Shown here: piece after piece, positions 1 through 64,000 of the stretch | Position numbering within the stretch: the stretch's first letter is position 1 | How the letters are laid out: every line of letters starts with the position of its first letter | From: an uncultured Myxococcales bacterium | GTDB lineage: Bacteria; Myxococcota; UBA4151 | Reading direction: 5' to 3' | Length of the DNA stretch: 64,000 nucleotides | Assembly: GCA_964013405.1 (NCBI GenBank) | Contig: CAXGWI010000001.1 | Span: 50,402 to 114,401, forward strand | Program-made: the position numbers and the translations under genes | Notes under the pieces: generated by a model | The model's input: the letters and a program-made list of their open reading frames with translations, nothing else | The model's database searches: none | Told to the model about the DNA's origin: nothing

Positions 1-2027
1 TCCAAGGCCGGCCGGCCTTGGGGCAGGATACGCAGACTCGTTGGTTTCGGCGAATCGACCGTGCCCCCCACCGCATCCATCTGCAGCGTGATGTAATCCT
101 GTCGAGCCCGTTGGTTCTGAGACATTTCTACCGTTCGTACCCGACACGCGCGCTGACCGGCCGGGACTCGGCCTACAACGAACTCAAGTTCATTCAGGGA
201 GCCATGGGCACTGACCGTCCGGCCATGAACACGGTAGAGATCACTGTCCGATGGATTGACCACACAGAGTTTTAGGTCGACCGACTCACCGGCCTGCACC
301 TTGCCTTGCACGGAAAGTTCGGCCCGAGCCTTCACCCCTTGGCCACGATCCGACGGGGACGGAGGCTCCCAGGCGATCTCTTGTGACTTAAGGGCCGCGG
401 TAATCAGCGCATCCTGTTCGAGACGAACACGATCGAGTTCTTGGGTGATTCGACGGTAGAAGGTGTCGGCCTTCGCTGCACCGCCGGTGAGGAGCAGGCG
501 GCGAGCCAAGCGAATCTCGAAATCCTCGGCGATCTCCCCAGCATTCTCCTGCCGTGTCTGCTCATCCTGATCCATCGCTTCTTCGGCGAGGTAGGCGATG
601 GTGGACCGCACCCGCTGGGCCTGGGTCGAGCCGTGGTCGAGACTGCGATTTAAGTCGGACTCACGGGTCGTCTCCGGGGGCCTTAGGGCGATGAAATCTT
701 CCTCAACTTGAGCGGCCTGTAGACGGATATCGGGGACGATACCCGTCCCTTGGATGCTCACGCCTCCAGGTGTCAGGTAGTGGGCGATGGTTAACTTCAG
801 CGCGGTCCCTTCCACCTTGGTCCGACGGGGATGGAATGGAATGATCGTCTGGACGGAGCCCTTGCCGAAGCTCTGCTGCCCGAGCAGCAGCGCCCGCCCA
901 TGATTTCGAAGTGCGCCGGCCACGATCTCTGAGGCGGAGGCCGACCCAGCGCTCAAGAGGACAACGATGGGCAGATCTGTAAGCGAGCCCGCCTCGTGGG
1001 CATAGCGGGGCTGGCTCATCTGGTCGCCAAAACCTTCAGTGGTGACGATGACTCCCTTGTTCAAGAAGAGGTCCGAAATACTCACTGCCTGCTCAAGAAG
1101 CCCACCTGGGTTATCCCGGAGGTCGAGAATCAGGCCCTTGGTCGCGCCGCCTTGGCGCATCTTCGCCAGGGCTGTGACCGCCTCATCGGTGGTGTTTTCT
1201 CGAAAACTCTTCAGTCGCAGATAACCGACACCATCCCCGAGAATCTTATGGCTGACGGAGCGCACTTTGATAATTCGGCGAGTCAGTTCTTTCTCGATGG
1301 GCCGCTGGGCACCTTTACGACGAATCTGAATCGTCACCTTGGTTCCAGGCCTGCCACGCAACAGCCCGACCGCCTCTTCGAGGGTCATGTTTTCCGTCGT
1401 CTCATCGTTGATTTGAATGATCTGATCACGGGCCCGAATACCGGCCTTCGACGCCGGGGTATCTGGTATGGGCGAGATGACAGTAAGCCAACCGTCTCGT
1501 TGCCCAATCACAATCCCCAAGCCACCAAACTGCCCTTGGGTCGATACCTTCATCTCTTCGTACTCTTGTGGAGAGAACATGACAGAGTGAGGGTCGAGCG
1601 TACCAAGCATGCCATTGATGGCCTTGAGCTCGACGTCTTGAGCTTTGACATCCTCAGGCAGGTGGAGCGCGACGTAATCCAGAGAGCGCTTCAAGGTCAT
1701 GAAGGCTTCCCAGATGGACGCCATGCGTTCCACATTCAACGTCAAGGGAGGCGCACCAACCATCTGCAAATAGACCTGGCCAGGCAACTTCGACTCGTCA
1801 AAAACCAACTCTGGGACCACAGACTCCACACTGCGGAGCGAATGGGTCACCATTTCCTTCGGCTGAAATCGAGCCGGCTTCACGTAGCCCTTGGTCAGTT
1901 CGAGGATCGCCCAACTCAACTGCTCGGTCGCGCGCAGTTGCCGAGCCTCCTCCTGCTGAGACATGACCCCAAGAACAGGGTTCAGGCTGTTGGCGACGAG
2001 GTAGACCAGAAAGAATGAGTTAAGCAT
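1..2027 (-). CDS. S41-family carboxyl-terminal processing protease (Ctp/Prc-like); the C-terminus runs off the window edge
   Basis: Manual translation of the minus strand from the ATG at 2027-2025 gives MLNSFFLVYLVANSL... with a PDZ region. The S41 catalytic motifs GLILDLRDNPGG and SASASEIVAGAL...GKGSVQ are present. The frame stays open to position 1. It is absent from the ORF track only because no stop codon falls inside the window. The plus-strand ORF 996..2018 is its shadow. Confidence 0.85.
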   Translation of the reverse strand, partial: MLNSFFLVYLVANSLNPVLGVMSQQEEARQLRATEQLSWAILELTKGYVKPARFQPKEMVTHSLRSVESVVPELVFDESKLPGQVYLQMVGAPPLTLNVERMASIWEAFMTLKRSLDYVALHLPEDVKAQDVELKAINGMLGTLDPHSVMFSPQEYEEMKVSTQGQFGGLGIVIGQRDGWLTVISPIPDTPASKAGIRARDQIIQINDETTENMTLEEAVGLLRGRPGTKVTIQIRRKGAQRPIEKELTRRIIKVRSVSHKILGDGVGYLRLKSFRENTTDEAVTALAKMRQGGATKGLILDLRDNPGGLLEQAVSISDLFLNKGVIVTTEGFGDQMSQPRYAHEAGSLTDLPIVVLLSAGSASASEIVAGALRNHGRALLLGQQSFGKGSVQTIIPFHPRRTKVEGTALKLTIAHYLTPGGVSIQGTGIVPDIRLQAAQVEEDFIALRPPETTRESDLNRSLDHGSTQAQRVRSTIAYLAEEAMDQDEQTRQENAGEIAEDFEIRLARRLLLTGGAAKADTFYRRITQELDRVRLEQDALITAALKSQEIAWEPPSPSDRGQGVKARAELSVQGKVQAGESVDLKLCVVNPSDSDLYRVHGRTVSAHGSLNELEFVVGRVPAGQRACRVRTVEMSQNQRARQDYITLQMDAVGGTVDSPKPTSLRILPQGRPAL

Positions 2028-2034
2028 GGGATCT

Positions 2035-2691
2035 CTAAGCTGGAGCCGGAGGAGGGTCACCGAGAATAGCAGTCGTGAAGCGCTCCGCACCAGCTTCATC
2101 CACCTCACCGGACTGAAAGGCGGTGTCGAGCAATCCAGAGAGTTTCTCCAGATCAACTCCTTTAACGACTGGAACCGAAATAGATTCTGGCAGACCTGCT
2201 TCGGCATCGGCCAGACTCATGAGCCAACGGTGCACATCATCCAATGCCAGTTCCGTCTCGGGCTCCAGCCAGCGATTCAAACGTTGCACAAGGGCTTCGA
2301 CGCTCGACGCCTGTTGCCAAAGACTAAATGGGTGAATGGCGAGTTCTTGCATTTCGGGTTCTGGGTCGGCTGCGAGGGCCACATCGACCAACTCGGCATG
2401 GAGCAGACCGAAGCCGATACCAAGCCGCATCAGCGGACCTAGAATGAAGTGATCCCGATCTTCATGGCGGATGAGACGATTAACGACCTCGAAGAAGTCC
2501 TGCCCGTGGAGACGATCCGCCCAGGCCTTCCCCATGGGCTTCGGATCGAGTCGAGGACAATTGAGCAGTAAAACACCGAGACAGGCCATATCCGGGTTGC
2601 GCTTCAAAGCCTCAGCGGTCCGGCCACCGGCCGGCAAGACCTTTAAGTTGGCCTGTAGCAGGGCCAAATGAGCCAGCGGGTGAAGGGACAC
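2035..2691 (-). CDS. hypothetical acidic protein; start uncertain (GTG at 2691 or ATG at 2589)
   Basis: The ORF 2035..2937 runs on the minus strand. Its N-terminal 60-115 codons overlap the aldolase gene, so the real start must be internal. The C-terminal part (…DPEPEMQELAIHPFSLWQQ…GEVDEAGAERF…) has plausible protein composition. Only 7 nt separate its stop from the downstream protease ATG. Confidence 0.45.
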   Translation of the reverse strand: MSLHPLAHLALLQANLKVLPAGGRTAEALKRNPDMACLGVLLLNCPRLDPKPMGKAWADRLHGQDFFEVVNRLIRHEDRDHFILGPLMRLGIGFGLLHAELVDVALAADPEPEMQELAIHPFSLWQQASSVEALVQRLNRWLEPETELALDDVHRWLMSLADAEAGLPESISVPVVKGVDLEKLSGLLDTAFQSGEVDEAGAERFTTAILGDPPPAPA

Positions 2692-2746
2692 GAATAGCCT
2701 CTCTCCGTAGGAGTCTAGTCCCAAGGCGCCGAACTCGGCAAGATTT

Positions 2747-3397
2747 CTAGGGCAAAAGTGACGGCGCTGCGAGACCCGCGCGCCGATGCTTATCCGATAA
2801 TGCCTCGATCTCCTCGGGTGGCAACCGGGTTGGTCCGCCCAAAGGAACCGACCGCAGCGCGATCGAAGCCAGGTGCTCAAGAAGTTCCATCCGAGCCAGT
2901 GCCATGGTGAGATCAAGGCCCCAGGCGAGCGGACCATGACCCATTAGGAGGGCTGCATTGGCTGCGCGAGCAGCATCGTGGACAGCCTGGCTCATGCCCT
3001 CTGCGCCCGGTCGATGATAAGGAACGTGGGCGATCTTCGGCCCGAGACTCACGATGGCCTCCGGCATAAAATCGATCGCCAGTTCACGACCACTCACAGC
3101 GAAAGCCGTCGATGAAGGCGCATGACAATGGATCACCGCCCCCATCCCGGGTCGAGCTTGAAACACGGCCCGATGCAACTGCCATTCACTAAACACGCGA
3201 TGCCGCCCCGAGAGTACCTTCCCGTCGATATCGATCACCAGCAGATCGGCCGAGCCGATGTCCCCTTTGCGGAAAGCGGTCGGCGTGACCAGAAATCGAT
3301 TGCCTGGGAGGCGCATGCTGATGTTGCCGTCATGATTGGCAACAAAGCCTTTTTGGTCGAGCCATTGGCAGGCCCTCAGCAACTCCTCAGCGCTCAC
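2747..3397 (-). CDS. class II aldolase/adducin-family protein (fuculose-/ribulose-phosphate aldolase-like) with a C-terminal extension
   Basis: A 216-aa protein. The motifs GFVANHDGNISMR, VIHCHAPSSTAF and MGHGPLAWG are typical of the class II aldolase fold and its His metal ligands. Its ATG overlaps the stop of the upstream BMC-P gene (ATGA). Confidence 0.85.
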   Translation of the reverse strand: MSAEELLRACQWLDQKGFVANHDGNISMRLPGNRFLVTPTAFRKGDIGSADLLVIDIDGKVLSGRHRVFSEWQLHRAVFQARPGMGAVIHCHAPSSTAFAVSGRELAIDFMPEAIVSLGPKIAHVPYHRPGAEGMSQAVHDAARAANAALLMGHGPLAWGLDLTMALARMELLEHLASIALRSVPLGGPTRLPPEEIEALSDKHRRAGLAAPSLLP

Positions 3398-3645
3398 GCG
3401 GTCGTCACCTCGTCGACGATCCCGATGATCAATGAGCGAACAGGGGGCTGCCCCCCCAGGATCTGCCGGACCCCGTTGCCCTCCCGCATCACGAGAACTC
3501 GTTCGCCCGGCGCCGCACCGACGCGATCAACGGCGATCAAGTCTTCGTCGCCATGCTCAGGACGAACCATTTTGATGGGTAAGCCATCGTAGCCAGGATG
3601 GTGCTGATCAGCGGTCACACTGCCGAGGACCTTGGCGATGATCAT
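3394..3645 (-). CDS. bacterial microcompartment vertex protein BMC-P (EutN/CcmL/PduN family), copy 2
   Basis: An internal Met start gives MIIAKVLGSVTADQHHPGYDGLPIKMVRPE…RVLVMREGNGVR…LIIGIVDEV (83 aa). This is a typical Pfam PF03319-like pentamer protein. The ATGA overlap at 3642-3645 with the upstream paralog was verified in the sequence (tcat on the plus strand). Confidence 0.8.
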   Translation of the reverse strand: MIIAKVLGSVTADQHHPGYDGLPIKMVRPEHGDEDLIAVDRVGAAPGERVLVMREGNGVRQILGGQPPVRSLIIGIVDEVTTA

Positions 3646-3917
3646 CCCTCCACCTCCCGGTGTGCATCGTCCACAATACCGATGACGGCCAGATCCACCG
3701 GCACGAAAGTCGGTCGACAACCAAGAGCAGCCTCTCTGCTGCCAACAAGGACCACTCTTTGTCCCAGCGAACTGCTCACCGTATCAACGGCCACCTCGAG
3801 CCCCCCCAAAGGCCTACCGTCATGATCTTCCCGCTGCACCAATCGGAACGTGAAGCCATTCATGGAAGGGAGCTTCCTCGTCGCCACAACGGTCCCTTTG
3901 ATCACACCGAACTGCAT
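3642..3917 (-). CDS. bacterial microcompartment vertex protein BMC-P (EutN/CcmL/PduN family), copy 1
   Basis: MQFGVIKGTVVATRKLPSMNGFTFRLVQ…VVLVGSREAA…AVIGIVDD is the canonical EutN/CcmL N-terminus and length (91 aa). An AGGAG Shine-Dalgarno lies 8 nt upstream, inside the 3' end of the preceding gene. Confidence 0.85.
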   Translation of the reverse strand: MQFGVIKGTVVATRKLPSMNGFTFRLVQREDHDGRPLGGLEVAVDTVSSSLGQRVVLVGSREAALGCRPTFVPVDLAVIGIVDDAHREVEG

Positions 3918-3922
3918 GCAGG

Positions 3923-5899
3923 TTATCTCCTAGGTAACTTCAACGGGATGATAAACACGGCGGGATCACCGGGGAAAGTGGGGAAACGCCAACGCTGAGC
4001 CCGATTGATGATACATTTCGTCACCGGCAGGCCTTCGTACACTGGCGTTAATGCCGAGACCGAACTGACCCGCCCCGTGGGCTGGACGGTCAATTCAAGC
4101 TTCAACTCACCGTGCAGGGCCTCTTGTCGTGTCATGGCCCGGGAGGCGCAGTTGTTGAGGGCTTTGATCCCTCGCTTGAAGACCCGATTGATGTCCTCCG
4201 CATCGAGTTCGGACTTTCTTCCCGGTTGCGGTGTCAGTCGGACCTTCGCCAGTGGAATACGGACGGTCCCGAGGGCCTCTTGCAAGGTTGCCATGCGACG
4301 TAGATCGGAGTCACTCACCTTCGCTTTTTGACGAAGTTCCCGCTCCCGTCGAACAGCTGGGTCTTCATCCACCTTGCGCTTCTTCGTCTTTGCGGATTTC
4401 CGACGCCGCTTCGAGGCCGCTTTCTGCTGGGCCTCCGCCGCCCGTTCCTCCTCCTCGATCGCATCCATCTCAGCCTGAATCAGATGCTCTCCCGAAAGGA
4501 ACTGCATCAGGGCCTGGTGGTCTTCCGCAGCAATCGATGTGCCCTTGCGGTATGCGAGCACTTTCGCCGGCTGGGCCGGGTCTCCATAGGTCGTTCGAAT
4601 CGTGTCGACGACCGGCAACTTAATGATGTCGGCCATGGCGATCTCGGCGAGCGCCGAGGAACTGAAAGGCTTGAATGTGGGGTGACCCTGGGGGCAGTCA
4701 AAGTCATCCGCCATGGTCGCTCCGGCATCCGCTCCCGCCGGAGCTAAACTTTCACAGCCTCGGAAATTCGCCGTTCCAATGCGCACCTGAACCAAGTCGC
4801 CGGGGATCGCCTTGAGATCGACGAGGTAGTTTTGCTCCTCAAAGAGTGGGGCCCAGGCCAGGCGTTCTGAAATACCGGCCCCAACCACCATCCTCTCCCG
4901 TAGACTCGCCCCGGCCGCATCGCCAAGAACCAATAGGCGAACGAAGCTGCGCCGGCCAAGTTTGTTGACGCTCTCCACGGTCATGCCTCCTTGGCCAAAG
5001 GGCGAAGGCAACCAGCCCAGCGTCACACTCCCCACGTAGCCAAAGATCATCAGGACCAGGGTCAGAAGAATAATAAGACGACGACGCTTGCCCTGCTCAA
5101 GACCACTGGCCAGCAAAAACATCCGGGTTTCTTCACCGATCGTGTTGCTCGTCGACTCACTCAGGTCGACATGGTCCGATGCGACGGCAGGGCTGGGCTC
5201 CTGTTCAGCGTGCCCACCGAACGGTGTCGATGGCCCCGTTGCGGACGGTTGCGCCTCGACCACCGGCTGCACACCACTGACCCCTGGCTCTTGAACGGGC
5301 GCAGACGAGGAAGCCTCGCCACGGGATTCACGCCGACGGGGAGCCGGGGATGAAGCCTCTGCTGCCCGTTGGTCCGGTGGCCCATCATAGGTGGTTGCAT
5401 CGGGATCGATGGGCCCCGAAGACTCGACCTGGGCCTGACTACCTTGACCGGCCTCGTCGACGAAGACGGCGAGTTCGGGCAGATCTCGAACGGGGCGCCA
5501 ATCCCCCATGCCCGCGTGCCAGGCGTGATCCGTCGGACGAAAACGCCCCTCGCGCAAGGCCTGGGCAACCTCCGACTCCCCCATAGGGCCGTAACGCTGC
5601 CCCTCCCGAGCCAGGTACCACTTCTTAGGGACGGGACTTTCATCAGCCCCCGACGAGTTACGAGAGAGAAAGGCCCGGAGATCGTGGGCAGAGATGCTGT
5701 CCATCGAGCCCATCGACCGGGCCGGGTCACGGACGACCATGATCTCCTGACAGGCCCGGCAACGGATTTTGAGGATCCGCCCCCGAACTGTATCGTCGGA
5801 GATGCTGTATTTTGCGCCGCAGTGCTCGCAGCGAAACTTCACGTGGCGTGCACCCCAGTCATCCGTCCATCTTATAGAGGAGATGGACGGAACAAACAA
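3923..5899 (-). CDS. GltJ/AgmX-like protein with an N-terminal MJ0042-type zinc ribbon, a GYF-like domain, a single TM helix, a K/R-rich linker and an AgmX/PglI-type C-terminal domain
   Basis: The zinc ribbon is FRCEHCGAKY…IRCRACQ. The GYF-like region is WYLAREGQRYGPMGESEVAQALREGRF…HAWHAGMGDWRPV. The TM helix is LIILLTLVLMIFGYVGSVTLGWL. The C-terminal domain reads …NNCASRAMTRQEALHGELKLELTVQPTGRVS…CIINRAQRWRFPTF. This architecture matches the myxobacterial gliding-motility protein GltJ (AgmX). Confidence 0.7.
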   Translation of the reverse strand: MFVPSISSIRWTDDWGARHVKFRCEHCGAKYSISDDTVRGRILKIRCRACQEIMVVRDPARSMGSMDSISAHDLRAFLSRNSSGADESPVPKKWYLAREGQRYGPMGESEVAQALREGRFRPTDHAWHAGMGDWRPVRDLPELAVFVDEAGQGSQAQVESSGPIDPDATTYDGPPDQRAAEASSPAPRRRESRGEASSSAPVQEPGVSGVQPVVEAQPSATGPSTPFGGHAEQEPSPAVASDHVDLSESTSNTIGEETRMFLLASGLEQGKRRRLIILLTLVLMIFGYVGSVTLGWLPSPFGQGGMTVESVNKLGRRSFVRLLVLGDAAGASLRERMVVGAGISERLAWAPLFEEQNYLVDLKAIPGDLVQVRIGTANFRGCESLAPAGADAGATMADDFDCPQGHPTFKPFSSSALAEIAMADIIKLPVVDTIRTTYGDPAQPAKVLAYRKGTSIAAEDHQALMQFLSGEHLIQAEMDAIEEEERAAEAQQKAASKRRRKSAKTKKRKVDEDPAVRRERELRQKAKVSDSDLRRMATLQEALGTVRIPLAKVRLTPQPGRKSELDAEDINRVFKRGIKALNNCASRAMTRQEALHGELKLELTVQPTGRVSSVSALTPVYEGLPVTKCIINRAQRWRFPTFPGDPAVFIIPLKLPRR

Positions 5900-5953
5900 A
5901 AGGGTTTGTCCTGTAAGGATGTTTTAGGGGACATCAGGCCTTAGGGAGGTGGT
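5900..5953. promoter_or_regulatory. 54-bp divergent intergenic region, expected to hold promoters for the gltJ-like/BMC operon (minus) and lptF (plus)
   Basis: This is the only non-coding gap bounding the 5' ends of both operons. No motif was confirmed. Confidence 0.3.
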
Positions 5954-7015
5954 TTGCTACTCGTCTGGACCCTAGCTCGGCAAATGGCCGCCAACGCATT
6001 ACTCAGCTTCGCCCTGCTGTTCGTCACCGTCCTGAGCAGTCAGTTGTTGCGTCTCGGTCCCCTCGTCCTCGCCGGCATGAGCGATCCGCTCGGCTTCCTC
6101 AGCGTCCTTCTCGACACCCTGCCGCGGATTCTGGCCATGGCCCTTCCCTTCTCTCTTCCTCTGGGCGCATTCCTCACCGTCGACCGCTTGGAGCGGCGTT
6201 CCTTGGGCGACGCCATTCGAGCCCTCGGCATGCCAGCGACCCGAGTCTGGCTGCGGGCCGGTTGGCTGACAGGTCTTGGCGGTGCACTCTTGATCATCCC
6301 CTTCGCCTGGCTCCTCGAAGCAGAAGCAGCCAAGGCTTTTCCTCGGCACGCCCTTACCCTGGCTCAGGAGTCCGTCATCGAACGTATTCAGCCGGGCCAA
6401 GTGGTGCCGATGACCGATGAGCTTTCCTTCTACGCTGGACCTCGAAACCAGCGAGGGGATTTCGACCATCTCACGGTCTTGTTTGAAGAGAACGTGCTCG
6501 CCGGTCGAGATGGGCGGCTGGAAGGATTAGGGACCCAGGCCCTTGGTCTCTACTTGGCCGAAGCCGAACTCTGGCAAAGTACCAATCAAGGCCCGGTCCG
6601 CTCCACGGCGCGAGAGGTCCATGTTCGGCTGCCCGTCAGTCGCAATATCATTCGAAACATGAGTTTCTTTGCCGATCGGGAACGCCTCTCCCTCGCCCAG
6701 TTGATTAAAAGTCCGAGTACGGACCGGGAGGGCCGACGGCGCCAACACCTCGGATGGACGCGGCTTTTGGCGCCCTTGTTCACCTTAATACTGCCCGTCT
6801 TTAGTATTGCCTGTGCCCTTCTCGCACCGCCAAGGGCCCGTATCCTCTGTGGTCTAGCTGCCACGGTCTTGGTGATCGGGGTGCACCTGGCTAGCGAGTC
6901 CTTAACCCTTGCAGGGTGGCCAGCCCCGCTGGTGGCGGGCTTGGCCCCCTTGATCGCCCTGATACCCATTCTTCTAGCGCTCCGTGCTGAAGACCGTCGA
7001 GGTGTCCAAGGATGA
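5954..7015 (+). CDS. LptF/LptG-family LPS export permease (YjgP/YjgQ)
   Basis: A 353-aa protein with an N-terminal TM bundle, a periplasmic beta-jellyroll-like middle region and C-terminal TM helices. It is paired with a paralog immediately downstream through an ATGA overlap at 7012-7015. Confidence 0.7.
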   Translation: MLLVWTLARQMAANALLSFALLFVTVLSSQLLRLGPLVLAGMSDPLGFLSVLLDTLPRILAMALPFSLPLGAFLTVDRLERRSLGDAIRALGMPATRVWLRAGWLTGLGGALLIIPFAWLLEAEAAKAFPRHALTLAQESVIERIQPGQVVPMTDELSFYAGPRNQRGDFDHLTVLFEENVLAGRDGRLEGLGTQALGLYLAEAELWQSTNQGPVRSTAREVHVRLPVSRNIIRNMSFFADRERLSLAQLIKSPSTDREGRRRQHLGWTRLLAPLFTLILPVFSIACALLAPPRARILCGLAATVLVIGVHLASESLTLAGWPAPLVAGLAPLIALIPILLALRAEDRRGVQG

Positions 7016-8085
7016 CGCACTTGATGATCCCGCTGGCGAGCCACCTAACGAGAGTCCTCACGGTCACGCTCCTGATTTTAATCTCCGGTTGGCTCGTGGT
7101 GGATGCAGCCGAGATGGGACGCCATATGGTTGAAGTCGACGGGGCCGTCATCTTCGATCTCTACAGTTATCGCCTCCCGGTCTTCCTCCATCGACTCACC
7201 CCAGTGGCGATGGTCCTTGCCGCGGGCCTGACACTTGGCACCTGGGCCAGTCGACGCTACCTCCAAGCATCGGCTGCCCTCGGCGCGGAGATTCATGCGC
7301 CTGCGCTCCTCGTCACCCTCCTCCTCAGCCCAGTAGCCATTTTTTGGGGCTGGGCCGGAACCGACGCGATCCCCCGTATGCACAAACAGCAGAACGAGAT
7401 CCTCTTCGAAAAGTTTCGGATTGGCGGTATCCACTACTGGAACCTGCACCAGCCGACCGGGCTCTTGCTCGAGCCCCCATGGCTCGTCCGCTTCAAACCG
7501 GAAGGTCCCACGCGGATTCGGGACGTCGAAGGCGTTCGACTGCGACGGGGCGAAGTTCTCGGCCTTGTTTTCGCACCCACTGCAGAACGAATCGGCCGCG
7601 ACTGGATCGCGCCGGAGATCACCCATTCTCACTATCGCAAAGGAAAGCTGATCCAGCGGGTTCGCTCCAATGGAACATTGCCCTTTTTAGATACAGGAAT
7701 GAGCGTGAGTCACGCCCTTGGCTTTCCCGAGGAGTTCGGCAGCGACGAACTCAGCGAAGTGGCCCACCGAGCGAAATTGGCAGGTAGTGACCCCCGGGCC
7801 TACAACTACGAGGCCTGGCGGCGCCCCTCGAGCGTCCTCTTGCTCCTTTTAACCATGCTCACTGCCGCGATGATCGGCGCCCGAGTCCCCACCGGTAGTG
7901 GTTTCAATCTCATCCTCGCCCGCTCCGCCATGTGTGCTGCATTTTATGAGGCCTTCGCATTTTTCGGCGCGGCCTTGGGCTTGATCATTCCCCGGGGCAG
8001 AGAAGCCATCGCTGCTTGGCTGCCGATCTTTCTTATTGCCATATTTGCGAGTTGGGCTTCGGCCCGACTCGGACGGGCCCGCTGA
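7012..8085 (+). CDS. LptF/LptG-family LPS export permease, second paralog
   Basis: A 357-aa protein with the same topology as the upstream gene. The tandem lptF-lptG arrangement is typical. Confidence 0.7.
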   Translation: MTHLMIPLASHLTRVLTVTLLILISGWLVVDAAEMGRHMVEVDGAVIFDLYSYRLPVFLHRLTPVAMVLAAGLTLGTWASRRYLQASAALGAEIHAPALLVTLLLSPVAIFWGWAGTDAIPRMHKQQNEILFEKFRIGGIHYWNLHQPTGLLLEPPWLVRFKPEGPTRIRDVEGVRLRRGEVLGLVFAPTAERIGRDWIAPEITHSHYRKGKLIQRVRSNGTLPFLDTGMSVSHALGFPEEFGSDELSEVAHRAKLAGSDPRAYNYEAWRRPSSVLLLLLTMLTAAMIGARVPTGSGFNLILARSAMCAAFYEAFAFFGAALGLIIPRGREAIAAWLPIFLIAIFASWASARLGRAR

Positions 8086-9884
8086 TGTTCGCCGGCGAGA
8101 CATTTGGCGAGTACCGAATCATGGGCAAGTTGGCCAATGGTGGCATGGCATCGGTCTACCTCGCCAGGCACCTGGCCGACGCGACGGCGACGCCGGTCGC
8201 CCTGAAGGTGATGCTTCCGCACCTCCTTGCGAATCCCGACTACCGAGAAATGTTTACGCGGGAAGAGGCAATGGGTCGCCTCCTGACCCATCCCAACGTG
8301 GTCCGCGTGATCGAGCGGGTTGAGTCGGCCGATGGGCAAGCTCTTGCGATGGAATTTCTCGATGGACGCAATTTAATCCAAATCGTTAGTGCGGCGAGGC
8401 GTCGGTCTCAGGCCATTTCTTTCCCCGTCGTCGCCCGAGTCATCGCTGCCGTGTCAAGGGCCTTGGAGCGCGGCTGGACGGCTGTTGACGCCGAAGGACA
8501 ACCCATTCGAGTCATTCACCGGGACGTCAGTCCGGAAAATGTCCTGCTTACCTACGACGGGCAGGTCAAACTGATCGATTTCGGGATTGCAAAACAGACC
8601 CATCGCCCAAGCAACACCCGGGCGGGCCAACTCAAAGGCAAATACAGCTACATGAGTCCAGAGCAGGTCCGGGGCGAGACGCTAGACCACCGTAGTGATC
8701 AGTTCAGCTTGAGCGTCCTACATTACATTCTCCTCACCGGAAGAAAGCCATTTGTCGCCCCCAACGAGGTTGAACTCCTCAAGCTGATTCTTTCAGAAGA
8801 CCCGGTACCACCAAGCCGCATCGATCCCACAGTCCCCGGTGTACTCGAAGAGGTCGCCCTGCGCGGACTCCGAAAGGCGCCGGCTGCCCGTTTCCCCAGT
8901 CATGGCTCCGTCGCCGACGTCCTCGAAGATCGCTACCTGAGCAAATATCCAGCCAAAGAAGCTGATATCGCCCGGCTCATGGAGAGCCTCTTTCCCGCAG
9001 GGAAGGACGCAGTACGACTACGAATCCAGCGCTTGATCGATGCTGAGCAAGAGGCGACGGTCACCGGAATCCGCCCGCCCGTGCCCCCCTTGGAACAGGT
9101 CGAGGACGAATTACTCGAAGACAGTGCCACGATTCTCGAGGGGGCGATTCCGGACCAGCCTACCGCCAACTGGCGGACCAGTTCCAGTTCGGCTCCGCTG
9201 GCCCAAGACCAGACCGAAATCTCGGTCCCCGAAGAGCAGGCGACCGTGCTCACACCCGCTGCTGTTGATGTGATCCCGCCACCGCGACGGCCGGCCACCC
9301 ATCACCGGGGTTCTCATCATGTCACCGGCTCCCACTACAACCTCAGCCCCTCTTCATTCTCGCCGGCCACCGCGGGCCTGGCCCTCTTAGCGGTCGCCGC
9401 ACTGCTCGCACTCTACTTCTCGTTCTCCGAAGATCGCAGTGAGGTGGCGACGGTGCAGAGTGGCCAAGGTACGCTCATCGTTCGGGCCTCCACCGGACAG
9501 GCCGAGGTCCGAATCAACGCGGAGCTCATCGGCTCGACCCCAATTGAAAAGCAACTGCGAGCGGGACGAGTCAGTGTCCTCTGTAGTTTTCGATCCCGAG
9601 AGGTCGTTCTGAAGAAACGAGTCGACGTCATGGCCGGACAACGAACTGAGACGCTCTGCCAGCTCGGCCACGCTGATTTAGAGGTCAATGGGCCAAAAGG
9701 CTGGCAGGTTCAGGTCGATGACAAACCCCTCCAGTCCCCACCCGTGCGCCTTTCCAAACTTCTCGAGGGAAGCCACCGGATCGAGTGGGTCCGGCAGACC
9801 GATGGTCACAAGGAGGTACGCCGCTTACGACTGCAAAGGGGCGAGCGAAAAGTCGTTGATGGCTTTGAGGGCTTAGATCGATGA
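8085..9884 (+). CDS. Hanks-type Ser/Thr protein kinase with a C-terminal TM helix and an extracytoplasmic domain
   Basis: Kinase motifs present are GKLANGGMASVY…ALKV, HRDVSPENVLL, DFGIAK and SYMSPEQ. The start is taken as the MFAGETFGEYRI Met at 8085 (TGATG overlap with the lptG stop) rather than the track start at 8016. A TM segment lies near LALLAVAALLALYF. Confidence 0.85.
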   Translation: MFAGETFGEYRIMGKLANGGMASVYLARHLADATATPVALKVMLPHLLANPDYREMFTREEAMGRLLTHPNVVRVIERVESADGQALAMEFLDGRNLIQIVSAARRRSQAISFPVVARVIAAVSRALERGWTAVDAEGQPIRVIHRDVSPENVLLTYDGQVKLIDFGIAKQTHRPSNTRAGQLKGKYSYMSPEQVRGETLDHRSDQFSLSVLHYILLTGRKPFVAPNEVELLKLILSEDPVPPSRIDPTVPGVLEEVALRGLRKAPAARFPSHGSVADVLEDRYLSKYPAKEADIARLMESLFPAGKDAVRLRIQRLIDAEQEATVTGIRPPVPPLEQVEDELLEDSATILEGAIPDQPTANWRTSSSSAPLAQDQTEISVPEEQATVLTPAAVDVIPPPRRPATHHRGSHHVTGSHYNLSPSSFSPATAGLALLAVAALLALYFSFSEDRSEVATVQSGQGTLIVRASTGQAEVRINAELIGSTPIEKQLRAGRVSVLCSFRSREVVLKKRVDVMAGQRTETLCQLGHADLEVNGPKGWQVQVDDKPLQSPPVRLSKLLEGSHRIEWVRQTDGHKEVRRLRLQRGERKVVDGFEGLDR

Positions 9885-10903
9885 AATCACCGGTTGTGCT
9901 GGGTATTGAGACGAGTTGTGACGAAACCGCTGTCGCACTCTACAGGCGGGGCGAAGTCTTGGCTGAATCGGTCCACTCCCAAGTGGATATTCACCGTTAT
10001 TATGGCGGGGTGGTCCCCGAACTCGCGAGCCGAGATCATGCTGGATACCTCCGCGCTGTTGCAGCCGAAGTCCTCCAGGGCTGGGAGGGTTCGATCGATC
10101 TCGTGTGCGCCACCCGAGGCCCCGGACTGATCGGTGGCCTTCTCGTGGGGCTGACCTGGGCCCGAGCCTATGCATTTGGTCAAGGCTTGCCCTTTGTGGG
10201 GGTACACCATCTCGCTGGACATCTTGCAGCACCACTGGTCGACCCAGAATTCACGCTGGAGCCACCGGCCATTGCACTGGTTGCCAGTGGCGGGCACACG
10301 CTCCTGTATGACCTGACGGCCTGGGGTGAAGTGCGGGTACTCGGGGGGACTCGAGATGATGCGGCCGGTGAGTGTTTTGATAAGGCCGCACGCATGCTCA
10401 ATCTAGGCTACCCGGGCGGCCCAGCGATTCAGAGCGCAGCGGCGAAGCACGAGGGGCCGGCCGTCAAGCTGCCTCGACCCATGCTGAAGCGGGGGCTCGA
10501 AATGAGCTTCAGCGGCCTGAAGACTGCCTTGCTTACAGAAGTTCAGTCTCGGCCCCAGCCCTTAGACGAGTCCACGGTCAATGAGCTCGCCTATGCGGTC
10601 CAGGACGCCATCGTCGATGTGCTCCTCACCAAACTCCGGAAAGCATTGGAAGTCACGGGAAGAAAGCGCGTGCTGATCGGTGGTGGTGTTGCTGCAAACC
10701 AACCGCTTCGAGATGGCGTCGCCGCCCTCGAGAACGACGGTTTTGAGGTCTACATTCCGGCCCGGAAGTACTGCACAGACAACGCGGCAATGATCGCAGC
10801 GGCTGGCTTGATTCAGTTCGAACGTACGGGACCAGACCCGCTGAATGCGCCTGCTCAAGCCCGCTGGGACCTGCAGGATTTTTGGCCCCTAACACCGTCG
10901 TAG
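9881..10903 (+). CDS. tsaD: tRNA N6-adenosine threonylcarbamoyltransferase TsaD (Kae1/YgjD)
   Basis: MKSPVVLGIETSCDETAVAL…ASRDHAGY…GGGVAANQ are the hallmark TsaD motifs. An ATGA overlap couples it to the kinase gene. Confidence 0.95.
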   Translation: MKSPVVLGIETSCDETAVALYRRGEVLAESVHSQVDIHRYYGGVVPELASRDHAGYLRAVAAEVLQGWEGSIDLVCATRGPGLIGGLLVGLTWARAYAFGQGLPFVGVHHLAGHLAAPLVDPEFTLEPPAIALVASGGHTLLYDLTAWGEVRVLGGTRDDAAGECFDKAARMLNLGYPGGPAIQSAAAKHEGPAVKLPRPMLKRGLEMSFSGLKTALLTEVQSRPQPLDESTVNELAYAVQDAIVDVLLTKLRKALEVTGRKRVLIGGGVAANQPLRDGVAALENDGFEVYIPARKYCTDNAAMIAAAGLIQFERTGPDPLNAPAQARWDLQDFWPLTPS

Positions 10904-10904
10904 T

Positions 10905-13031
10905 TTATTGCAGTTGGTCAAGCCAGTCATCGAGGGTTGGGTCGGGCCGGTTGCCCAACAACCTTTTGGCGACGCCAAGGTGTTTTAAAGCACGCTTTCG
11001 AGCCTTCTGATCATTGTTCTTAAAGGCCTTGAGTTCAAGGTAACCGAGGGCCTTATAGGCGGGAATGAGTTTACCATTGGCCTGAATCGCGCGGCTGTAA
11101 GCTTTCTTCGCCGCCGGCGTATCACCGCCCGTTTCAAGGGCTTCACCCAGTTCATAGTAGGCTAAGGCTTTGTTCTTTTTGCTCGCGCGCATTTTCAGGG
11201 CACGGCGGTAGTTTTTCTCGGCCGCATCGAGATCACCTTGATCTCTTGCCTCCCGAGCCTTGGTCATCGATTTTGCAAAGGGGCCCGTCCCGACACGGCG
11301 CTTCTTGCGCTTCTTGGGCCGCAATCTCCGCTTAGTTTTTACCCCGGCCTTCCGCTTCTTGGCATCGCCCTCCAGTTCCGGACGCTGCAAGGGTTCGAGG
11401 GGGGGGAGTGGCTCCGGGCTGGAGAAGGTGCGGATGATCGGCGCCAACAGGCCGCCCTTCTCACCTTTGATCCGTCGGTTCCGGATAAAAATGGCGGTGA
11501 CCAACAGGCCGAAGAGCGCAACTGCTGCAGCGATCCACCGCCAATCCCAACGCTTCTCAGACGCGACCTCCCGTTCCGAGGTCATCGCCTCTTCGTCGGC
11601 CAAAATCTCATCGCTCGTGCGTAGGCGAGCGAGGCCCTTACGTTCGACCGGCGGGGCTGGTGGCAGTTCCTCAGTGAGCGGCGCCATGTCCCGGGTTTCA
11701 AGAAATTCTGGCACGTCATCGACGCGATCGAAAACCGGTGGGAGTTCATCGATTGCTTCATCATCCGCCTCGATCGGCGGTGGGAGCCCCGACTCCACGA
11801 GATCCCGTTCATCAACGGCCCACGCTCCACTCTCGCCATCAAACCCGGCGGACTCGTCGTCGACCGCTGGCGGCAAACTGAAGAGGAGGGAATCCTCGCT
11901 TGAGTCGCTGAGCAAGGGCTCGATCGGGTCGGTTAAGGCATCGGCATCGTCGTCTTGTAACTCCGGTAGCGACTCCCAGTCTCCCTGACCCGCGCTCTCA
12001 GGCACCTGGGCCATCGCCAAGGACCAGGCCAGATCGGACTCCACCTCCTCCACTTCAGGTTCGGCCGGCGTTGCGAGGACCTCATCCTCGTCCATTTGCG
12101 GTGGCAAGGCAGCTTCGTCGGCAACCGGCGGAATGTCTTCAGCCTCTGGCTCGGGCTGAGCGATGATCAAGATGCCATCTTCAAGCAAGCTGAGAGAGCC
12201 CTCGAGGGCCCGGCGGCCACCGATCAAACGCACCCCTTCAAGGTCTCGCTGACCATCGATCAACCGGAGGATCCAACTGACCTGGTCGCTGAGTAGAGAG
12301 AGACGACTCAAAAGGCGCTCTGGCGCCACATCCAGCGGACCCTTGGGGGCGCCATCGAGCAACTGGGCGACATGCAGTTCGATCGTTTCCGCCTCGGCCA
12401 CCCAAGACTTTAGGTTTTTGCCCTGCCCGGCCTCCGGGTTCTTTCGGGGCTCCAAGTAGGATTCCCCCTGGTCCAGCGCGAGCAGGACAGCAAAGGCCTC
12501 CGGTCCTGTGAGCCCGCTGAGGCGAGTCTGCACCAATCGACCACCTCGCAGATGGATTTCTCCCCGTCCCAGGGGCGCCTCAACCATGTAGATTCCCGTG
12601 GACTCAAGGCGACCTGCAAGCTTCAGGCGCTCCTTGAGTGTTTCTCGGGCGTTGGGCTCCCGCCGACACAACTGCTCCTCGAACCAATCTCGGATCCGCT
12701 CACCCAGTTGAACCGCCGCCGCCGGAAACTGGATCGGGCGTACCAGCACTTTGGCCCCATCAGGGATCTCCTCGCTGACCCCGGGGTCTTGTAGAAAGAC
12801 TGGCGCAACCTCCGCGGCGATGAGCGATTGCGTAGCCCGGTCGCGGTCCTCCAGCGTCCAGCCGGGAATCATCCCTGTGACCAGGACCGCATCCACTCGG
12901 GGGCGCTGTAGAAAAAGTGCCGCTTCATCGGCGTTGTGGATCACTTGGATGTGAAAGCCGGCCTGACGTAACGCCGACTCGACGATACTCCGCTCCAAAT
13001 CGGAGGGCCCGAAGATCGCCAGCGACCACAT
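10905..13031 (-). CDS. pseudo-receiver / DUF4388 / acidic linker / TM / C-terminal TPR protein
   Basis: The N-terminus is receiver-like but lacks the canonical phospho-Asp (VDAVLVTGMIP). A DUF4388-like segment reads GIYMVEAPLGRGEIHLRGGRLVQ. A long D/E-rich low-complexity region follows, then one TM helix (WIAAAVALFGLLVTAIFI) and TPR-like repeats at the C-terminus. Confidence 0.6.
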   Translation of the reverse strand: MWSLAIFGPSDLERSIVESALRQAGFHIQVIHNADEAALFLQRPRVDAVLVTGMIPGWTLEDRDRATQSLIAAEVAPVFLQDPGVSEEIPDGAKVLVRPIQFPAAAVQLGERIRDWFEEQLCRREPNARETLKERLKLAGRLESTGIYMVEAPLGRGEIHLRGGRLVQTRLSGLTGPEAFAVLLALDQGESYLEPRKNPEAGQGKNLKSWVAEAETIELHVAQLLDGAPKGPLDVAPERLLSRLSLLSDQVSWILRLIDGQRDLEGVRLIGGRRALEGSLSLLEDGILIIAQPEPEAEDIPPVADEAALPPQMDEDEVLATPAEPEVEEVESDLAWSLAMAQVPESAGQGDWESLPELQDDDADALTDPIEPLLSDSSEDSLLFSLPPAVDDESAGFDGESGAWAVDERDLVESGLPPPIEADDEAIDELPPVFDRVDDVPEFLETRDMAPLTEELPPAPPVERKGLARLRTSDEILADEEAMTSEREVASEKRWDWRWIAAAVALFGLLVTAIFIRNRRIKGEKGGLLAPIIRTFSSPEPLPPLEPLQRPELEGDAKKRKAGVKTKRRLRPKKRKKRRVGTGPFAKSMTKAREARDQGDLDAAEKNYRRALKMRASKKNKALAYYELGEALETGGDTPAAKKAYSRAIQANGKLIPAYKALGYLELKAFKNNDQKARKRALKHLGVAKRLLGNRPDPTLDDWLDQLQ

Positions 13032-13175
13032 CGATCGTCCCCTTTACGCAATGCGCCCTTATGCGCGTGCGGGGAAAACATAAGCGCAGCAAGCGGCGAG
13101 CAAAAAGAAAAATGCCCAGCGGGTTGCAATACAGCGGTCACCTAGCTAGGCGGACAGCGCGGAAAGACTCCGCTG
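13032..13175. promoter_or_regulatory. divergent intergenic region upstream of the DUF4388 protein (minus) and gdhA (plus)
   Basis: A 144-bp non-coding gap between divergent starts. It contains a locally A-rich stretch (aaaaagaaaaatg). Confidence 0.3.
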
Positions 13176-14444
13176 TTGGAGGCGCTCATGGAGTGGGACA
13201 GCAAACTCTTCTTGGTCACTCGGAACTTGGTGCATCGAACGGCTGCCCGCCTGGATATGGACCCAAACGCCGCCCACCGACTCCTGCAGCCGGATCGGGC
13301 GCTGATCGTCTCGGTGCCGGTCCGGCGAGACGATGGAACTGTCGAGACGTACACCGGTTACCGCGTCCAGCACAACGACACCCGGGGCCCCTTTAAAGGC
13401 GGGCTTCGCTACCACCCAGATGTCGATCTCGGTGAGGTGACTGCCCTGGCGACTTTGATGACCTTTAAGTGTGCTGTCGTTGGCGTCCCCCTCGGCGGCG
13501 CAAAAGGAGGAATCGCTTGTGACCCGAACAAATTCAGTCGGGCTGAATTGCAGCGACTGACAAGGCGGTTCACAACCGAGATCATCAACTTCATCGGACC
13601 CGATGTTGATATCCCTGCCCCGGATATGGGCACCAGTCCCCAGGTCATGGCTTGGATCATGGATACCTACAGTCAGATGAAGGGCCATACCTGCAATGGT
13701 GTGGTGACGGGCAAACCCATCGAATTGGGTGGGAGTCAGGGGCGACTTCAGGCGACCGGCCGCGGCCTGGTATACTGCGTCGTCGCCGCGGCAAAGCACT
13801 TGGGGATCGATCTGAAGGAATGCACGGCAAGTATTCAAGGCTACGGCAATGTGGGGCACTGGGCGGGCCGTGAGTTAGAGCGAAACGGCGTCAAGATTCT
13901 CGCACTGAGCGACATGACAGGGGCCATCTACAACCCCAACGGACTCGATCTCAAAGAGACACGAAAGTACGTCCTTAAGCACGGTGGTCTTGCAGGCTAT
14001 CCCAAGGCGGAGCCGATCGATCCCGATGAAATCCTCACCCTCAAAGCGGATATTGTCGTGCCGGCAGCCATCGGTAGTGTGATCGACGCTGAGGTCGCCA
14101 ACAAACTCCAGTGCAGAATTCTGGCCGAGGGGGCCAATGGCCCGGTGACGACAGAGGGCAACGAGGTCCTCCTCAAACGACAAGATGAGATTTTTGTGAT
14201 CCCCGACATTCTCGCCAATGCCGGTGGCGTCACGGTCAGCTACTTCGAATGGGTGCAGGGAACGCAAAACTTTTTCTGGAGCGCCAAAGAGGTCAATGAC
14301 CGACTACGGCAGATCATGCAGAAGGCCTTTAAGGAAATCCTGCAGACCCACTTAAATGAAGATATGGACATGCGTACGGCCTCGATGGCCGTCGGGATGA
14401 GAAAAGTCACCGATACGATGAAACTCCGAGGGCTCTTCCCCTAA
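13176..14444 (+). CDS. gdhA: NAD(P)-dependent glutamate dehydrogenase (Glu/Leu/Phe/Val dehydrogenase family)
   Basis: GdhA signatures are GGLRYHP, VPLGGAKGG and GYGNVG…. The protein is 422 aa. Confidence 0.9.
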   Translation: MEALMEWDSKLFLVTRNLVHRTAARLDMDPNAAHRLLQPDRALIVSVPVRRDDGTVETYTGYRVQHNDTRGPFKGGLRYHPDVDLGEVTALATLMTFKCAVVGVPLGGAKGGIACDPNKFSRAELQRLTRRFTTEIINFIGPDVDIPAPDMGTSPQVMAWIMDTYSQMKGHTCNGVVTGKPIELGGSQGRLQATGRGLVYCVVAAAKHLGIDLKECTASIQGYGNVGHWAGRELERNGVKILALSDMTGAIYNPNGLDLKETRKYVLKHGGLAGYPKAEPIDPDEILTLKADIVVPAAIGSVIDAEVANKLQCRILAEGANGPVTTEGNEVLLKRQDEIFVIPDILANAGGVTVSYFEWVQGTQNFFWSAKEVNDRLRQIMQKAFKEILQTHLNEDMDMRTASMAVGMRKVTDTMKLRGLFP

Positions 14445-15673
14445 GGCTTGATTTCTTTGCGGGCCGGCACAACCAATCCAATCGCCGCCCAAAGCAAGCC
14501 CCCTAATGGGAACCTCCATAAAGGACGAACACCCATGTTCGCGGCCAAAAAGTGACGGAATAATTGGGGGCTTCGACTCAATGCGCGAATGGCGAGGCGT
14601 CGTAAAAAGGGCCAGCGCGCCAAAATCAGCGCCGCCCTCAAAGTGGGCAACGTGCTGTGAAAGGTTTCGATGAGCCCTTGCCGTATGGGCTGAAGGGCCT
14701 GCTGGTCGAGTTCACCACAAGTGATGCGCTGGGGAAGCTCATCAGCGAGAAGCATGGCCTGATCAAAGCTCACTGAAAGTCCTTCGCCGGTGATCCCATC
14801 GCCGTAGCCGAGACTATCCCCAATCAAGAGGACCCGGTCTGGCCAAGGCCCAAGGGCTTGCCAAGCTAAGGGCCCCGTCCCTTGAAACCGTGAGTCGGAC
14901 TCCTTGCCATCCAATCGGCGAGCAAGGCCCGGAAACCGACTCATCAGGGCTTTGAATGGCTCCGGTGACTGAAGTTCCGCCGGCTCATTCGTTTGATCCC
15001 AAAGTAAAGCGATCTCTACACGCCCATCCCCCGATGGCGTGACATAAGCCTCCATCCCCTTCGACCACCAAACTTCCACATCATCGCTCCAACGCGAACA
15101 GCGGAAGTGCTGCCGGGCACCAAAACGCCGACGCTTAAAGGGTCGACCTGGTCGTAAGCTGAGTTGCTCCAGTAATCCTGTGTTTCGACCGGCGGCAAAC
15201 ACGCAGACTTCACCCTCATGGGCCCCTGCCCGGCTCACGACACGTACACCTTCAGCCTGAATCGTAATTGTTTTCACCCGGGCATGGTCGGTCAGTACAA
15301 CGCCGAGTTCACGCGCTCTCTCGTGCAGTGCGCGGCTAAGGGCCTGGCGGCGAACACCCATCCCGAGTCCGGCAGGGAATACCCCTCTTGCGGTCCGGCC
15401 ATCATCATCCCAGTAGCGAATCCCTTCGAAGGGCGAACAGTCCTCAGGGCCCAAATAGTCAGTGACCCCAAGAGATTCCAGACAGGCCCAGCCGGTGGGC
15501 ATGATGCCCTCGCCGCAAACCCGGTCACGGGGCCAGGTTTTTCCCTCTAAGACCTCGACCGTTAGCCCCTTAAGACGCAAGGCGATCGCTGCGGCCAAAC
15601 CAGCGGGCCCCCCTCCAATCACGAGCACCTGGATCGATGACCCCATGCTCAGGACGCTGCCCGTGGGAGCCAC
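14441..15673 (-). CDS. FAD-dependent oxidoreductase, probably a hydroxylase (geranylgeranyl-reductase-like family); last gene of the type III PKS cluster
   Basis: A Rossmann motif VLVIGGGPAGLAAA is present. The alternative start MGSS is at 15646. Position and family resemble the flavoprotein hydroxylase of srs/ftp-type clusters. Confidence 0.75.
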   Translation of the reverse strand: MAPTGSVLSMGSSIQVLVIGGGPAGLAAAIALRLKGLTVEVLEGKTWPRDRVCGEGIMPTGWACLESLGVTDYLGPEDCSPFEGIRYWDDDGRTARGVFPAGLGMGVRRQALSRALHERARELGVVLTDHARVKTITIQAEGVRVVSRAGAHEGEVCVFAAGRNTGLLEQLSLRPGRPFKRRRFGARQHFRCSRWSDDVEVWWSKGMEAYVTPSGDGRVEIALLWDQTNEPAELQSPEPFKALMSRFPGLARRLDGKESDSRFQGTGPLAWQALGPWPDRVLLIGDSLGYGDGITGEGLSVSFDQAMLLADELPQRITCGELDQQALQPIRQGLIETFHSTLPTLRAALILARWPFLRRLAIRALSRSPQLFRHFLAANMGVRPLWRFPLGGLLWAAIGLVVPARKEIKP

Positions 15674-17382
15674 CGTGCCATCCAGCCCTTGGCGAATTCC
15701 GTCGCAATACCCAATGCCGTCATCTTCTTTGGAGGCAGTAAGAGCCCCTGCAGTAACCGACGGCGAGCTTCACTGCGACGGATCTTCCCCGACGACGTCC
15801 GGGGCAAGGTACCGGGTGCCAATATCAGCACACCCGCTACCGTCAGTCCGGAATGCTCCTGAACGGCTTCTCGACAGATCTGAATGAGTCCTTCGTCCTC
15901 GCTATTGTGTGACTCGGCGAGCAAATAAAGTGCTTCAGTATCGCCGGTTTCGACGGGCAAAGAGACTGCTGCCCAACAGCCAGTCCGGAGCCCTTCCACC
16001 CCATCCAGGCCTTGTTCGATAACGCTGGGATCGTAATTCCGCCCCCGCAAGATAATCACGTCCTTCGCCCGCCCACACAAAAAGAGGTCACCCGCCAACA
16101 CAAAGCCACGATCCCCTGTATCGAGCCAGTCATCCTGCAAGACGGCAGTGGTCTCCTCAGGCTGATCCAAGTAGCCAGCCATCACGCCATCCCCCCGAAC
16201 CCAGACCTGGCCCACCTGAGCTTCGGGCACACATGCGCCGGAAGGGTCACGAATCTCGACCTCAGTCCCAGCAAGAGGACGCCCCAGTGAACTCAGCGGC
16301 AGCCCTTCCTCGGCCAACTGAGCCTGACCGTCTTCTTCCAGGCTGGCCGGATCCACATGAATGATTCGTCGCTCCACTTCGATCGGGGCGAAAGTCACAC
16401 CTAGCGTCGCTTCGGCCAATCCGTAAACGGGGGTCAGGGCGCTCGACTGGAAACCCACCGGGCCAAATCGAGCACAGAATCGGTCCAGGGTTTTTGGATG
16501 AACCGGCTCGGCACCACAAAGGGCCACCGTCCAAGAGCTCAAATCCAAGCCCTCTAAGTCTTCGTCGCCAATCCGCTCAGCACAGAGACCGAACGCAAAA
16601 TTCGGCGCCACCGAGATGGTCGCCCGAGACTCAGTCAGGGCTTCGAGCCAACCGACCGGACGGGCGATAAACCGCTCTGGATTGATTAAGGTCAGCGGCC
16701 CTTTTGCCATAATGGCGGTGAGCAGGCAGCCGATCAAACCCATATCATGATAGAGCGGCAACCAACTGACCCCAGAGTGGTTTGAGGGGTCGCCCGGAAA
16801 GGTTGACATGATGGCTTGGCAGTTTCGGATCATGTTGTTGTGGGTCAGTGCAACCGGCTTAGGGCGCCCCGTCGACCCTGAACTAAATTGAACTGCGGCA
16901 AGAACTTCAGGGCCCTCACTACACCGGTAAACCTCCTCGGATCTCCGGCACCAATCAACGGTTTGGACACCGTGGGGGACACCGGCGCGCTGACCCGGAA
17001 CACTCACCAATGGAAGCAAGCGGCGATCGGACAAGACGATCTGAACCCGAGCTTCCCGCATCATCTGCGCCGTCCGCTCCTTCCATTCGTCAATGCGTCC
17101 AAGACGAACTGGCGGGTACATAGCGCAGGGCACCGCACCGGCTAGAACAGCGCCGAAGAACCCGTGATAAAAGTCGGGCCCAGTGGGCAATACCAGGCCA
17201 ACTCGATCCCCAGGCTGAAGCCCTAAAGAGACCAGTGTTCCCGCCACGCGAGCAGCCTGAGTGGCTAGCTCGCCATAGGTGAACTTCTGGTGACGCCCGA
17301 GTCCCGACCAGAAGGTGACCCCGAGACCCTCGTGCTCAGCTGCTTTCAAAAACGCAGCACCAAGGGTGTGATCTATCGTCAT
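15649..17382 (-). CDS. fatty-acyl-AMP ligase (FAAL; AMP-dependent synthetase/ligase)
   Basis: The AMP-binding signature FSSGSTGRPKPV is present, with a FAAL-type insertion region and a C-terminal SSGKIRR. A GGGAGG Shine-Dalgarno lies upstream of the ATG at 17382. Confidence 0.85.
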   Translation of the reverse strand: MTIDHTLGAAFLKAAEHEGLGVTFWSGLGRHQKFTYGELATQAARVAGTLVSLGLQPGDRVGLVLPTGPDFYHGFFGAVLAGAVPCAMYPPVRLGRIDEWKERTAQMMREARVQIVLSDRRLLPLVSVPGQRAGVPHGVQTVDWCRRSEEVYRCSEGPEVLAAVQFSSGSTGRPKPVALTHNNMIRNCQAIMSTFPGDPSNHSGVSWLPLYHDMGLIGCLLTAIMAKGPLTLINPERFIARPVGWLEALTESRATISVAPNFAFGLCAERIGDEDLEGLDLSSWTVALCGAEPVHPKTLDRFCARFGPVGFQSSALTPVYGLAEATLGVTFAPIEVERRIIHVDPASLEEDGQAQLAEEGLPLSSLGRPLAGTEVEIRDPSGACVPEAQVGQVWVRGDGVMAGYLDQPEETTAVLQDDWLDTGDRGFVLAGDLFLCGRAKDVIILRGRNYDPSVIEQGLDGVEGLRTGCWAAVSLPVETGDTEALYLLAESHNSEDEGLIQICREAVQEHSGLTVAGVLILAPGTLPRTSSGKIRRSEARRRLLQGLLLPPKKMTALGIATEFAKGWMARWLPRAAS

Positions 17383-17656
17383 AGAGCCTCCCTCAGATTC
17401 AGGTCACCAAGGACGGGATCATCACTTTGCCCATCGACCGCAACAACTCTTGCAGGCTCCATTAAGCCAACCCACTCCGTATCCACAGAAGAAAGTAATC
17501 AATATGGTCGTTATTGTCACCAAAATTCGACCAAATCGAACACTTGTTCATTTGAGACCCAAAGAGCAACGAGCACGTCGGATGGACGACGACTGGCTGG
17601 GTTTCCGCAGGTCGCTCACCCACGTCCGCTCGCCCTAGAATGAGTGCTCATGCTTC
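17383..17656. promoter_or_regulatory. AT-rich roughly 275-bp intergenic island inside the PKS cluster; probable internal promoter or regulatory leader for the FAAL-oxidoreductase genes
   Basis: It is locally low in GC (…gaagaaagtaatcaatatggtcgttattgtcaccaaaattcgaccaaatcgaac…) in an otherwise roughly 65% GC context. It lies between the ACP stop and the FAAL start. Confidence 0.35.
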
Positions 17657-17938
17657 TCAGGCCAACGAGTCGAGGGCCTGGGCCACCAGTTCTGCGACTT
17701 CACGCAGCGTTTCAGGCGGCTGATCCGGTGGTTCGTTCAAGAAGACTTGGAAGTGATTTTCCACCTCAAGGGCGAAGTTGAGCAGGCCCATACTATCGAG
17801 ACCGAGATCAGCTTGGAGGCGTGTTGACGGTGCCCAGTCTCCTGGAAGTTCGCAGTGATCCCGCAGGATCATGACCAGGTCTGAATGGATTTCGGCGAGG
17901 CGCTCAGGGGATGAACCGCCCCCTGTTTTCAAAGGCAT
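17657..17938 (-). CDS. stand-alone acyl carrier protein
   Basis: The phosphopantetheine attachment motif DLGLDSMGLLNFALEVE sits about 45 aa after the Met of MPLKTGGG…. The track ORF begins earlier (18007), but that N-terminus would overlap the methyltransferase gene. Confidence 0.7.
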   Translation of the reverse strand: MPLKTGGGSSPERLAEIHSDLVMILRDHCELPGDWAPSTRLQADLGLDSMGLLNFALEVENHFQVFLNEPPDQPPETLREVAELVAQALDSLA

Positions 17939-18464
17939 CGAGATAGCCTCCTGACTGCTCAAGGGCAGCCTCTTCTCGCCCGATGCGATGCCGCAAAAGG
18001 AGCCCATTGGCTAGGCTGAATACGAGGGCTGTCATCCAAGCTCCGCCCAGTAATGGCAGGGCTAAAATCTCCAGTACCACGCCCAGATAGTTGGGGTGCC
18101 GAATCCACCGATAAAGCCCACCCACTTGGGGCGGTGCCTCGGGCAGGATCATGATCGTGACTGTCCACCGCGGCCCAAGGGTCGAAATGGCCTCCCAACG
18201 CAAAGCTTGGCCCACAAGGAGTGCGAAGGCGCTGCTATAGACGAGCCAAGATGGTAGTTCAGTGGCAAAGAACGTGGCCTCGATGACGGCAGCGACCAAC
18301 CACAGGCTATGCAAGGCCCGCATCCAGGGCATCTGCTCTGGTGCGACTTCATAGCCTCCAGAGGCCACGATTTGGGCCTGATGCGTTGCGCTCAGGCGTA
18401 GTTCGGACAATCGCTGTAATCCAACCAGGCCAAGCAGTGCGAGGTAAGCCAGAAGAGGTGACAT
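17904..18464 (-). CDS. isoprenylcysteine carboxyl methyltransferase (ICMT)-family membrane methyltransferase (SrsB/FtpB-like)
   Basis: The RHPNYLG motif is present in a polytopic membrane protein. Its start MSPLLAYL at 18464 shares 1 nt with the PKS stop (18464-18466). Confidence 0.8.
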   Translation of the reverse strand: MSPLLAYLALLGLVGLQRLSELRLSATHQAQIVASGGYEVAPEQMPWMRALHSLWLVAAVIEATFFATELPSWLVYSSAFALLVGQALRWEAISTLGPRWTVTIMILPEAPPQVGGLYRWIRHPNYLGVVLEILALPLLGGAWMTALVFSLANGLLLRHRIGREEAALEQSGGYLDAFENRGRFIP

Positions 18465-19528
18465 CAGCCCACGCGCTCCAAGAGATTCAGCTCGGCACAA
18501 AAAGCCGGTCCCATCGCCGCCATCAGCCCCCGTTGTCCCGGGGGTGGCAAGGCTTTCAGCAATTCATGAAGAACGAACAAAACAGAGGTCGAACTCATGT
18601 TCCCATAGGTGGCCAGACTATCCCAACTCGCCTGCAGGTCAGCCTGACTCAAGCCCAGAGCTTCCTGCATGGCACCAAGGACCTTGGGGCCCCCGGGATG
18701 GGCCACGTAGAAGTCTAAGGCATCTGCGCCAAGGTCAGCATCCCGAAGCAGACCTTCCACCGCAGAGGGAAGCTCCTCTTTCACAAGACTTGGAACCTCA
18801 GGGGATAAGACAACCTTAAAGCCACTATCGACAACATCCCAGCCCATGATCCGCTCGGTCTGCGGGAAGAAGACTGAGCGCGGATGCGACCAGGCCAGTG
18901 GTGCACTCGCCGCAAGCGGATGCTCATCACCAACCATCAGCACGGCCGCACAGCCGTCACCGAAGAGGCCACTGGCGATGATATTGGCCACACTCAGGTC
19001 TTCCCGCTGTAGCGTCAGCGAACAAAGTTCAACGGAGAGGAGAATGCCAGCCTCGCCGGGGTGTCCCCGCAGATAATCCCCCAGCCGGTTCACGCCAGCA
19101 CAGCCTGCGAGACAACCAAGGCCGAACAGGGGCACTCGTTTGGTCGCTGGCGAAAACTCCAGCCGATTCATCACCCGCGCCTCAAGACTCGGGACGGCGA
19201 TCCCCGTGACCGTGGTGCTGATCACGATCGAAATCTCGTCCGGTGCCAACCCGGCCCGGGCCAGCAGGTCCTGAATCGCCGCCTCTGCCATGTCTGTCGC
19301 CACTCGGATCCACGCATCGTTATGGGCGCCAAAGCCATCGAGCGACTCGTAGGCTTCGATGGGCAGCGCAAGATGGCGGCCGCCGACCAGAACATTTCGT
19401 TGAAACTGTTCGATCCGCCCCGGGTTGTAGTAGCGCTCGCCCCAACGCTGAAGGAGGGCAGCGATGAGTTCATCTTGGCTGTATTCATGGGGCGCTAAGG
19501 CCGTTGCCGTCGAATGAATCCGGACCAT
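18464..19528 (-). CDS. type III polyketide synthase (chalcone/stilbene synthase family; alkylresorcinol/alkylpyrone synthase-like)
   Basis: The catalytic Cys context is GCLAGCAGVNRL. Also present are HPGGPKVL and YGNMSSTSVLFVL (the His/Asn triad region). The protein is 354 aa. Confidence 0.9.
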   Translation of the reverse strand: MVRIHSTATALAPHEYSQDELIAALLQRWGERYYNPGRIEQFQRNVLVGGRHLALPIEAYESLDGFGAHNDAWIRVATDMAEAAIQDLLARAGLAPDEISIVISTTVTGIAVPSLEARVMNRLEFSPATKRVPLFGLGCLAGCAGVNRLGDYLRGHPGEAGILLSVELCSLTLQREDLSVANIIASGLFGDGCAAVLMVGDEHPLAASAPLAWSHPRSVFFPQTERIMGWDVVDSGFKVVLSPEVPSLVKEELPSAVEGLLRDADLGADALDFYVAHPGGPKVLGAMQEALGLSQADLQASWDSLATYGNMSSTSVLFVLHELLKALPPPGQRGLMAAMGPAFCAELNLLERVG

Positions 19529-19927
19529 TTATGTGACTCCCGTGCGTTGGATTAATCCGCTATCGATACGAAATCTCTTGAGCCACCGACCCTCGCAATC
19601 CGCCATCCGTCGACTGTCCTCAGGGGCCTCGTGGTCTTCACCAAGGAGGTGAAGCAGTCCGTGGACCAGGAGGATGACCATTTCATCGGTAAGGCTGTTG
19701 CCAAGCTCCTGGGCCTGTCTGCGTGCTGTCTCGACTGAAATCACCACATCGCCGAGACAAGGTGCGTTGCGGGGGACGGGCAGGTCGAATTGGGGAAAGC
19801 TGAGCACATCAGTTGCCTGGTCAAGACCGCGCCATTCGGCGTTCAGAACTCGGATCCCATCATCATCAGTGAGCACGATACTCACCTCCGTGTGGCCCTC
19901 AGTGACCCAATCGGTGCAAATCGTCGC
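19529..19927 (-). CDS. ybeY: rRNA maturation endoribonuclease YbeY; start uncertain
   Basis: The zinc motif HGLLHLLGEDH and the upstream VLSFPQ are present. The track ORF starts at 20095, but the first roughly 55 codons overlap pgpH. The stop at 19529 is 1 nt before the PKS ATG. Confidence 0.75.
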   Translation of the reverse strand, partial: ATICTDWVTEGHTEVSIVLTDDDGIRVLNAEWRGLDQATDVLSFPQFDLPVPRNAPCLGDVVISVETARRQAQELGNSLTDEMVILLVHGLLHLLGEDHEAPEDSRRMADCEGRWLKRFRIDSGLIQRTGVT

Positions 19928-22325
19928 TGCCACTCTCCTCAACCGGCGTGGGATCGATGGTAGGAGTCGGATCGGCGTCTGGCTTTGGGTGCTGAGTCGA
20001 ACTGTTGCTGTCACGGCGCTCCTTCGTTGCTGGCTCTTGGTAGCGCGGCCGATGATGGTAGATTCCAACCAAAACTGCGTGGAACGCATTCGCAATCTTG
20101 TGGAGGTCGCGCAGGGTCAGATCGCATTCGTCGAGTTGCCCTTCCGCGAAGATCTTATTGGTCATTTTCTGCACAAGACCTCGAAGGCGGTCCGGGTCAG
20201 GAATGTCGACGGTCTTGGCCGAAGCTTCGACCGCATCGGCAATCATGAGCAGGGCTGCTTCGGGGTATTGGGGCTTACGCCAATGATGGCTGTAATCCTC
20301 CACATCAACCCGCTCACCTTCGGGGGCTAGTTCCACAGCTTTCTTATAAAAGAAGCTGATGACCCGGGAGCCGTGGTGCATCTCGATCCCGTCGATGATC
20401 TCCTCGCCGAGACCATAACTTCGGGCCAATTCCTGGCCCTCCGAGACGTGCTTTTTAATGATGAGCACACTCATGCTTGGTTTGAGCTTATCGTGGGGGT
20501 TCTCACCCCTTTGATTCTCGCCAAAATACTCCGGGTAGAGCCCTTTGCCGATGTCATGGTAATAGGCCATGACCCGCGCCAATAAGGGATTCCTACCGAT
20601 CGCCTGGGCCCCGGCTTCAACCAGCGAAGCGACCATCATGGAGTGGTGATAGGAACCCGGTGCTCGCAGCGCGAGCTCCCGAAGTGCAGGGTGATCGAGG
20701 TTGGAGAGCTCGGCCAAGCGCAAATTGGTCATGTAGCCAAAGACCCATTCGATCACCGGCGTGATCATCGGAATTCCAACGGCGGCGAGTAACCCACCGA
20801 GGACATAGTTGATGCCCTCGAACCCCATTTCTTGGCTGACGGCCCCCCCCTCGATGAGTGTCGTCCCCAGGCTAATGCCCCAGGCCGCAATTCCAGCGAC
20901 CAGGCCTGCTCGAAGGAAATCGGTGCGTCGGCGAGCTCCGTCCATCAAGCTCGCGCCCACCAAAGAGCCCAACATCACGGGTAGCGTATCGCTGATTTCC
21001 CCGGTGGCAGCGATGGCGATCAAGGGCGACGAAACCACCACAAAAACTAAGGTCACCGTTCCATCGAGCACGAAGGCCACGAGGAGGGCCCCCGCAACCA
21101 CTGGCAACAGGGGTCTCAACAGTCCGGCATGGAGTTCTGGGCGCTGGGCAGCCACGGCATCGAGAACGCCGCTCAAAAGGGAAATCGCCGCCAATTGAAC
21201 AACGAGGGTGACAGCCATAAAGGCCAGATCTCGAGCATCGGGCCGATACCGGGCCATGTGCCGCAAGGCGAACCAATGAACGCAGGCGACGAGCAAAGCG
21301 ATGAGTAAACCGGCACCGAGGGCAACCAACCAAGCTGCTAAGGCGCCCTGCTGGTTAATCTGTTTGAACAACAGGACGTGGTCGGCGGTCACTTCTTGGC
21401 CCCGACGAACGAGCACTTCACCCCGAGCGACGTTTTGCACCACCACTGGGATCTGGTGTCGAGCTAAGCGCTGACGTTCGGCCGTCTCAGCGGCGTTGTA
21501 GGTCGCCGTTGGGACCACCAAATGTCCAAGCAGTTGGGCCAAACTGCGACCGATGCGATCGTCGATGCGCTCAAGGTTGGCGGCAACTCGCAACTCAGGC
21601 TCGCGACTGAGGACCACCTCGACAAGGCGCTTACGAAGTGTTTTCAGGTCATCGAGGGCCTCAAGGCTGGTGAATCGCTCTTGCCGTGGACCGCGCAGCG
21701 TTAGGCCACGCACAGCCCGAGACTGGGCCCGCTGGCGACTCTCCACGACAGGACGCTCGTAGACTGACTGCAAGACGTCACCGAGAACCTGGGCCACCTC
21801 AGTCCGATAGCCGAGGCGATCGAGGGCATCGAACTCCACCGGCATCCCCTGGATCTGAAGTCCCTTTGAGAACTCCAGTTGGGCTCGCTGGCGACGGTTG
21901 TTCAACTCGGCCAGCGCAAAGCTGTAATCGACTTCTCGGTCCCCGTCCCCTCCCCCATCGATCCGGTCTTGTAGGGCTCTTCTGGCTTCCGCGATGGCCT
22001 GCATCTCGACGGCCATCGCGGAGTAGGTCTCCCGGAGGACGCGAGTGACCCGATCCACGGCCACTCGAGCGTGATCGTAGACCACAGGAACAGTCTGAGC
22101 CGCCTCGTCCCGCCGCCGTTGGGTCTCAGCCTGGTCGGTCACTCGCGTGCTGCGGGCTGCACGAATATCTCGCAGGGCAACCTTTCCTGGCTCTGGTACA
22201 CGCACTTGGGCCGTCGTGAGATCCGGGCGCATCGCCAAGGTGCCCGCAACCATCAGAAGGAGGATGAGACAGGCGAGGAGGCTTCGGCTTGGCTGGCCGC
22301 CTCGTGATCGTAGCAGGGACAACAT
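19899..22325 (-). CDS. 7TM receptor with intracellular HD hydrolase domain (PgpH/YqfF-type, putative cyclic-di-AMP phosphodiesterase)
   Basis: An N-terminal extracytoplasmic region is followed by 7 TM helices and an HD domain (HHSMMVASL…YYHDIGK). The protein is 808 aa. Confidence 0.8.
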   Translation of the reverse strand: MLSLLRSRGGQPSRSLLACLILLLMVAGTLAMRPDLTTAQVRVPEPGKVALRDIRAARSTRVTDQAETQRRRDEAAQTVPVVYDHARVAVDRVTRVLRETYSAMAVEMQAIAEARRALQDRIDGGGDGDREVDYSFALAELNNRRQRAQLEFSKGLQIQGMPVEFDALDRLGYRTEVAQVLGDVLQSVYERPVVESRQRAQSRAVRGLTLRGPRQERFTSLEALDDLKTLRKRLVEVVLSREPELRVAANLERIDDRIGRSLAQLLGHLVVPTATYNAAETAERQRLARHQIPVVVQNVARGEVLVRRGQEVTADHVLLFKQINQQGALAAWLVALGAGLLIALLVACVHWFALRHMARYRPDARDLAFMAVTLVVQLAAISLLSGVLDAVAAQRPELHAGLLRPLLPVVAGALLVAFVLDGTVTLVFVVVSSPLIAIAATGEISDTLPVMLGSLVGASLMDGARRRTDFLRAGLVAGIAAWGISLGTTLIEGGAVSQEMGFEGINYVLGGLLAAVGIPMITPVIEWVFGYMTNLRLAELSNLDHPALRELALRAPGSYHHSMMVASLVEAGAQAIGRNPLLARVMAYYHDIGKGLYPEYFGENQRGENPHDKLKPSMSVLIIKKHVSEGQELARSYGLGEEIIDGIEMHHGSRVISFFYKKAVELAPEGERVDVEDYSHHWRKPQYPEAALLMIADAVEASAKTVDIPDPDRLRGLVQKMTNKIFAEGQLDECDLTLRDLHKIANAFHAVLVGIYHHRPRYQEPATKERRDSNSSTQHPKPDADPTPTIDPTPVEESGSDDLHRLGH

Positions 22326-22334
22326 GACTATCGG

Positions 22335-23132
22335 TTACCCCTTGGGGGCCACCTGGCTCAAGCCCTTGGCTTCATTCCAGAGCGCGTCAAGGTCCGTGAC
22401 CCGCTCCCAGGTCTCGTTACGCTGGGCCAGAATCCCCTCGATCGCCTGGACTCGGTCGGTAAACTTCCGAGTGGCCCGGCGCAGGGCCGCTTCCGGCTCG
22501 AGGTCCATGTGCCGGGCCCACTGGGCGAGACTAAACAACAAGTCGCCAAACTCTCCTTCGAGATCCCCCTGATGGCCGCTTTGTCGCGCGGCCTCTAACT
22601 CGTCTAACTCTTCTAGGACTTTCGACCGCACCCCGGCGACGTCTTCCCAGTCGAGCCCAACACGTGCGGCTTTTTCGCCGAGGCGAGCAGCCCGCTGGAG
22701 CGCGGGTGCAGCCGGCGGAATACCGGCGACGATGGAGCGCTGCTTCCCCTTTTTTTCTGCCCGCTTGATCTGTTCCCACTGCTGTTCGACCGCACCGGCA
22801 TCTAGACTTCGATTGTCTTCGAAAACATGGGGATGCCGCCGGATCAGTTTATCGCAAATACCATCGATCACTTCATCCAGGGTGAAGGCACGCTCCTCCT
22901 TGGCAATTCGGCTCTGGAAGACGACCTGGAGGAGAAGGTCTCCCAACTCATCACATTGGGCCTTTCGGTCGCCTCGCTCCATAGCCTCCAAGCACTCGTA
23001 GGCTTCTTCAATGAGGTAAGGCTGCAAACTCTCCATGGTTTGCTCAGCATCCCATGGACAACCACCAGGGTCGCGGAGTTGATCCATGATCTCGACGAGA
23101 CGGTCAAAGCGGGCTGCTGTTTCTGACATCAC
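22335..23132 (-). CDS. mazG: nucleoside triphosphate pyrophosphohydrolase MazG
   Basis: Tandem MazG domains are present: LIEEAYE…LGDLLLQV and EELDELEAA…EFGDLLFSL. Confidence 0.9.
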   Translation of the reverse strand: MMSETAARFDRLVEIMDQLRDPGGCPWDAEQTMESLQPYLIEEAYECLEAMERGDRKAQCDELGDLLLQVVFQSRIAKEERAFTLDEVIDGICDKLIRRHPHVFEDNRSLDAGAVEQQWEQIKRAEKKGKQRSIVAGIPPAAPALQRAARLGEKAARVGLDWEDVAGVRSKVLEELDELEAARQSGHQGDLEGEFGDLLFSLAQWARHMDLEPEAALRRATRKFTDRVQAIEGILAQRNETWERVTDLDALWNEAKGLSQVAPKG

Positions 23133-23144
23133 ACCCTCCGCTGC

Positions 23145-24737
23145 CTAGCCTCGACGGCGCCGGCGAAGCCAGCGGCGAGGGTCTGGAATAGCATGAGACA
23201 GCATCTCAAACTCAGGAAGTGAGAGGCTCCTGCAGGCCATCACGAGTGAGACGAGGCCGACGCCAACAAAAACAGACAGCTTGAAAATAGCCATCCATGA
23301 ACTGCGCTCCCAACCAAACTCTTGCCGCAACCAATAAACAGGAAGGCCCATGATCGTCGCAGCAGCGATGCTGCGAAACAGACTCGCGACGAGCGCAGGA
23401 TAGACCCAACTCTCTAAAGACCGGCGGAGCCAATAGAGCAGAATGACCAATTGAACCAGGGTCGCGAGGGCGAGCCCCGCAGCGAGACCAGCCACACCAA
23501 AGTAGTATGCGAGCGCGCCACCAGCGACCGCATTGACGATGAGGGCGCAGACTCCAGCTTGAACGGGTCGTTTGGTATTTTTCAATGCGAAGAAGACCTG
23601 GGTGACCATCCGGACACCAGCGGCCGGGAGAAGCCCCACAGACAACCAAAACAGCACGTCAGCCGTGAGGGATGCGGCTTCTTTGCTGAAGTTTCCATGC
23701 CCAAACAGGACGATAATGATGGGATCCGCCAACAGGGCCATCCCGACCGCTGCAGCACAGGATACCAACAACAATGACCCCATGGAATTCCGAAAGAGTT
23801 CGGAGAACCCCCGGTGGTCACCCATGGCCCGAAACCGACTAAAGGACGGCTGACTTGCCGTGGCCATGGCGACCGCGAAGAGGCCTAAGGTCAGCTCTTG
23901 GACGCGGGTTGCGTTGTAATACTGTGTCACCGCGCCTTCGGGAAGCAAGCTGGCGTAGGTTCGCAGGATGACGATGTTGATCTGATAAACCGCAATGCCA
24001 AAGAGTTGGGGCACCATCAGGCGACCGGCCTCTGGCAAACCAGGGTGACCGGGCGCCCAAGCGGGCAACATGCCACATTTGCTGACGGCGACATCCGTAC
24101 CCATGACGATCAGTTGGACGATCCCACCGCAGACCACACCCACGGCCAAACCATAGATGGGGTGGGGCAAGAAGGTCATCGGAAGGACCGCACCTGCGAT
24201 CACGCAGATGTTGAAAAATACCGGCGTCGCTGCCGCTGACGCGAAGCGGCGATGCGCGTTTGCAATCCCGCCGTAAAATCCGACCAGCGAGACCAGGCCT
24301 AAATAGGGGAACATCCAACGGGTCAGGTTCAGAGCCAACTCAAAGGTCTTGGGGTCGTCGCGAAAACCAAATGCAAACAAGGAGACCAGCGCCGGCGCAA
24401 AGAACATCCCCAGTCCGACCAGGCTGAAGACGAGCAGGGCCCAGATTCCGAGGAGCGCTCGGGCGTAGCGCCGGGCTCCCTCTTCGCCCTCTTGGGCAAG
24501 GCGCTCAGCGTAGGTAGGGACCAGAATCGCTGAAACCGCCCCCTCGCCGACCAAACGACGAAAAACATTGGGGATGGTTTGGGCGATGAAGAACGCGTCG
24601 GCCACGATGGTTGCACCAAAGATATTGGCGACGACGATATCTCGGATGGCACCAAAAACTCGGGACACGAGGGTCCATGCGCCGACGACGCCCGTGGAAC
24701 GGGCCACCTTTCTCGTTTCCTCAGCGGCCTCGCTCAT
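23145..24737 (-). CDS. murJ: lipid II flippase MurJ (MviN)
   Basis: A 530-aa polytopic protein whose N-terminus STGVVGAWTLVSRVFGAIRDIVVANIFGA is the MurJ signature. Confidence 0.9.
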   Translation of the reverse strand: MSEAAEETRKVARSTGVVGAWTLVSRVFGAIRDIVVANIFGATIVADAFFIAQTIPNVFRRLVGEGAVSAILVPTYAERLAQEGEEGARRYARALLGIWALLVFSLVGLGMFFAPALVSLFAFGFRDDPKTFELALNLTRWMFPYLGLVSLVGFYGGIANAHRRFASAAATPVFFNICVIAGAVLPMTFLPHPIYGLAVGVVCGGIVQLIVMGTDVAVSKCGMLPAWAPGHPGLPEAGRLMVPQLFGIAVYQINIVILRTYASLLPEGAVTQYYNATRVQELTLGLFAVAMATASQPSFSRFRAMGDHRGFSELFRNSMGSLLLVSCAAAVGMALLADPIIIVLFGHGNFSKEAASLTADVLFWLSVGLLPAAGVRMVTQVFFALKNTKRPVQAGVCALIVNAVAGGALAYYFGVAGLAAGLALATLVQLVILLYWLRRSLESWVYPALVASLFRSIAAATIMGLPVYWLRQEFGWERSSWMAIFKLSVFVGVGLVSLVMACRSLSLPEFEMLSHAIPDPRRWLRRRRRG

Positions 24738-26017
24738 TCCGCCTCTCGAGTGACGGATGCGCCCAGCTTCGACAGCTTGATCTCGAGATTCTCATAGCCC
24801 CGATCAAGATGGTAGATGCGCCGAACGATGGTCTCTCCATGAGCCACAAGACCGGCCAGAACCAAGGATGCCGAGGCCCTTAGATCCGAGGCGGTCACGG
24901 GCGCACCAGAAAGGCGCTTAACGCCTCGAATGGTGGCCGTCCGGCCCTCGACATGAATGTCCCCCCCCATGCGAACCAATTCGGAGGCGTGGAGGTAGCG
25001 ATTCTCGAAGATTTTTTCCGTGAACATGCTGCGGCCTTGCGCCACTGCCATCACGGCCATCAGCTGAGCTTGCATGTCCGTCGGAAAGCCTGGGTATTCA
25101 CCAGTGGTCACATCGACCGCTCGGGGGCGAAATGGCGCGTCGATGGTCACCTCACCGATTCCGGCTCCATTGACCTCGCCGATCTTCAGGCGACAGTCAG
25201 CTTCCCTCAGTTTCTCCACCAAGGCCTCGACATGGGACACTGGGCAGTTCGACAAGGTGAGGGACCCCTGCCCGATCGCACCGGCACACAAGAGGGTGCC
25301 CGCCTCAATGCGATCCGGTGGCACCTCGAAACGGCAGCCCGAAAGACGGTCCTGCCCCTGAATCACCAACCGGTGCGTTCCCTCACCCTCGATCTCTGCA
25401 CCCATGGCCCTGAGCAATTCGACGAGGGCGACAATCTCAGGCTCCCGGGCCGCGTTCTCGATCACACTCTCGCCCCGGGCCAAGACCGCAGCCATCAGGG
25501 CATTCTCCGTACCGCCGACCGTGATCTTCTCAAACACGACCCGCCCACCGACCAAGCCGCCGGGGGGGGTACGAGCAACCACATAGCCGGACTCCACCTC
25601 GATCCGGGCCCCTAGGGACTCCATGGCCTTCAAGTGGAGATCCACCGGCCGGGATCCAATGGCGCAGCCGCCCGGCATACTGACCCGAGCCTGCCCGCAG
25701 CGAGCAAGAAGCGGCCCCAGCACAAGAACCGAAGCCCGCATCGTCCGCACCAGATCATAGGCTGCGGTGGTGTCCTCGATCGTGGGTGTCGTCAGAACGA
25801 GCTCGCCGCCCCGGCGCTCTGTGAATTCCGTACCGAGGCTCACCAACAATCGCCCCATGGTCTGAACATCGACGAGCCGTGTGGGGGCTCCGGCAAAGCG
25901 GATCGGTTCTTCCGACAACAAAGTCGCCGCCATTAAGGGAAGCGCAGCATTTTTCGCGCCGCTCACCCGAACCGTACCACTGATGGGGCGCCCACCCTGG
26001 ATGCGAAAGATATCCAT
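24734..26017 (-). CDS. murA: UDP-N-acetylglucosamine 1-carboxyvinyltransferase
   Basis: MDIFRIQGGRPISGTVRVSGAKNAALP… is the start of a full-length (427 aa) MurA. It overlaps murJ by ATGA. Confidence 0.95.
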   Translation of the reverse strand: MDIFRIQGGRPISGTVRVSGAKNAALPLMAATLLSEEPIRFAGAPTRLVDVQTMGRLLVSLGTEFTERRGGELVLTTPTIEDTTAAYDLVRTMRASVLVLGPLLARCGQARVSMPGGCAIGSRPVDLHLKAMESLGARIEVESGYVVARTPPGGLVGGRVVFEKITVGGTENALMAAVLARGESVIENAAREPEIVALVELLRAMGAEIEGEGTHRLVIQGQDRLSGCRFEVPPDRIEAGTLLCAGAIGQGSLTLSNCPVSHVEALVEKLREADCRLKIGEVNGAGIGEVTIDAPFRPRAVDVTTGEYPGFPTDMQAQLMAVMAVAQGRSMFTEKIFENRYLHASELVRMGGDIHVEGRTATIRGVKRLSGAPVTASDLRASASLVLAGLVAHGETIVRRIYHLDRGYENLEIKLSKLGASVTREAE

Positions 26018-26643
26018 CAGCGACCCTTGAGCGGCCGCACACGGATATTGCGGATGTGGAGGTCAGTCTTCCAGTTATTGAACCCTAGCCGGTCGTGACC
26101 AGGCCCCACTAACGGCTTTTTGTCTGTCCGCTGCATGAAGGGACGACCGTCGAGAAACCACTCGATGAGCCCTGAGCCGCCATGGAGACTGCGCCTGACC
26201 TTCCACTGGTACCAGTGGCCTGGATCCCACTTGCCCTTCTTCCGAGTCCGACCGGTTTCATGTTCATCTTCTTTGGCGATCACGGCCAATGAGTTCCCCC
26301 AGCCACCGAGAATGCTGATGTAGCCGCTCTCGTGCCGAACCCCATCACCGCAAAACTCAAGCTTTCCGTCAGGCAGGTCTCGGCCCATCATCTCAAACTC
26401 AACCTCGAAGCTGTCGGGGACTTTGCGCTGGAGCCACAAAGGAAAGCGATTCTCCTCGCCAAGACTGCGCAACACACCATTCTCAACCCGCCAACTCCCG
26501 CCAACCGAAGCGAGCACGGTCGGGTCGATCTGCGATCCAAAATCGATCCGAAGCTCCTCGGTGAGCAGGGGAACCTCAGCACCGGCAGGCATGCGGCAGG
26601 CACCGGCGCAGATGAGCAATAGGCAGACGACCCGCAACGGCAA
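26017..26643 (-). CDS. secreted protein with signal peptide, possibly a DUF1080/LamG-like jelly-roll (3-keto-disaccharide hydrolase-like) domain
   Basis: The signal peptide is MPLRVVCLLLICAGACRMPAGAEV. The family assignment rests on size and topology only. Confidence 0.45.
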   Translation of the reverse strand: MPLRVVCLLLICAGACRMPAGAEVPLLTEELRIDFGSQIDPTVLASVGGSWRVENGVLRSLGEENRFPLWLQRKVPDSFEVEFEMMGRDLPDGKLEFCGDGVRHESGYISILGGWGNSLAVIAKEDEHETGRTRKKGKWDPGHWYQWKVRRSLHGGSGLIEWFLDGRPFMQRTDKKPLVGPGHDRLGFNNWKTDLHIRNIRVRPLKGR

Positions 26644-26879
26644 ACTCCTCGCTTGGTGTCGCTGCCTACCCGAAGCCTGGTCTGTTGCAAACGGCTTTAC
26701 GGTGGAAGGCCCGAAAGTGAACTTGTCGCGCTCCAGGCCGCGGGCTACGCCCCAGGCAGGAGGACAAGGTCCTGCAGCCCGAGAGCCCAGAAGAAAAAGC
26801 TGCCCACGAAGCGCAGCGCTATTTTATCGCCGCCCAGACCCGTAACGAACGTCGGATTTGGGCCGTCCTGGGGCCAATT

Positions 26880-28751
26880 ATGCTCCTGGGGGCGATCACG
26901 ATCTACCTCATGTGGAAGTTTAGCGACCTCCCAACCTCTGGGCTCGTCATTTTCCTCGTCGCCGGTTTAGGGACCCTCTACACCTCATTACTGATCTTCT
27001 GGCGGGGGCCTATTTCCACTTGGCTCGCCTTCGTCCTGGTAACGCTTGAGGGCTGTCTCGCACCGGCAATCCTTTGGAGCGACGCTTCGTTCGACCTCAC
27101 CTTGGCCCGGGAGAGTTCGGCTGCCGGGGTTGCCTTCGTTGCCGTCGCACTCGCTGGACTTCGCTATCGCCCCTGGCTGGTCGTCTACGCAGGGCTCATT
27201 GGCGGTGGTTTGACGGCCATCGGCTATCCTGTGTTCTGTCCAAGCGGCGCGAACGACGCCATCTTCTGTCACCCGGGCCTTTATTGGTGGCGGCCCATCT
27301 TCCTCCTCCTCGTCGCCTTCGCCGGTGCGCTGACCGTCTCTGCTGCGCTGCGAACCTTCGCCGTCACCGAGCGCACCATCTACGAAAAAGAGGAGACAGG
27401 TCGGCTCGCCGCCGCCAAACAACTGTTCTTAGCCAGTGTCACCCACGAGCTGCGCACGCCGCTCAACTCCATCCTCGTGCTCTCAAGACTTTTGAAGGAG
27501 TCGGAGGAACAGACCCCAAAAGGGAAGGAACAGGCAGAGGTGATTCACAATGCGGGCTCAAGCTTGCTCGCACTGATCAACGATATCCTCGATCTCTCCA
27601 AAATCGAGGCGGGGGCCATGGAACTGAGTCCAAAGCCAACGCACTTAGCCTCCTTTGCAGAAGCGTTAGAGTTGCTCTTCGAGCCAATTGCTCGGGAGAA
27701 GGAACTCGCTTTCGTTGTACGCAAAGTCGCAGGCACACCGAAAGAGATCGTCGTCGACCGTTTACGCCTCGATCAAATCCTTCGCAATCTCGTCGGTAAC
27801 GCACTGAAATTCACGGAAGCGGGTCGGGTGACGGTGATGATTCACCCGGTCGATGATGGTTGTCTCCAGCGACTTCTAGACCAAGGTCGAGCGGGCGTCA
27901 TCGCAGACAGCCGGGATGACTACGTCGCATTCTCTGTCCGAGACACCGGCCTCGGCATCAACCAGCAAGCACAACAGCAAATCTTCTCGGCCTTCGTTCA
28001 AGCCGATGCGACCACTGCCCAACGTTTTGGCGGCACGGGCCTGGGTCTCTCCATTTGTGCCCAACTGACCAAACTGATGGGCGGCGAGCTGGGTGTCGAA
28101 TCCTCTGAGGGCCTGGGCGCAACCTTCACCCTTCTGCTGCCCGTCGCCCAGCTGGATGCAGGGTCTGACACGCTCCTTGAAGAGGACGTAACCCTCATCG
28201 AGGACGCCCCCAGCGATCTCGCAGAAGACCTGGTCGAGATCACAAATCCTGGAACGGCAGCAACGACCCGAATCCGGGGCGAAGTGCTCCGTAGCGTCGC
28301 ACTGACCAACATCTCGCCGGCCGCGGCCACCGCCGAGGAGAGCTCCACTTCAGTCGGTCAGTTATGGGCGAGCCCCGCAACCGAGGAGTCGAGTCGAACA
28401 ACGCCGGGAACATATCACGATAAAAGGGCTGTGATCGCCCATGAGGATATCCTGACAAATTACCGGGCGGCATCGGCCCTTGAGGCCCTAGGACTCGAGG
28501 TCGTCTCCCGGACCTCCGAAGCGGAGGTCAGCCCGATTCTCCAAAGGTCGGTGCCCCCGGATCTCCTCTTGGTCTCGCCCGATCTCGCCCATCTTGCGGC
28601 AGCTACCACGGCACCCACCATCTTGATTTGTCATGACGAACAAGCGGAGCCCCCCCTTCCCGATGGGATTGCCGACGTCCTCTTTGCACCGGTGGATGGG
28701 CTACGCCTAAAGGCTTTGCTCGATGCCCACTTGGCCGGGGGGGAGACATGA
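26880..28751 (+). CDS. membrane-bound sensor histidine kinase with a C-terminal degenerate receiver-like region
   Basis: About 5 N-terminal TM helices are followed by the HisKA H-box SVTHELRTPLNS and HATPase N/G boxes (NLVGNALKFT, GGTGLGLSIC). The C-terminal roughly 150 aa are receiver-like without a clear phospho-Asp. Confidence 0.8.
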   Translation: MLLGAITIYLMWKFSDLPTSGLVIFLVAGLGTLYTSLLIFWRGPISTWLAFVLVTLEGCLAPAILWSDASFDLTLARESSAAGVAFVAVALAGLRYRPWLVVYAGLIGGGLTAIGYPVFCPSGANDAIFCHPGLYWWRPIFLLLVAFAGALTVSAALRTFAVTERTIYEKEETGRLAAAKQLFLASVTHELRTPLNSILVLSRLLKESEEQTPKGKEQAEVIHNAGSSLLALINDILDLSKIEAGAMELSPKPTHLASFAEALELLFEPIAREKELAFVVRKVAGTPKEIVVDRLRLDQILRNLVGNALKFTEAGRVTVMIHPVDDGCLQRLLDQGRAGVIADSRDDYVAFSVRDTGLGINQQAQQQIFSAFVQADATTAQRFGGTGLGLSICAQLTKLMGGELGVESSEGLGATFTLLLPVAQLDAGSDTLLEEDVTLIEDAPSDLAEDLVEITNPGTAATTRIRGEVLRSVALTNISPAAATAEESSTSVGQLWASPATEESSRTTPGTYHDKRAVIAHEDILTNYRAASALEALGLEVVSRTSEAEVSPILQRSVPPDLLLVSPDLAHLAAATTAPTILICHDEQAEPPLPDGIADVLFAPVDGLRLKALLDAHLAGGET

Positions 28752-28804
28752 AGAATCTGCGCTGCATCTTGACCCTCCGGCCTGCCTCCCCGTAGGGGCC
28801 AGAC

Positions 28805-29809
28805 ATGAAGATCAGTCTGATCATTCCCTGTTTCAATGAGGAGGAGAGCCTACCGCTGCTCATCCAAGAGATCGACGCGGTGATCGACGGTGAAGGACTG
28901 GATGCAGAAGTCCTCCTCATCGACGATGGCTCCATGGACGCCACCCCCGACCTGATCCGCAAGGCATCTAGGGCGCGCCCTGAGCGATATAAAGGCATCA
29001 TTTTCCGGCGCAACCACGGCCAGACCGCGGCCATGCTCGCGGGGATGGACCACGCATCAGGAGACGTTCTGGTGCCGCTGGACGCAGACTTACAAAACCC
29101 TCCTTCTGAAATCCCAAAACTGCTCGCCAAACTTGAAGAAGGCTACGACGTGGTCAGTGGCTGGCGCAAAGATCGACAGGACAAGGCCCTGACCCGAAAG
29201 CTCCCTAGTCGCATGGCGAACTGGCTTATCGGTAAAATCGGCGGCTTACCCCTCCACGATTATGGCTGCAGTCTCAAAGCCTACCGACGAGAGGTGATTC
29301 AGGGGGTTCGGCTCTACGGCGAGATGCACCGCTTCATTCCCATCTACGCCAAGTGGCAGGGTGCTCGCGTGACGGAACTTCCAGTGGAACACCGAGCACG
29401 AGCGCTGGGTACCAGTAAATATGGTCTGAACCGGACCTTCAAAGTCCTGCTCGATCTCCTGACCGTCAAGTTCCTCGGCGATTACGGACAAAAGCCCATC
29501 TATTTCTTTGGTGGCCTCGGCATGTTCCTTTGTGGACTTGGCACCCTATCCGCCATCGAAACATTGGTCGAAAAGGCGCTTTGGGGGGTGAAAGTCCACA
29601 CCAACCCCTTCATCATTTTGGCTGTCTTTCTCTTTATCGTCGGGGTCCAAGCCATCATGATGGGCCTGTTGGCGGATCTGCAGATGCGGACCTTCTACGA
29701 GAGTCAGGACAAGCGGACCTACCTCGTGTTGGAGACCTGTGGACTTGATGGGGAAGCACCCGAATTCACCGAATCGCCGACACAGCAATTTTCACCAGAA
29801 GACGCCTAG
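28805..29809 (+). CDS. GT2-family polyprenyl-phosphate glycosyltransferase (ArnC/GtrB/Dpm1-like)
   Basis: MKISLIIPCFNEEESL…LIDDGSMD…DADLQNP carries the DxD motif. Two C-terminal TM helices are present, as in ArnC/GtrB. Confidence 0.85.
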   Translation: MKISLIIPCFNEEESLPLLIQEIDAVIDGEGLDAEVLLIDDGSMDATPDLIRKASRARPERYKGIIFRRNHGQTAAMLAGMDHASGDVLVPLDADLQNPPSEIPKLLAKLEEGYDVVSGWRKDRQDKALTRKLPSRMANWLIGKIGGLPLHDYGCSLKAYRREVIQGVRLYGEMHRFIPIYAKWQGARVTELPVEHRARALGTSKYGLNRTFKVLLDLLTVKFLGDYGQKPIYFFGGLGMFLCGLGTLSAIETLVEKALWGVKVHTNPFIILAVFLFIVGVQAIMMGLLADLQMRTFYESQDKRTYLVLETCGLDGEAPEFTESPTQQFSPEDA

Positions 29810-31687
29810 ATGTGTGGGGTCATCGGCTGGATCGGCCAGCCGGGCAGTTCACCGAACGAAGCCTTGATCGAACGAGCGATGACTCGTCTGCACCATCGCG
29901 GTCCCGATGGTCGTGGTTATAGCGAACGTGACCATGTGGGACTGGGTCACACCCGACTGGCGATCATCGACCTGGCCGGCGCGAAGCAACCCATGGCCCA
30001 TGACTCCGGCTTGCGGATTAGCTTCAACGGCGAAATCTACAACTTCCGTGCCCTCCGCAATCGACTCGAGGGCCTGGGGCATCGCTTTGTGCTGAACTCG
30101 GATACCGAGGTCCTGGCTGCCGCCTGTGCCCAGTGGGGGCCGGAGGCGGTAGATCACCTTGAGGGAATGTATGCGTTTGTCGTCGATGACCCCGAGCGGG
30201 ACCTGGTGTGGGCCGCCCGTGACCCCTTAGGGCAAAAGCCCCTTTACGCCTGCGATGCTCGCTTTCAACCCCAGGCTGCTTGGCTCTTTGTCAGCGAACT
30301 GAAAGCTGTGCTCCCTGAGGCGGAGCGACGAGTCGACCGGGAGGCAGCACTTCGTTTTCTCACCTATGACTTCGTCCCCGACGAGGAGGGGATTTTTCAG
30401 GGGGTCCAAAAACTTCGCCCCGGTGAAGTCTGGTGCCTGCAACGATCCCAACCGGGCGAACCCCACAGGCGACGCTTCTTCCCCCTTCATCCCGGGGCAA
30501 AAATTGAAAGCACCGCAGACTACCTTGAAGGCTTAGAAACCAGGCTCGACGACGCTGTTCAGCGCCGTCTGGTCTCCGATGTCCCCCTGGGTGTGTTCTT
30601 GTCTGGTGGTATCGATTCATCCCTGATCACCGCCTTCGCAGTCCGACACCGAAAAGCGGGCGGTTTAAAAACCTTTGCGATCGGATTTGAAGAGAAGATT
30701 TTTGACGAGCGACATCACGCGCAAGCGGTCGCCGACCATCTCGGCACGGACCATCACTGTCGCGTCGTCACCGCCCAGCATCTTCTCGACGTGGTCCCCA
30801 CCATTCTCAGCCATCAAGACGAACCCTTCGGCGACCCCTCCTTGATTCCCACCTATCTGCTGAGTCAGTTCGCCCGGGAACAAGTGACGGTGGCCCTCGG
30901 CGGCGATGGCGGAGATGAACTCTTTCTCGGCTATCCCACCTTCGTCGCGGAATCCTTGCGAAAGCCGTTTCGGTGGTTCCCTCGGCTCGGCTGGAAAGCA
31001 AGTGCCGCCGCCGCCCAACTCCTCCCGGTCGGTCAAGGGCATTACCCCCTCGATTACAAAGTGAAACGCTTCCTCGCTGGCTCGTCTCGCCCCCTTCCCG
31101 ACCGGCACCAGGTCTGGATCGGTGGCGCGACCCCCGAGGTCCTCAGGCGGCTCGCCCCCGGCTTGAACGAGGAGGAGCTCTTTGCGCCGAGTCGACGATC
31201 CTGGGCTGCGAGCCGTGGCGATGATTTCGAGCGCTTGACCCAGCTTTATGCCGAGCACTACTTGGCCGCTGGCGTCCTGCAAAAAGCGGATCGAGCATCG
31301 ATGATGGTGAGCTTGGAACTTCGGGCCCCCTTTCTCGACCGGGGGGTCGTTCGCCATGCCCTGCAGGCCCCCCACGCACTGCGCATTTCCGGCAGACAGA
31401 CCAAAATTGCGCTGCGTCGCTTGGCCCAGCGCATGCTCCCCACCAGCATCACGGAACGCCCGAAAAAAGGCTTCGGCATTCCCCTGTCTGACTGGCTACG
31501 GGGCCCCTTGCGATCCTGGCTCGAGGAACAACTGGATGCCGACCGAATCAAGCAGCAGGATCTGTTTGCGCCGAGTGAAGTACGAGATCTCTTGGCCGAA
31601 CACCTGCGCGGCCAATGTGACCACGGTAAACTCCTGTGGAATCTCGCCTGCCTCTCTGCCTTTCTGAGTCGGAGTCACTCGCCATGA
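29810..31687 (+). CDS. asparagine synthetase B-like glutamine amidotransferase
   Basis: MCGVIGWIG is the N-terminal Cys nucleophile. The PP-loop SGGIDSS is present. The protein is 625 aa and starts 1 nt after the GT2 stop. Confidence 0.9.
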   Translation: MCGVIGWIGQPGSSPNEALIERAMTRLHHRGPDGRGYSERDHVGLGHTRLAIIDLAGAKQPMAHDSGLRISFNGEIYNFRALRNRLEGLGHRFVLNSDTEVLAAACAQWGPEAVDHLEGMYAFVVDDPERDLVWAARDPLGQKPLYACDARFQPQAAWLFVSELKAVLPEAERRVDREAALRFLTYDFVPDEEGIFQGVQKLRPGEVWCLQRSQPGEPHRRRFFPLHPGAKIESTADYLEGLETRLDDAVQRRLVSDVPLGVFLSGGIDSSLITAFAVRHRKAGGLKTFAIGFEEKIFDERHHAQAVADHLGTDHHCRVVTAQHLLDVVPTILSHQDEPFGDPSLIPTYLLSQFAREQVTVALGGDGGDELFLGYPTFVAESLRKPFRWFPRLGWKASAAAAQLLPVGQGHYPLDYKVKRFLAGSSRPLPDRHQVWIGGATPEVLRRLAPGLNEEELFAPSRRSWAASRGDDFERLTQLYAEHYLAAGVLQKADRASMMVSLELRAPFLDRGVVRHALQAPHALRISGRQTKIALRRLAQRMLPTSITERPKKGFGIPLSDWLRGPLRSWLEEQLDADRIKQQDLFAPSEVRDLLAEHLRGQCDHGKLLWNLACLSAFLSRSHSP

Positions 31688-32520
31688 CACGGCTGCTGGA
31701 CTACGCCTTGCTGCTCGGACTCGCGGTTGCCGTGCTGTTGTCGGCGGCCGGCTTCATGCCGCAAGCCCCCGACCTGCCGGATTCAGCCTGGCTAAAGGCC
31801 GGTCGAACGCTGGCAAAAAGAGCCTCCCGGCAGGACACGATCCTCCTCAATAATGGGGGCTCAACTGAGGGGCTTGCTCTCTTGCGAGACCAAGAACTCA
31901 AGCCCTTACTCGCGCTTCCTGAGCCTCGGGGGCGGGTCCAAAAGCTCTGGGTCCTTGGGCGTCGGGCCAAGCCACCGGCCGGCCTCGATGCCTTTCATCC
32001 AACCGGCCCAGCCGAAGCCGTGGCGCCCGGTCTCACCTTGTGGTCACTGCAAAGACCGGGAGGCTCGACCCTTTGGCGGGCATCGGAGGCCCTCGAAATG
32101 GCCGCGATCACAGTCGGAAAAACCCGCTGTTCCGGCCATCATCCGGCCGGTCGAAGCTGCCCAGGCTTACCAGATTGGATGCGCGTCACCCGAGAGCAAG
32201 TCACGATAAGCGGACGCAGTCACCACTGCCTTTGGGCCCATCCTCCTGCCCAGGGAACACCCCTGGTCATCGACTTCGGGCCTGTCCCTGAGGGAGAACT
32301 TCTCTTACGACACGGTCTCTCGGATGCCGCCAGTCGTTCGGGGAATACGTCCCCGGTCGAACTCAGGATTTTTAGTGCCCATGGAGAGCGACTCCTGCGG
32401 GCCCATAACCAGGCTGGTTTCCAGGCCGAGCGCTTGGCCGTGAAGGGACGACTCAAACTGAAAATCCGGGCCCAAAAGGATGGGATGAGGCATTATTGCT
32501 TCAGCGCGGAGATCCGATGA
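31684..32520 (+). CDS. hypothetical membrane-anchored (signal-anchor) protein
   Basis: The start MTRLLDYALLLGLAVAVLLSAAGF overlaps the asnB stop (ATGA at 31684-31687, verified). There is no recognisable domain. Confidence 0.5.
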   Translation: MTRLLDYALLLGLAVAVLLSAAGFMPQAPDLPDSAWLKAGRTLAKRASRQDTILLNNGGSTEGLALLRDQELKPLLALPEPRGRVQKLWVLGRRAKPPAGLDAFHPTGPAEAVAPGLTLWSLQRPGGSTLWRASEALEMAAITVGKTRCSGHHPAGRSCPGLPDWMRVTREQVTISGRSHHCLWAHPPAQGTPLVIDFGPVPEGELLLRHGLSDAASRSGNTSPVELRIFSAHGERLLRAHNQAGFQAERLAVKGRLKLKIRAQKDGMRHYCFSAEIR

Positions 32521-34124
32521 GTGCCCGGCTTCGAAATCCAGCGCTGCTTGTGTTCTTCCTGGTCTTTGTGGCTGCGGCCCTCACCTTGCCAGAGGTGGGT
32601 GTTACGGACGATGACGACTTCTATTTGCCAGCGGGGCACAGTTACTTTCGCTGGTCTCGTCGGGTGGTGAGCGAGCCAAGCGCCGCCTTACGTCAAGATC
32701 AACTGGACGCCCACTGGAGCCCGAACCGGGAGCATCCGCCGCTTGCGAAGTGGTTTATCGGGCTCGGCCGTTACCTAGGCCACGAGCTTTCCGGTTGGAT
32801 GCCGGCTCTCGATGCGGGCCGGCTTGGTACCTGTTTCTTCTTCGCTTTGGTCGTGGCGCTCATCTTCGCCCTCGCCCGAGAGCGACTCGGTCTAGGACCG
32901 GCCATTTTTGCGGCGGCTGCCTTTGTTCTCATCCCGAGACTCGCTTTTCATGGACGTGTGGCCACCCTCGATATGCCCGTAGCTGCCATGAGCACCCTCT
33001 TTTTCTTTGCCTTTTGGCGTCTGCATCGGACCCGATCGGCCAAAGCCATTTTACTCATGACCTTGGCCTTTGGCTTGGCCCTCTCCACGAAATTAAACGC
33101 CCCCTTTACCCTACTGGCTTGCGGGGTGTTTTGGCTGCTGGAAAGCCTGCCCGAGTTCCGACGAAACCGAGAAGGCATCCAGCTGCCTGATCTGCCCCTC
33201 TGGCTGCTGATCATCCCCGTCGGTGGCTTGCTGATTCAGGTGGCCCTGTGGCCTTGGCTTTGGCCTGATGTTATCGGCCGCTTCAGCGAATACGTCCGCT
33301 TCCATACCGGTCACTACCCGATCTACCTTTTCTATGAAGGGCAGATTTGGGAACGCCCATTTGCCCCTTGGCACGCCCCCTTTGCCCATACCTGGGCCGT
33401 GCTCCCCACCTCCCTCTTGTTTGCAGCCCTCGTTGGCTTTGCCGTGCTCCTGCGCCAGGCCTTTGGCTTCGAGCGCTTCGATGAACGCCCGGGCCCCGAT
33501 GAAGGGATGTTCGCCCGTTACCTTTTGATCCACGGCTTCATCGCCATCGGCACCGTCGCTTTTAGCCCAGTCCCCAAATATGGCGGCATCAAACTCTTTC
33601 TGCCCTTCTTTCCCCTCCTCGCCATCGCCATGGGCTTCGGGATGAAGCGGTTGCTCGAATGCCTGCCGAAAAAGCCGTGGGCGGTGCCTGTGCTCGCCGG
33701 CCTCTTGCTGTCGGGCGGTGCCATCGACAGTTGGAAGTTCCGGGGCCAAGCCCTCTCAAGCTTCGGGGCCCATGTGGGTGGTCTCTCCGGTGCTGTTCAG
33801 CGTGGCTATGAGCGACAATATTATGATGTCTTCGATCGCCATATGGCCCGTTGGCTCAGCGAGAACACCCCGAAAAGTGGACGGGTTTACTTCGAACCAA
33901 ACCACAAAGAGTACGTCCGCAGCGGTCCCTACCTGAAGCGTACAGGGGACCTACGCAGCGATATCCGGCTGCGTGGGGGGCACCGGGCTGATATCGTCGT
34001 TCTCACCCACGAGCGGCGGTGGCGAACCTTCGCCGACCTCGCCGAGAAACTTAAGCACCGGCCCGTTCTCTACGAACACCGAGTTGACGGTGTCGTCCTT
34101 TGGACTGCCTTCGGTCGCGACTAG
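32517..34124 (+). CDS. GT-C fold glycosyltransferase of the ArnT/PMT family (polyprenyl-phosphate-sugar dependent)
   Basis: There are about 11 TM helices. An acidic loop DDDDFY near the N-terminus resembles a GT-C catalytic DD/DE motif. A C-terminal soluble domain is present. ATGA overlap at 32517-32520. Confidence 0.7.
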   Translation: MSARLRNPALLVFFLVFVAAALTLPEVGVTDDDDFYLPAGHSYFRWSRRVVSEPSAALRQDQLDAHWSPNREHPPLAKWFIGLGRYLGHELSGWMPALDAGRLGTCFFFALVVALIFALARERLGLGPAIFAAAAFVLIPRLAFHGRVATLDMPVAAMSTLFFFAFWRLHRTRSAKAILLMTLAFGLALSTKLNAPFTLLACGVFWLLESLPEFRRNREGIQLPDLPLWLLIIPVGGLLIQVALWPWLWPDVIGRFSEYVRFHTGHYPIYLFYEGQIWERPFAPWHAPFAHTWAVLPTSLLFAALVGFAVLLRQAFGFERFDERPGPDEGMFARYLLIHGFIAIGTVAFSPVPKYGGIKLFLPFFPLLAIAMGFGMKRLLECLPKKPWAVPVLAGLLLSGGAIDSWKFRGQALSSFGAHVGGLSGAVQRGYERQYYDVFDRHMARWLSENTPKSGRVYFEPNHKEYVRSGPYLKRTGDLRSDIRLRGGHRADIVVLTHERRWRTFADLAEKLKHRPVLYEHRVDGVVLWTAFGRD

Positions 34125-34138
34125 CCCGTCCGTCGAAC

Positions 34139-35410
34139 CTAGGGTGAAACCCGACGACCACGAATCCACGTCCCAGCAATGTCCTGTGCGCTGCCGAGAA
34201 TGATGGCCGCAAAAACCTGCTCCTCAAGGCGGTCGCAGCGAGACCAACGCTGGGCCAGCCAACTCCCTTCTGGCGGCTGAAGCAGAATAAAATCCGCTCG
34301 CTTACCAGGCTCCAAACTACCGATCCTGTCAGCCATTCCAAGAACCCCCGCACTTCCCAAGGTCGCGAGGGACAGTAGATCTTCGACGGAGATGCTCGCC
34401 CCTTGAAGGCGCTGCACCTGATAGCAAGCCTTTAGGCTCTCCAGCATGCACAGAGAGGTGCCTGCGCCCACATCGGTGCCCAGCCCCACGGAGACCCCGG
34501 CCTCGCGGGCCCGCCGGAGATCGAAGAGGCCACTACCGAGAAAGAGGTTCGCCGTCGGACAATGGACAAGACTGCTCCGGCTCGCCGCCAAGGCCGACCA
34601 CTCTCGGTCACCAAGATGGACGCCATGGGCAAAGGAGCTTCTTGACCCCAGCATACCGAAGGACTCGTAAACGGCCGTGTAGTCTGCCGCTTCTGGATGA
34701 AGCTCTGCAACCCACGTCTGCTCAGCTAGCGTCTCCGCCAGGTGGCTTTGCAGAAGCGCCTCAGGATGCTGGGCTAAAATCTCTGCGCAACGGGCCATCG
34801 CCTCCTCGCTGCAGCTGGGAACAAAACGGGGCAGCAAGCCCAAGCGCAGGTCCGGGCCCATCAGGCCGATCAGGTGGTGACTAATCGCTGCACTATCCGC
34901 AGGCGTTTTCAGTAACTCGGCCGGCCCGTTGCGATCCATCCAGACATTGCCGGTCACCGCTGCCAGTTGGCGCCGGTTCAGTTCGGAGACCAGCGCTTCC
35001 ATCGCCCCCTGATACGAGACGCCGAAGATGAACGCGGCCGTCGTCCCCTGCCGGGCCAACTCGTCGAGGAATTGCCCCGCTAAAGCCTCCGCATAGGCTT
35101 GATCTGCGCATTCGATCTCGGCGGGAAACGTATATCGCTCGAGCCAGGTCAGGAGGCTTTCCCCGTGGCTCCCCGCCATGAGGTATTGGGGAAAATGGAC
35201 ATGGGCATCGACAAAGCCTGGCAGCAAAAGGCCAGAGCCATGATCGATCACATTCGCCGTTGGGTAGGCCTGAATCAGTGGCTCTGCGTCGCCCACGGCG
35301 GCAATGGAGCCCTCGCCATCTACAAGGAGGGCGCCTCGCTCAAGCCAGCGAAAGCCCTGCTCGGCGGTGGGGCTGACCACCGCACCCAAGTGAAGATTCA
35401 TCGGCACCAA
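34139..35410 (-). CDS. guanine deaminase (amidohydrolase superfamily)
   Basis: Metal-binding motifs are PGFVDAHVHFPQ, HLAE and GTDVGAG. The protein is 423 aa. Confidence 0.75.
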   Translation of the reverse strand: MVPMNLHLGAVVSPTAEQGFRWLERGALLVDGEGSIAAVGDAEPLIQAYPTANVIDHGSGLLLPGFVDAHVHFPQYLMAGSHGESLLTWLERYTFPAEIECADQAYAEALAGQFLDELARQGTTAAFIFGVSYQGAMEALVSELNRRQLAAVTGNVWMDRNGPAELLKTPADSAAISHHLIGLMGPDLRLGLLPRFVPSCSEEAMARCAEILAQHPEALLQSHLAETLAEQTWVAELHPEAADYTAVYESFGMLGSRSSFAHGVHLGDREWSALAASRSSLVHCPTANLFLGSGLFDLRRAREAGVSVGLGTDVGAGTSLCMLESLKACYQVQRLQGASISVEDLLSLATLGSAGVLGMADRIGSLEPGKRADFILLQPPEGSWLAQRWSRCDRLEEQVFAAIILGSAQDIAGTWIRGRRVSP

Positions 35411-35502
35411 TCGTGTCCACTCCTGCGCACCATCGACCAGTAAAGGCTAGAGGCAGGAGCTTGTCTAGATTCTCGACGAGATTTGGGCTCCTGAGAAGCG
35501 AG

Positions 35503-38136
35503 CTATGCCGTCTCCGCTGGCTCACTGATCGGCACGCGGATCCATCCCAAATAGACCATGGCCGGAATTACCAACATGTCAGCGACCACGGCCATGATCA
35601 TGGTCATGGGCAGAATCAAACCCATGTATTTAAAGGTCAGGTAGGGACTTGTTAGCCAAATCCCAAATCCACAGACGAGAATGATGCTCGTCCGAACGAT
35701 CCCCAAACCCGTCTCGCACAGGCTCAAACGCACCGCTTCGTCCAAGTCCTTTCCGGCCTGACGCTCGTGGCGGTAGCGCACGAGAAAATGGATGGTGTCG
35801 TCCACTGCGATCCCCAGGGCCACCGAGACCAGAAAGAGGGCATCGATATCCACCATCAGCCCGAACAAGCCAACCACACCGATGCCTGAAATGACGGGCA
35901 GGATATTGGGCAACATCGAAGAAAGCCCAACGCGCACACTGCGAAACACAAAGGCCATGACGAGGGTGATGACCAAGGCAGCGAAGCCAAAGCCCTTCGC
36001 GAGTTGGGAAGACAGGGTTTCGATCAAATGAGAGAAGAGGGACTCCATCCCCGTAACCCCGGTTCGAAGGCCCCCTTCGGGCCTAGGAAAGAGCTCTTGG
36101 GCCGCCGCCTCGACTTCATCGACGATCTTCACCAAATTCGCGCTGCCAACGCTGGGCAGACGCAACTGGACCCGCACGTAGCGTCTGGACTCGTCGACCA
36201 AAAGGTTGAGCCCTTCCCCGCCCTCGCCAGCAAACAAAGCCAACTGGGAAGCCAACTGGGCTCGATTGGGCAAGGTCCCCTCGCCCCCCATCGCCGAGTG
36301 CGTTCGCTCAGCGATATCCACCAGGGAGATCACATCGAGAATGGGCTTCTTGCCCTCGTAGATATCGGGGCGCTGCAGGCCCCTTAGCTTGGATTCGAGG
36401 GCCTGAAGCCGAACAAGCACGGTGTTGGGTAGGGCCCCCGCAACGGGGTCGACAATCTCTGTGGATTCAGTGGCCCCATCGGCCGAACCAAAACCATCGT
36501 CGTCATCGAATCCGGCGATCTCCTCTTCCGTCGGCGTTTCCTGCTTCGTCGCTTCAGCGGGCCGTTGCTCGCGAATAAAGGCAGAGCGCTCCAACGCACC
36601 GCCCTCCTGCCCCGTATCGATGATGATTTCCGCAGACGCGCCCCCGGTCATCCGATCCCCGAACCACTTGGCAGCGACCTGAACAGGATGGCCATCATAG
36701 AACTTTGCATCGACGTTGGTATCGATCTTCAAGAGCATCAGGCCGATGATCGCGAGCACGGTAGACAGCCCACCCATCGCCACCACAAAGACCGGCCGCT
36801 CCTTGGCCACCAACCGGCACCGTTCCAAGGCTGCAGTCATCCACTTGCTCTCGCTCGGTGCGGCCCCTGGAACATTCAGGAGACTTAGGAGCGCAGGCCC
36901 CAACACAAAGGCGATCACAAAGGAGGCAGCCACCCCAATGCTCGCGATCACTGCCAGTTCTTTTGCGGTGCCCACCGGCAGAAAACGCAGGCTCGAAAAA
37001 CCGATCAAAGTCGTCAGGGTCGTCAGAAAACAAGCCATCCCCACCTCGTGAAAGGTGCGAATAATCGCTTCTTCTTTGTCACAGCGAAGGCGTTCTATTC
37101 GATACTGACCGACCAGATGAACGATATTCGCCGTCGCAAGAACGAGAATGATCATCGGTGCCATGGACGCGACAATGGACAGACCACCGTTGATCGTGCC
37201 GCCAAATCCAGCGCCCCAAAGGCTCGCTGGAAGCGCGGTCAAGAAGACCATCAACGTCGCTCGCCACTCTTTGAGCATGAAGCTCACAAGAATAAGAATG
37301 ATCACCAGGCTGGCAGCAAAATAAGGGCCCGCATGCCTTTCCGTCTCCAGCATCAGCGCCGTCAGGCTTGCGGGCATGCCTGTCTTGTAGAGACGCTCCA
37401 CATCAAAGCCGTTCGCCGCCACCAGATCGTAGAGGTCGGGAACAGCGAACATTCGGGCCGTATCGACGAGACTCGCTCGACCTTCATCGGTGCGTAAAAG
37501 AAGACGTCCATTGGGGAGCCGCTCGGCCGTCGCCAACATGGCGCTCTTGACACCGGGTCTTTTCATATCGGCTTTGGTGTCACCCACGAGACGGACGATC
37601 ACCGCGGTGCCCTTACCATCTTCCGTCAAGAGGCCGGGCACGTACATGCCATCAGCTCGGAGCGCTGCGACCGCCTCTACCCGCTCCGCATCGCTCTGCC
37701 CCTCGGGGAAATAAGGGCGAACCTCCATGGCCCCCGCTTCGTTCGAGCCAACACGCTGCAAGCCACCGAGTGAGGTCACCTCCATCACCATCGGGTGGGC
37801 CTCAAGAGCCTTCTCGAGGCGACGCAGCTTTTCAAGGAAGGCAGCAGTGAGGACTTCATCGTCCTCAATGCCGAGCAGCATCACATTGTCGGAGCCGAAA
37901 ATTTCCCGCGTATCGTAATAGTAATTCCCCCGCTCAGAGGACTCATCAATCATATAGCGGAGGGAGTTTCGGACCTCGACTTGCAGAAAGAGTGCGCCGG
38001 CGATGGCCGTCACGACCGCGATCAGAGCGATCGAAGACAAGCGAAAGCGAAGGACCAGTCGAACCCATGTATCCAGCCACTTAGCCAAAGCGACCTCCGA
38101 AGCGAGCGCCGTGTCTCTATCCAGTGGGGGCACTTC
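35503..38136 (-). CDS. RND-superfamily MMPL/HpnN-like transporter with two SSD/MMPL repeats
   Basis: Two 6-TM bundles are each preceded by a large periplasmic domain. The track start (38352) would overlap the divergent lipoprotein gene, so the MEVPPLDRD Met (38136) is preferred. Confidence 0.75.
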   Translation of the reverse strand, partial: EVPPLDRDTALASEVALAKWLDTWVRLVLRFRLSSIALIAVVTAIAGALFLQVEVRNSLRYMIDESSERGNYYYDTREIFGSDNVMLLGIEDDEVLTAAFLEKLRRLEKALEAHPMVMEVTSLGGLQRVGSNEAGAMEVRPYFPEGQSDAERVEAVAALRADGMYVPGLLTEDGKGTAVIVRLVGDTKADMKRPGVKSAMLATAERLPNGRLLLRTDEGRASLVDTARMFAVPDLYDLVAANGFDVERLYKTGMPASLTALMLETERHAGPYFAASLVIILILVSFMLKEWRATLMVFLTALPASLWGAGFGGTINGGLSIVASMAPMIILVLATANIVHLVGQYRIERLRCDKEEAIIRTFHEVGMACFLTTLTTLIGFSSLRFLPVGTAKELAVIASIGVAASFVIAFVLGPALLSLLNVPGAAPSESKWMTAALERCRLVAKERPVFVVAMGGLSTVLAIIGLMLLKIDTNVDAKFYDGHPVQVAAKWFGDRMTGGASAEIIIDTGQEGGALERSAFIREQRPAEATKQETPTEEEIAGFDDDDGFGSADGATESTEIVDPVAGALPNTVLVRLQALESKLRGLQRPDIYEGKKPILDVISLVDIAERTHSAMGGEGTLPNRAQLASQLALFAGEGGEGLNLLVDESRRYVRVQLRLPSVGSANLVKIVDEVEAAAQELFPRPEGGLRTGVTGMESLFSHLIETLSSQLAKGFGFAALVITLVMAFVFRSVRVGLSSMLPNILPVISGIGVVGLFGLMVDIDALFLVSVALGIAVDDTIHFLVRYRHERQAGKDLDEAVRLSLCETGLGIVRTSIILVCGFGIWLTSPYLTFKYMGLILPMTMIMAVVADMLVIPAMVYLGWIRVPISEPAETA

Positions 38137-38221
38137 CATCAAGCCGGTGGCGCCCCTCGACCCCAATACAAGCCGAGTGCGGCCCCATGACCACCGCAAC
38201 CAATTTAGGGTATGATGGGCC
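38137..38221. promoter_or_regulatory. short divergent promoter region between the MMPL transporter and the Cys-rich lipoprotein
   Basis: An 85-bp gap between divergent starts. It applies only if the MMPL start is at 38136. Confidence 0.25.
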
Positions 38222-39745
38222 ATGCTCCGTCCACTTCTGCTCCTCCTGACGGCGATCGCCTGTTCTGCGCCCCAACCGACCGCACCACCGATTCTTTTGA
38301 CGGAGGCGGGGCCCGTGCTGGCTACAGATGGGGGGCCGGGCCCAATAGCCAAGCGGCCCGATGTCTATCGCCCGCTGGATATCGGTGCCTCCAGCCGGGC
38401 GGACACCCCCAACCTTCCCCGGGCTCAACATGATGCGGGTTACCAACTCGTGGAACTGCCTGACCCCGCCTCTACCGACCCCTGTGGCCACGTTTGTCGT
38501 GGTCGTCCTTGTGCGCGGACCTGTCGAGAGAGCTGCCGCCTTGAGCTTCCCCGCGTCGTGGTGGCGCAACGAGAGCGTTTTATCGACTGTGTCGCCCAGA
38601 ACAGTTGCTCCATCGATGACTGTGTCCCCGAAGCAGTCCCGGTCGATCCGGCCTGTGAGACCCTCTGCGCCAATCGACACCTCGAGGCCTGTGGGCTGCC
38701 AGAGTTGGCCGCAGCAGGGCACCGCTGCCCCCAGAACTGCACCAGCTACATGGCCTCGATGTACCCAGCAGCCCGTCAAGCCTTCCTTCAATGCGGTATC
38801 GAGCAGTGCGTCTCCAGCGAGGCGCCCTGCGCTGGGACTGGCTATTGCGAACGGGGAGAGCGCTGCGGTGAAGGACGATGTGTTCCCGAAAAGCAATGCC
38901 CGATCATCGACTTCGTGGGCCCAGAACCAAGCGCAGAATGTCTCGACGTGGCTCGGTACCGGCAACGCTGTCACGACCCGCGTACCGAATCTCTTTATCG
39001 AGATGCTTGGGACTGTGAATCCTGGCGACCGAATCGGGACAATCTGGATTGGGCCGGGGGCAACCTCTATATCTCGTGCTTGGCCCAGACCGAGGCCTGT
39101 GATGGCTTTGGGCCCTACTGGCAATGCCTCGGCGAAGCCATGGTGGCCCAGGGGCGGCGGCGCCTGGTGGACGAGGTTTGCACCCACATTCAGGGTTGCG
39201 ATTCGGGCAAGGGCTGGACCTGCAACTATGTGATGGCCGGTGCCAGCCGTTGGGCGGGGGAGCGGGTCGTATGGAAGCTGGATCGCTGCAGCGCCGCGGC
39301 GGGTCGGGACTGCCAGGCCCTCGAGGCTTGCGTTGACGGTCTATGGGCTGTGGAAGGTCCCGGTGATGCCTGTGCAACTGGCTGCGGCCGCTGCGGTCAG
39401 GTCAATGACACCTGCATTAATCTTTGTCTCTACCATCGCAACTCGATGACGCGGCAGCAGGCCCGTCGTTATGAACACTGCCTCCGGGCCAGTCCCCGCT
39501 GTGAGCACAACGTGGCCGAGACCTGTATCCGGGAAGTGCTGGGCGCCGAAATGGCGGTCTGTGACCAACTCATGGAAAGCATCGGCGAGTGCGCAGAATG
39601 GGAGACCTATACCCAGAACATCCCGTGGCCGGGTTGGTGCGCCATCGGCGGCGTCCGAACTGGCCTCCTTGATCGGGAGGGCCTTGAGGCCTGTGTCGAC
39701 ATGACCAATTGCCGCGTGAACCCCTGGCAAGCTTGTGCTCGTTGA
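38222..39745 (+). CDS. secreted cysteine-rich lipoprotein (about 50 Cys)
   Basis: The lipobox signal is MLRPLLLLLTAIAC. Cys-rich modules recur (CxxxC/CxC). No enzymatic motif is present. Confidence 0.6.
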   Translation: MLRPLLLLLTAIACSAPQPTAPPILLTEAGPVLATDGGPGPIAKRPDVYRPLDIGASSRADTPNLPRAQHDAGYQLVELPDPASTDPCGHVCRGRPCARTCRESCRLELPRVVVAQRERFIDCVAQNSCSIDDCVPEAVPVDPACETLCANRHLEACGLPELAAAGHRCPQNCTSYMASMYPAARQAFLQCGIEQCVSSEAPCAGTGYCERGERCGEGRCVPEKQCPIIDFVGPEPSAECLDVARYRQRCHDPRTESLYRDAWDCESWRPNRDNLDWAGGNLYISCLAQTEACDGFGPYWQCLGEAMVAQGRRRLVDEVCTHIQGCDSGKGWTCNYVMAGASRWAGERVVWKLDRCSAAAGRDCQALEACVDGLWAVEGPGDACATGCGRCGQVNDTCINLCLYHRNSMTRQQARRYEHCLRASPRCEHNVAETCIREVLGAEMAVCDQLMESIGECAEWETYTQNIPWPGWCAIGGVRTGLLDREGLEACVDMTNCRVNPWQACAR

Positions 39746-39751
39746 GCAGCC

Positions 39752-40375
39752 TTACTCAAGGTAACGGGCCACTCGCCTCAACATGAACTGGCGATCGAAG
39801 AGATCATCGAGATAGTGGAGTTTTGTGGTGTCGATGCGATGGACTGGGCACAGGTCCCAGGCCCCCACCCAAGCCTCGTAACGTTCGTTGAGACGCCGTA
39901 GGTAATGATAAGAGATGCTCTGTTCTTCGGGGCGTCCCCGCTGCCGAATTCGACGCCGGATCTCTTTAACCGGCGTGTGAAGGTAGAACAGCACATCGGG
40001 GGGGCGAATGGCTTCGGTCACGCCCCGGTAGAAGGCGGTGTAGAGCTCCCATTCTCGGGCTGTCATCTTCCGCCCGCGAAACAACCCGTAGGCGAAGATC
40101 TCTGCATCCTCCCAAACGCTGCGATCCTGAATACATGCTTTTGCTTTACGATCGAGGGCGAGGTGCATGCGAAACTTTTGCGCCAGGAACCACATCTGAC
40201 TGGGAAAGGCATAGCGTTTCATATCGCCATAAAAGTCGGCGAGGAACGGGTTCGATTCGTTCGGTTCGTAGACGGGCTCCACCCCGTAATGCTCACAAAG
40301 AACCTGAACCAACGTCGACTTGCCGCAGCCGATGTTGCCCGCCACCACGATGTAGGGTGCCTTTTTCCGCGCCAT
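39752..40375 (-). CDS. deoxynucleoside kinase (dAK/dGK family)
   Basis: The P-loop is VVAGNIGCGKST. DRS/ERY-type motifs are present. The start is at MARKKAPYIVV. Confidence 0.85.
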   Translation of the reverse strand: MARKKAPYIVVAGNIGCGKSTLVQVLCEHYGVEPVYEPNESNPFLADFYGDMKRYAFPSQMWFLAQKFRMHLALDRKAKACIQDRSVWEDAEIFAYGLFRGRKMTAREWELYTAFYRGVTEAIRPPDVLFYLHTPVKEIRRRIRQRGRPEEQSISYHYLRRLNERYEAWVGAWDLCPVHRIDTTKLHYLDDLFDRQFMLRRVARYLE

Positions 40376-40385
40376 ATTTGTGGGG

Positions 40386-41336
40386 CTATACGGTCCGAGA
40401 CAGAGCCACAAGACAGGCCCCGGCGACGACCAGAAGAATCCAGGGCATACGCCGGAATGCCTGGGGTTCGTGAAAGATAATGGCCCCGGCGAGGACGGTC
40501 ACTACAACACCGGCTCTCTTCAATGCTTCTGCAACACCCACGTCCAGGTGAACCAGCGACTCCATCTGGGTGCCCAACGCGGCAGCCGCGGCCGGGGCCA
40601 GGCTGGCCAATAACCAGGGGCTCCGGCGGAGGATGCCCCCGAGGGCCTGAGGCTTGCGAATTAGGCGCTCCACGAGGAGCGGGAGGCCGATCAGCGCCGT
40701 CGACCAGATCAGGTAGGCTTCGAGCCCATATTCACCACCGGTGATGACTTGCTTATCGATCGCCGGAATCCAGCCCCAGAGGAGCACCACCCCGAACATG
40801 CTCGGCACCCCGCGCTGCAAGACGAGGGCACGAACTGTGAACAGGGCCATCCCCACCCACCGGAAACCGGGCACTGTCGACGGACGCCGCAGCCCCCCGT
40901 GGCCAGCGCTCCCTTTGCGAAACAGTAGCAGAAAGGTACCCACTGCAATCAAGGTCGCCCCGACCCAAAAACCCAGACTCAGTTCTTCGCCAAAAAGGAA
41001 GAAGCCCCCCACAGCCCCGACCACTGGGGTCAGGGAGAGTAAAGGGATCACCTTCGACAACTCCCCCACCGTGAGGCTGTGCAGAAAAAGAAAGTTGGCA
41101 ACGATGTTGAGGACTACGATCCAGAACATTAAACTGTAGAGCGAAGGTGGCGGCGGACCGATCGGCGCACCACGGAGCAGCGCGTACATAAGGGCCCCAG
41201 CGCTGGCGAGAAGCGGGACGACCGCAGCCAACGTCAGCGGGTCTGGGTGGCGAGCTGTGAGGGCTTTCCTCTGCAGATCCAACAGGGCCCAGGACAGGGC
41301 ACAGAGGATCCCGACGGTTAATCCCCAGTCCATCAC
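40386..41336 (-). CDS. EamA/DMT-family transporter
   Basis: Ten TM helices, consistent with two EamA repeats. Confidence 0.7.
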   Translation of the reverse strand: MMDWGLTVGILCALSWALLDLQRKALTARHPDPLTLAAVVPLLASAGALMYALLRGAPIGPPPPSLYSLMFWIVVLNIVANFLFLHSLTVGELSKVIPLLSLTPVVGAVGGFFLFGEELSLGFWVGATLIAVGTFLLLFRKGSAGHGGLRRPSTVPGFRWVGMALFTVRALVLQRGVPSMFGVVLLWGWIPAIDKQVITGGEYGLEAYLIWSTALIGLPLLVERLIRKPQALGGILRRSPWLLASLAPAAAAALGTQMESLVHLDVGVAEALKRAGVVVTVLAGAIIFHEPQAFRRMPWILLVVAGACLVALSRTV

Positions 41337-41866
41337 AATCTCAAATGCCAGATCCCCACATCCCGTGGGTGCTCATGCTCACCAGGAAACAAAACGGCTT
41401 CGGGGAAGTGTCCGGAAAGACTAAATCCAAGGCGAGAGAAAAGCCCGTTACTTCCCGAGTTGTCTGCGAAGACAAGGGCCAGGATGACCCGATTCCCTAG
41501 GCCTCGCCCTAACTCGACCATCGCCTCCCCAATGGCCCGACCAATGCCCCGCCCTCGCTGACACTGGCGCACATACAGGGTCATTTCGACGCAGCCATCG
41601 TAGCCCGCTTTCGAACGAAAACTGGATAAACCACAGTAGGCCTGAACCTGGCCCGCCTCCTCCCAGACGATCAAGGGGTGGCCCGCCTCCCACTGATAGC
41701 GATCAAACCAAGAGCGCCGGTCATCGACATCTCGAGGATAGGGATCTGCGGTCGCCGATCGTTCATGGACCGCCTGATTGTAGATCTCCGTCATCGCAGG
41801 CAAGTCCGCGAGCTTCGCCGGCCGCAGCACGCGCCCGGCCTCCTCGACTCGATAAGAACCCATCAA
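41333..41866 (-). CDS. GNAT-family N-acetyltransferase (PAT/BAR-like)
   Basis: The AcCoA-binding motif is QCQRGRGIGRAIG. The protein is 177 aa. Confidence 0.8.
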   Translation of the reverse strand: MMGSYRVEEAGRVLRPAKLADLPAMTEIYNQAVHERSATADPYPRDVDDRRSWFDRYQWEAGHPLIVWEEAGQVQAYCGLSSFRSKAGYDGCVEMTLYVRQCQRGRGIGRAIGEAMVELGRGLGNRVILALVFADNSGSNGLFSRLGFSLSGHFPEAVLFPGEHEHPRDVGIWHLRL

Positions 41867-42921
41867 CCCAGACGGGCCAGAATCTGGTCGCCCACTTGGA
41901 CACAGTTGAGATTGCCCCCCAAATCAGGGGTTACCTCACCGCTGGCCAGTTGATCGATGACGGCCTGCTCCACAGTTCGAGCGGCACCACTCATGCCCAA
42001 ATGGTCGAGGAGGATCGCTCCGCTCATGATCGCCGCCATCGGATTCGCTCGGCCCGTGCCCACGAGATCGGGGGCCGAGCCATGCACGGGCTCAAACAAT
42101 GAGCAGCGACCAGGATGGATATTGCCACTGGCAGCCGTTCCCAAGCCCCCCTGGAGACTCGCACCCAGGTCACTGAGAATGTCGCCAAACAGGTTTTCGG
42201 TCACGATGACGTCGAATCGCTCCGGACAGCGCACCAACTCCATCGCCGCCACATCCACGTAGAGATGAAAGCTTTCGATCTTGGGATACTCACTTGCCAC
42301 CTCCCGAAAGGTCCGTTGCCACAGTTCATGACCTTGCCGCATCGCATTGGCCTTATCGGTCATACAGACGCTCTTGCGACCATCCCGCTGGGCGAACTCG
42401 AATGCGGAACGGATAATCCGCTCCACACCGCGACGGGTATAGACAAAGGTCTGTTGGGCCACCTCGTGGATGGTCCCAGGCCGCACAGCCCCACCAACGC
42501 CAACATAACCCCCCTCGGTATTCTCTCGAAAGATCACGAAGTCGACATCATCGACACCCTTGTCTTTCAAGGGACAAAGGCGAGGGTCGAGAAGCTTGAT
42601 GGGGCGAAGGTTGATGTAGAGGTCCAGTTGGAAGCGGGCCCCCAGCAAAAGCTCACGCCCGTGGGCCATGTCAGGGACACGGGGGTCACCGACCGCACCA
42701 AAGAGAATCGCCGCGTAGTGCTCCCGGAAGTCATCAAAGCGACCCGGTTCAATCCCAACACCATGCTCTAGATAATAGTCAGCGCCGTAAGGGCACTCCT
42801 CCCACTCCAAGCTACGTTGGGCGATTTGGGCGGCCCGGTCGACGATGCGGCGAGCCTGTTCGGTCACCTCTGGGCCGATCCCGTCTCCACCAATCACAGC
42901 GATGCGTTCGGCCACATCCAC
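41863..42921 (-). CDS. isocitrate/isopropylmalate dehydrogenase-family enzyme (tartrate/D-malate dehydrogenase-like)
   Basis: IAVIGGDGIGPEV…, NLFGDILSDL and GSAPDL are present. Confidence 0.85.
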   Translation of the reverse strand: MDVAERIAVIGGDGIGPEVTEQARRIVDRAAQIAQRSLEWEECPYGADYYLEHGVGIEPGRFDDFREHYAAILFGAVGDPRVPDMAHGRELLLGARFQLDLYINLRPIKLLDPRLCPLKDKGVDDVDFVIFRENTEGGYVGVGGAVRPGTIHEVAQQTFVYTRRGVERIIRSAFEFAQRDGRKSVCMTDKANAMRQGHELWQRTFREVASEYPKIESFHLYVDVAAMELVRCPERFDVIVTENLFGDILSDLGASLQGGLGTAASGNIHPGRCSLFEPVHGSAPDLVGTGRANPMAAIMSGAILLDHLGMSGAARTVEQAVIDQLASGEVTPDLGGNLNCVQVGDQILARLG

Positions 42922-43005
42922 CTCCTCAAGGGCTGCACCTTGTGCTCTCCACTCGGCCGGGTCAAGCGCCTCAAACGGGTCTTCGCCTGCAAATATCGCA
43001 GTGAC

Positions 43006-43191
43006 TCAGTAATGGGGCGGCTTCTCGTCGGCCGGGCCCGCGTCAACGGTGTTGTCGCCTAAAGCCTCCAAGCGCCGAAAGACCTCATCGATTCGATGGA
43101 CTTGGCCATTCAACTCCCCCGAGAGTTCGTCCAGAAAACGCTCGATGTATGCCAAACGCTCTTCCAACTGTGTGATCCGTTCCTCACTCAT
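43006..43191 (-). CDS. slyX: SlyX-family coiled-coil protein
   Basis: MSEERITQLEERLAYIERFLDELS…; the protein is 61 aa. Confidence 0.65.
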   Translation of the reverse strand: MSEERITQLEERLAYIERFLDELSGELNGQVHRIDEVFRRLEALGDNTVDAGPADEKPPHY

Positions 43192-44972
43192 GGCTTCACC
43201 TTCGCAATCTCCAGGCTGTCATCAATTCCTTTCACCTTCACCTGCGCCAAGCGCACTTCCAGCCCAAGTTCATCGATCAGCGCGAGCACATCGGGGTCTC
43301 GGTAGGTTTGGTCGCTCAGGACGATCTCCCCTGGCTCGGCCTGCCCCTCCATACGAGCGGCCCGATTCACCGTCCGTCCGAAGTAGTCCAGGTTCTCGTT
43401 AAATGTCACCGCAAGGCAAGGCCCTTGGTGGATGCCAAGCCGTAGTCCAAGTGAACTCCTCTCGGTCATCAATTCTTGCATCCGAAGGGCCGAACGCAAG
43501 GCCTGATCCGGCGTTTCAAAGACCGCCATGATGGCATCGCCAATCGTCTTCACAAGGGTCCCGTCGAACTCATTAAGCCCCTGTTTCAGAAGGGAAAAGT
43601 GCTCTCGAACCACAGTAAATGCCCCTGCATCCCCCTCCTCCTGATACAATCGAGTGCTGCCCACCAGGTCACTAAAGAGCAGGGTCACGCTGCCCACATC
43701 CACCTGGGTGCCCGAAGCCAAGAGTTGACCGGAGATCAAATCCCGAAAGGACTGGCGCCGAATGAGCGCGGCCGCCGTGAGAATGTCATCGCCGACCTCC
43801 TCCCGTTGCAGAAGAATTCGAACGGCCCGATCCCTGTGGTTGGTAACAGCCAGGCTCCCGTCACCGGCTGACGAGAATCCGGTCTCGCTCAGATCAAAGC
43901 GCTCATCGCCGTGAAGTTCTACCGCGTGATTACCGTCCATGCAGCGAAGCAAGACCCGCCCCTCAAGCGCGAAGGAATCGACCGGTGGCAGCTCGAAGCA
44001 CTCCCCGGGACCGACCTGTTCGGCGAGGATCTGATGGGGTGTTCGCCCTGGCCCCCCCATGCATGCCATTCCAGTAACGATAGGCCGAAGGGACCGGGCC
44101 GGTCGAAAGGTGACCTGAACGCTTTCGGCAAACCGGGCACCAAAGCGAATATTGCAGCTGGGACAATGACTCTCCATGCGCAGGCGGTGAAGTTGTTCCT
44201 CTTCAGCCTTTGGCCCCCGACAACTCGGACAGATCAGACTCCAACGGAGTTCGAGGCTTCCCCCTTGCGTTGCCCGCAAGAAAACCCGCAGCAGGTCCTC
44301 CTGGTCCACAGCCCAGCGCCGGGCAAGAAAGAACGGCTCCAAATGGGCTAACTCGCCGTCGACGGCTCGGCGCAGGTGATCGATGAATGGCTGCACGACG
44401 GGCTCGGGCTCGCCGGCTTGGAGTAGTTCTGCCCTCAATTTGTCGAGACGGGCTTCATGAACCCCAGACTCCGGGGGATGGTCCACCTGCCCATGGGCAT
44501 CGAGCAATTGCTCTAAATCCTCATAGAATCGTTGCAAGCGCTTGAAGATGGTCCATCGAAACAGGAGTGGCGCGATGAGGCGAAACAAAAAGTTGTTCGC
44601 TGCAAGCCCCATTTGAAACCGCAGTCGCACCCCGTTCTCTGTGGGTTCCAGTTCGGTGAGTTGGGCTTGCTGCTTCAAGGGCCCTCTCCCCTCTAAGCGA
44701 ACGTTGCCAAACCACTGATGGAGGGCCCAAGCATAGGGTTCATCCAGAAAGCGCTGCCGACCACCAAAGAGGGAAATGTGCCGAACACTTACCCCCTCGG
44801 TGAGGCTCTGTTCTTCGAAGTGAGAGCCGCCAGCGCCGAGGGCTCGCCCCACTTTGTCGGTCTCCGTGACGGCCGCCCAGACCTGTTGGGCTGATAGAGA
44901 GTAGGACTGGGTGATCTCGAAACGAATCGGCGAAGCATCGATCAGTGCTTGAATCCGCGCTTTCGATGCCAT
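43188..44972 (-). CDS. class III adenylate/guanylate cyclase with a large N-terminal domain
   Basis: The cyclase core is LLFSDLVGST…KTIGDAIMAVF…GIHQGP…FGRTVNRAARM. The start is taken at MASKARIQ. Confidence 0.8.
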   Translation of the reverse strand: MASKARIQALIDASPIRFEITQSYSLSAQQVWAAVTETDKVGRALGAGGSHFEEQSLTEGVSVRHISLFGGRQRFLDEPYAWALHQWFGNVRLEGRGPLKQQAQLTELEPTENGVRLRFQMGLAANNFLFRLIAPLLFRWTIFKRLQRFYEDLEQLLDAHGQVDHPPESGVHEARLDKLRAELLQAGEPEPVVQPFIDHLRRAVDGELAHLEPFFLARRWAVDQEDLLRVFLRATQGGSLELRWSLICPSCRGPKAEEEQLHRLRMESHCPSCNIRFGARFAESVQVTFRPARSLRPIVTGMACMGGPGRTPHQILAEQVGPGECFELPPVDSFALEGRVLLRCMDGNHAVELHGDERFDLSETGFSSAGDGSLAVTNHRDRAVRILLQREEVGDDILTAAALIRRQSFRDLISGQLLASGTQVDVGSVTLLFSDLVGSTRLYQEEGDAGAFTVVREHFSLLKQGLNEFDGTLVKTIGDAIMAVFETPDQALRSALRMQELMTERSSLGLRLGIHQGPCLAVTFNENLDYFGRTVNRAARMEGQAEPGEIVLSDQTYRDPDVLALIDELGLEVRLAQVKVKGIDDSLEIAKVKP

Positions 44973-45046
44973 CTTGCGCTCCTCTCCCGCGTGCCCGCGA
45001 GGTATTTTGCGCCGGTCACGCCACCGTGAGAAGACTCCTAGCACGG

Positions 45047-46576
45047 ATGAAGGGCACATTTTTGCAGCGCGCTGGCCCAGCCTTTTGGATCCTCTGGGCC
45101 ACCATCGGTCTCGCACTGGGAGCCGCCTTCTTTCAAGGCCCCCTGCTGCCGCTGCGCGATCTGCCCGACCACCTGGCCCTCATCAGCCTTCTCGACCACA
45201 GCCGAGTGGCTGACTCGCTCGCTAGCGAACACTATCTGATCCAGTGGACACCAGTTCCCTATTGGGTCTTCTACGGTAGCGTCTGGCTCGTCGCTCGATT
45301 CGTCGATTACCTGACCGCCGTCCAGTGGGTGCTCTTTGCCACCATGCTGCTGACGCCCCTCGCCTTGGCCCACCTGTTTCGAACCTGTGGTCGAGATGGG
45401 CGCTGGGCGCTCCTCAGCATGCCCCTATTTTTCAACCACAACCTGATGTGGGGGTGGGTCAGCTACTGCATGGCCATCCCCATCCTCGCCATGGCCTTGG
45501 CCGCCTGGATTGCTTACCGGCGCCGACAAGGCTCGGCCCGCGCCCTCGCTCTTTGGTCCTGTTGTCTCTTTCTCGCCCACGCCCAGGCGGCCGCCTTTTT
45601 CGCCTGCATCATCCTCTTGCGGATCGCCGCTGAACGCAGTCGAGATGCGGTACGAACCCTCCTCCCGCTGATGGCCCCCGTTGTTCTGGGCCTACCGTGG
45701 CTGATTTCCCGACTCGTGGGTGTCCACGGACGAGGCGAGCCCGTGTCCGGCGATGCCATCGTCTTCCATGACCCTGTGACACGTCTCAAGCGACTCGCTG
45801 ATCATATGACCAACTGCTACCGAGGCAGTCTCGATGACTGGCTCTGGCTCGGCACCTTGTGTGTGATCGTCGGACTCATCTTGCTGTACCGGAGGGGCGA
45901 TGACGAGCCGGACAACGACGAAGGCCACGACCCGATGGTCGTCACCGTGGTCGCCCTTTCGGTCCTTGCATACTTCCTCGCCCCTTGGGAGTTGCGATGG
46001 CCCGTCTCCCAGTGGTCGATCTACAGCCGCTTCGCCATTCTCGCCTTGCTGTTCGCACCGGGTCTCATCCGGGGCCCCTTCCCGGGTACCGTCCTCCAAC
46101 GGCTGTCCCTTACGGCTTGGGTCGTCTTGGTTTTACTGTTCGCTCAACACAACCGAGGCGTTTATCGCGACTTTAATACCCGCCATAATTGGTTGCTGCC
46201 AACGGTCGAAGCGATGCCCGGAGATCAGTTCATTATGCCTCTGGTCTTTCAAGCGGGCGATCCCGCTTCCCACTTAGGCGCAGCCGACCAGTTCCATGCC
46301 TACTATGTGGTGCAACACGGTGGTTATGACCCTTACCTTTTCGACAACCCGAGCCATCCTGTCATCCACCGACCAGGGACAAAGCCCGCCCTCCCGCCTT
46401 GGAACAAGCCCGGCCATTTCAAGCGCTGGTCCCAAGGCGCAGATTCTGACAAAGCAGCGGCCGTAGACCTCGTGATCGAACAGTTCGACCACAACCGCAT
46501 CGGCCCACTACCGGGCTACCACCGACCCCAAAAGAGAGGGCGTTGGATGGTCCACCAACGGGAACCAGCACGATGA
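45047..46576 (+). CDS. polytopic integral membrane protein of unknown function
   Basis: There are at least 10 TM helices with a C-terminal soluble tail. The start is taken at MKGTFLQRAGPAFWILW. Confidence 0.5.
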   Translation: MKGTFLQRAGPAFWILWATIGLALGAAFFQGPLLPLRDLPDHLALISLLDHSRVADSLASEHYLIQWTPVPYWVFYGSVWLVARFVDYLTAVQWVLFATMLLTPLALAHLFRTCGRDGRWALLSMPLFFNHNLMWGWVSYCMAIPILAMALAAWIAYRRRQGSARALALWSCCLFLAHAQAAAFFACIILLRIAAERSRDAVRTLLPLMAPVVLGLPWLISRLVGVHGRGEPVSGDAIVFHDPVTRLKRLADHMTNCYRGSLDDWLWLGTLCVIVGLILLYRRGDDEPDNDEGHDPMVVTVVALSVLAYFLAPWELRWPVSQWSIYSRFAILALLFAPGLIRGPFPGTVLQRLSLTAWVVLVLLFAQHNRGVYRDFNTRHNWLLPTVEAMPGDQFIMPLVFQAGDPASHLGAADQFHAYYVVQHGGYDPYLFDNPSHPVIHRPGTKPALPPWNKPGHFKRWSQGADSDKAAAVDLVIEQFDHNRIGPLPGYHRPQKRGRWMVHQREPAR

Positions 46577-49074
46577 AACGTCAGCTGCTTGCTGCCCAGT
46601 TGATCATCATCCCCCTGGCGATCATCGACTGGTCCCTTGGTGCGCCAACACTGCGCAGCCTACCCGCAGCCATCGGCATCGGAGCCCTAGTCGCTATTTG
46701 GGTCGCTATCTTCGCTTACCTGCTCAATCTTTTGGCGGGCAGCGCCTTTCTAGGCGTCGAAAAACTCCTGAGTAGCAATCGACATCGGCTAGCGGCCCTC
46801 ATCGGATTGCTGGCCTGCATCGTCTTGCAGTCTCAGATCAACCTATGGGCGGAGCGATTTAACGCCCGCGACCTTGCCGCATGGCTAGCAGCCCTCGGGC
46901 TGATCCCAGCCATCCTTGGCGGACTTGCGATCGGCGGGCTGTTTTTCTGGATACTCAGCCCACTCAGGGATTGGCGCAGTGGCAGCACGTTGGGTTGGCT
47001 GACGGTGATGGGAGCCCTCGCCGCTCTTGGGCTCGCCATCTACCGAGCATGGAGGCCCGAGCACTGGGTAACGGTCCACATCGACCTGCTACCTCTGGTA
47101 CCGCTTCTTCCCGGTGCCTGGCTCTCAGCCATCCGGGCCTTACCCCGCTTCCCCCAGGTCTCTTGGCTCCGACTCGCGATCGCTCCCTTACTGGTCTTTG
47201 GCTTGCTGCCCAATGCCGTCGCCAGTGACTTGAGCAATGGCGATGGTCTCCTCGGTCGGTCCATCCTCGTCCTCCGAACCCTCACCGATCGGGATGGCGA
47301 TGGCTTTTCTCCGGTCCTCTCCGGCGGCGACTGCAACGACGGGGACCCCTCTATCCATCCTGGCGCTTTCGATGGCCCGCGGGATGGTATCGACCAGGAC
47401 TGCGACGGGGAGGATTTCCTCCCCAAACAGCCGGACCCGAAAGACTGGTACGCCCAACTCGGGCCCGAACGAAAGCGGGCCGAAAACCTGCTCTTTGTCA
47501 CTGTCGACACCCTCCGGGCCGATCGAATCAACTGGATGGGGAGTTCAGTTCCAACCATGCCAGGGACGGGAAAGAGCCTTATCGAGAAGGGCTCACTCTT
47601 TCGCCAGGCCTACAGTAACGGTGTGCGAAGTCAGCGCTCCATTCCCTCCATGGTCATGGGTCGCTACCCGAGTCATCTCCATTGGGGACCCGATGGGCGT
47701 GATGCCGTCACCGTTGCGGCGAAAAACATCAGCATGGGTGAGATCCTGCGCAAGGGCGAGTTCAAGACCCATGCGATCATCATGGAGCGGTATTTCCGTA
47801 AGCAACGGGGGCTTGTTCAAGGCTGGGAGTTCCACGACGTGCGGCGGATTCGCCCCGGCTTCAAACGTTGGGACCAACCCACTTCTGAGATCATCACCTC
47901 CTACACGCTCAAACAACTCAAGGCTCTTGAGCAGGGTCCGAGTCGGTGGGCCATTTGGGTTCACTATTACGACCCCCATATTCGGTTTCGCTCCTCCCGC
48001 TTCGGTAAAGGGGCCCTTGCCCGCTACGATGAGAGTTTAGCGGTCACAGACAAGGCCTTGGCTCGACTCCTGGCGGCGGTGAACTTTAAGGACACTCTTG
48101 TGGTGCTGGCCAGCGACCATGGGCAGGGCTTGGGGACCCATGGGCATCATGGCCATGGCTCCCAACTCTATGAAGAGGCTATTCACGTCCCTCTTGCCTT
48201 CGCGGGTGGGCCCATCCTCAAGGGACAGACCCGTCCAGAGGTCGTCCAAAATGTGGACATCGTTCCCACTATTTTGAATCTACTAGAGCTCAAAGATCCC
48301 AAAGCCGTCTTCGATGGACGCACCCTCGTTCCAGCCCTCTTGGGTTTCGAGTTGGAGCATCGTCCTGCCTTCATCGAAGCCCTCCCCGATCCCCATACGA
48401 CCGATCACGTCTGGGCGGTGATCGATCGCAGACAGAAGTTGATCTACGATATTCGCAAGCAAACCATGCAACGATTTGACCTCATCGACGATCCCGGTGA
48501 GTTGCAGCCCCTCGACCCCTTCGGTGGTTCCGGCCCCCGACTCCAACGTTTGCTCAACACCCACCGGGGCCAGGCGACGTGGATGAACAAGGGCTACTAC
48601 GGTGGCAAGCAGAAGGGCTGGAAACAGCCTAAGAATTCCGGAAGGCCTCAGCCGAAAAAGATCGACCGGATTGCGGGGGCTCTCGACGTGCAACTCGGCG
48701 ATCTCGTGAAACTGAAATCCTTTCGGCTACTGGACCCCCCACGGGCTGGAGACCGCTTGAGAATGCGAGTGAACCTCGAGGTCCTCAAGGACTTTAGCGG
48801 CGCCCTGAGTGCCATGGTTCACGTGGAGGGAATGGGCCCAAATGATAAAAAGATCTTTCTCAATCGGGACCAACGCTTACGACCTCAGCCCCGATGGGTC
48901 GCTGGGGAGAAAACCGAAATCCTACTGTCTTTCCTCGTCCCTCGTGCGGCAAAAGACGGGCATGTCACCATCCGCGTCGGGCTCTTCAAGCCGGGGCATC
49001 GCAAACTCAAAGCGACCGGGGACGGCGTCGACCCAAGGGGTCGGGTCTCGATGGCGAGTGTCCGCCTGCGCTAA
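46573..49074 (+). CDS. membrane-anchored sulfatase/alkaline-phosphatase-superfamily enzyme (LtaS/OpgB/EptA-like architecture)
   Basis: An N-terminal 5-6 TM domain is followed by a sulfatase domain with LLFVTVDTLRADRI and LASDHGQGLGTHGHHGHGSQLYEEAIHVPL. A C-terminal K-rich tail is present. ATGA overlap at 46573-46576, verified. Confidence 0.75.
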   Translation: MKRQLLAAQLIIIPLAIIDWSLGAPTLRSLPAAIGIGALVAIWVAIFAYLLNLLAGSAFLGVEKLLSSNRHRLAALIGLLACIVLQSQINLWAERFNARDLAAWLAALGLIPAILGGLAIGGLFFWILSPLRDWRSGSTLGWLTVMGALAALGLAIYRAWRPEHWVTVHIDLLPLVPLLPGAWLSAIRALPRFPQVSWLRLAIAPLLVFGLLPNAVASDLSNGDGLLGRSILVLRTLTDRDGDGFSPVLSGGDCNDGDPSIHPGAFDGPRDGIDQDCDGEDFLPKQPDPKDWYAQLGPERKRAENLLFVTVDTLRADRINWMGSSVPTMPGTGKSLIEKGSLFRQAYSNGVRSQRSIPSMVMGRYPSHLHWGPDGRDAVTVAAKNISMGEILRKGEFKTHAIIMERYFRKQRGLVQGWEFHDVRRIRPGFKRWDQPTSEIITSYTLKQLKALEQGPSRWAIWVHYYDPHIRFRSSRFGKGALARYDESLAVTDKALARLLAAVNFKDTLVVLASDHGQGLGTHGHHGHGSQLYEEAIHVPLAFAGGPILKGQTRPEVVQNVDIVPTILNLLELKDPKAVFDGRTLVPALLGFELEHRPAFIEALPDPHTTDHVWAVIDRRQKLIYDIRKQTMQRFDLIDDPGELQPLDPFGGSGPRLQRLLNTHRGQATWMNKGYYGGKQKGWKQPKNSGRPQPKKIDRIAGALDVQLGDLVKLKSFRLLDPPRAGDRLRMRVNLEVLKDFSGALSAMVHVEGMGPNDKKIFLNRDQRLRPQPRWVAGEKTEILLSFLVPRAAKDGHVTIRVGLFKPGHRKLKATGDGVDPRGRVSMASVRLR

Positions 49075-49102
49075 GCCAAGCGACCCACGACCACAAAGGC
49101 GT

Positions 49103-50425
49103 TCACGGCCCTCCCGAGGCCCCCTCGCCCCGTGGCGGACTCGATCGGGCCAAAACCTGGGCGAGCAAAGCCTCCCGCCCCAGACCGGCAAGCCCTTCTG
49201 CCTTTAAGCGTCGATACAGGGTCGACCGGCTAACACCGAGGCTCTTCGCCGCCTGCGTTAGATTCCCATCGTGGGCCAGGATCGAGGGCAGCAATCCCTC
49301 CTGGTCCATGGTTTGGGTCAAACCGGAGCCAAAGCGCTCGACCAGACTGAGATGGCCTGGCGAAATCTCCTGACCTTCACACAGGATGGTTGCCCGTTGG
49401 AGACAGTTCTTCAGTTCCCGAACATTACCTGGCCAGGGGTACCGTTCGAGCATCTGACGGGCGGAACCATTCAGGAAATACCCCCCACCATCCCGGTTCA
49501 AAAAAGCCGCCACCAGGCCGGGGATATCCGAGCGGCGCTGTCGCAAGGGCGGAACCTCAAGGGGAAAGACCATCAAGCGATGATAAAGATCGAGGCGGAA
49601 GCGTCCCTCTTTCACCGCCCGCTCCAAATCACGGTGCGTTGCACACACCACCCGGGCAGAAACCGTTCGCTCCCGCACTTCGCCAAGGCGCGTGACCGTC
49701 CCGCACTCGAGGACGCGTAACAACTGGGCTTGAACTTCCAGGGGCATCTCCCCGACCTCATCGAGGAACAGCGTTCCATCACGGGCCGTCTCAAACGCAC
49801 CTGCTCGGTCCCGATCAGCACCGGTAAAAGCGCCCCGCACATGACCGAAGAGTTGGCTTCCCACCAACTGGGTATTCAACGCACCACAGTTCACATTCAC
49901 GAGTTGGCCAGCCCTTCCCGAAAACTCATGGATGGCCCGGGCAACCAGTTCCTTGCCTACCCCCGATTCGCCGCGAATCACCACCGGAACCTCGGTAGGT
50001 GCCACCCGGCGCACCAAGTCGGCGAGTTGTTCCATCACCGGGTGGCTGCCAACGACACCGGGCAAAGAAGAGGAAGAGGACATCCCCTCCGGCGGAAAGG
50101 CCTCAAACAACATCACCACACCGCCGAAACGCAATTCAGCCCGGGCCGGCAGTTGCGCTCGGTCGACCCGGGCACCAGCGACGAAGGTGCCGTTCTTCGA
50201 GCCCAGGTCAACCACCTCCCAGCCCTGGGCGACTTGGCGTAGCTCGGCATGCTTTCGCGACAACCCAACCCCTTGGGGACTGATATCGTTACTCCGATCC
50301 CGGCCGATGCGGAGACATCGGACGGAAAGTGGGCGTCGCAAGACACCTGCGCCACTCAAAAATACCCGCCCTCGAGCCAGGCACTCCCGGGCCATTGAAT
50401 CCGTTTGCCGTGTCGCCATGTTCAC
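49103..50425 (-). CDS. sigma-54-dependent transcriptional activator with an N-terminal FHA domain
   Basis: The FHA domain is …LRIGRDRSNDI…LSRKHAEL…GSKNGTFV. The AAA+ sigma54-interaction motifs GESGVGKE and GAFTGA are present. A C-terminal Fis-type HTH follows. Confidence 0.9.
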   Translation of the reverse strand: MNMATRQTDSMARECLARGRVFLSGAGVLRRPLSVRCLRIGRDRSNDISPQGVGLSRKHAELRQVAQGWEVVDLGSKNGTFVAGARVDRAQLPARAELRFGGVVMLFEAFPPEGMSSSSSLPGVVGSHPVMEQLADLVRRVAPTEVPVVIRGESGVGKELVARAIHEFSGRAGQLVNVNCGALNTQLVGSQLFGHVRGAFTGADRDRAGAFETARDGTLFLDEVGEMPLEVQAQLLRVLECGTVTRLGEVRERTVSARVVCATHRDLERAVKEGRFRLDLYHRLMVFPLEVPPLRQRRSDIPGLVAAFLNRDGGGYFLNGSARQMLERYPWPGNVRELKNCLQRATILCEGQEISPGHLSLVERFGSGLTQTMDQEGLLPSILAHDGNLTQAAKSLGVSRSTLYRRLKAEGLAGLGREALLAQVLARSSPPRGEGASGGP

Positions 50426-50538
50426 CTCCCAGGTCCGAACACGGTAACGCGACTCGCTGCCAATGTCAGCCCTTGGTGACGAGACTCTGGACCTTGGGAC
50501 CCGAGGTTGCTAGCGGAGCCTCGTTGCGAGGAGGACCG
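50426..50538. promoter_or_regulatory. divergent intergenic region between the sigma54 activator and bolA-grxD
   Basis: A 113-bp gap. Confidence 0.25.
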
Positions 50539-50793
50539 ATGGACGAAGCGATGATCAGAGACCGTCTTCTCCAGGCCTTTCCAGGGGCCCATATCGAGTT
50601 GCGTGACCTGACAGGAACCCGGGACCATTGGGGCTGTACCGTCATCACAGAAGCCTTCGAAGGCTTGGGTCTAGTGGGTCGACATCAAGCGGTCTACGCG
50701 TGTTTGAACGACCTGATGGCCGGTGATAGCGCCCCCATCCACGCACTCCAACTCAATACGCTGACGCCCGATGAAATGAAGAGGGGAACATGA
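50539..50793 (+). CDS. bolA: BolA-family protein
   Basis: MDEAMIRDRLLQAFPGAHIELRDLTG…HALQL; the protein is 84 aa. The track ORF's N-terminal extension is unlikely. Confidence 0.8.
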   Translation: MDEAMIRDRLLQAFPGAHIELRDLTGTRDHWGCTVITEAFEGLGLVGRHQAVYACLNDLMAGDSAPIHALQLNTLTPDEMKRGT

Positions 50794-51116
50794 TGAGCCG
50801 AGATGTTCTGGCCGAGATCGATGAAACCGTAAAATCCAATGAGGTCGTCCTGTACATGAAGGGCACCAAAGAGTGGCCACAATGCGGCTTCTCTGATCGC
50901 GTTGTACGCATCCTCCAAGAGCAAGAGGTGGACTTCACGGACGTCAATGTCCTGGCCGACCCAGCCGTCCGCCAAGGGATCAAAGATTATACGAATTGGC
51001 CCACGATCCCCCAACTCTACATTCGTGGTGAGTTCGTTGGCGGTTGTGACATCGTCACGAACCTCCATCTAGGTGGTCAGCTCTCGAGCCTGCTGAACTC
51101 AGGGTCTGAAGGCTAG
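50790..51116 (+). CDS. grxD: Grx4-type monothiol glutaredoxin
   Basis: The CGFS active site is present in KEWPQCGFSDRV. ATGA overlap with bolA. Confidence 0.9.
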   Translation: MMSRDVLAEIDETVKSNEVVLYMKGTKEWPQCGFSDRVVRILQEQEVDFTDVNVLADPAVRQGIKDYTNWPTIPQLYIRGEFVGGCDIVTNLHLGGQLSSLLNSGSEG

Positions 51117-52705
51117 CCTTCCGGACTCCAGCCCAAGCGTCCAACGATGGCCTGGGCCACCCGCTGACCGTCCAGTGCAGCGCTCATGATCCCCCCTGCG
51201 AAACCGGCGCCCTCCCCACAAGGGTATAGGCCTGGGTGACTGGGGCTCTCCAGACTCCTTTGATCCCGCTCGATGCGGACCGGAGCAGAGCTTCTGCTTT
51301 CGGTCGCCACCAGAATCCCCTCGTCGCTCACATAGCCTTTGAGGCGTTCGTCAAAATGCTTCAGTCCCTGCCGGAGACTGTGAAGAAACGACGCTGGAAA
51401 GATGGCTTCGAAACCGTGGGGAACAAGCCCCCTCTGGTAACTGGTCGAGGGTAGGTCCTGACTGAAGCGCCCCGCAACGAAGTCGCCGACTCTCTGTGCT
51501 GGCGCCACGAATTCCCCGCCACCAGCCCGATAGGCCGCCCGTTCCACCCGCTCCTGAAGGGCCATCCCCACCAGGGGGTCTCGGTCCGGCCCGGGGCGTC
51601 CTTCCCGCTGGGCCCAAGCTGCCAGGTCGTCCGGTCGGACGGTCATCACGAGACCGGAATTAGCGTAAGGGGAGTCCCGACGAGAAAGGCTCATGCCATT
51701 GACGACCAGAGCTCCAGGTTCCGTGGCGGCCGGAACGATGTAGCCCCCGGGACACATGCAAAAACTGTAGACCCCGTGGGCCGACGTTTGGGCCGTCAAT
51801 TGGTAGAATGCCGGCGGCAAGTCGAGGGTGACGCAGCGAGCCCCGTACTGGGCTTGATCAACCATGGTCTGGGGGTGCTCGGCTCGCACACCAAGGGCGA
51901 AGTCTTTGGCCCCCAACGCGATCCCCTGCTCCTGACAAAGCCGATAGATATCCCGAGCACTGTGCCCGGTCGCCAGAATCACAGCGGCCGCTTCAACGCC
52001 TCGACCGTCAGCCAACTCGACGCCTGTGATTTGCTTTCCCGCGTCCTGCAAGAATGCGGTGACTCGAGCGCCCCATTCGTATCGTACCCCGCGGGCCTCA
52101 AGATGGGCCCGCAGGGCCATGAGTACTTTCGGCAATCGGTTGGACCCGATGTGTGGCCGACTCTCGTAAAGAATGCGTGCCGGTGCCCCAAAGGCGACAA
52201 GGCTCTCAAGGACACGCTGCACGCCCTGGCGGTCTTTCGAGCGGGTATAGAGTTTGCCGTCGCTAAACGTTCCCGCACCGCCTTCCCCGAAGCAATAGTT
52301 GCTCTCCGGATCCAACTCTCCATCCACACTCAACGCTTTCAAACTACGGCGGCGAGGCTGAACCGGTTGGCCCCGGTCGATGAGAATGGGCTGCAGACCC
52401 GCCTCAAGAAGGGCGAGGGCAGCAAAACTTCCCGCAGGGCCTGCACCGACGACTGCGACGGCGGGGCCCGATGCCTGTCGGTCACTCGGTTGCCAACGGG
52501 GCGCCGGTGTTTCGTCCGCGCCAAAGAGGGCAACCTTCAGGACCCAACTGGGCCGGCGGCGGCGGCGAGTATCTAGACTACGACGAAGCAAGAGAGGGCG
52601 ACCAGAGCGCCCCAACTCAGCACTGAGCAGGGAGACGATCTCCTCCCCCTCTGCCCGACCCAGTGGATGGTCGAGGGGTAAGCGAAGTTCGTGTTCCGTG
52701 GGCAT
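51113..52705 (-). CDS. FAD-dependent oxidoreductase (COG2509-like, NAD(P)/FAD-binding)
   Basis: The Rossmann motif is VAVVGAGPAGSFAAL. GAGTFSDGKL is present. Confidence 0.7.
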   Translation of the reverse strand: MPTEHELRLPLDHPLGRAEGEEIVSLLSAELGRSGRPLLLRRSLDTRRRRRPSWVLKVALFGADETPAPRWQPSDRQASGPAVAVVGAGPAGSFAALALLEAGLQPILIDRGQPVQPRRRSLKALSVDGELDPESNYCFGEGGAGTFSDGKLYTRSKDRQGVQRVLESLVAFGAPARILYESRPHIGSNRLPKVLMALRAHLEARGVRYEWGARVTAFLQDAGKQITGVELADGRGVEAAAVILATGHSARDIYRLCQEQGIALGAKDFALGVRAEHPQTMVDQAQYGARCVTLDLPPAFYQLTAQTSAHGVYSFCMCPGGYIVPAATEPGALVVNGMSLSRRDSPYANSGLVMTVRPDDLAAWAQREGRPGPDRDPLVGMALQERVERAAYRAGGGEFVAPAQRVGDFVAGRFSQDLPSTSYQRGLVPHGFEAIFPASFLHSLRQGLKHFDERLKGYVSDEGILVATESRSSAPVRIERDQRSLESPSHPGLYPCGEGAGFAGGIMSAALDGQRVAQAIVGRLGWSPEG

Positions 52706-52718
52706 CAGATGGCCCCGA

Positions 52719-54878
52719 CTAGAGGAGCCCGATACGGCCCAGAGGCTGGACGTTGAGATCGGGACTCAACTCTTGAAAGCTGAGTACGTCCACCTCGGGA
52801 AATTCCAACTCCACCAACTTCCGGACGAAACGTCGAACGTCCTGGGCCGTCAACAGGACGGGCCGCTGGGCCGTCGGGCTGCGGTGGCTTAAGTCCTTGC
52901 GCATGGCAGCGAGGATCTCTTGGGTGATCTCAGGCTCTAGCGCCAAAAAGGAGCCGGAAGCATTGTGCTGAATACTCGAACGGACAGTTTCCTCGATTTG
53001 ATTGTCCAGCAGGTAAACCACCAAGGTGTCCGATCCTCGGGCCGCTTGGTGGCTGATGGCCCGCCTGAGGCTCGAACGGACCTGTTCGGTCAGTTGAACC
53101 CCATCGGTTTCCACCGGACCCCACTCGGCGAGGGTCTGCAGCACGGTGCGCAGATCGCGAACCGAGACGCCTTCCTCAACCAAGCGCCGGAGAATATCGG
53201 TCAACTGAAATAGACTGACGGCTTTCGGGACGGTCTCTTTCACCAATGCCGGATAGAACTTCTCCACCTGGTCCAGCATTTCTTGGACCTCTTGGATGCC
53301 AACGAACTCGGGAGCATTGCGACGCAGCACCGCGGACACGTGGAGGACCAGATACCCGGGGACGTCCCAACAGGTGACCCCCGCGCTCTCGGCCAACATG
53401 CGGTCACTTGCATCGATCCAGGACGCTTCCGCCGAAGTGGCTGGATTCTCAGCACTGCGGGCCTCGATGCCCAACAAGCGCATCCGCTCAGGCACCTCGT
53501 TCGCAAGGACCCGGTCCGGCTCCACCGCGCCTCGAGCCACAGGGACTTCATTCACCATGATCACGTAGGAAGCAGGCCCCAAGGGTGCCCCACGAACCCG
53601 CACGCCAGGGAAACGGACGCCCAACTCGTAAAAGAGACCATCCCGCATCATGGGGATGTATTCGGCGAGAAAGGCTGCGCCCGTTTCACTGTCGTCGACA
53701 AAGGGTACCAAGTCTTCGGAGACCTCGAGGACGATGGGCGTGACGGCCTGAAGCATTTGGTCGCTCCGGCCCGCCTGGGCTTCCATCTTCCGAGCCTCCT
53801 GGACCACTTCGGTCTCCGCGGAAGCCGGTCTTTCCTCCTCCGCAATGGGATGTTCGGTCCCCCGCTTCAAATTGTAAGCGATCAGGCCCACGACCACGGC
53901 TAGGACGAGGAAGGGAAGCACCGGTAGCCCAGGGACGATCGCAAGCACCAAGAGGAACCCTGCGGCGATCATGAAGGCTTTGTGCTCGCTCAGGATCTGC
54001 CCTGCGATGTCCTCACCGAGATTTCGGTCCTCCTCCTCGCTGGAGACACGGGTCACGACGATGCCGGCGGTCACCGAGATCAGGAGGGCGGGGATCTGGC
54101 TCACGAGGCCATCGCCAATGGTCAGCAGGGAGTAAACCTGGACAGCCTCCTCACCGGTCATTCCTCGCTGCCAAACACCGATGATCATCCCGGCAACAAT
54201 GTTGATGATCGTGATCACAATCCCAGCGATGGCATCGCCTTTGACGAACTTCATGGCGCCGTCCATCGCGCCGAAGAGTTGACTCTCTCGATTCAGTTCG
54301 TTGCGCCGCCTGCGGGCTTCATCGATATCAAAAGCTCCTGCGCGCAGATCAGCGTCGATGCTCATCTGTTTGCCCGGCATCGCATCCAGGGTGAACCGGG
54401 CAGCGACCTCAGCCACCCGCTCCGAGCCCTTGGCGATCACCAAGAACTGGATCAGGGTGAGCACCAGAAAGATCACGGCACCCACCACAAAGTTCCCCGC
54501 AACAACAAAGTCACCGAAGGATTTAATGACCTCACCGGCTTGGGCCTTCAGGAGGATGAGGCGGGTTGAACTGACATTCAAAGCCAGCCGAAACAGGGTG
54601 GTCACAAGGAGAATGGTTGGGAACGCGGCCAGGCGCAGTGCGTTGGGCACATAGACGGCAACCAAAAGCAGCGTCAGAGCGATCGAAATATTGAGAACGA
54701 GGAGCAGATCGAGAAGGAAGAAGGGTAGCGGGATGATCATCATCCCGACCACGGAAACGATCAGCCCGGCCAGCAAGACGTCGCTGAAGCGGTTCAGTTG
54801 CCGCAGTAAGAGGCCGGAGCGCAGGCTCAGAAGAACTCGTTTCAGCAATTGCCCTCCACGCCTGAGGGTGGGTAGCAA
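52719..54878 (-). CDS. FHIPEP-family export-gate protein (FlhA / T3SS SctV homolog)
   Basis: FTLDAMPGKQMSIDADLRAG and GDAIAGIVITIINIVAG are present. Eight N-terminal TM helices are followed by a roughly 350-aa cytoplasmic domain. The protein is 719 aa. Confidence 0.85.
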   Translation of the reverse strand: MLPTLRRGGQLLKRVLLSLRSGLLLRQLNRFSDVLLAGLIVSVVGMMIIPLPFFLLDLLLVLNISIALTLLLVAVYVPNALRLAAFPTILLVTTLFRLALNVSSTRLILLKAQAGEVIKSFGDFVVAGNFVVGAVIFLVLTLIQFLVIAKGSERVAEVAARFTLDAMPGKQMSIDADLRAGAFDIDEARRRRNELNRESQLFGAMDGAMKFVKGDAIAGIVITIINIVAGMIIGVWQRGMTGEEAVQVYSLLTIGDGLVSQIPALLISVTAGIVVTRVSSEEEDRNLGEDIAGQILSEHKAFMIAAGFLLVLAIVPGLPVLPFLVLAVVVGLIAYNLKRGTEHPIAEEERPASAETEVVQEARKMEAQAGRSDQMLQAVTPIVLEVSEDLVPFVDDSETGAAFLAEYIPMMRDGLFYELGVRFPGVRVRGAPLGPASYVIMVNEVPVARGAVEPDRVLANEVPERMRLLGIEARSAENPATSAEASWIDASDRMLAESAGVTCWDVPGYLVLHVSAVLRRNAPEFVGIQEVQEMLDQVEKFYPALVKETVPKAVSLFQLTDILRRLVEEGVSVRDLRTVLQTLAEWGPVETDGVQLTEQVRSSLRRAISHQAARGSDTLVVYLLDNQIEETVRSSIQHNASGSFLALEPEITQEILAAMRKDLSHRSPTAQRPVLLTAQDVRRFVRKLVELEFPEVDVLSFQELSPDLNVQPLGRIGLL

Positions 54879-54908
54879 TAAAGCTGGGCCGGGGGGAAGC
54901 CTTGGGGC

Positions 54909-57125
54909 TTAGACTTCTTCGATGCCGTAATGCTTCTCTGGTGAATAGCTGCCGTAGCGCCCATACGTGCCGTAGTAGGCACCGTACTTCCCGTAACCAT
55001 AGCGGTGATAGTAGCCGTACAATCCGCCAGCGAGGACATGGGCGTTGAAGACCATGCCAAGGAGGTTAACCTTCGCCTGGTTCAGTTTCTGCGAGCAGTG
55101 GCGGATGTCCGCCTTCGTGGTCCGTCGGTGTCGCACCACCAGCAGGAGCCCATCCGTTTGATTGCCCAACACCACCGCATCCGTCACAAGGTTCACGGGC
55201 GGGGTGTCAAAGACCACCATATCGTATTGCTCGAGGAGGTGGTCCCGAACATTTCGGAAGGCCTGGGAATGGAGCAACTCCGCGGGGTTGGGTGGGTGTT
55301 TTCCGGCGGGGAGGATGTCGAGATTATCGATCCCAGTGGGCTTGCAGACCTCCTCGGCCGTGACCGTACTCGCCAGCAGGTCCGCCATCCCGGCTTTGCC
55401 TTTCAGGCCAAAGATTCGGTGCAAGCGACCCCGCCGTAAGTCCGTGTCCACGAGCAGCACTCGACTCTCGGACTGGGCCAACGTGATGCCGATGCTCACC
55501 GCCGTAAAGGTCTTGCCATCGGCCGGAGATGGGCTGGAGACCGCCAAGGTTCGTAGCGGGCGGTCAACATTCATGAACAATAGGTTTGAACGAATGGAGC
55601 GATACTGCTCCGCCATGGTGGAGCGGGACTGAAGGCCAACCGTCAACTCCGGCGGATCCGATGGCTTACGGAGCATATTCACCACACCAAGACAGGTGGT
55701 GCCCGCGATCCGTTCAACCTGCTCCACACTTTGGACAGCCGTCTGGGTCAGCTCAACAAGGATACCCAGGGCAACGGAGAAGAGAAATGCCAGTCCCCCG
55801 CCCATCAGGATATAGATCAACTTGAAGGGCCCCACGGGAATCGACGGAATGGCCGCACGGTCGAGAATCTCTACATTATTGGTTTCGAGGCGCAGGGCCA
55901 TACCAGTGGCGAGCAACTGGTCTCGCACCGACTCACGGAGCTTGTTGAGCCCCTGGCGCTCATCGACGAGTCGCTGGTAGTCCAAGGTGAGGCCCGACAA
56001 CTCAATGACCGATTCCTTGGCACGGGCGATACGACCACGAAAGCTCTGCTCTTCCCGCCCGAGACCATCACGTTCAGTTCGAAGATGCGCGATATGGTCA
56101 TCCACCAACGTTCTCTGTTCGGCCAGATGGGCCATCACTTTGTTTTCGAGTTCCTGAATCGACGGATGGTTACCGTGATAATGGGCCCGCTCCCGGGCCA
56201 GCACGGCGCGGGCCGCGGCTAGGTTTTGGCGGACGTTCAACAAGGCGGTCGAACCACTCTTCTTATCTGCGATCACCGCGGCAACTCGAGCACCGCCCTC
56301 AAGGGATTCAAGCCCCCTGATTCGCTCTTCGAGGGCCACCTTCCGGATTTGGACCTCATCCATGGCCTGGTTCAAACGGGCCAATGTCTCCCACTGAAGG
56401 GTACGGCTGTTCTCGATGTCCTTCGACAAAATGCCATTGGTTTCGCGAAAGTCAGCAATCTCCTTGTCCACTCGGTCTAACTCGCCCGTCAGGCGTTTAT
56501 CTTCAGCCTTCAGATAGCGCTCTGCGCCGGCTTCCGCTGAGGTGCGACGGGTGGCGGCCCGGCCCACATACTCCTCGGCAAAACTATTGACGATTTCCGC
56601 TGCCAGAGCCGGATTCCGGTGCCGATAAGTGACGTCGATGGCTCGAGCAAATCGCTCTCGACTCACGGCTAGATTCGAGCCGAGGACATTGAGCGTCACC
56701 CGGTGGAGGTCTGCATCCTCCTTGAGGGGGCCCAGGCTCTCGAGCCACACCTTACGGTTCATCAGATCAAGAGCGACTGCGACACGACGGGCCAAATCCT
56801 CGGAAAGTAGGATCTGCTGCTGCGTCGCAAAGAACTCTCGGGTGTTGTAGGTCGAGTAGTTGCGACTGTTGTCATCCCGCCGCTCGGTCTCCTTCAAGAC
56901 GCTGCGGGCATTCACCTCCGCCAGCACGCTGGTCTTCGCCTCGTAGATCGGCGGGATGCGGCGCACATAAACAAAGCCCATACCAGCACCCAGAAGGGAG
57001 GCCATCACAATGGGAAGCATCCAGCGACCGGTCAGTTCCGACAGCTGGGTATCTTGCTTCTGCTGTTGATCCTTGCCCGCTGGCTCTTCGACGGCCATTG
57101 AAACTCCTACGCCCCTCAGGAACAT
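54909..57125 (-). CDS. polysaccharide co-polymerase / bacterial tyrosine autokinase (Wzc/GumC-like BY-kinase)
   Basis: Two TM helices flank a coiled-coil periplasmic domain. The Walker A is SPSPADGKTFTA. The C-terminal Tyr cluster is YGYYHRYGYGKYGAYYGTYGRYGSY. The start is uncertain (the track gives 57194). Confidence 0.8.
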   Translation of the reverse strand: MFLRGVGVSMAVEEPAGKDQQQKQDTQLSELTGRWMLPIVMASLLGAGMGFVYVRRIPPIYEAKTSVLAEVNARSVLKETERRDDNSRNYSTYNTREFFATQQQILLSEDLARRVAVALDLMNRKVWLESLGPLKEDADLHRVTLNVLGSNLAVSRERFARAIDVTYRHRNPALAAEIVNSFAEEYVGRAATRRTSAEAGAERYLKAEDKRLTGELDRVDKEIADFRETNGILSKDIENSRTLQWETLARLNQAMDEVQIRKVALEERIRGLESLEGGARVAAVIADKKSGSTALLNVRQNLAAARAVLARERAHYHGNHPSIQELENKVMAHLAEQRTLVDDHIAHLRTERDGLGREEQSFRGRIARAKESVIELSGLTLDYQRLVDERQGLNKLRESVRDQLLATGMALRLETNNVEILDRAAIPSIPVGPFKLIYILMGGGLAFLFSVALGILVELTQTAVQSVEQVERIAGTTCLGVVNMLRKPSDPPELTVGLQSRSTMAEQYRSIRSNLLFMNVDRPLRTLAVSSPSPADGKTFTAVSIGITLAQSESRVLLVDTDLRRGRLHRIFGLKGKAGMADLLASTVTAEEVCKPTGIDNLDILPAGKHPPNPAELLHSQAFRNVRDHLLEQYDMVVFDTPPVNLVTDAVVLGNQTDGLLLVVRHRRTTKADIRHCSQKLNQAKVNLLGMVFNAHVLAGGLYGYYHRYGYGKYGAYYGTYGRYGSYSPEKHYGIEEV

Positions 57126-57134
57126 GGTCCCATA

Positions 57135-57914
57135 ATGCAGTCGTCCTCGCCACTCAATGGAAACCGCACCGAACCCATCTGTGAGGTTGGACACCGAGAG
57201 ACTTTGGACGACGAGCGACCCAGGGCCATCCGTAACGGTGTGGCCGTAACGCTATTTATCGGTCTCTCCAAACATTTGGCGGTGTTCTCAATTCTCCAGC
57301 CGCTGGTCGGTTTGGCAGCGGCCGCCGTGCAACTCTTCATCCCCCTCCGGGAGGCAGATCGCAGCCCATTGGGTGATGACGGTATTGGTTACCGGCTCGA
57401 CGGCATCGCTCGAGACCTGCTCTGGGCAGCCGCATTCTTCCTGCTGACAGCCATCCCATTTTGGTTTCTCCACGAGTATTGGTGGGCCTGGGTACAGAAC
57501 CGGGTGCCGGGCCAATCATCGCTGGCGATTCCGGCTGGCGACCTGAGTGTCTGGCTGCAAGTTGCCAGCCCAACGCTTGATTTGGTGGAGTTGGTGCTGA
57601 TCCACTTTCTTGCGGTCGCCCTGCCCGAGGAACTCTTTTATCGAGGCTACCTCCAACCCAGACTCTGTAGTCGCTTCCGTGACCACGCCTTGGCTTGGGG
57701 ATTCCGCTGGAACCATGGCATCGCGCTCACCGCGGCACTGTTTGCCCTCGCCCACTTTATCGGTGAGTACAATCCAGCCCGACTAGGCCCCTTTTTCCCG
57801 GCCCTTCTCTTCGGCCTGCTGCGCCGGCGGTCGGGGGGCATCGGGGGTGCCGTCTTCCTCCACGGCATGTATAATGTGCTGGGCGCCCTACTTTTTGCAG
57901 GCATGCTGGAATAA
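57135..57914 (+). CDS. CPBP-family intramembrane metalloprotease (CAAX protease-like)
   Basis: EELFYRGYL, FALAHF and HGMYN are present. Confidence 0.7.
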   Translation: MQSSSPLNGNRTEPICEVGHRETLDDERPRAIRNGVAVTLFIGLSKHLAVFSILQPLVGLAAAAVQLFIPLREADRSPLGDDGIGYRLDGIARDLLWAAAFFLLTAIPFWFLHEYWWAWVQNRVPGQSSLAIPAGDLSVWLQVASPTLDLVELVLIHFLAVALPEELFYRGYLQPRLCSRFRDHALAWGFRWNHGIALTAALFALAHFIGEYNPARLGPFFPALLFGLLRRRSGGIGGAVFLHGMYNVLGALLFAGMLE

Positions 57915-57959
57915 GTTCGCGCACCCGCCCGTTGGGCATACAAGGACGGGGGAGTTTCC

Positions 57960-58568
57960 ATGTTAAGGATCTTCGATACCAAGCGCCGCCGGTTTGAGCG
58001 AGAGGCTCTCGAGCACCTCAACGCGCTCTTTGGCCATGCCTTGCGTTTGACTCGAAATAATGAGCAGGCAGAAGACCTGGTTCAAGACACACTTCTGAAA
58101 GCCTTCAAGAACTTCGACTCCTTCAAAGAGGGAACCAACGCGAAGGCCTGGCTCATTCGGATTCTGACGAACACCTACATTAACGGTTACCGCCGCAATC
58201 AGGTGGCGAACCGGGCCCTAACTCAGCATGGCGGCGGCTTCCTCAACGACAGGGTTTCCGGCTCGATGGGCAAGGGCGGCGCGAAGGGCATGACCGATGC
58301 GGTGATGGATCGCTTCATTCGCGACGAATTGGTGGAAGCCGTCAACGAACTGCCGGACAACTTTCGCGACGTGGTGATCCTGGCTGATGTGGAAGAGTTG
58401 AGTTATCGAGAAATTGCGGATGCACTGGAGATCCCCATCGGCACGGTCATGTCCAGACTCCATCGGGGCCGACGCCTCCTCCGGGAGGCCCTCAGCGAGT
58501 TTGCCCACAGCCTGGAAGACTCAGGGTTGACCATTCTCGACCCCCACCGTCGGCAGCGCCATGGTTGA
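57960..58568 (+). CDS. ECF-subfamily RNA polymerase sigma-70 factor
   Basis: Region 2 is [11 protein letters not shown]…WLIRILTN. Region 4 is [25 protein letters not shown]. Confidence 0.9.
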
Positions 58569-59301
58569 ACCGACGGTCGACTGCGAGAGCTTTCGAGCCC
58601 AGTCAGAACTCCTCCTGACCGGCTCGCTCTCCGACGAAGAGCGCACCACGCTCATGGCCCACGCCCAGGTCTGTCTGGATTGTGGGCTCATCCTCCGGGC
58701 CGACGATCGCCTACGCCATGGTTTGCGAAGGCGATGGGATACCCCGAAGGCCCCCCGTCGCCTACGGCGCCGGATGCGCCGGCGATGGGCTCTTCAGCGA
58801 GGCCTGCGCACGGCCGGCGCCATCGCGAGCGTCGGAGCCATTGGCGCCATTGCGCTCCTGTTGATGCCGGAACGCCAAGACGCCATCGAGCCCCTCCTCT
58901 CTGAAACCCTAGCCATTCATCAGGGGCTGGAAGATCTTCCCCACGACCTTGCCGAGGAGCCTACGGAGCGCGTCGAGCGCTTCGTCAGCAAGCAGTTGGG
59001 GCAAATCGTGAATTTGCCCCACCCCCCGGAACTTGGTCGCAGTCTATCGGCCCGGGTGCACCGAGGCCCGACGGGCGCACCGGCGGCAGTGATTACCTAT
59101 GGCGGTGGGCCTCGGCGCATCACCGTCCTCGCCGTCTCTGAAAACGATGACCTCGAAGAGGACTTGCCCGAACCCGTTGTCCGAGAAGTGAACGGTAAGG
59201 AAGTGCTGATCTGGAAGAAGGACGGCACGGTATTTTCAGCGACTGGAGCTGACGGACGAGCCCCCAACCCCTTCGTGAAGATGGTCGGCTACAGTCCCTG
59301 A
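58561..59301 (+). CDS. anti-sigma factor (zinc-finger, single-pass membrane)
   Basis: The ZAS-like motif is [12 protein letters not shown] helix is [15 protein letters not shown]. Its start overlaps the sigma factor 3' end. Confidence 0.65.
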
Positions 59302-59352
59302 GTGACACAGACGAACTAGACCCGGCCTAGGACCTTGGGCTAAGCCCGGGCC

Positions 59353-59730
59353 ATGGATGCCCTCCACCTCCTGATCTATCTCGACGACCCCTCCCCCTGG
59401 CAGGAGTTCATCGCCGACCTAGAAGCCGGCGGCGCCACCTGCCGCTTGATCTCCGATCATCCCTCCCTGGTGGCGGCCGCGGCAGATGCGGGCCCTGAAG
59501 ACGTTATCGTGGTCGGTCAGGACCGGGTCGAGGACGAGGCTTTGGCCAAGCTCGGGCTACCTGTTTACGGCATCGAAGAGCTCGCTGCCGAGATGGGGGG
59601 GAGTCTGGTGGACCCCTTCGCACCACCGAGTCGGGCCGAAGACAGCGTGCTGGACAAGGTGGACAAGCAACTGGACCGCCTCGAAGCCGTGGTCCGAGAC
59701 TTGGAAGCACGGCGTTCCCGCTCCACCTAA
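59353..59730 (+). CDS. small hypothetical protein
   Basis: A 125-aa ORF with GC3-rich codon usage and no recognisable motif. Confidence 0.4.
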   Translation: MDALHLLIYLDDPSPWQEFIADLEAGGATCRLISDHPSLVAAAADAGPEDVIVVGQDRVEDEALAKLGLPVYGIEELAAEMGGSLVDPFAPPSRAEDSVLDKVDKQLDRLEAVVRDLEARRSRST

Positions 59731-62633
59731 TCGTCGATGAGTAGGATCTCGATCCCGCCTCCGACGGCCACAAAGCCCGTGTCGTCAACACCCGGTACCC
59801 CTTGGTGATACCAACCGTGGAGTCGCCAGACCGGATCATCGCCAAGGCCGAGTTCCGCTTTGAAGCCAGTCGCTAGGGCGCTGAATCCGTAGTCTGGGCT
59901 GAGCGCGCCCTCGTCTTCGTCGTCGTTGCCATCGACACTCGCCCAGACTTGACGAAGGACCGGCCCAATGCGCCAACCATCCCCCAGGCCGAACATCAAC
60001 TCGCCTTTGAGCTCAAACTTGCTCATCCGAGAGATGAAGAACTCGCCATCACCGATCAAGCGCAGTTCACTCGCCCCCAAAATCCCTTCATCAGACGGGC
60101 GCAGGAACACCATCCCGTTGGCACCAAAACCAACGGCGAACTGACCGTCCACAACTCCAAACTGGGCGAGCCGAGCGGTCCCGCCGAGACCGAAGCGCTT
60201 CGTGATCCAGTGCATGCCGCCCACACCAAAACACCCCCTCGTCAATCGATAGGTGCTCCCCCGGCGAGTGGACATGATCTCCCCGGTGGGTGGGAGGCAG
60301 TAGATCACCGGGGCCAGCCAACCATCCCAGTCCGTACTGTCGAAATCCCGATCGGCTCGGCCACGGTGGTTGTAGCCAAGCCAACGCCAGTCGACCCCCA
60401 GGTTGTAGCTCTGGATGGTGTCGCTGCTGCGGGAGGGGGGCATCCAAAGCCCTCCGCTAAGCGCAAGCCGGTCCGTCAGACGCAGGCGCCCCTGGAGACC
60501 ATAGGTCGTCGTACTTGAGTCCGAGTGAATCCGCAGGCTTGGGCTGAGGTGAAGTCGCTCGCCCACGAGGTAGCGGAGTCGAGCGGTCATGGCCTGACCT
60601 TCGGCATCAAACAACTGATAACCCAAGCCAAGCTCTGCTAAAGAAAGGACGCCTTCGGTGCCCCTTAGGAGCAACTCGACCCCACCTTCTTTGCCGTCCA
60701 TGCCCTGATTCTGCAGGCCCCCTAAGCTACTGCTGATCCATAGCTTGGTACTCAGTTGGGGCAAGAGCCGGCGCCGATATGCGATACCGACGCCCCGAGG
60801 TAGGAAGCCCCGGTCGACAGACCCCGGCCCTGGCAGCGAATTACCGCCCTGAATCATGGGCCCCAAAACGGTCCATTGAGACAAACCATCGACGTCCCTA
60901 CGAAGTCGGCGTTTCTCAAGGCTACGCCGCCCTAAAGCTGAGTCATCTTGGAGTTTGTAACGGGCCCGATAACTGCCGCCAGCCTCGAACTGCTGACACT
61001 GTTCGGCCGCTATATAGTTGGGCTTGCTGACTTGATAACAACTCCTGCCCGCTTCTGGAGTGAGGGTGCAGGGGGTTTTACACTTCTGTCCCTCGATTCG
61101 AACGGTGGCTCCCACCGGCTTGCCCGAGAAGGTGACCGCAGGCCGCTTACGGGCATAGATTTCAACCGGTCCATCCATGCCCCCTTTGGGAACCCTCACT
61201 TTCTTGACGGCTTTTGCGAACCGGGGATCGTTGACTGTGAGGTTGTAGCTACCAGGGACCACACTGAAGTTCGCCGGTGACTTCTGCGCAGGCTCTTGGC
61301 CGAGCTTAACGACGACCCCTTCTTCGCCGGGCGTCACCACCCGGACGATGTTGGCCTTCACAAGGCTCCACTCCTCAGTGACCTCTCGCCGCTCTTTCAC
61401 CTGCATGTCGTGAACCTGGCTACCGTAGCCTGTCTTGCTCACGATCACCCGATAGCCGCCTGTGGGGAGCAGCCCCACGAAAGGCGTGCTCTCCTTATGA
61501 ACCTTACCCGGCTCAGCCAGTGACTCGAAGCGCAACTCAGCACCAGGCGGCCGGGTCATGACCGCGACATCCCCCATCTTGCGCTCCATTTCGATGCGTA
61601 ACTCGGTTCGGGTTTGGGGCCGAATCTTCACATTACGACGCACGGTTTTAAACAGAGGGTGCTCAACCCTCACGGCCATGCTGCCGGCCGGTTGTCTCTG
61701 GATAATCTTGGGCGTGATGCCCACCGAGTCCCTTCGGTTTAATGTGATCCGAGCACCGGCCAGTGGTACGGTCACCACCTTCAAGCTGCCAAAGTTGGGT
61801 TCCAACGTCACTCGAAGTTGCATGGGGCCTGCGGGCACCTCGACATTCTGTTCAACGGCTGCATAGAGCGGGTGGTCGATGCGGAGGCGATATCGGCCGG
61901 ACTTGACTGGTTTTTGAAAAATTCCATCGGGGCCAATCTGACCGACGGTCCTGCGGTCGAGCTGGACCCGCGCTTGGGGTGCGTTACAGTCTACCAACAA
62001 AATCCCCCGTCGGCCCTGCTTAACCCCCCCCGATGCTTTGACCACCTCCAAGGTGGAGGACTGACTTCCCCTCCCCCGTCGCTTCTCCGTAATCTGCACG
62101 CCGAGCCCACCGATCAAACGCCCGGTGGCCTCTTTGACCTTCTCCTCACCCTTCGAGGTGGCGAGGCTGCCCACATCATCCAATGTAAGGCGGGTCTGTT
62201 CCACCAATTCGACGGCGCCTTCGTTGAGCCGCTTTAAAGTCAGCGTGACCTGGCCTCGGGCACAATCGAAACGTTGTTCCAGGTAGATCTTCGCCTGGGC
62301 TCGTCGAGCGATTTGGGCACAGCTTTGATCACTGCAAGCCGTCTCCTTCTCCGAACGGCTTGAGAAGGCCTGCATCAGGGTGATCAGATCCGCACCCTGA
62401 ATGAGCACGTAGCGATTCTTGGGCAGGTGGCGAAGGAACTGCTCCTCCAAGAGCTGGGTCAAATACACCATATCCTGCGGGGTGGCGCAGCTGGCCTGGC
62501 GGGAGTCCGCGTAAAAGATAGCAACCCGCTCTCGCTCCCAGCCTGTGCCCTGGGCCTGGGCCCTTGGACTCAAGAAAAGAATCACACTGCAAAGCACAGC
62601 AAGAATGGACTGAAGTCTAAGCTTGAGCATCAC
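59727..62633 (-). CDS. large secreted PEGA-domain protein with a C-terminal beta-rich (outer-membrane-like) domain
   Basis: The signal peptide is MMLKLRLQSILAVLCSVILFLSPRAQAQG. PEGA-like beta-sandwich modules repeat (…RVQLDRRTVG…YRLRIDHPLY…, …VRVEHPLFKTV…). The C-terminal region is Gly/aromatic-rich. Confidence 0.6.
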   Translation of the reverse strand: MMLKLRLQSILAVLCSVILFLSPRAQAQGTGWERERVAIFYADSRQASCATPQDMVYLTQLLEEQFLRHLPKNRYVLIQGADLITLMQAFSSRSEKETACSDQSCAQIARRAQAKIYLEQRFDCARGQVTLTLKRLNEGAVELVEQTRLTLDDVGSLATSKGEEKVKEATGRLIGGLGVQITEKRRGRGSQSSTLEVVKASGGVKQGRRGILLVDCNAPQARVQLDRRTVGQIGPDGIFQKPVKSGRYRLRIDHPLYAAVEQNVEVPAGPMQLRVTLEPNFGSLKVVTVPLAGARITLNRRDSVGITPKIIQRQPAGSMAVRVEHPLFKTVRRNVKIRPQTRTELRIEMERKMGDVAVMTRPPGAELRFESLAEPGKVHKESTPFVGLLPTGGYRVIVSKTGYGSQVHDMQVKERREVTEEWSLVKANIVRVVTPGEEGVVVKLGQEPAQKSPANFSVVPGSYNLTVNDPRFAKAVKKVRVPKGGMDGPVEIYARKRPAVTFSGKPVGATVRIEGQKCKTPCTLTPEAGRSCYQVSKPNYIAAEQCQQFEAGGSYRARYKLQDDSALGRRSLEKRRLRRDVDGLSQWTVLGPMIQGGNSLPGPGSVDRGFLPRGVGIAYRRRLLPQLSTKLWISSSLGGLQNQGMDGKEGGVELLLRGTEGVLSLAELGLGYQLFDAEGQAMTARLRYLVGERLHLSPSLRIHSDSSTTTYGLQGRLRLTDRLALSGGLWMPPSRSSDTIQSYNLGVDWRWLGYNHRGRADRDFDSTDWDGWLAPVIYCLPPTGEIMSTRRGSTYRLTRGCFGVGGMHWITKRFGLGGTARLAQFGVVDGQFAVGFGANGMVFLRPSDEGILGASELRLIGDGEFFISRMSKFELKGELMFGLGDGWRIGPVLRQVWASVDGNDDEDEGALSPDYGFSALATGFKAELGLGDDPVWRLHGWYHQGVPGVDDTGFVAVGGGIEILLIDD

Positions 62634-62710
62634 TGCTTCCCCAGAAGAGCCGCCCCAGAGGGGCTACTTACACCATGACGAACAGGGTCTACTGAAAATG
62701 GCAGCAATCG

Positions 62711-63286
62711 TCACGGCGTCGTCACAGCGGGCAACACTGCCTGGATCTTCGCCACGAGATCTTCCTGGGCGCCGTGCAGGGCCAGTAACTGGCGCGCATC
62801 GTCGCCGCAAACACGAATGGCGGGCAAGCTACAGGCTGTCTCGACATCGTTTTCTTCACACACGCCGAACAAACGACTGACCTCCTGGCTGCCATCTTCG
62901 ACGACAAGCAGCTTTCTGCCCAACTCGGCCTCGATGCGATCCAACTTGGCTTTGGCTTTGCCGTAACGCTCACCGGAGAGTACCACCACCAATCCGGCCT
63001 GCCCTTCCGCGCCGAAAGCCGTACTCAACTGCCGCAACTGGGGACCGCATTGATCACACCAACTGGCGAAGAAAAGAAGCACGGTGCCCGATTGCTGCGC
63101 CAACAAGTCCTGAGACGAGATCAACTTGGTCCCGGTACGGTCCCAACTGGCAAAAGAGGGGCAAATCGCAGGCTGGGCTGACTTCGCTGGCCCACTGGTC
63201 TCCGTCTGGACCCGATGACTTGAGACCCGTGTGGGTGTCTGGGCACAGGCACTCAGCGTCACAATAAAAACAAGAACCCAACGCAA
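62711..63286 (-). CDS. thioredoxin-fold thiol-disulfide oxidoreductase lipoprotein (TlpA/ResA-like)
   Basis: The lipobox is VTLSACAQ. The CxxC active site is FFASWCDQCG. Confidence 0.7.
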   Translation of the reverse strand: MRWVLVFIVTLSACAQTPTRVSSHRVQTETSGPAKSAQPAICPSFASWDRTGTKLISSQDLLAQQSGTVLLFFASWCDQCGPQLRQLSTAFGAEGQAGLVVVLSGERYGKAKAKLDRIEAELGRKLLVVEDGSQEVSRLFGVCEENDVETACSLPAIRVCGDDARQLLALHGAQEDLVAKIQAVLPAVTTP

Positions 63287-63340
63287 AACAGACTCCTTTA
63301 ACGCTGCGCTCTTAGCCTAGCCCAGCCCCTTTCGGGAACC

Positions 63341-63961
63341 CTAGTCAATCTTGCCGAGAATTTGCCCCACCAACTTGGCTCGGCCTTTGAGCTCAAACTG
63401 GAGCATCGCCTTCTCACTGGCCTGCTCCATCGTGGTGGCAAGCCCCTGAAAGCGGACCGGCGGCAAGGGGTATCGTTGCCCCTGGTGACAGTTGGTCATC
63501 GCCGGGCTGAGATGCAAGGTACAGGTAGGCCCCACGAAGCCGACGGAGCAGTCCATCTTGGTTTCAAGGAGTAAGTGATAGGCCCGACGTTTTTGATACC
63601 GGCCACAACTGCGCCCGGCCTCCTGTGCAGTAAAACTCGATCGGCCCAGGTGGGCGACGACGCTACCGGCAACCCGCCGACGGACCTCTGCGCCCCCTTT
63701 GTCCGTCACATGAACCAAGAACGGCATGGCCTGAAATTCCGCTCGAACCTCCTGAGCTGGCACGAGATAGCGACGGTAGAGTCGGGCCACGTCCACCTCA
63801 GCCATCGGACCAGCCACGACCTTTTGCAGGGCCGCCAACTCTCGATATCGACTCCAGGCTTTCTGCAGTCGATCAAAGCTACTCTCTAAGTTCGAGAAAC
63901 TGATGGTTGCATCGCGAAAGGGCCGAAAGGACACATCGAGTTGTGATTGGGCGGCCATCAA
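63341..63961 (-). CDS. hypothetical protein
   Basis: A 206-aa ORF with no recognisable motif. The reading frame may continue upstream toward the window edge. Confidence 0.4.
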   Translation of the reverse strand: MMAAQSQLDVSFRPFRDATISFSNLESSFDRLQKAWSRYRELAALQKVVAGPMAEVDVARLYRRYLVPAQEVRAEFQAMPFLVHVTDKGGAEVRRRVAGSVVAHLGRSSFTAQEAGRSCGRYQKRRAYHLLLETKMDCSVGFVGPTCTLHLSPAMTNCHQGQRYPLPPVRFQGLATTMEQASEKAMLQFELKGRAKLVGQILGKID

Positions 63962-64000
63962 GTCCTGCTGGATTTGTTCGCGGGCGGGACGGCGCTTGAG

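Follow-up and report, generated by a model that had tools for sequence, protein, structure and literature searches.

A probable type I HO-type microcompartment satellite operon from an uncultured marine myxobacterium and its zinc-ribbon/GYF neighbor

Bacterial microcompartments (BMCs) have their main structural and engineering model in the shell of the Haliangium ochraceum type (HO), whose natural function is still called enigmatic. A role in sugar-phosphate or nucleoside metabolism has previously been proposed. In type I HO systems, the genes are divided between two loci. The main locus harbors BMC-H, BMC-T, a BMC-P, and an aldehyde dehydrogenase bearing an encapsulation peptide (EP), while the satellite carries two distinct BMC-P paralogues that differ from the main-locus BMC-P, as well as an aldolase that often has no C-terminal extension. 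In H. ochraceum, we take the main locus to be Hoch_5812-5816 and the tandem satellite BMC-P genes to be Hoch_4425/4426. The 2021 BMC catalogue (Sutter et al. 2021, Nat Commun 12:3809, PMC8217296) describes the arrangement BMC-P, BMC-P, and PF00596 aldolase as the standard type I HO satellite, which 24 of its 30 type I HO genomes carry. A locus counts as a satellite in that catalogue when a main locus accompanies it in the genome, the HO satellite has the grey- and orange-clade BMC-P of the triplet and the main locus the third, and HO main loci are listed for several unclassified Myxococcales MAGs (Sutter et al. 2021, PMC8217296). The Haliangium locus was named MIC in Axen 2014 and HO in the 2021 catalogue (Sutter et al. 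2021, PMC8217296). The label “metabolosome of unknown function”, of which the locus described here reminded the initial annotation, is misapplied, as it denotes a Clostridium locus in Axen 2014.

The same aldolase Pfam family provides the signature enzyme of the PVM, ACI, and GRM5 types (Sutter et al. 2021, PMC8217296). PVM and ACI share with the present locus the placement of this enzyme beside BMC-P genes, and ACI has a BMC-P triplet as in HO and an aldolase with a C-terminal EP (PMC8217296). However, PVM and ACI loci also contain BMC-H and further pathway enzymes, and they come from other phyla.

The window, that is, the whole 64-kb stretch of DNA analyzed, harbors three consecutive genes on the (-) strand. 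BMC-P A (3642..3917, 91 aa, PF03319 E=2.9e-21) and BMC-P B (3394..3645, 83 aa, PF03319 E=8.5e-18) are EutN/CcmL-family vertex (pentamer) proteins, and the third gene (2747..3397, 216 aa, PF00596 E=2.9e-44) encodes a class II (metal-dependent, FucA-like) aldolase-family enzyme. Two tandem BMC-P genes and an aldolase had been assigned to these positions from the sequence alone, and the strong Pfam matches of all three bear this out. An HO satellite is recognized by a pair of neighboring BMC-P genes with a PF00596 aldolase gene after them and by the lack of BMC-H/T in the locus, all of which the locus here shows, and the host falls in the Myxococcota (formerly Deltaproteobacteria), as do HO hosts. 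In gene content and order, in its two BMC-P paralogues, and in its host, the locus shows no essential difference from an HO satellite; this copy comes from an uncultured marine lineage. By analogy with the catalogued loci, we read it as the satellite operon of a type I HO BMC from an uncultured marine myxobacterium, with a probability of roughly 0.8. The earlier description as a myxobacterial satellite locus of vertex genes plus an enzyme, with an undefined substrate, was right, and the novelty that it implied does not hold, since the exact triad is already in the 2021 catalogue and is not new by itself.

The host assignment is consistent across several observations. In the nearest genome, that of the MAG “Myxococcales bacterium EAC29”, the gene order is the same and the aldolase is 71% identical to that of the window. 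Close relatives of BMC-P A are annotated as Myxococcales or Myxococcota, BMC-P A being at most 84% identical to that of the nearest named Myxococcales MAG, and the window has a myxobacterial-style content (MJ0042 zinc finger, AgmX/PglI domain, Ser/Thr kinases, and an FHA-sigma54 activator). No H. ochraceum satellite sequence is among the best 120 matches, and a genome-collection scan with the aldolase as the query returned two loci.

The three genes overlap by four nucleotides at each junction. The stop codon of BMC-P A and the start codon of BMC-P B share ATGA (3645-3642), and the stop codon of BMC-P B and the start codon of the aldolase share GTGA (3397-3394), both read directly from the sequence. 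Thus, of two ATGA overlaps claimed earlier, the first stands and the second does not, because the aldolase starts with GTG, a start codon also found in its L003 orthologue. Each of the three genes is preceded by its own Shine-Dalgarno-like motif, that of BMC-P A (AGGAGA) lying within the 3′ end of the upstream gene; therefore, these are three distinct ORFs and not, as first described, vertex genes fused to an aldolase. Overlaps of this kind point to translational coupling, a frequent feature of operons, and carry no information on stoichiometry, so that “stoichiometric co-translation” was an overstatement. A promoter/terminator scan between the genes gave nothing convincing, and no Rfam family was found within window positions 1-9000.

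A protein of about 80-110 aa with one PF03319 domain that passes the Pfam gathering threshold was counted as a BMC-P, and both small proteins belong to that family. BMC-P A scores 76.2 bits (cutoff 25; residues 1-83 of the 83-position model), and BMC-P B scores 65.1 bits (cutoff 25; residues 1-78), settling in favor of the initial annotation the PF03319 check that it had proposed. The best PDB matches for both are the solved CcmL, EutN, and HO BMC-P structures, with CcmL and the HO shell BMC-P of 5V74 being closest to BMC-P A (43-47 bits). A and B are only 33% identical to each other, and they are thus old paralogues and not the product of a recent duplication. This separation is also evident from class-specific HMMs, in which BMC-P A scores 144 bits on the A-class model and 28 bits on the B-class model, and BMC-P B scores 144 and 32 bits on the B- and A-class models, respectively; by this sequence measure, BMC-P A falls into the first of the two paralogue classes conserved among satellites. 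Another metagenome contig, L091, has a canonical main locus (BMC-Tdp, BMC-H, BMC-P, AldDh, and BMC-T). The BMC-P encoded there shares 88% identity with that of the H. ochraceum shell (PDB 5V74) but only 36% with window BMC-P A and B, which makes three paralogue classes in all. BMC-P A and B are predicted to be pentameric vertex proteins, and nothing was found against a vertex-capping role.

The window contains no recognizable facet genes. Searches with PduA, EutM, CcmK2, and CsoS1A (tblastn and phmmer) yielded nothing above about 8 bits in the 64 kb, an HMM built from more than 100 BMC-H sequences of the HO type, on which these known proteins reach 98-141 bits, had no match in the window, and Pfam scans of the 46 window ORFs detected no PF00936, PF00171, PF06130, or PF01791. 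The absence of hexamer and trimer shell genes from the 64 kb, as originally noted, is thus borne out in three ways. No BMC enzyme other than the aldolase was found in the window either, and BMC-H was likewise absent within +/-10 kb of any related locus (533 kb in total). The BMC-H family itself is large and highly conserved, with 7,903 matches to an H. ochraceum BMC-H query. It is a reasonable inference, by comparison with catalogued HO genomes, that the shell facets are encoded elsewhere in the genome, presumably in a type I main locus.

The order and strand of A, B, and the aldolase are preserved in 67 of 67 related metagenome loci (those with >410 nt downstream), with BMC-P B always directly following BMC-P A. 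This arrangement is far beyond chance, and in myxobacterial metagenomes from soil, sediment, and the sea, the satellite vertex paralogues and the aldolase stay together as an essentially invariant unit.

The aldolase matches PF00596 with 152 bits and aligns with Escherichia coli FucA over its full length. In FucA, the metal ion is bound by a histidine site, and a glutamate is catalytic. The window enzyme employs the class II aldolase/adducin domain with an equivalent set, as H90, H92, H154, and E71 align with FucA H92, H94, H155, and E73, conserving the metal ligands and the catalytic glutamate. Across 121 family members, E71, H90, and H92 are invariant, while the position of H154 is occupied by His in 84 and by Asn in 37. 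FucA Y113 is replaced by Phe, and the C-terminal Y209 has no counterpart. None of the NCBIfam equivalog cutoffs (FucA, RhaD, AraD, MtnB, OtnC, and ribulose-1-P aldolase) is reached: the best scores are 105 for OtnC (cutoff 250), 98 for ribulose-1-P aldolase (cutoff 300), 87 for MtnB (cutoff 226), and 86 for FucA (cutoff 264), with the FucA equivalog models as a group giving 72-86 bits against cutoffs of 264-400. With every score far below its cutoff, family matching does not define the substrate, and the reaction type is itself uncertain, given that OtnC (a decarboxylase), ribulose-1-P aldolase, and MtnB score as well as FucA. Metagenome annotation pipelines label homologues of the enzyme “L-fuculose-phosphate aldolase”.

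That label, the full-length FucA alignment with its conserved metal ligands, and the signature role of the Pfam family in PVM, ACI, and GRM5 (PMC8217296) would fit a fragment of a fucose/rhamnose-type BMC (PVM, PVM-like, ACI, or GRM5), with a true L-fuculose/L-rhamnulose-1-phosphate aldolase producing lactaldehyde. This origin is improbable. The low FucA equivalog scores and the two tyrosine differences argue against it, PVM and ACI loci include the BMC-H that the window lacks (PMC8217296), no fucose/rhamnose isomerase, kinase, or lactaldehyde reductase was found in the window, and the host is a myxobacterium instead of a planctomycete, verrucomicrobium, or acidobacterium. PVM/ACI identity specifically was rejected on the missing BMC-H, the wrong host, and the subthreshold FucA scores.

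Within the HO reading, the aldolases of related loci either carry a packaging tail or lack it. A C-terminal tail of 30-60 aa ending in a motif such as DLAAVVREEIVRALRK is present in 79 of the 121 homologues. The window aldolase ends where FucA ends, and neither an EP-like tail nor the terminal amphipathic-helix EP and linker that mark encapsulated cargo are found in it or, for the tail, anywhere in its clade. Judged from its sequence, the enzyme may work outside the shell. Among HO aldolases, two thirds are without a tail, even where the genome encodes a full shell (Sutter et al. 2021, PMC8217296).

Directly upstream of the triad, ending 5 nt before BMC-P A, is the gene (3923..5899, (-) strand) of a single-pass membrane protein of 658 aa (start codon uncertain; PF13717 and PF14237). 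The protein comprises an N-terminal MJ0042-type zinc ribbon, a GYF_2 domain, a disordered linker, one TM helix (RLIILLTLVLMIFGYVGSV), a Lys/Glu-rich region, and a C-terminal AgmX/PglI (TonB-C-like) domain, and it scores 58.6 bits against NF033768 (cutoff 40). The gene is probably co-transcribed with the triad. Orthologues occupy the same position in loci L003, L005, L008, L009, L010, L028, L035, L045, L058, L077, and L090, and the association is conserved in two deep lineages. The earlier suggestion that the flanking genes hint at a different cellular context thus has some substance, which resides in this one gene. It is mentioned neither in the text nor in the text-form supplements of the catalogue (Sutter et al. 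2021, PMC8217296).

The zinc-ribbon/GYF gene is present exactly when the aldolase tail is absent. Dereplicated loci divide into 17 with the gene and no tail and 14 with a tail and no gene; no mixed case was found among them, and one probable frameshift locus fits neither class. This mutual exclusion, for which the literature searched holds no prior report, is a modest new lead. An EP-like motif elsewhere in the GYF-type loci (in the GYF protein, the BMC-P proteins, or the neighbors) was sought, and only noise was found.

Whether the association is functional or reflects gene order that was simply inherited, with the GYF gene and the triad unrelated in function and the GYF/tail link a phylogenetic coincidence, is close to an even call. 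Inheritance would suffice insofar as about two independent transitions on the tree are enough to give the pattern, myxobacteria have many ZnR-GYF membrane proteins, and synteny in the second GYF clade extends to an upstream FYDLN_acid gene, so that the conservation is partly plain synteny. However, the GYF gene keeps the same strand and a distance of 2-84 nt to BMC-P A in every case, even with different outer flanks in different clades; the two classes of dereplicated loci do not mix; and a tailed locus without the GYF gene, L006, groups next to the window clade with bootstrap values of 95-99% (distance-based calculation, numpy implementation).

A comparable architecture is known from GltJ of Myxococcus xanthus, which also has an N-terminal zinc ribbon, a linker, a GYF domain, one TM helix, and a C-terminal AgmX/PglI-type domain, and whose cytosolic ZnR-GYF module is a protein-protein interaction switch (Attia et al. 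2024, PMC11135422). The likeness is confined to architecture. The upstream protein was rejected as a GltJ orthologue (NF033761, 77 bits against a cutoff of 450), and no glt/agl genes were found in the window. A tentative and rather unlikely proposal is that the ZnR-GYF protein is a dedicated accessory of HO-type microcompartments that replaces the aldolase EP, perhaps by bringing in the tail-less aldolase or by anchoring the organelle to the inner membrane via its vertex proteins. Substitution for the EP would explain why the GYF gene and the tail never co-occur. If true, metabolosomes would gain their first described membrane-linked partner, which would also give a hint at the reason for BMC-P triplets. 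A candidate proline-rich GYF ligand, the PPPAPA end of the 218-aa protein encoded downstream of the aldolase, was dropped, as that end is kept only in the closest relative.

Another arrangement would dispense with the shell altogether, such that in GYF-carrying lineages the BMC-P pair and the tail-less aldolase form a small membrane-associated complex organized by the GYF protein in a genome without a BMC-H shell. The lack of BMC-H in the window and around every related locus points in this direction, as does the tail-less aldolase of every GYF-linked locus with no EP-like motif elsewhere. However, catalogued satellites co-occur with a main locus, aldolases are frequently tail-less in genomes with full shells, and HO main loci are known from unclassified Myxococcales MAGs (PMC8217296). 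Both BMC-P classes also remain strongly conserved, with the 144-bit scores on their class HMMs. Of the alternatives considered, this one is the least probable.

For a satellite operon of a type I HO BMC, the following scheme is hypothesized. The operon supplies two of the three vertex paralogues of the BMC-P triplet and a class II metal-dependent aldolase-family enzyme. Going by the catalogue, a separate main locus would supply the facets (one BMC-H and two to three BMC-T), the third BMC-P, and an aldehyde dehydrogenase with an N-terminal EP. The aldolase would cleave a ketose phosphate to yield DHAP and a short aldehyde, which the dehydrogenase would then oxidize inside the shell, probably as part of sugar-phosphate or nucleoside-sugar catabolism. 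The aldolase of this lineage has no EP-like tail and may or may not enter the shell.

In three related loci, the class II aldolase is followed by a DeoC aldolase with an N-terminal EP-like helix, and in L008, a phosphomutase and a Bmp-type ABC transporter also follow it. These neighbors fit the sugar-phosphate/nucleoside idea for HO BMCs. One more copy of the satellite operon adds little by itself; the comparative picture is useful to specialists, as the triad, the two aldolase forms (the tail-less one always preceded by the zinc-ribbon/GYF gene), and the DeoC/nucleoside-type transport genes lead to testable hypotheses on cargo loading and on the substrate (sugar phosphates from nucleosides).

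The remaining neighbors are more restricted. A 218-aa protein with no assigned family (2035..2691, (-) strand, 55 nt downstream of the aldolase) has no Pfam or NCBIfam match, and its homologues were found only in close relatives of the window (L001, L002, L003, L012, and L019); it is clade-specific and probably outside the conserved module. Beyond it lies the 5′ part of the gene of a 980-aa PDZ/S41 C-terminal-processing peptidase (1..2027, (-) strand), which runs off the window start and was identified from gene calls and Pfam matches on the identical TARA contig L001. It is also present in L005 and L010 and absent in L006, L008, and L009, and it is a syntenic neighbor in the window’s own clade only.

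The satellite operon on the minus strand of the window comprises genes for BMC-P A (3917-3642, 91 aa), BMC-P B (3645-3394, 83 aa from its ATG), and a class II aldolase-family protein (3397-2747, 216 aa). These gene positions bear out the three ORFs of the initial annotation. Both small proteins, claimed there as vertex proteins, match Pfam family PF03319, with 76 and 65 bits for A and B, respectively, against a cutoff of 25, and share only 33% identity; the aldolase matches PF00596 with 152 bits. Overlaps of ATGA had been claimed at both junctions. As read directly from the bases, ATGA is common to the stop of BMC-P A and the start of BMC-P B, but the BMC-P B stop and the aldolase start share GTGA, and the aldolase start codon is therefore GTG, not ATG. 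A GTG start is also found in the aldolase orthologue of the nearest genome. Each gene is preceded by a Shine-Dalgarno-like motif of its own, which, together with the 4-nt overlaps, indicates that the three genes are separate, translationally coupled ORFs and not "fused" to the aldolase, as previously described.

In the species-level collection, the closest genome is the MAG "Myxococcales bacterium EAC29", which shares the synteny and whose aldolase is 71% identical. TARA Oceans metagenome scaffolds carry an identical aldolase sequence in the same gene order. Close relatives of BMC-P A are annotated as Myxococcales or Myxococcota bacterium. The triad agrees point by point with the satellite of the type I Haliangium ochraceum-type (HO) microcompartment. 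The HO type comprises 41 loci, mainly from Deltaproteobacteria (Sutter et al. 2021, Supplementary Data 2, PMC8217296). In type I, which includes H. ochraceum, the main locus is limited to genes for shell proteins and an aldehyde dehydrogenase, 24 loci have a PF00596 aldolase on a satellite locus, and the BMC-P triplet is divided between main and satellite loci (PMC8217296). Several unclassified Myxococcales MAGs appear in the tree files of this catalogue as carriers of HO main loci (PMC8217296). The triad was correctly read as a myxobacterial satellite microcompartment locus, but its novelty falls away since the arrangement is already catalogued (PMC8217296). The label "metabolosome of unknown function" is that of another locus, from Clostridium; the name given to the Haliangium locus in 2014 was MIC (Axen 2014).

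The claim that the 64 kb harbor no BMC-H or BMC-T gene holds in all searches. PduA, EutM, CcmK2, and CsoS1A queries (tblastn, phmmer) retrieve nothing above noise from the window. An HMM built from >100 HO-type BMC-H proteins, which scores known members at 98-141 bits, finds no match in the window, nor in the 533 kb searched across related loci (top score, 9.5 bits). Pfam scans of 46 window ORFs detect no PF00936, aldehyde dehydrogenase, PduL, or DeoC, and no Rfam family is present in window 1-9000. Outside the window, one of the hits to the H. ochraceum BMC-H sequence, the 141-aa protein P0144, bears PF03319 as well as PF00936 annotation, which may reflect either a fusion of BMC-P and BMC-H or an artefact of gene calling.

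The triad is widespread. Aldolase homologues at 56% and 48% identity are preceded by the same two BMC-P genes, and one of these two loci has flanks wholly different from those of the window. When an alignment of A-type BMC-P proteins is used to scan metagenome contigs, 80 loci are recovered, their sources being marine, soil, sediment, and sludge samples. With the HMMs built here, the order A, B, aldolase on one strand is found in 67 of the 67 loci with >410 nt downstream, none of which contains BMC-H. An HO main locus is present on the metagenome contig L091 in the canonical order BMC-Tdp, BMC-H, BMC-P, AldDh, BMC-T. The BMC-P encoded there shares 88% identity with the H. ochraceum shell BMC-P of PDB 5V74 but just 36% with window A or B. 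Against each class HMM it reaches ~50 bits, whereas window A and B each score 144 bits on their own. Three BMC-P paralogue classes can thus be told apart, in keeping with the triplet. By analogy, we infer that the main locus would lie elsewhere in the host genome.

The window aldolase aligns over its full length with E. coli FucA, with H90, H92, H154, and E71 as counterparts of FucA H92, H94, H155, and Glu73, which we take to be the three metal ligands and the catalytic residue, respectively. E71, H90, and H92 are invariant in an alignment of 121 family members. The third ligand position (H154) is Asn in 37 of the 121, a possible sign of a sub-family that binds metal differently or catalyzes another reaction. 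No substrate-specific NCBIfam model reaches its cutoff; the top scores (3-oxo-tetronate-4-phosphate decarboxylase, haloarchaeal ribulose-1-phosphate aldolase, MtnB, and FucA) are one third to one half of the respective cutoffs, and the FucA aldehyde-site tyrosines are not conserved. The assignment is therefore confined to a metal-dependent aldolase-type reaction, predicted to cleave a phosphorylated ketose to DHAP and a short aldehyde.

What the HO organelle does is still termed enigmatic in the literature; a proposed role, similar to that of SPU compartments, is the catabolism of nucleic-acid-derived sugars. In three related loci, the class II aldolase is followed by a DeoC (PF01791) aldolase (L008, 12420-13379; L077, ~5700-6643; L020, ~3690-4611) with an N-terminal amphipathic, encapsulation-peptide-like helix (e.g., MSEAEDLNRVVDEIADRVRRRL) and then a Cys-rich linker/motif. 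Further downstream, L008 encodes an MFS transporter, a DksA/TraR protein, a PGM/PMM-family mutase, and a Bmp-type ABC transporter. This context points to sugar phosphates from nucleosides and, for the L008 genes, to (deoxy)nucleoside-sugar catabolism. The class II aldolase itself carries a 30-60-aa C-terminal extension in 79 of the 121 family members, ending in a conserved amphipathic motif (e.g., DLAAVVREEIVRALRK) that resembles an encapsulation peptide. No such extension is present in the window aldolase or its close relatives, which are 216 aa long and end at the same point as FucA.

Located 5 nt upstream of BMC-P A is a gene (3923-5899, minus strand) for a 658-aa protein with an MJ0042-type zinc ribbon, a GYF_2 domain, one TM helix, and an AgmX/PglI C-terminal domain (ZnR-GYF). 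The same architecture is found in the gliding motility protein GltJ, in which the cytosolic ZnR-GYF module acts as a switch for protein interactions (Attia et al. 2024, PMC11135422). With 77 bits on the GltJ model (cutoff, 450), the window protein is not a GltJ orthologue. A weak terminator-like hairpin (3958-3971, minus strand; 5-bp stem and T-rich tail) within the 3′ end of the ZnR-GYF gene, ~40 nt ahead of BMC-P A, is probably a chance match. The gene lies directly 5′ of BMC-P A also in the related loci L003, L005, and L010. In a second deep clade (L008, L009, L028, L035, L045, L058, L077, and L090), orthologues lie 2-84 nt 5′ of the triad, with outer flanks unlike those of the window.

Across all loci in which both features can be scored, the upstream GYF gene and the aldolase tail are complementary: 20 loci have GYF without tail (17 after dereplication at 95% identity), 17 have the tail without GYF (14), and none has both (0). 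One locus, L065, has neither (1); its aberrant aldolase C-terminus is probably a frameshift. In neighbour-joining trees of the aldolase core, BMC-P A, BMC-P B, and the three proteins concatenated, L006, a locus with the tail but no GYF gene, joins the window clade with bootstrap support of 95-99% (aldolase core, concatenated). The split joining all GYF-linked loci receives 0% support (aldolase core, BMC-P B, concatenated) or 25% (BMC-P A, whose alignment is short). The distribution thus calls for two or more coincident transitions. The pattern is suggestive, not conclusive, because the trees are distance-based, the loci are metagenome fragments, independent events are few, and conservation inside the second clade is in part plain synteny. 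Neither the literature searched nor the catalogue supplement text mentions a GYF protein linked to microcompartments; this complementarity may be the sole new element here.

Between the aldolase and PDZ/S41 peptidase genes, a 218-aa protein (2035-2691, minus strand) ending in PPPAPA has no Pfam or NCBIfam match, and its homologues occur only in the window's closest relatives. The scanned window ORFs include ordinary chromosomal genes (LptF/G, TsaD, MurJ, MurA, glutamate dehydrogenase, and kinases) and, by Pfam, an FlhA-like protein and a type III polyketide synthase cluster. The FlhA/SctV-family (FHIPEP) export-gate gene (52719-57194, minus strand) lies beside a Wzz/AAA_31 chain-length-determinant-type protein, with no other flagellar or injectisome genes in view around it in the window. 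The cluster (14441-19528, minus strand) combines the polyketide synthase with an ICMT-family methyltransferase, an AMP-binding (acyl-activating) enzyme, and an FAD-dependent oxidoreductase, which we take to resemble srsABC-type phenolic-lipid (alkylresorcinol/alkylquinone) gene sets.

Follow-up and report, generated by a model that had tools for sequence, protein, structure and literature searches.

A zinc-ribbon/GYF membrane protein of GltJ-like architecture encoded directly ahead of an HO-type microcompartment satellite unit

Why should a membrane protein built like GltJ of the gliding machinery be encoded immediately ahead of the vertex proteins of a bacterial microcompartment (BMC)? The question is raised by the 64-kb window analysed here (the whole stretch of 64,000 nucleotides), in which a gene for a protein with a zinc ribbon (ZnR) and a GYF domain precedes two BMC-P genes and an aldolase gene. 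Microcompartments are generally described as free cytoplasmic bodies, and the HO shell serves as the chief model in structural and engineering work on their shells; recombinant HO shells assemble without the ZnR-GYF protein. The native function of the HO organelle is called 'enigmatic' by the catalogue which defines the type (PMC8217296). We slightly favour the reading that a GltJ-class membrane protein, belonging to an orthogroup of its own, heads a conserved HO satellite operon and works with the microcompartment as an envelope-spanning adaptor or switch. The features of the locus are:

3923..5842, minus strand: coding sequence of the ZnR-GYF-TM-AgmX/PglI_C protein, 639 aa, GTG start and TAA stop (start from the alignment and P0001)
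3927..3931, minus strand: AGGAG Shine-Dalgarno (SD) sequence for BMC-P1, within the final two Arg codons of the ZnR-GYF gene (read from the sequence)
3642..3917, minus strand: BMC-P1, 91 aa, EutN/CcmL pentamer family (Pfam EutN_CcmL, 76.2 bits)
3394..3645, minus strand: BMC-P2, 83 aa, ATG at 3645, ATGA overlap with the BMC-P1 stop (EutN_CcmL, 65.0 bits)
2747..3397, minus strand: class II aldolase, 216 aa, GTG at 3397, GTGA overlap with the BMC-P2 stop (Aldolase_II, 151.6 bits)
2035..2691, minus strand: unannotated 218-aa protein, 55 nt past the aldolase, without a Pfam or NCBIfam match
1..2100, minus strand: PDZ and peptidase S41 protein (Pfam Peptidase_S41, 169.3 bits, and PDZ), its start near 2100 being approximate
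5843..5953, no strand: intergenic region separating the divergent ZnR-GYF and lptF genes, 111 nt, the sole promoter-sized gap upstream of the operon

The true start of the ZnR-GYF gene is almost certainly the GTG at 5842 (MKFRCEHCG...), judging from the alignment: it is common to all six homologues (alignment A1) and to the public protein P0001, which is identical to the window protein. The length is therefore 639 aa and not the 658 aa given in the earlier note. On the minus strand the stop codon TAA (3925-3923) is followed by the spacer CCTGC (3922-3918, 5 nt) and by the BMC-P1 ATG (3917-3915); the 3' end of the gene reads CCT AGG AGA TAA (..LPRR, then stop), with AGGAG 9 nt ahead of that ATG. 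Both the 5-nt spacing and the embedded AGGAG, as claimed earlier, can thus be read directly from the sequence, and the ZnR-GYF and BMC-P genes are closely coupled. The equivalent site is GAGGAGG in L001 and AAGAG or AAGAGG in L002 and L004. The coupling continues downstream, where BMC-P1 and BMC-P2, and BMC-P2 and the aldolase, overlap by 4 nt each.

Concerning transcription, the only promoter-sized gap ahead of the operon lies where the earlier note placed it, in front of the ZnR-GYF gene, and its extent has to be corrected from 54 bp (5900-5953) to 111 nt (5843-5953); the equivalent gap of L001 measures 112 nt. It contains an 11-bp perfect inverted repeat (5862-5872/5881-5891), which is not conserved in L001. 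In a pattern scan no convincing terminator or sigma-70 promoter was found between the operon genes, which leaves room for an internal promoter. The scan gave 8 terminator-like hairpins against 3.1 expected, all weak and within coding sequence, and a single site resembling a promoter within the aldolase gene; neither was given any weight. Further downstream, the 218-aa protein is 73-74% identical to its orthologues in L001 and L006, and in other members of the marine clade (L002 and the P0020 contig) its place is taken by unannotated genes for 200-214 aa. The PDZ-S41 protein extends past the window start; its orthologues in L001, L002 and the P0020 contig have 956-1003 aa (about 1000 aa).

The protein itself consists of the following parts:

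5729..5842, minus strand: MJ0042-type zinc ribbon, aa 1-38, predicted to be cytoplasmic (Zn_ribbon_4, TIGR02098)
5660..5713, minus strand: linker motif MGSMDSISAHDLRAFLSR, aa 44-61, between ZnR and GYF, largely invariant in alignment A1
5471..5620, minus strand: GYF_2 domain, aa 75-124, predicted to be cytoplasmic (Pfam GYF_2)
5141..5443, minus strand: disordered linker, aa 134-234, about 14% proline (AF2 pLDDT 28-42; variable and gapped in alignments)
5078..5140, minus strand: juxtamembrane motif IGEETRMFLLASGLEQGKRRR, aa 235-255, the orthogroup signature (alignment comparison)
5012..5077, minus strand: single transmembrane (TM) helix, aa 256-277 (Kyte-Doolittle maximum 2.39 over 19 aa)
4547..4957, minus strand: clade-specific alpha/beta domain past the TM helix, aa about 296-432, presumably periplasmic (AF2 pLDDT 80-88)
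3941..4207, minus strand: AgmX/PglI C-terminal (TonB-C-like) domain, aa 546-634 (NCBIfam NF033768)

All parts of the GltJ/AgmX domain architecture claimed earlier (Zn_ribbon_4, GYF_2, TM and NF033768) were found. The zinc ribbon exceeds the cutoffs of both models (Zn_ribbon_4 at aa 1-34: 42.0 bits, cutoff 30.3; TIGR02098: 23.3 bits, cutoff 20.9), the cysteines of its CxxC pairs (C5, C8, C28 and C31) are invariant in alignment A1, and its top PDB sequence match is the ZnR domain of GltJ/AgmX (7ZOK, E 2e-4). In the following linker AF2 places a short helix at aa 52-61 with low-pLDDT segments on either side; TRxMDxxxLxxL motifs related to the linker motif are found in other BMC-linked homologues. 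The GYF_2 model (PF14237) is matched over its whole length with 56.2 bits (cutoff 25.8); the top match of this domain, by sequence as well as by fold, is the GltJ GYF domain (PDB 7Z3C), and Foldseek also matches it to the GYF domain of Smy2. The juxtamembrane motif has the form GE-x-T-R/K-x-F..G, and AF2 models one long helix (aa 238-275) spanning the TM segment. The alpha/beta domain past the membrane, which in the alignment is confined to the marine clade and has invariant Cys363 and Cys383, gave no significant PDB fold match in Foldseek.

At the C-terminus NF033768 scores 58.6 bits at aa 546-634 (cutoff 40). Five of the six other BMC-linked homologues score 42.7-61.6 bits, and the sixth (L023) is without the domain. 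The fold is matched by Foldseek to FusB, TonB and HasB (probability about 0.92-1.00, E about 1e-2), with target-normalised TM scores of about 0.37-0.54 and rmsd of about 3.4-8 A. Pfam TonB_C does not match the protein at E ≤0.01, and phmmer against the TonB C-terminal domain is marginal (E 0.08-0.16); the assignment to the TonB-C-like class is therefore based on NF033768 and fold similarity, and the TonB-C domain of the earlier note does not hold in the sense of Pfam TonB_C. The protein is thus predicted to cross the inner membrane once and belongs by architecture to the GltJ/AgmX class; its C-terminal domain would be periplasmic by analogy with GltJ.

Could it be GltJ itself, or a functional duplicate, which binds MglA and AglZ and links focal adhesions to the microcompartment? 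The protein has the order ZnR, linker, GYF, TM and TonB-C-like domain of GltJ, its top PDB sequence matches are the ZnR and GYF domains of GltJ (E about 2e-4), and the GltJ model leads its NCBIfam matches by E-value. That same equivalog model (NF033761), however, gives 79.7 bits against a curated cutoff of 450, and the six other BMC-linked homologues also stay below it at 54-115 bits. The linker between ZnR and GYF has about 36 aa here and 95 aa in GltJ. The neighbours are lptF/G, a Ser/Thr kinase, tsaD, the two BMC-P genes, the aldolase and the PDZ-S41 protease; Pfam, with its limited coverage of Glt proteins, revealed no glt, agl or mgl genes among the scanned larger ORFs of the 64-kb window. 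Outside Myxococcales, moreover, ZnR-GYF proteins are uncorrelated with MglAB or AglZ (PMC11135422). We regard this explanation as extremely unlikely, and the motility-scaffold reading of the earlier note is not supported. Because of the NF033761 score and the lack of glt neighbours, the protein is, by sequence comparison, not GltJ and would represent a separate orthogroup with the same architecture. What is known of GltJ itself remains informative: MglA-GTP contacts its linker, and neither the ZnR nor the GYF domain; the ligand of the GYF domain is a proline-rich partner (the proline-rich sequence of AglZ), and that of the ZnR is the linker or MglB. In other settings, as proposed in that work, ZnR-GYF modules would serve as versatile switches for different ligands (PMC11135422).

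The genes behind the ZnR-GYF gene belong to a published gene set. In the HO type I BMC the satellite locus consists of two BMC-P genes and a pfam00596 aldolase, with the main locus elsewhere in the genome (Sutter et al. 2021, PMC8217296). In this catalogue the aldolase is on the satellite in 24 of 30 HO type I loci, the main locus contains BMC-H, BMC-T, a third BMC-P and an aldehyde dehydrogenase with an N-terminal encapsulation peptide, and only about one third of the HO-type aldolases have a possible encapsulation peptide (PMC8217296). The window contains the same two BMC-P genes and pfam00596 aldolase, and tblastn with a PduA-type query (E ≤10) returned only chance matches of 10-11 aa for BMC-H in its 64 kb. 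The unit accordingly matches an HO-type (Haliangium) metabolosome satellite locus, an assignment made from the satellite genes alone. Among the PDB matches of BMC-P1 is the BMC-P of H. ochraceum in 5V74 (E 3e-10), and the BMC-P2 orthologue in L001 likewise has 83 aa; the satellite locus of Haliangium ochraceum itself presumably carries the gene tags Hoch_4425/4426. Close homologues are found in MAGs named Myxococcales or Myxococcota, in agreement with the Deltaproteobacteria/Myxococcota hosts of the type. One SAG labelled Candidatus Hydrogenedens has the same gene block.

The earlier note considered the combination foreign to any described BMC locus. For the BMC-P/BMC-P/aldolase unit this has to be withdrawn (PMC8217296); for the ZnR-GYF partner it stands, as the searchable text and supplements of the HO catalogue (PMC8217296) make no mention of such a membrane protein, nor do the searchable literature texts mention its association with BMC-P. 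The pairing of the ZnR-GYF gene with the HO satellite unit is what is new; the unit itself is already published. It might also be asked whether these genes build a microcompartment at all, or whether the EutN-fold pair and the aldolase serve, with the pentamers as adaptors, in another envelope process together with the membrane protein. No BMC-H was found within 64 kb here or, by tblastn with the PduA-type query, in any of the 89 loci examined, and the aldolases of ZnR-GYF-bearing loci have no encapsulation-peptide-like extension. A satellite locus is, however, defined by the absence of BMC-H nearby, and all 89 loci are for this reason satellite loci; the same gene content is catalogued as the HO type I satellite (PMC8217296), and P1 and P2 are ordinary EutN_CcmL members far over the threshold. 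We judge a role outside microcompartments very unlikely.

Looking at the distribution of the pairing, the ZnR-GYF gene is immediately ahead of the BMC-P unit in 26 of the 89 loci analysed, and in addition in L113; these belong to several deep lineages, mostly with different flanks. The gap between its stop and the BMC-P1 ATG is -1 to 140 nt in the 26 loci and ≤11 nt in 14 of them. The same gene order is kept in L001/L006 (71% identity of the ZnR-GYF protein) and in L002/L004 (39-40%). Outside the window clade, five BMC-P1 homologues were looked up (P0079, P0107, P0046, P0057 and P0106; 52-59% identical, with largely unrelated flanks), and all five are immediately preceded, on the same strand, by a Zn_ribbon_4 and GYF_2 gene, as is P0144 (L113). 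The comparison of relatives asked for in the earlier note thus finds the adjacency in close and distant relatives and in lineages where BMC-P1 is about 52-59% identical. In L031 the aldolase is missing, and the order ZnR-GYF/P1/P2 is kept. In the metagenome scan the ZnR-GYF gene is upstream in 17 of the 68 assessable P1-P2-aldolase loci and absent from the other 51, among which an HMM re-check found no overlooked ZnR-GYF genes; the BMC-P/aldolase unit therefore does not universally require the protein.

In a neighbour-joining tree of P1 and P2 the ZnR-GYF-bearing loci fall on either side of the midpoint root on long branches, and the loci without the gene form one shallow high-GC clade and a small group. 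This clade has conserved neighbours of its own according to a clustering of flanking ORFs, which was swamped by spurious long high-GC ORFs. The motif GExT(R/K)xF is found in the window clade, in L115 and in most high-GC BMC-linked homologues, is degenerate in L023, L025, L060 and L084, and does not occur in L114 or in the kinase-adjacent paralogues L008-L020; it groups the window clade with most other BMC-linked proteins, apart from the kinase-adjacent paralogues. The high-GC BMC-linked proteins match one another along their whole length, and in the similarity ranking the window-clade protein lies no nearer to them and the other BMC-linked proteins than to non-linked paralogues; orthology across clades is suggested by the short motif and the common gene position. 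Paralogues of the same architecture without BMC-P neighbours are common (L008-L021, L114). A scan of genome contigs with the ZnR-GYF alignment, which used the motifs MKFRCEHC and RGR[IV]LKIRC only, returned mostly the kinase-adjacent paralogues L008-L021 and is uninformative on BMCs.

Part of this conservation could be ordinary inherited synteny, since the FYDLN_acid gene upstream of the ZnR-GYF gene is also conserved in high-GC lineages. The ZnR-GYF protein would then be a general envelope protein, its gene often divergently paired with the FYDLN_acid gene, behind which a BMC-P/BMC-P/aldolase cassette landed once, uses its promoter and stays by inertia. The frequent FYDLN_acid neighbour (many loci), the synteny of a whole 15-kb block from TsaD to RecA across the marine clade, the large clade in which the cassette occurs without the ZnR-GYF gene, and the motif-bearing homologue L115, which has no BMC-P neighbours, are all consistent with this. 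Inertia has, however, to account for an adjacency kept even though alignable regions of the ZnR-GYF proteins are no more than about 24-29% identical and though the downstream flanks, and several upstream ones, are wholly different (MFS/DeoC, FtsW, Metallophos, HTTM, N6-methylase, LptFG). Several clades repeat the arrangement of a gap of -1 to 5 nt and an SD lying within the coding sequence of the preceding gene, and the ZnR-GYF gene remains beside the BMC-P pair where the aldolase is gone.

The aldolase tails also argue against inertia, as an encapsulation-peptide-like tail was gained where the adjacency was lost. In loci with the ZnR-GYF gene, 20 of 21 aldolases are without a C-terminal extension, and the window aldolase has no long extension in the tail comparison. 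Where it is absent, 26 of 29 have an extension of 50-80 aa, which ends in an amphipathic helix of the DLAAVVREEIVRALRK type, encapsulation-peptide-like, and 3 of 29 have none. The uncorrected Fisher p is 7e-10, in a sample dominated by one clade and with few independent events: the gene is missing mainly from one shallow clade, that of the extension-bearing aldolases. On balance we find an inherited neighbourhood somewhat unlikely. Helices comparable to the linker helix (AHDLRAFLSR) of the window protein are found in several BMC-linked clades; as a shell-binding, encapsulation-peptide-like element this helix was set aside and kept as a lead only, being absent from L027, L029, L107 and L112 and present in the non-linked L115.

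Returning to the favoured reading, we infer from the gene arrangement that the ZnR-GYF protein is probably co-expressed with the BMC vertex proteins and would be a functional partner of the microcompartment. By the GltJ precedent for an adaptor or switch (PMC11135422), the cytoplasmic ZnR-linker-GYF module most likely binds a shell or cargo component, the candidates being the vertex pentamers and the extension-less aldolase. The TM helix and the TonB-C-like domain would hold the protein in the envelope, from where it may tether the organelle to the inner membrane or fix its position there; alternatively, an envelope signal may act through it on the capping of vertices or the recruitment of cargo. 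A wider claim is that the HO metabolosomes of many Myxococcota are connected to the envelope, a dedicated GltJ-like trans-envelope switch docking the shell to the inner membrane by way of either the vertex pentamers or an aldolase that has no encapsulation peptide of its own. Closure, cargo loading or position of the organelle would then be tied to a signal or force sensed by the TonB-C-like domain. We hold this wider claim to be quite unlikely; if true, bacterial microcompartments would have in this protein their first integral-membrane partner.

The recurrence of the pairing in distantly related myxobacterial genomes hints at a connection between microcompartment and cell envelope. A conserved envelope-adaptor gene ahead of two of the three vertex-protein genes offers a concrete handle on the organelle and raises the questions of organelle-membrane contact, regulated vertex capping and recruitment of an aldolase without an encapsulation peptide. 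The ZnR-linker-GYF switch, so far understood in gliding motility alone, would gain a second context with defined candidate partners. If the pairing is mere synteny, a correction of annotation remains: the ZnR-GYF proteins of BMC-P loci should not be named GltJ.

Among known systems, GltJ of the Myxococcus xanthus Agl-Glt machinery (PMC11135422; 7ZOK, 7Z3C) has the same order of parts from the ZnR to the AgmX/PglI C-terminus. It differs in its longer ZnR-GYF linker (95 aa against about 36 aa) and in its genomic partners (glt genes, against BMC-P genes in the window); the window protein has a juxtamembrane signature of its own and, in common with its clade, an extra domain of about 140 aa past the TM helix. 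The HO satellite (PMC8217296) shares the gene pair and aldolase, the position away from BMC-H and the occurrence in Myxococcota (Deltaproteobacteria); aldolases with and without an extension were found here, in line with the remark of the catalogue on about one third. TonB, FusB and HasB share the TM anchor, the extended linker and a TonB-C-like C-terminal fold of about 90 aa, whereas the 235-aa cytoplasmic adaptor region of the window protein has no counterpart in TonB; no ExbBD/TolQR motor genes are among the called genes in the gene tables of the returned loci. Non-shell, non-enzyme factors linked to shell genes which set the position of the organelle are McdA/McdB for carboxysomes and PduV for Pdu BMCs. 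These are soluble systems of the ParA type or small-GTPase type acting on the nucleoid or cytoskeleton, and none of them is known to be anchored in the membrane as an integral protein or to end in a TonB-like domain. The role proposed for the ZnR-GYF protein would be of the same type as theirs, with no homology implied.

The gene for the GltJ-like membrane protein (zinc ribbon, GYF domain, transmembrane helix and AgmX/PglI C-terminal domain; ZnR-GYF) precedes two EutN/CcmL genes (BMC-P1 and BMC-P2) and a class II aldolase gene on the minus strand of the window. The features of the junctions are:

3923-5899, minus strand, longest open reading frame of the ZnR-GYF gene, with a TTG start
3925-3923, minus strand, ZnR-GYF stop codon TAA, as read in the sequence
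3931-3927, minus strand, AGGAG within the last two Arg codons of ZnR-GYF (..CCT AGG AGA TAA)
ATG 3645, minus strand, start of BMC-P2, in an ATGA common to the BMC-P1 stop
GTG 3397, minus strand, start of the class II aldolase, in a GTGA common to the BMC-P2 stop

Five bases lie between the ZnR-GYF stop and the first EutN/CcmL ATG at 3917; this spacing and the ribosome-binding site inside the 3' end of the gene, both claimed in an earlier note, are borne out by the sequence. A pattern scan, which cannot exclude such an element, found no credible terminator or promoter between the ZnR-GYF, BMC-P1, BMC-P2 and aldolase genes. Translation of ZnR-GYF starts at GTG 5842 and the protein begins MKFRCEHCGAKY: the aligned homologues all begin there with their first eight residues invariant, the identical public protein P0001 has 639 aa, and in relatives the gene as called lies 112 nt from the divergent lptF. 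The protein is thus 639 aa long and not 658 aa, and the upstream gap is 111 nt instead of 54 nt. In the marine clade to which the window belongs, the conserved ..LP(R/K)R C-terminal codons of ZnR-GYF double as the Shine-Dalgarno sequence of BMC-P1 (variants AGGAG, GAGGAGG and AAGAG; window 3926-3934, and 11880-11892 and 11893-11904 in the related loci L001 and L002), so the end of the protein and the downstream translation signal are under joint constraint. The 111-nt divergent region between ZnR-GYF and lptF also holds a perfect 11-bp inverted repeat, TCCGTCCATCT ... AGATGGACGGA, with an 8-nt spacer (window 5862-5872 / 5881-5891). The repeat may serve as an operator or form a 5'-UTR hairpin. 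L001, a relative at 71% identity, does not share it.

Zn_ribbon_4 (aa 1-34) and GYF_2 (aa 75-124) are each above the Pfam threshold, and the NCBIfam models matched are the MJ0042 zinc finger and the AgmX/PglI C-terminal domain (aa 546-634, 58.6 bits against a cutoff of 40). The sole strongly hydrophobic segment is aa 256-277. In an AlphaFold2 model built from six sequences (mean pLDDT 62), the folded parts, with pLDDT of 75-91, are the zinc ribbon, the GYF domain, a long transmembrane helix, aa ~296-432 and the C-terminal domain, and aa 134-236 are disordered. Foldseek matches the whole model best to the GYF domain of GltJ (7Z3C); the C-terminal domain matches those of TonB, FusB and HasB with a probability of about 0.92-1.00 and an E value of only about 1e-2. 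A PDB sequence search ranks the zinc ribbon (7ZOK) and GYF domain (7Z3C) of GltJ/AgmX highest, with E about 2e-4. The GltJ architecture proposed earlier is correct. The marine clade has an extra alpha/beta domain beyond the transmembrane helix (aa ~296-432, window 4547-4957), which is confidently modelled, contains the invariant cysteines C363 and C383 (the latter in FDCPxGHPTF) and is missing from the other homologues linked to BMC genes. A PDB fold search with this domain gave no significant match.

The earlier note had read the protein as a motility scaffold of the GltJ kind. We rejected its identification as GltJ: on the NCBIfam equivalog model for GltJ it reaches 79.7 bits against a cutoff of 450, and six other homologues adjoining BMC-P genes reach 54-115 bits. 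Pfam assigned the larger open reading frames of the 64-kb window to lptF/G, a PEGA-domain Ser/Thr kinase, tsaD, glutamate dehydrogenase, murJ, aroA, a type III polyketide synthase, FHIPEP and others, and no gliding or Mgl genes were recognised among them. The motility reading is not supported and is highly improbable, the shared architecture notwithstanding. The ligands in GltJ are the proline-rich region of AglZ for the GYF domain, MglA-GTP for the linker of 95 aa, and either the linker or MglB for the zinc ribbon; the authors state that the ligands of ZnR-GYF modules elsewhere are probably different (PMC11135422).

In the window lineage, the divergent lptG-lptF pair is followed by ZnR-GYF, BMC-P1, BMC-P2 and the aldolase gene in L001/L006 (71% identity) and, at 39-40% identity, in L002/L005 and L004. 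After the aldolase, L001 and L002 have a ~200-aa gene without a family, a PDZ-S41 protease gene and convergent recA; since the whole block is syntenic, conservation in this lineage alone is weak evidence. Outside the lineage, five BMC-P1 homologues with 52-59% identity lie on long contigs (L023/24, L025/26, L027/28, L029 and L031), and a gene with Zn_ribbon_4 and GYF_2 is directly upstream on the same strand in 5/5. Their upstream neighbours are partly different and their downstream neighbours all different (MFS + DeoC + PGM, N6-methylase + RmuC, FtsW + PBP, Metallophos, HTTM). L031 lacks the aldolase and keeps the ZnR-GYF/P1/P2 order; an HTTM-domain protein (L031:8616-10319) takes the place of the aldolase after the two BMC-P genes. 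A search with the L031 protein added a further instance, L113. The adjacency to BMC-P genes, for which a synteny comparison had been proposed, thus recurs in relatives from 71% down to 39-40% identity, in the five loci outside the lineage and in L113. The gap from the ZnR-GYF stop to the BMC-P1 start is -1 to 140 nt in 26 loci and <=11 nt in 14.

A metagenome scan with the BMC-P1 alignment gave 80 P1-P2(-aldolase) loci, of which 17 have an upstream ZnR-GYF gene, 51 (counted with at least 450 nt of upstream sequence) do not and 12 are too short to judge; as one shallow clade without the gene is densely sampled, 17 and 51 are counts and not frequencies. A recheck of these loci with domain HMMs built on 33 members of the family revealed no ZnR-GYF gene that had been overlooked. 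In a midpoint-rooted neighbour-joining tree of concatenated P1+P2, loci with ZnR-GYF are on both sides of the root on long branches. Loci lacking it fall into one shallow high-GC clade, densely sampled and with conserved neighbours of its own, and a small group of four. Judged by phylogenetic depth in this sequence tree, association with BMC-P1 is the rule and absence the exception.

The BMC-linked proteins have a common plan of zinc ribbon, linker (in most cases bearing the motif (D/E)x(S/T)Rx(M/V)), GYF, long Pro/Ala-rich spacer, one transmembrane helix, variable region and AgmX/PglI domain; that of L023/L024 (L023:6765-7958, 397 aa) terminates in a tail rich in Pro and Ala, without an AgmX/PglI domain. 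A juxtamembrane motif (IGEETRMFLLASGLEQGKRRR in the window, PPGEATRFFIAQAGVNKRNPPWK in the high-GC group) is common to the window clade and most other BMC-linked proteins and is degenerate in L023, L025, L060 and L084. Neither the kinase-adjacent paralogues L008-L020 nor Lujinxingia L114 have it. The high-GC proteins match one another over their full length, and the protein of the window clade is about as far from linked as from non-linked relatives; its putative orthology to the other BMC-linked proteins rests on the juxtamembrane motif and gene position.

The main rival explanation is that the gene order is inherited synteny without functional coupling, which we consider rather unlikely, the varied surroundings of the five outlying loci being set beside three observations in its favour. 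One is the large clade without ZnR-GYF. Another is L115, which carries the juxtamembrane motif and is followed by a pseudouridine synthase gene instead of BMC-P genes, so the orthogroup is not strictly tied to this adjacency. The third is a conserved neighbour: in many high-GC loci, a divergent small FYDLN_acid gene (PF09538; zinc ribbon and acidic tail) is directly upstream of the BMC-linked ZnR-GYF gene:

L023:6327-6623, L027:5732-6010, L029:5943-6206, L031:5961-6218 and L113:5568-5852, minus strand, FYDLN_acid genes

It is also found in L043, L049, L071, L107 and L112; the marine clade has lptF in that position. This gene could be a further functional partner or merely old synteny.

The aldolases differ according to the presence of ZnR-GYF. 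With it, 20/21 complete aldolases are 214-230 aa long, including that of the window (2747-3397), the majority having ..LLEARKKAGLGPK or ..LSDKHRRAGLAAP as a short conserved tail. Without it, 26/29 are 268-304 aa long (L042, L044, L048, L050, L051 and about 28 other metagenome loci were compared for the long tail), with a C-terminal extension of 50-80 aa in which a linker rich in Ala and Pro leads to a final amphipathic helix, ..DLAAVVREEIVRALRK; we take this to resemble encapsulation peptides. The published microcompartment survey calls such extensions 'possibly an EP' (PMC8217296). The extension is lacking in 20/21 loci with ZnR-GYF vs 3/29 without (uncorrected Fisher p = 7e-10), a signal that comes mostly from one clade and so reflects few independent events; L084 has both the gene and the extension, and in L047, L062 and L065 both are missing. 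Such a pattern is compatible with, and is not proof of, the membrane protein and a self-targeting tail being alternative ways to handle the aldolase.

In many Myxococcota, we regard ZnR-GYF with good confidence as a genuine conserved first member of a Haliangium ochraceum (HO)-type satellite operon. If GltJ is a guide, the cytoplasmic part with ZnR, linker and GYF would be a protein-binding adaptor or switch; with its transmembrane helix and TonB-C-like domain, the protein would span the inner membrane and extend towards the wall or outer membrane. Its most likely role would be to join the microcompartment to the envelope via vertex pentamers or aldolase, so as to tether or position it or to regulate its capping and loading. 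We lean slightly towards a functional link to the microcompartment as a whole; physical docking of the microcompartment specifically is distinctly unlikely.

Other genes of the window observed around the operon and farther away are:

2035-2691, minus strand, 218-aa protein without family assignment, after the aldolase with a 55-nt gap
1-~2100, minus strand, PDZ + S41 protease of about 1000 aa, overlapping the 218-aa gene
8016-9884, Ser/Thr kinase with a PEGA domain, within the divergent lptFG operon
17904-19528, minus strand, type III polyketide synthase (chalcone/stilbene synthase-like) and ICMT-family methyltransferase
49103-50425, minus strand, FHA-sigma54 activator near FHIPEP
52719-54878, minus strand, FHIPEP (FlhA/type III export gate) protein, inside the region 49103-57194
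54909-57194, minus strand, Wzz/tyrosine-kinase-like protein near FHIPEP

The order of the 218-aa and PDZ-S41 genes is also found in L001, L002 and the contig of the public homologue P0020, and the operon may be longer in the window lineage, including both. Where a paralogue with the ZnR-GYF-TM-AgmX_C plan has no BMC-P genes beside it (L009, L011, L013-L019 and L021), one or two genes for Ser/Thr kinases lie a few kb upstream (upstream of position 8001), which may point to a link between such membrane proteins and these kinases. The polyketide synthase gene overlaps the downstream methyltransferase gene, forming a small secondary-metabolite pair. A FAD-dependent protein is also encoded near FHIPEP in the region 49103-57194; no other flagellar or injectisome genes were recognised among the scanned open reading frames. 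L004 (contig CACGMS010000013.1, SAG AG-422-L23), labelled 'Candidatus Hydrogenedens', has the tsaD-kinase-lptGF / ZnR-GYF-P1-P2-aldolase block of the Myxococcota MAGs with 40-72% protein identity, which suggests that this assembly is mislabelled or contaminated.

In the survey, the HO-type I satellite locus consists of two BMC-P genes and a pfam00596 aldolase gene away from BMC-H, the aldolase is on the satellite in 24/30 type I loci, and these microcompartments are found mostly in Deltaproteobacteria (PMC8217296). The P1/P2/aldolase arrangement of the window matches this locus; no BMC-H-like sequence was found in the window or in any related locus examined, and the nearest homologues are from MAGs of marine Myxococcales or Myxococcota. 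The earlier statement that the combination belongs to no described BMC locus therefore needs qualifying: the P1/P2/aldolase unit is described, and the ZnR-GYF partner is absent as far as the survey's main text and searched supplement text go, which contain no mention of zinc, GYF, Pfam 13717 or 14237 (PMC8217296). Microcompartments together with a GYF domain were not found in the searchable literature. The HO satellite locus and ZnR-GYF-TM-TonB-C proteins are each already known kinds; their conserved coupling and the aldolase-tail complementarity are mentioned nowhere in the searched text, and may already be depicted in the locus figures of the survey or the supplementary figures of the GltJ paper. 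The coupling offers a testable way into an organelle with a native role that the survey calls 'enigmatic' (PMC8217296).

Follow-up and report, generated by a model that had tools for sequence, protein, structure and literature searches.

A five-gene ftp-type cassette predicted to make a long-chain phenolic or quinone membrane lipid in an uncultured Myxococcales bacterium

Organization of the locus

The window analyzed here is a 64,000-nucleotide stretch of DNA from an uncultured Myxococcales metagenome-assembled genome (MAG), the closest relative of which comes from a marine metagenome. Five co-oriented minus-strand genes span positions 14441-19528 and encode a type III polyketide synthase (PKS), an ICMT-family methyltransferase, an acyl carrier protein (ACP), a fatty acyl-AMP ligase (FAAL), and an FAD enzyme (Table 1). 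All five lie where the initial annotation had placed them. That annotation called the set complete, which holds for the five genes; a phosphopantetheinyl transferase lies outside the set, and no suggestive Pfam match to such an enzyme was found among the window ORFs scanned.

Table 1. Features of the cassette, its spacer and its flanks.
Feature	Position	Strand	Size	Evidence
Glutamate dehydrogenase (gdh), convergent downstream flank	13176..14444	+		Pfam ELFV_dehydrog; junction sequence
FAD-dependent oxidoreductase, PHBH-type fold, last ftp gene position	14441..15646	-	401 aa from ATG	Pfam; NCBIfam; AlphaFold2; Foldseek
Fatty acyl-AMP ligase, FtpD-like	15649..17382	-	577 aa	NCBIfam; PDB; insertion; 47% identity to Myxococcus FAAL
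Non-coding spacer, interrupting the cassette between ACP and FAAL	17383..17656		274 bp	Comparison with L084 and L085
Stand-alone acyl carrier protein, third ftp gene position	17657..17938	-	93 aa	Pfam PP-binding; synteny
ICMT-family integral-membrane methyltransferase, second ftp gene position	17904..18464	-	186 aa	Pfam; structure matches; synteny
Type III polyketide synthase, FtpA/SrsA-like	18464..19528	-	354 aa	Pfam; alignment to Pks11; 54% identity to Myxococcus PKS
ybeY (endoribonuclease), upstream flank	19529..19933	-		Pfam YbeY, 118 bits; junction sequence

No intergenic DNA separates the cassette from ybeY on one side or from gdh on the other. The PKS ATG directly follows the ybeY TAA stop, an arrangement that implies transcriptional read-through from the murA-murJ-mazG-pgpH-ybeY array; in the present genome, the cassette probably shares a transcript with ybeY and the housekeeping genes upstream. 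At the other end, the gdh stop codon overlaps that of the FAD gene, which marks the cassette boundary. The ybeY flank is also found in the related loci L084 and L085, and the gdh flank in L085. Within the cassette, the PKS TGA and the methyltransferase ATG have base 18464 in common (TGATG), so that the 1-nt overlap proposed initially is exact, and the ACP gene overlaps the 3' end of the methyltransferase gene by 35 nt. Shine-Dalgarno sequences precede the ACP gene (AGGAGG) and the FAAL gene (GGGAGG). A GTG-started version of the FAD ORF encodes 410 aa and extends to 15673.

The spacer has a GC content of 52%. In L085, the one relative with a complete ACP-FAAL junction, the two genes overlap and the spacer is absent; the L084 contig stops just past the ACP junction, and the short gene called there overlaps the ACP gene. 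By the comparison with L085, the junction in L084 being incomplete, the spacer is specific to the present genome, and it also sets the locus apart from ftp. The spacer has no repeat copy within the window and no Rfam match. It may be the site of an internal promoter; no sigma-70 or sigma-54 promoter match was found in it.

Synteny and distribution of the cassette

The cassette belongs to an operon type that is already described, Myxococcus ftp, which is related to Streptomyces srs. The ftpABCDE operon was reportedly described by Hayashi et al. in 2011 (ChemBioChem 12:2166), and the gene-by-gene roles used here are in part those that the Ftp proteins are said to have. M. xanthus ftpABCDE (similar to MIBiG BGC0001831) was compared via the Myxococcus locus L087, which has all five genes with identical order and orientation. 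The alignments are collinear and cover most or all of each protein, with identities of 54% (PKS), 42% (methyltransferase), 38% (ACP; E=7e-14), 47% (FAAL) and 42% (FAD enzyme), and the gene content, order and predicted roles given in the initial annotation stand. The sequences are, however, only moderately similar, and the contexts differ: the Myxococcus locus comes after HmuY-like and unknown genes and before a metallo-beta-lactamase-fold gene, whereas the window cassette is flanked by ybeY and gdh. The FAD enzyme of the window is also ~36 aa longer at the C-terminus than the Myxococcus one.

The loci L001 and L002 likewise carry the five genes in this order on a single strand. Of the species-representative genomes scanned, about a dozen contain the five-gene cassette, and several more copies are partial. 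The cassette is found in Myxococcota, Acidobacteriota, Planctomycetota and further phyla. Recurrence of the same genes, order and single strand in L001, L002, L087 and about a dozen genomes goes far beyond what chance would give. Among the FAALs scanned, those with at least 44% identity all adjoin cassette genes, most of them all five, and no PKS lies near those at 43% or below, except for one partial Bdellovibrio copy.

The type III PKS

The PKS matches Pfam Chal_sti_synt_C, Chal_sti_synt_N and FAE1_CUT1_RppA, all above gathering, and is 100% identical to the NCBI entry 'MAG: type III polyketide synthase [Myxococcales bacterium]'. Its residues Cys139 (GLGCLAG), His277 (AHPGGP), Asn310 (YGNMSS) and Trp230 align with C138, H277, N310 and W230 of M. 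tuberculosis Pks11 (structure 4jao, 279 bits), the Cys column being marked by the C138S mutant entry 4jat. The catalytic triad is present, and the PKS reading is not refuted. Trp230 occupies the position of ArsB Trp281. In ArsB, the Trp at this position decides resorcinol cyclization, and its change to Gly switches the product from resorcinol to pyrone; this Trp is reported to be conserved in FtpA, SrsA and Pks10/11 (PMC5916927; PMC6274091).

These residues bear on the product class, for which the initial annotation had kept both resorcinol and pyrone. This caution was apt, since the conserved type III PKS gene cluster of myxobacteria, to which ftp corresponds, goes by the name 'alkylpyrone', and alkylpyrones are what M. 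xanthus is reported to make natively from it (Hug 2019, as cited in PMC12766979). The main in vivo product might thus be a lactonized alkyl-alpha-pyrone, which the ICMT-family enzyme would O-methylate as in the Bacillus PKS/methyltransferase pair, with no quinone formed. Pks11, the closest solved structure, is itself named an alpha-pyrone synthase, and an aliphatic polyketide pathway of B. subtilis that pairs a type III PKS with a methyltransferase is among the works cited in PMC5916927. We nevertheless consider a pyrone as the main product unlikely: Trp230 is retained at the position that switches ArsB, FtpA gave alkylresorcylic acid in vitro (PMC6836626), and the conserved flavoenzyme at the cassette end would be hard to account for.

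The methyltransferase, ACP and FAAL

The methyltransferase matches Pfam ICMT with 91 bits (cut-off 24) and the ICMT structures 5vg9 and 4a2n, and it carries an RHPNYLG motif and several hydrophobic segments. The methyltransferase of the B. subtilis pathway is also ICMT-like. The stand-alone ACP named in the initial annotation is borne out, with a PP-binding score of 21.5 bits versus a cut-off of 20.8 and Ser49 kept within LGLDSMGLL. L001, L002, L084 and L085 each have a called counterpart of this gene.

The ligase scores 213 bits against Pfam AMP-binding and contains the core motifs SSGSTGRPK, YGLAEA, TGD, GRAKD and SSGKIRR. Its best NCBIfam match is 'fatty acyl-AMP ligase' (PRK09192, 424 bits, under its own cut-off of 600), and its best PDB match is the E. 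coli FAAL 3pbk (275 bits). The alternative, that it is an ordinary fatty acyl-CoA ligase providing acyl-CoA starters and that the small ORF is no functional carrier, could draw on the second-best NCBIfam model, which is labeled 'long-chain-fatty-acid--CoA ligase', and on an ACP score that barely exceeds its threshold. The ligase contains, however, a FAAL-specific insertion at about residues 338-365; this insertion, of roughly 22 residues, is missing from E. coli FadD (alignment A2), which supports a FAAL. W207, M214 and F262 are the equivalents of W224, M231 and F279, the CoA-blocking diagnostic residues of E. coli FAAL (PMC8460268), and the FAAL-specific helix region is also conserved. The six best-matching distinct sequences in the PDB all belong to FAALs or FAAL-type loading domains, and the ACP keeps its Ser motif, holds the same position across phyla and resembles the Myxococcus ACP at the identity given above. 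An acyl-CoA ligase is hardly credible on these features, and the FAAL reading is not refuted. The diagnostic used in the initial annotation, a 'CoA-binding insertion', has to be inverted: the insertion is FAAL-specific and disfavors the use of CoA.

The FAD enzyme

The FAD enzyme contains GGGPAG, an invariant CGEG and GDSLGYGDGITGEG, and lacks the halogenase WxWxIP motif. The family motif ADGxxSxxR is replaced by AAGRNTGLL (alignment A3); the enzyme and its two closest relatives have AAG or ATG where the motif is otherwise conserved, in contrast to the Myxococcus enzyme, which keeps ADG (VAADGLASPLRR). The initial annotation named an FAD hydroxylase: an FAD enzyme does stand at the cassette end, and we presume it to be a ring hydroxylase from its homology and position.

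The protein could instead be a side-chain reductase like geranylgeranyl reductase (GGR) or MenJ, or be altered or inactive in this lineage, and the pathway would then end at a methylated alkylresorcinol. GGR enzymes carry a Cys-Gly-Gly motif, which the CGEG resembles. The best NCBIfam match is the geranylgeranyl-reductase family (79.5 bits), with MenJ also matched, JGI names several homologues 'menaquinone-9 beta-reductase', and the loss of ADGxxSxxR points the same way. All GGR-family scores are, however, far under cut-off, that of the best match included, and the ORF is intact, with an AlphaFold2 model of pLDDT 93.8. The top 50 Foldseek matches in the PDB include PHBH, squalene epoxidase and phenolic halogenases, and GGR structures are absent among them. 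The enzyme shares 40% identity with the product of the third gene in a Streptomyces PKS-ICMT-FAD operon, which is annotated 'FAD-dependent monooxygenase', and genetic work on srs and pkq assigns hydroxylation or oxidation to this position (PMC9927152). A role other than ring hydroxylation therefore appears distinctly improbable. In a planctomycete cluster, the FAD oxidoreductase caused no detectable modification in heterologous expression, and its role was unassignable (PMC10896814).

Comparison with other lipid operons

In its logic the cassette resembles ftp, in which the FAAL loads the ACP and the PKS takes the acyl-ACP; FtpA accepts the acyl-ACP produced by the FAAL FtpD (PMC5707447). The products of SrsA and FtpA are oxidized to alkylquinones (PMC10896814). 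The PKS/ICMT/FAD core is also shared with S. griseus srsABC, mycobacterial and Streptomyces pkqABC and Actinoplanes agq-type operons, which lead from alkylresorcinol to alkylquinone or to a polyketide quinone. The resemblance to srs noted initially is upheld by the Streptomyces plasmid operon L086, which stands in for the srs/agq type: its PKS, methyltransferase (annotated ICMT family) and FAD genes are 44%, 41% and 40% identical, with the PKS and methyltransferase adjacent and in the same order, although it has an extra UbiA prenyltransferase and further methyltransferases. The actinomycete operons lack both a FAAL and an ACP and draw their starters from acyl-CoA or FAS, whereas the window cassette has the ACP-FAAL pair inserted between the methyltransferase and the FAD enzyme.

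The cyanobacterial hidABC and planctomycete operons for hierridin or alkylresorcinol comprise the same three enzyme classes, and alkylresorcinol synthase activity is demonstrated for their PKSs (PMC10896814). They differ in the order (methyltransferase, oxidoreductase, PKS) and have no FAAL or ACP; Ca. Uabimicrobium (L002), of the planctomycete lineage, carries the five-gene ftp-type order. Azotobacter vinelandii arsABCD likewise employs type III PKSs with acyl-ACP starters, making long-chain alkylresorcinols and pyrones for the cyst coat, and has the cyclization-determining Trp in common (PMC6274091). Its starter comes from the dedicated type I FAS proteins ArsA/D instead of a FAAL and stand-alone ACP, and it lacks a methyltransferase and a flavoenzyme. 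In the cylindrocyclophane pathway, a stand-alone FAAL and ACP (CylA/CylB) feed the resorcinol-forming type III PKS CylI, which is the third-best PDB sequence match to the window PKS (243 bits). That pathway differs in having a type I PKS module interposed between its ACP and CylI and in yielding a dimeric paracyclophane, neither of which belongs to the window cassette.

Proposed pathway

We interpret the five genes as an ftp-type FAAL-primed type III PKS set for the synthesis of a long-chain alkyl phenolic lipid, with a probability of roughly 0.78. The gene identities, catalytic and diagnostic residues and synteny are observed; the loading of the ACP, the starter used, the structure of the product and the hydroxylation are predicted by analogy with characterized homologues. 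The FAAL would adenylate a free long-chain fatty acid and load it onto the phosphopantetheine arm of the neighboring ACP instead of CoA. The PKS would then extend the acyl-ACP starter with three malonyl-CoA units, and Trp230 would favor aldol cyclization to an alkylresorcylic acid or alkylresorcinol, with alkylpyrones as shunt or alternative products. Ring O-methylation by the membrane-embedded ICMT-family enzyme would follow, a step that in SrsB is coupled to decarboxylation according to a paper title in the reference list of PMC5916927. Finally, the FAD enzyme would hydroxylate the ring, and the hydroquinone would oxidize to a methoxy-alkyl-benzoquinone retained in the membrane. An alkylresorcinol or quinone is thus the product class that we infer, with the quinone as the putative end product. 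The resulting long-chain phenolic or quinone membrane lipid may serve the bacterium as an envelope lipid or as an auxiliary electron carrier.

Organization of the cassette

The five genes lie on one strand in the order type III polyketide synthase (PKS), ICMT-family methyltransferase, acyl carrier protein (ACP), fatty acyl-AMP ligase (FAAL) and flavoprotein, and they close a run of eleven co-directional genes that extends from 26643 to 14441. The stop codon of the PKS gene and the start codon of the methyltransferase gene share base 18464 within TGATG, which is the 1-nt overlap described in the initial annotation. The ACP gene, with the ribosome-binding site AGGAGG, starts within the 3′ end of the methyltransferase gene (35-nt overlap). 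The FAAL gene is preceded by a strong ribosome-binding site of its own, GGGAGG, and its stop codon is followed after 2 nt by the start of the FAD gene. All junctions in the array are overlaps or gaps of at most 12 nt, with the sole exception of a 274-bp spacer that separates the ACP and FAAL genes and that the initial annotation does not mention.

Features of the cassette, its array and other loci in the window
Feature	Position	Strand	Description
Genes ahead of the cassette, in array order	from 26643	minus	unknown ORF, MurA-like EPSP_synthase-family gene, murJ, mazG, 7TM-HD (PgpH-like), ybeY
Type III PKS	18464-19528	minus	354 aa; Pfam Chal_sti_synt_C/N, FAE1_CUT1_RppA
ICMT-family methyltransferase	17904-18464	minus	186 aa; Pfam ICMT 91 bits, cut-off 24
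Carrier protein (ACP)	17657-17938	minus	93 aa; PP-binding 21.5 bits, cut-off 20.8
Spacer	17383-17656		274 bp, non-coding, 52% GC
Adenylate-forming enzyme (FAAL)	15649-17382	minus	577 aa; AMP-binding 213 bits
C-terminal tail of the FAAL	about 15649-15750	minus	residues ~545-577
FAD enzyme	14441-15646	minus	401 aa from ATG; DAO, FAD_binding_3 and related
Site of ADGxxSxx[R/K] in the FAD enzyme	15170-15199	minus	residues 150-159
Class II aldolase gene and EutN/CcmL pentamer gene	2747-3720	minus	adjoining; EutN/CcmL, bacterial microcompartment vertex
MMPL/RND-type transporter	35503-38352	minus	949 aa; sterol-sensing-domain match
FHIPEP-family export-gate protein and FHA-domain sigma-54 activator	49103-54878	minus	FHIPEP-family protein 719 aa, FlhA/SctV type
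Rce1-like CAAX prenyl protease gene and ECF-type sigma factor gene	57135-58568	plus	protease gene directly upstream of sigma factor gene

The polyketide synthase and its cyclisation residue

The PKS is 100% identical to the NCBI entry 'MAG: type III polyketide synthase [Myxococcales bacterium]', and a phmmer search of the PDB returned M. tuberculosis Pks11 as its closest sequence (4jao, 279 bits, aligned 9-350). The segments GLGCLAG, AHPGGP and YGNMSS align with catalytic Cys138, His277 and Asn310 of Pks11, and the deposited Pks11 C138S mutant (4jat) confirms the assignment of the Cys column. The initial annotation had made its reading depend on a Cys-His-Asn triad, which is present as Cys139, His277 and Asn310 (Pks11 C138/H277/N310).

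Trp230, in IMGWDV, aligns with W230 of Pks11, a position that is equivalent to Trp281 of ArsB and concerns the choice between aldol and lactone cyclisation (PMC5916927, PMC6274091). Mutation of ArsB Trp281 to Gly switched resorcinol formation to pyrone, and the Trp is reported to be conserved in FtpA (the PKS of the Myxococcus ftp operon), in SrsA of Streptomyces griseus and in Pks10/11 (PMC5916927, PMC6274091). The main rival to a resorcinol-type product is an alkylpyrone, the kind of product reported from M. xanthus itself (Hug 2019, cited in PMC12766979). Against this rival, the window enzyme retains the Trp whose loss turns ArsB towards pyrones. Resorcinol-type cyclisation is the outcome followed in the pathway proposed below.

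The ligase has the features of a FAAL

The top NCBIfam model for the ligase is 'fatty acyl-AMP ligase' (PRK09192, 424 bits, under its own 600-bit cut-off). Among PDB sequences, the six highest-scoring distinct ones are all FAALs or loading domains of FAAL type, of which the first is E. coli FAAL (EcFAAL; 3pbk, 275 bits). We aligned the window ligase and three cassette orthologues with E. coli K-12 FadD, a bona fide acyl-CoA ligase (alignment A2). All four cassette proteins contain approximately 22 extra residues that are missing from FadD; in the window protein this stretch is RRIIHVDPASLEEDGQAQLAEEGLPLSS, around residues 338-365, and it aligns to EcFAAL with only one 3-residue gap. The insertion follows the YGLAEA motif, at the place of the FAAL-specific insertion, a stretch of about 20 residues in the N-terminal domain that acyl-CoA ligases lack. 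The adenylation core motifs SSGSTGRPK, YGLAEA, TGD, GRAKD and SSGKIRR (A10 lysine) are intact.

EcFAAL rejects CoA by means of W224, M231, F279 and the helix T252-R258 (PMC8460268). In the alignment to 3pbk, W207, M214 and F262 match the three EcFAAL residues, and PERFIARP aligns with TQDFAMRP of the FAAL-specific helix, so that all of these elements are conserved. The insertion, these pocket-blocking residues, the core motifs and the top matches together identify the ligase as a FAAL by all the sequence criteria available, as first proposed. The counter-hypothesis that accompanied the proposal, a 'CoA ligase with an intact CoA-binding insertion', had the logic inverted, because the insertion is itself the marker of a FAAL.

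A C-terminal tail of approximately 30 residues past the A10 motif is common to the cassette FAALs. Lys, Glu and Gly are conserved in it (K553, E562 and G566 in the three-sequence alignment A1); when FadD, which does not possess the tail, is added to the alignment, only K553 persists.

The carrier protein and the methyltransferase

The carrier protein scores just over the Pfam cut-off for PP-binding and bears Ser49 in LGLDSMGLL, for which the Myxococcus counterpart reads LQLDSLGLT. The DSx motif and the domain match bear out the stand-alone ACP of the initial annotation. No match suggestive of a phosphopantetheinyl transferase was found among the window ORFs scanned.

The methyltransferase has several hydrophobic segments and contains IRHPNYLG and REEAAL, which represent the C-terminal RHPxY and EE motifs. 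For the Streptomyces enzyme SrsB, methylation is described as decarboxylative in the title of a paper in the reference list of PMC5916927. The window also encodes an Rce1-like CAAX prenyl protease. In eukaryotic CAAX processing, Rce1 acts first and is followed by ICMT; the occurrence of the Rce1-like gene and the ICMT-family cassette gene in one window is probably a coincidence.

The FAD enzyme

The FAD enzyme is the least certain component of the cassette. None of its sequence-profile matches reaches the cut-off; the highest score, 79.5 bits, belongs to the geranylgeranyl-reductase family, and various monooxygenases and halogenases come next. Its homologues are annotated variously as monooxygenase, flavin-dependent dehydrogenase and menaquinone-9 beta-reductase. 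The AlphaFold2 prediction, computed from 64 aligned sequences, has high confidence (pLDDT 93.8, pTM 0.93) and shows a PHBH-type fold, with TM-scores of 0.7-0.8 in a Foldseek search of the PDB. The top matches comprise 3nix, the halogenases CtcP, PltM and PltA (phenolic and pyrrole type), squalene epoxidase and PHBH. Despite these fold matches, the protein is not a halogenase, because the WxWxIP motif is absent: the window protein reads GMEAYVTPSG where CmlS has GWVWMIP, and the family consensus is EAYVTP.

Of the motifs that characterise group A (PHBH-like) flavoprotein monooxygenases, the dinucleotide motif GxGxxG is present as GGGPAG (residues 11-16). The motif ADGxxSxx[R/K] is found in 61 of the 64 aligned family members, the deviants being the window protein and the proteins P0122 and P0124. 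The window protein has FAAGRNTGLL at this site, where its two closest relatives, 73% and 58% identical, read AAGRKTLLL and ATGRRSPLV, respectively. The position is that of the 'DG' motif of flavoprotein hydroxylases, to which Eppink et al. in 1997 reportedly ascribed a part in binding FAD and NAD(P)H. In the region of the GD motif (GDAxH/GxxxPxxGxG), IGDSLGYGDGITGEG, the GD...TGEG pattern is kept, with Gly at the family Ala and Asp-Ala (consensus GDAxGYVDAITGEG). The ORF is intact and conserved and is therefore not a pseudogene. The motif replacement may alter the handling of FAD or of NAD(P)H/reductant.

By analogy, a hydroxylase/oxidase role is supported by the homologous proteins that the final genes of the Myxococcus and Streptomyces operons encode. 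In the S. griseus pathway, a type III PKS is followed by a methyltransferase and a hydroxylase in one operon (PMC9927152). For the FAD oxidoreductase of a planctomycete cluster, the published study could not assign a function (PMC10896814).

Comparison with the ftp and srs systems

A PKS search with the Corallococcus protein led, via 'MULTISPECIES: type III polyketide synthase [Myxococcus]', to a Myxococcus locus of ftp type (L087). Its genes encode, in order, PKS (360 aa), ICMT (191), ACP (93), FAAL (592) and FAD enzyme (365), which is the same five-gene order as in the window. The PKS, methyltransferase, ACP, FAAL and FAD proteins are 54, 42, 38, 47 and 42% identical, respectively, over most or all of each protein (BLASTP E-values 1e-160 to 7e-14). 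A Streptomyces plasmid locus with an srs/agq-type core (L086) encodes a PKS, an ICMT-family methyltransferase and a 'FAD-dependent monooxygenase' that are 44, 41 and 40% identical to the window proteins. In that locus the three core genes are contiguous and lie next to a UbiA prenyltransferase, whereas in the window the ACP and FAAL genes separate the methyltransferase gene from the FAD gene. The srs operons and the polyketide-quinone (pkq) operons use acyl-CoA-type priming and have no dedicated FAAL or ACP.

We therefore assign the locus to the ftp type rather than the srs type. The initial annotation had matched its gene set and order to both systems; the five-gene ftp order holds and the srs-type core is homologous, but the contiguity of the srs type is not found here. 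The locus is not of a new kind, because the ftp-type cluster was reportedly characterised biochemically in 2011, a type III PKS cluster is listed among the five most broadly conserved biosynthetic gene clusters of Myxococcota (PMC12766979), and the PKS is already annotated in NCBI. The window cassette thus belongs to a known cluster type.

Distribution of the cassette

The closest PKS relatives are encoded at L084 (86% identity; marine metagenome run under PRJEB1788) and at L085 (81%). Relatives with the identical PKS-ICMT-ACP-FAAL-FAD order occur in a Myxococcota MAG (L001, 67%) and in Ca. Uabimicrobium of the Planctomycetota (L002, 63%). We scanned one genome per GTDB species with an alignment of three cassette FAALs as the query and compared the five window proteins with all fetched loci by tblastn. 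FAALs at least 44% identical to that of the window (L003-L020, L032 and L082) all have cassette genes beside them on a single strand. The complete ordered set of five is present at about a dozen of these loci; the remainder are incomplete or truncated where the contig ends. At 43% identity or below, no PKS gene lies near the FAAL gene, except for a partial Bdellovibrio copy (L022, 40%). Hosts of the cassette include Corallococcus, Archangium, Hyalangium and other Myxococcota, Thermoanaerobaculia and other Acidobacteriota, and Krumholzibacteriia, together with a Gemmatimonadales fragment and a Bdellovibrio MAG in which the cassette has no FAD gene.

Variants of the cassette are seen in other genomes at L019 (3829-8001), L022, L009 and L011. 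Approximately 4 kb separates ACP and FAAL in the variant of an Acidobacteriota MAG. PKS, ICMT and FAAL but no FAD match were found in that of the Bdellovibrio MAG; in that of Hyalangium versicolor, PKS and FAAL were found, and ICMT and FAD gave no match. At L011, no PKS match lies upstream of the ICMT gene.

Genomic context and the ACP-FAAL spacer

Intergenic DNA is absent at both ends of the cassette (19528-19531 and 14441-14444). The ATG of the PKS gene directly follows the TAA stop codon of ybeY, and the TAG of the FAD gene overlaps the TAA of a convergent gdh gene. The same flanks are found at L085, with ybeY upstream and gdh downstream of the cassette (1478-1496 and 6319-6322) and a ybeY-PKS gap of 5 nt, and the upstream flank at L084 contains mazG, the 7TM-HD gene and ybeY. 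The flanks differ in the Myxococcota MAG, in Ca. Uabimicrobium and in Myxococcus. The GC content is 59-62% along the whole window; the cluster has a GC of 0.58 against ~0.60 for the window and a GC3 of 0.61-0.66 against 0.67-0.73, which is at most a weak signal of horizontal transfer.

The spacer looks specific to the window genome, since the ACP and FAAL genes overlap at L085 and the L084 contig ends just past the ACP-FAAL junction. As the only sizeable gap in the eleven-gene array, it is the sole obvious site for an internal promoter. No repeat copy of the spacer was found in the window or the fetched loci. No sigma-70-like site was detected within 14000-20500; sigma-54-like sites are absent both from the spacer and from the DNA ahead of the PKS gene, and window-wide sigma-54-like matches are below chance. 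An Rfam search of all 64 kb gave no family at gathering threshold, tRNAs included, and hence no match in the spacer. Terminator-like matches were discounted because they are at chance level and positioned inside genes. A forced MAFFT alignment hinted that the spacer begins with a remnant of the FAAL gene's original 5′ end; BLAST gave no significant similarity, and we do not propose this origin.

Elsewhere in the window, the class II aldolase and EutN/CcmL genes may be part of a microcompartment locus, and the MMPL/RND-type transporter, approximately 16 kb from the cassette, could export lipids. No flagellar or type III secretion gene other than that for the FHIPEP-family protein was found among the window ORFs scanned.

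Proposed pathway and role

The logic of the ftp pathway is the best-supported reading of the cassette. In the characterised system, the FAAL FtpD loads its cognate ACP and FtpA converts acyl-ACP and malonyl-CoA to alkylresorcylic acid (PMC11837247, PMC5707447, PMC6836626). Identities, diagnostic residues and synteny are observed here, and each chemical step of the window pathway is inferred. The FAAL would adenylate a long-chain fatty acid and load it onto the ACP; the FAAL substrate listed for the alkylresorcylic acid pathway is C18:0, in vitro (table in PMC11837247). The PKS would then extend the acyl-ACP with three malonyl-CoA to an alkylresorcylic acid or alkylresorcinol (PMC5707447, PMC6836626), the ICMT-family enzyme would O-methylate the ring, and the flavoenzyme would hydroxylate it to yield a hydroquinone/quinone. 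Alkylquinones are oxidation products of the SrsA and FtpA products (PMC10896814).

Roles described for such lipids include cyst-coat lipids in Azotobacter (PMC6274091), beta-lactam tolerance in S. griseus (PMC10896814) and alternative respiratory quinones in mycobacteria and Streptomyces spores (PMC9927152). A speculative and, in our judgement, improbable extension is that the cassette, once joined to a housekeeping array in this Myxococcota lineage, has ceased to be an independent secondary-metabolite cluster with conditional expression, that its product is a constitutive component of the membrane, and that the chemistry of the flavoenzyme differs. Constitutive production could follow because the cassette is joined, without an intergenic base at either end, to the murA-murJ-mazG-pgpH-ybeY array; since the flavoenzyme has lost ADGxxSxxR, it may use a different reductant or chemistry. 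Such a product could be a PkQ-type polyketide-quinone electron carrier, as in mycobacteria and Streptomyces, or a structural envelope lipid.

The finding leaves the understanding of the pathway unchanged. The spread of the intact cassette across phyla, its attachment to housekeeping genes, the loss of the flavoenzyme motif in this lineage and the spacer are noteworthy and would cause a specialist little surprise. The locus is a well-supported example of a FAAL-primed type III PKS pathway in an uncultured Myxococcota lineage; considered alongside the related loci, it indicates that the five-gene cassette moves as a unit across Myxococcota, Acidobacteriota, Planctomycetota and Krumholzibacteriia, with partial forms in Bdellovibrio and Gemmatimonadales MAGs. 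This breadth provides a background for two questions: what the lipids do, for example in the envelope or as respiratory quinones of an alternative kind, and whether the native product is a resorcinol/quinone or a pyrone.
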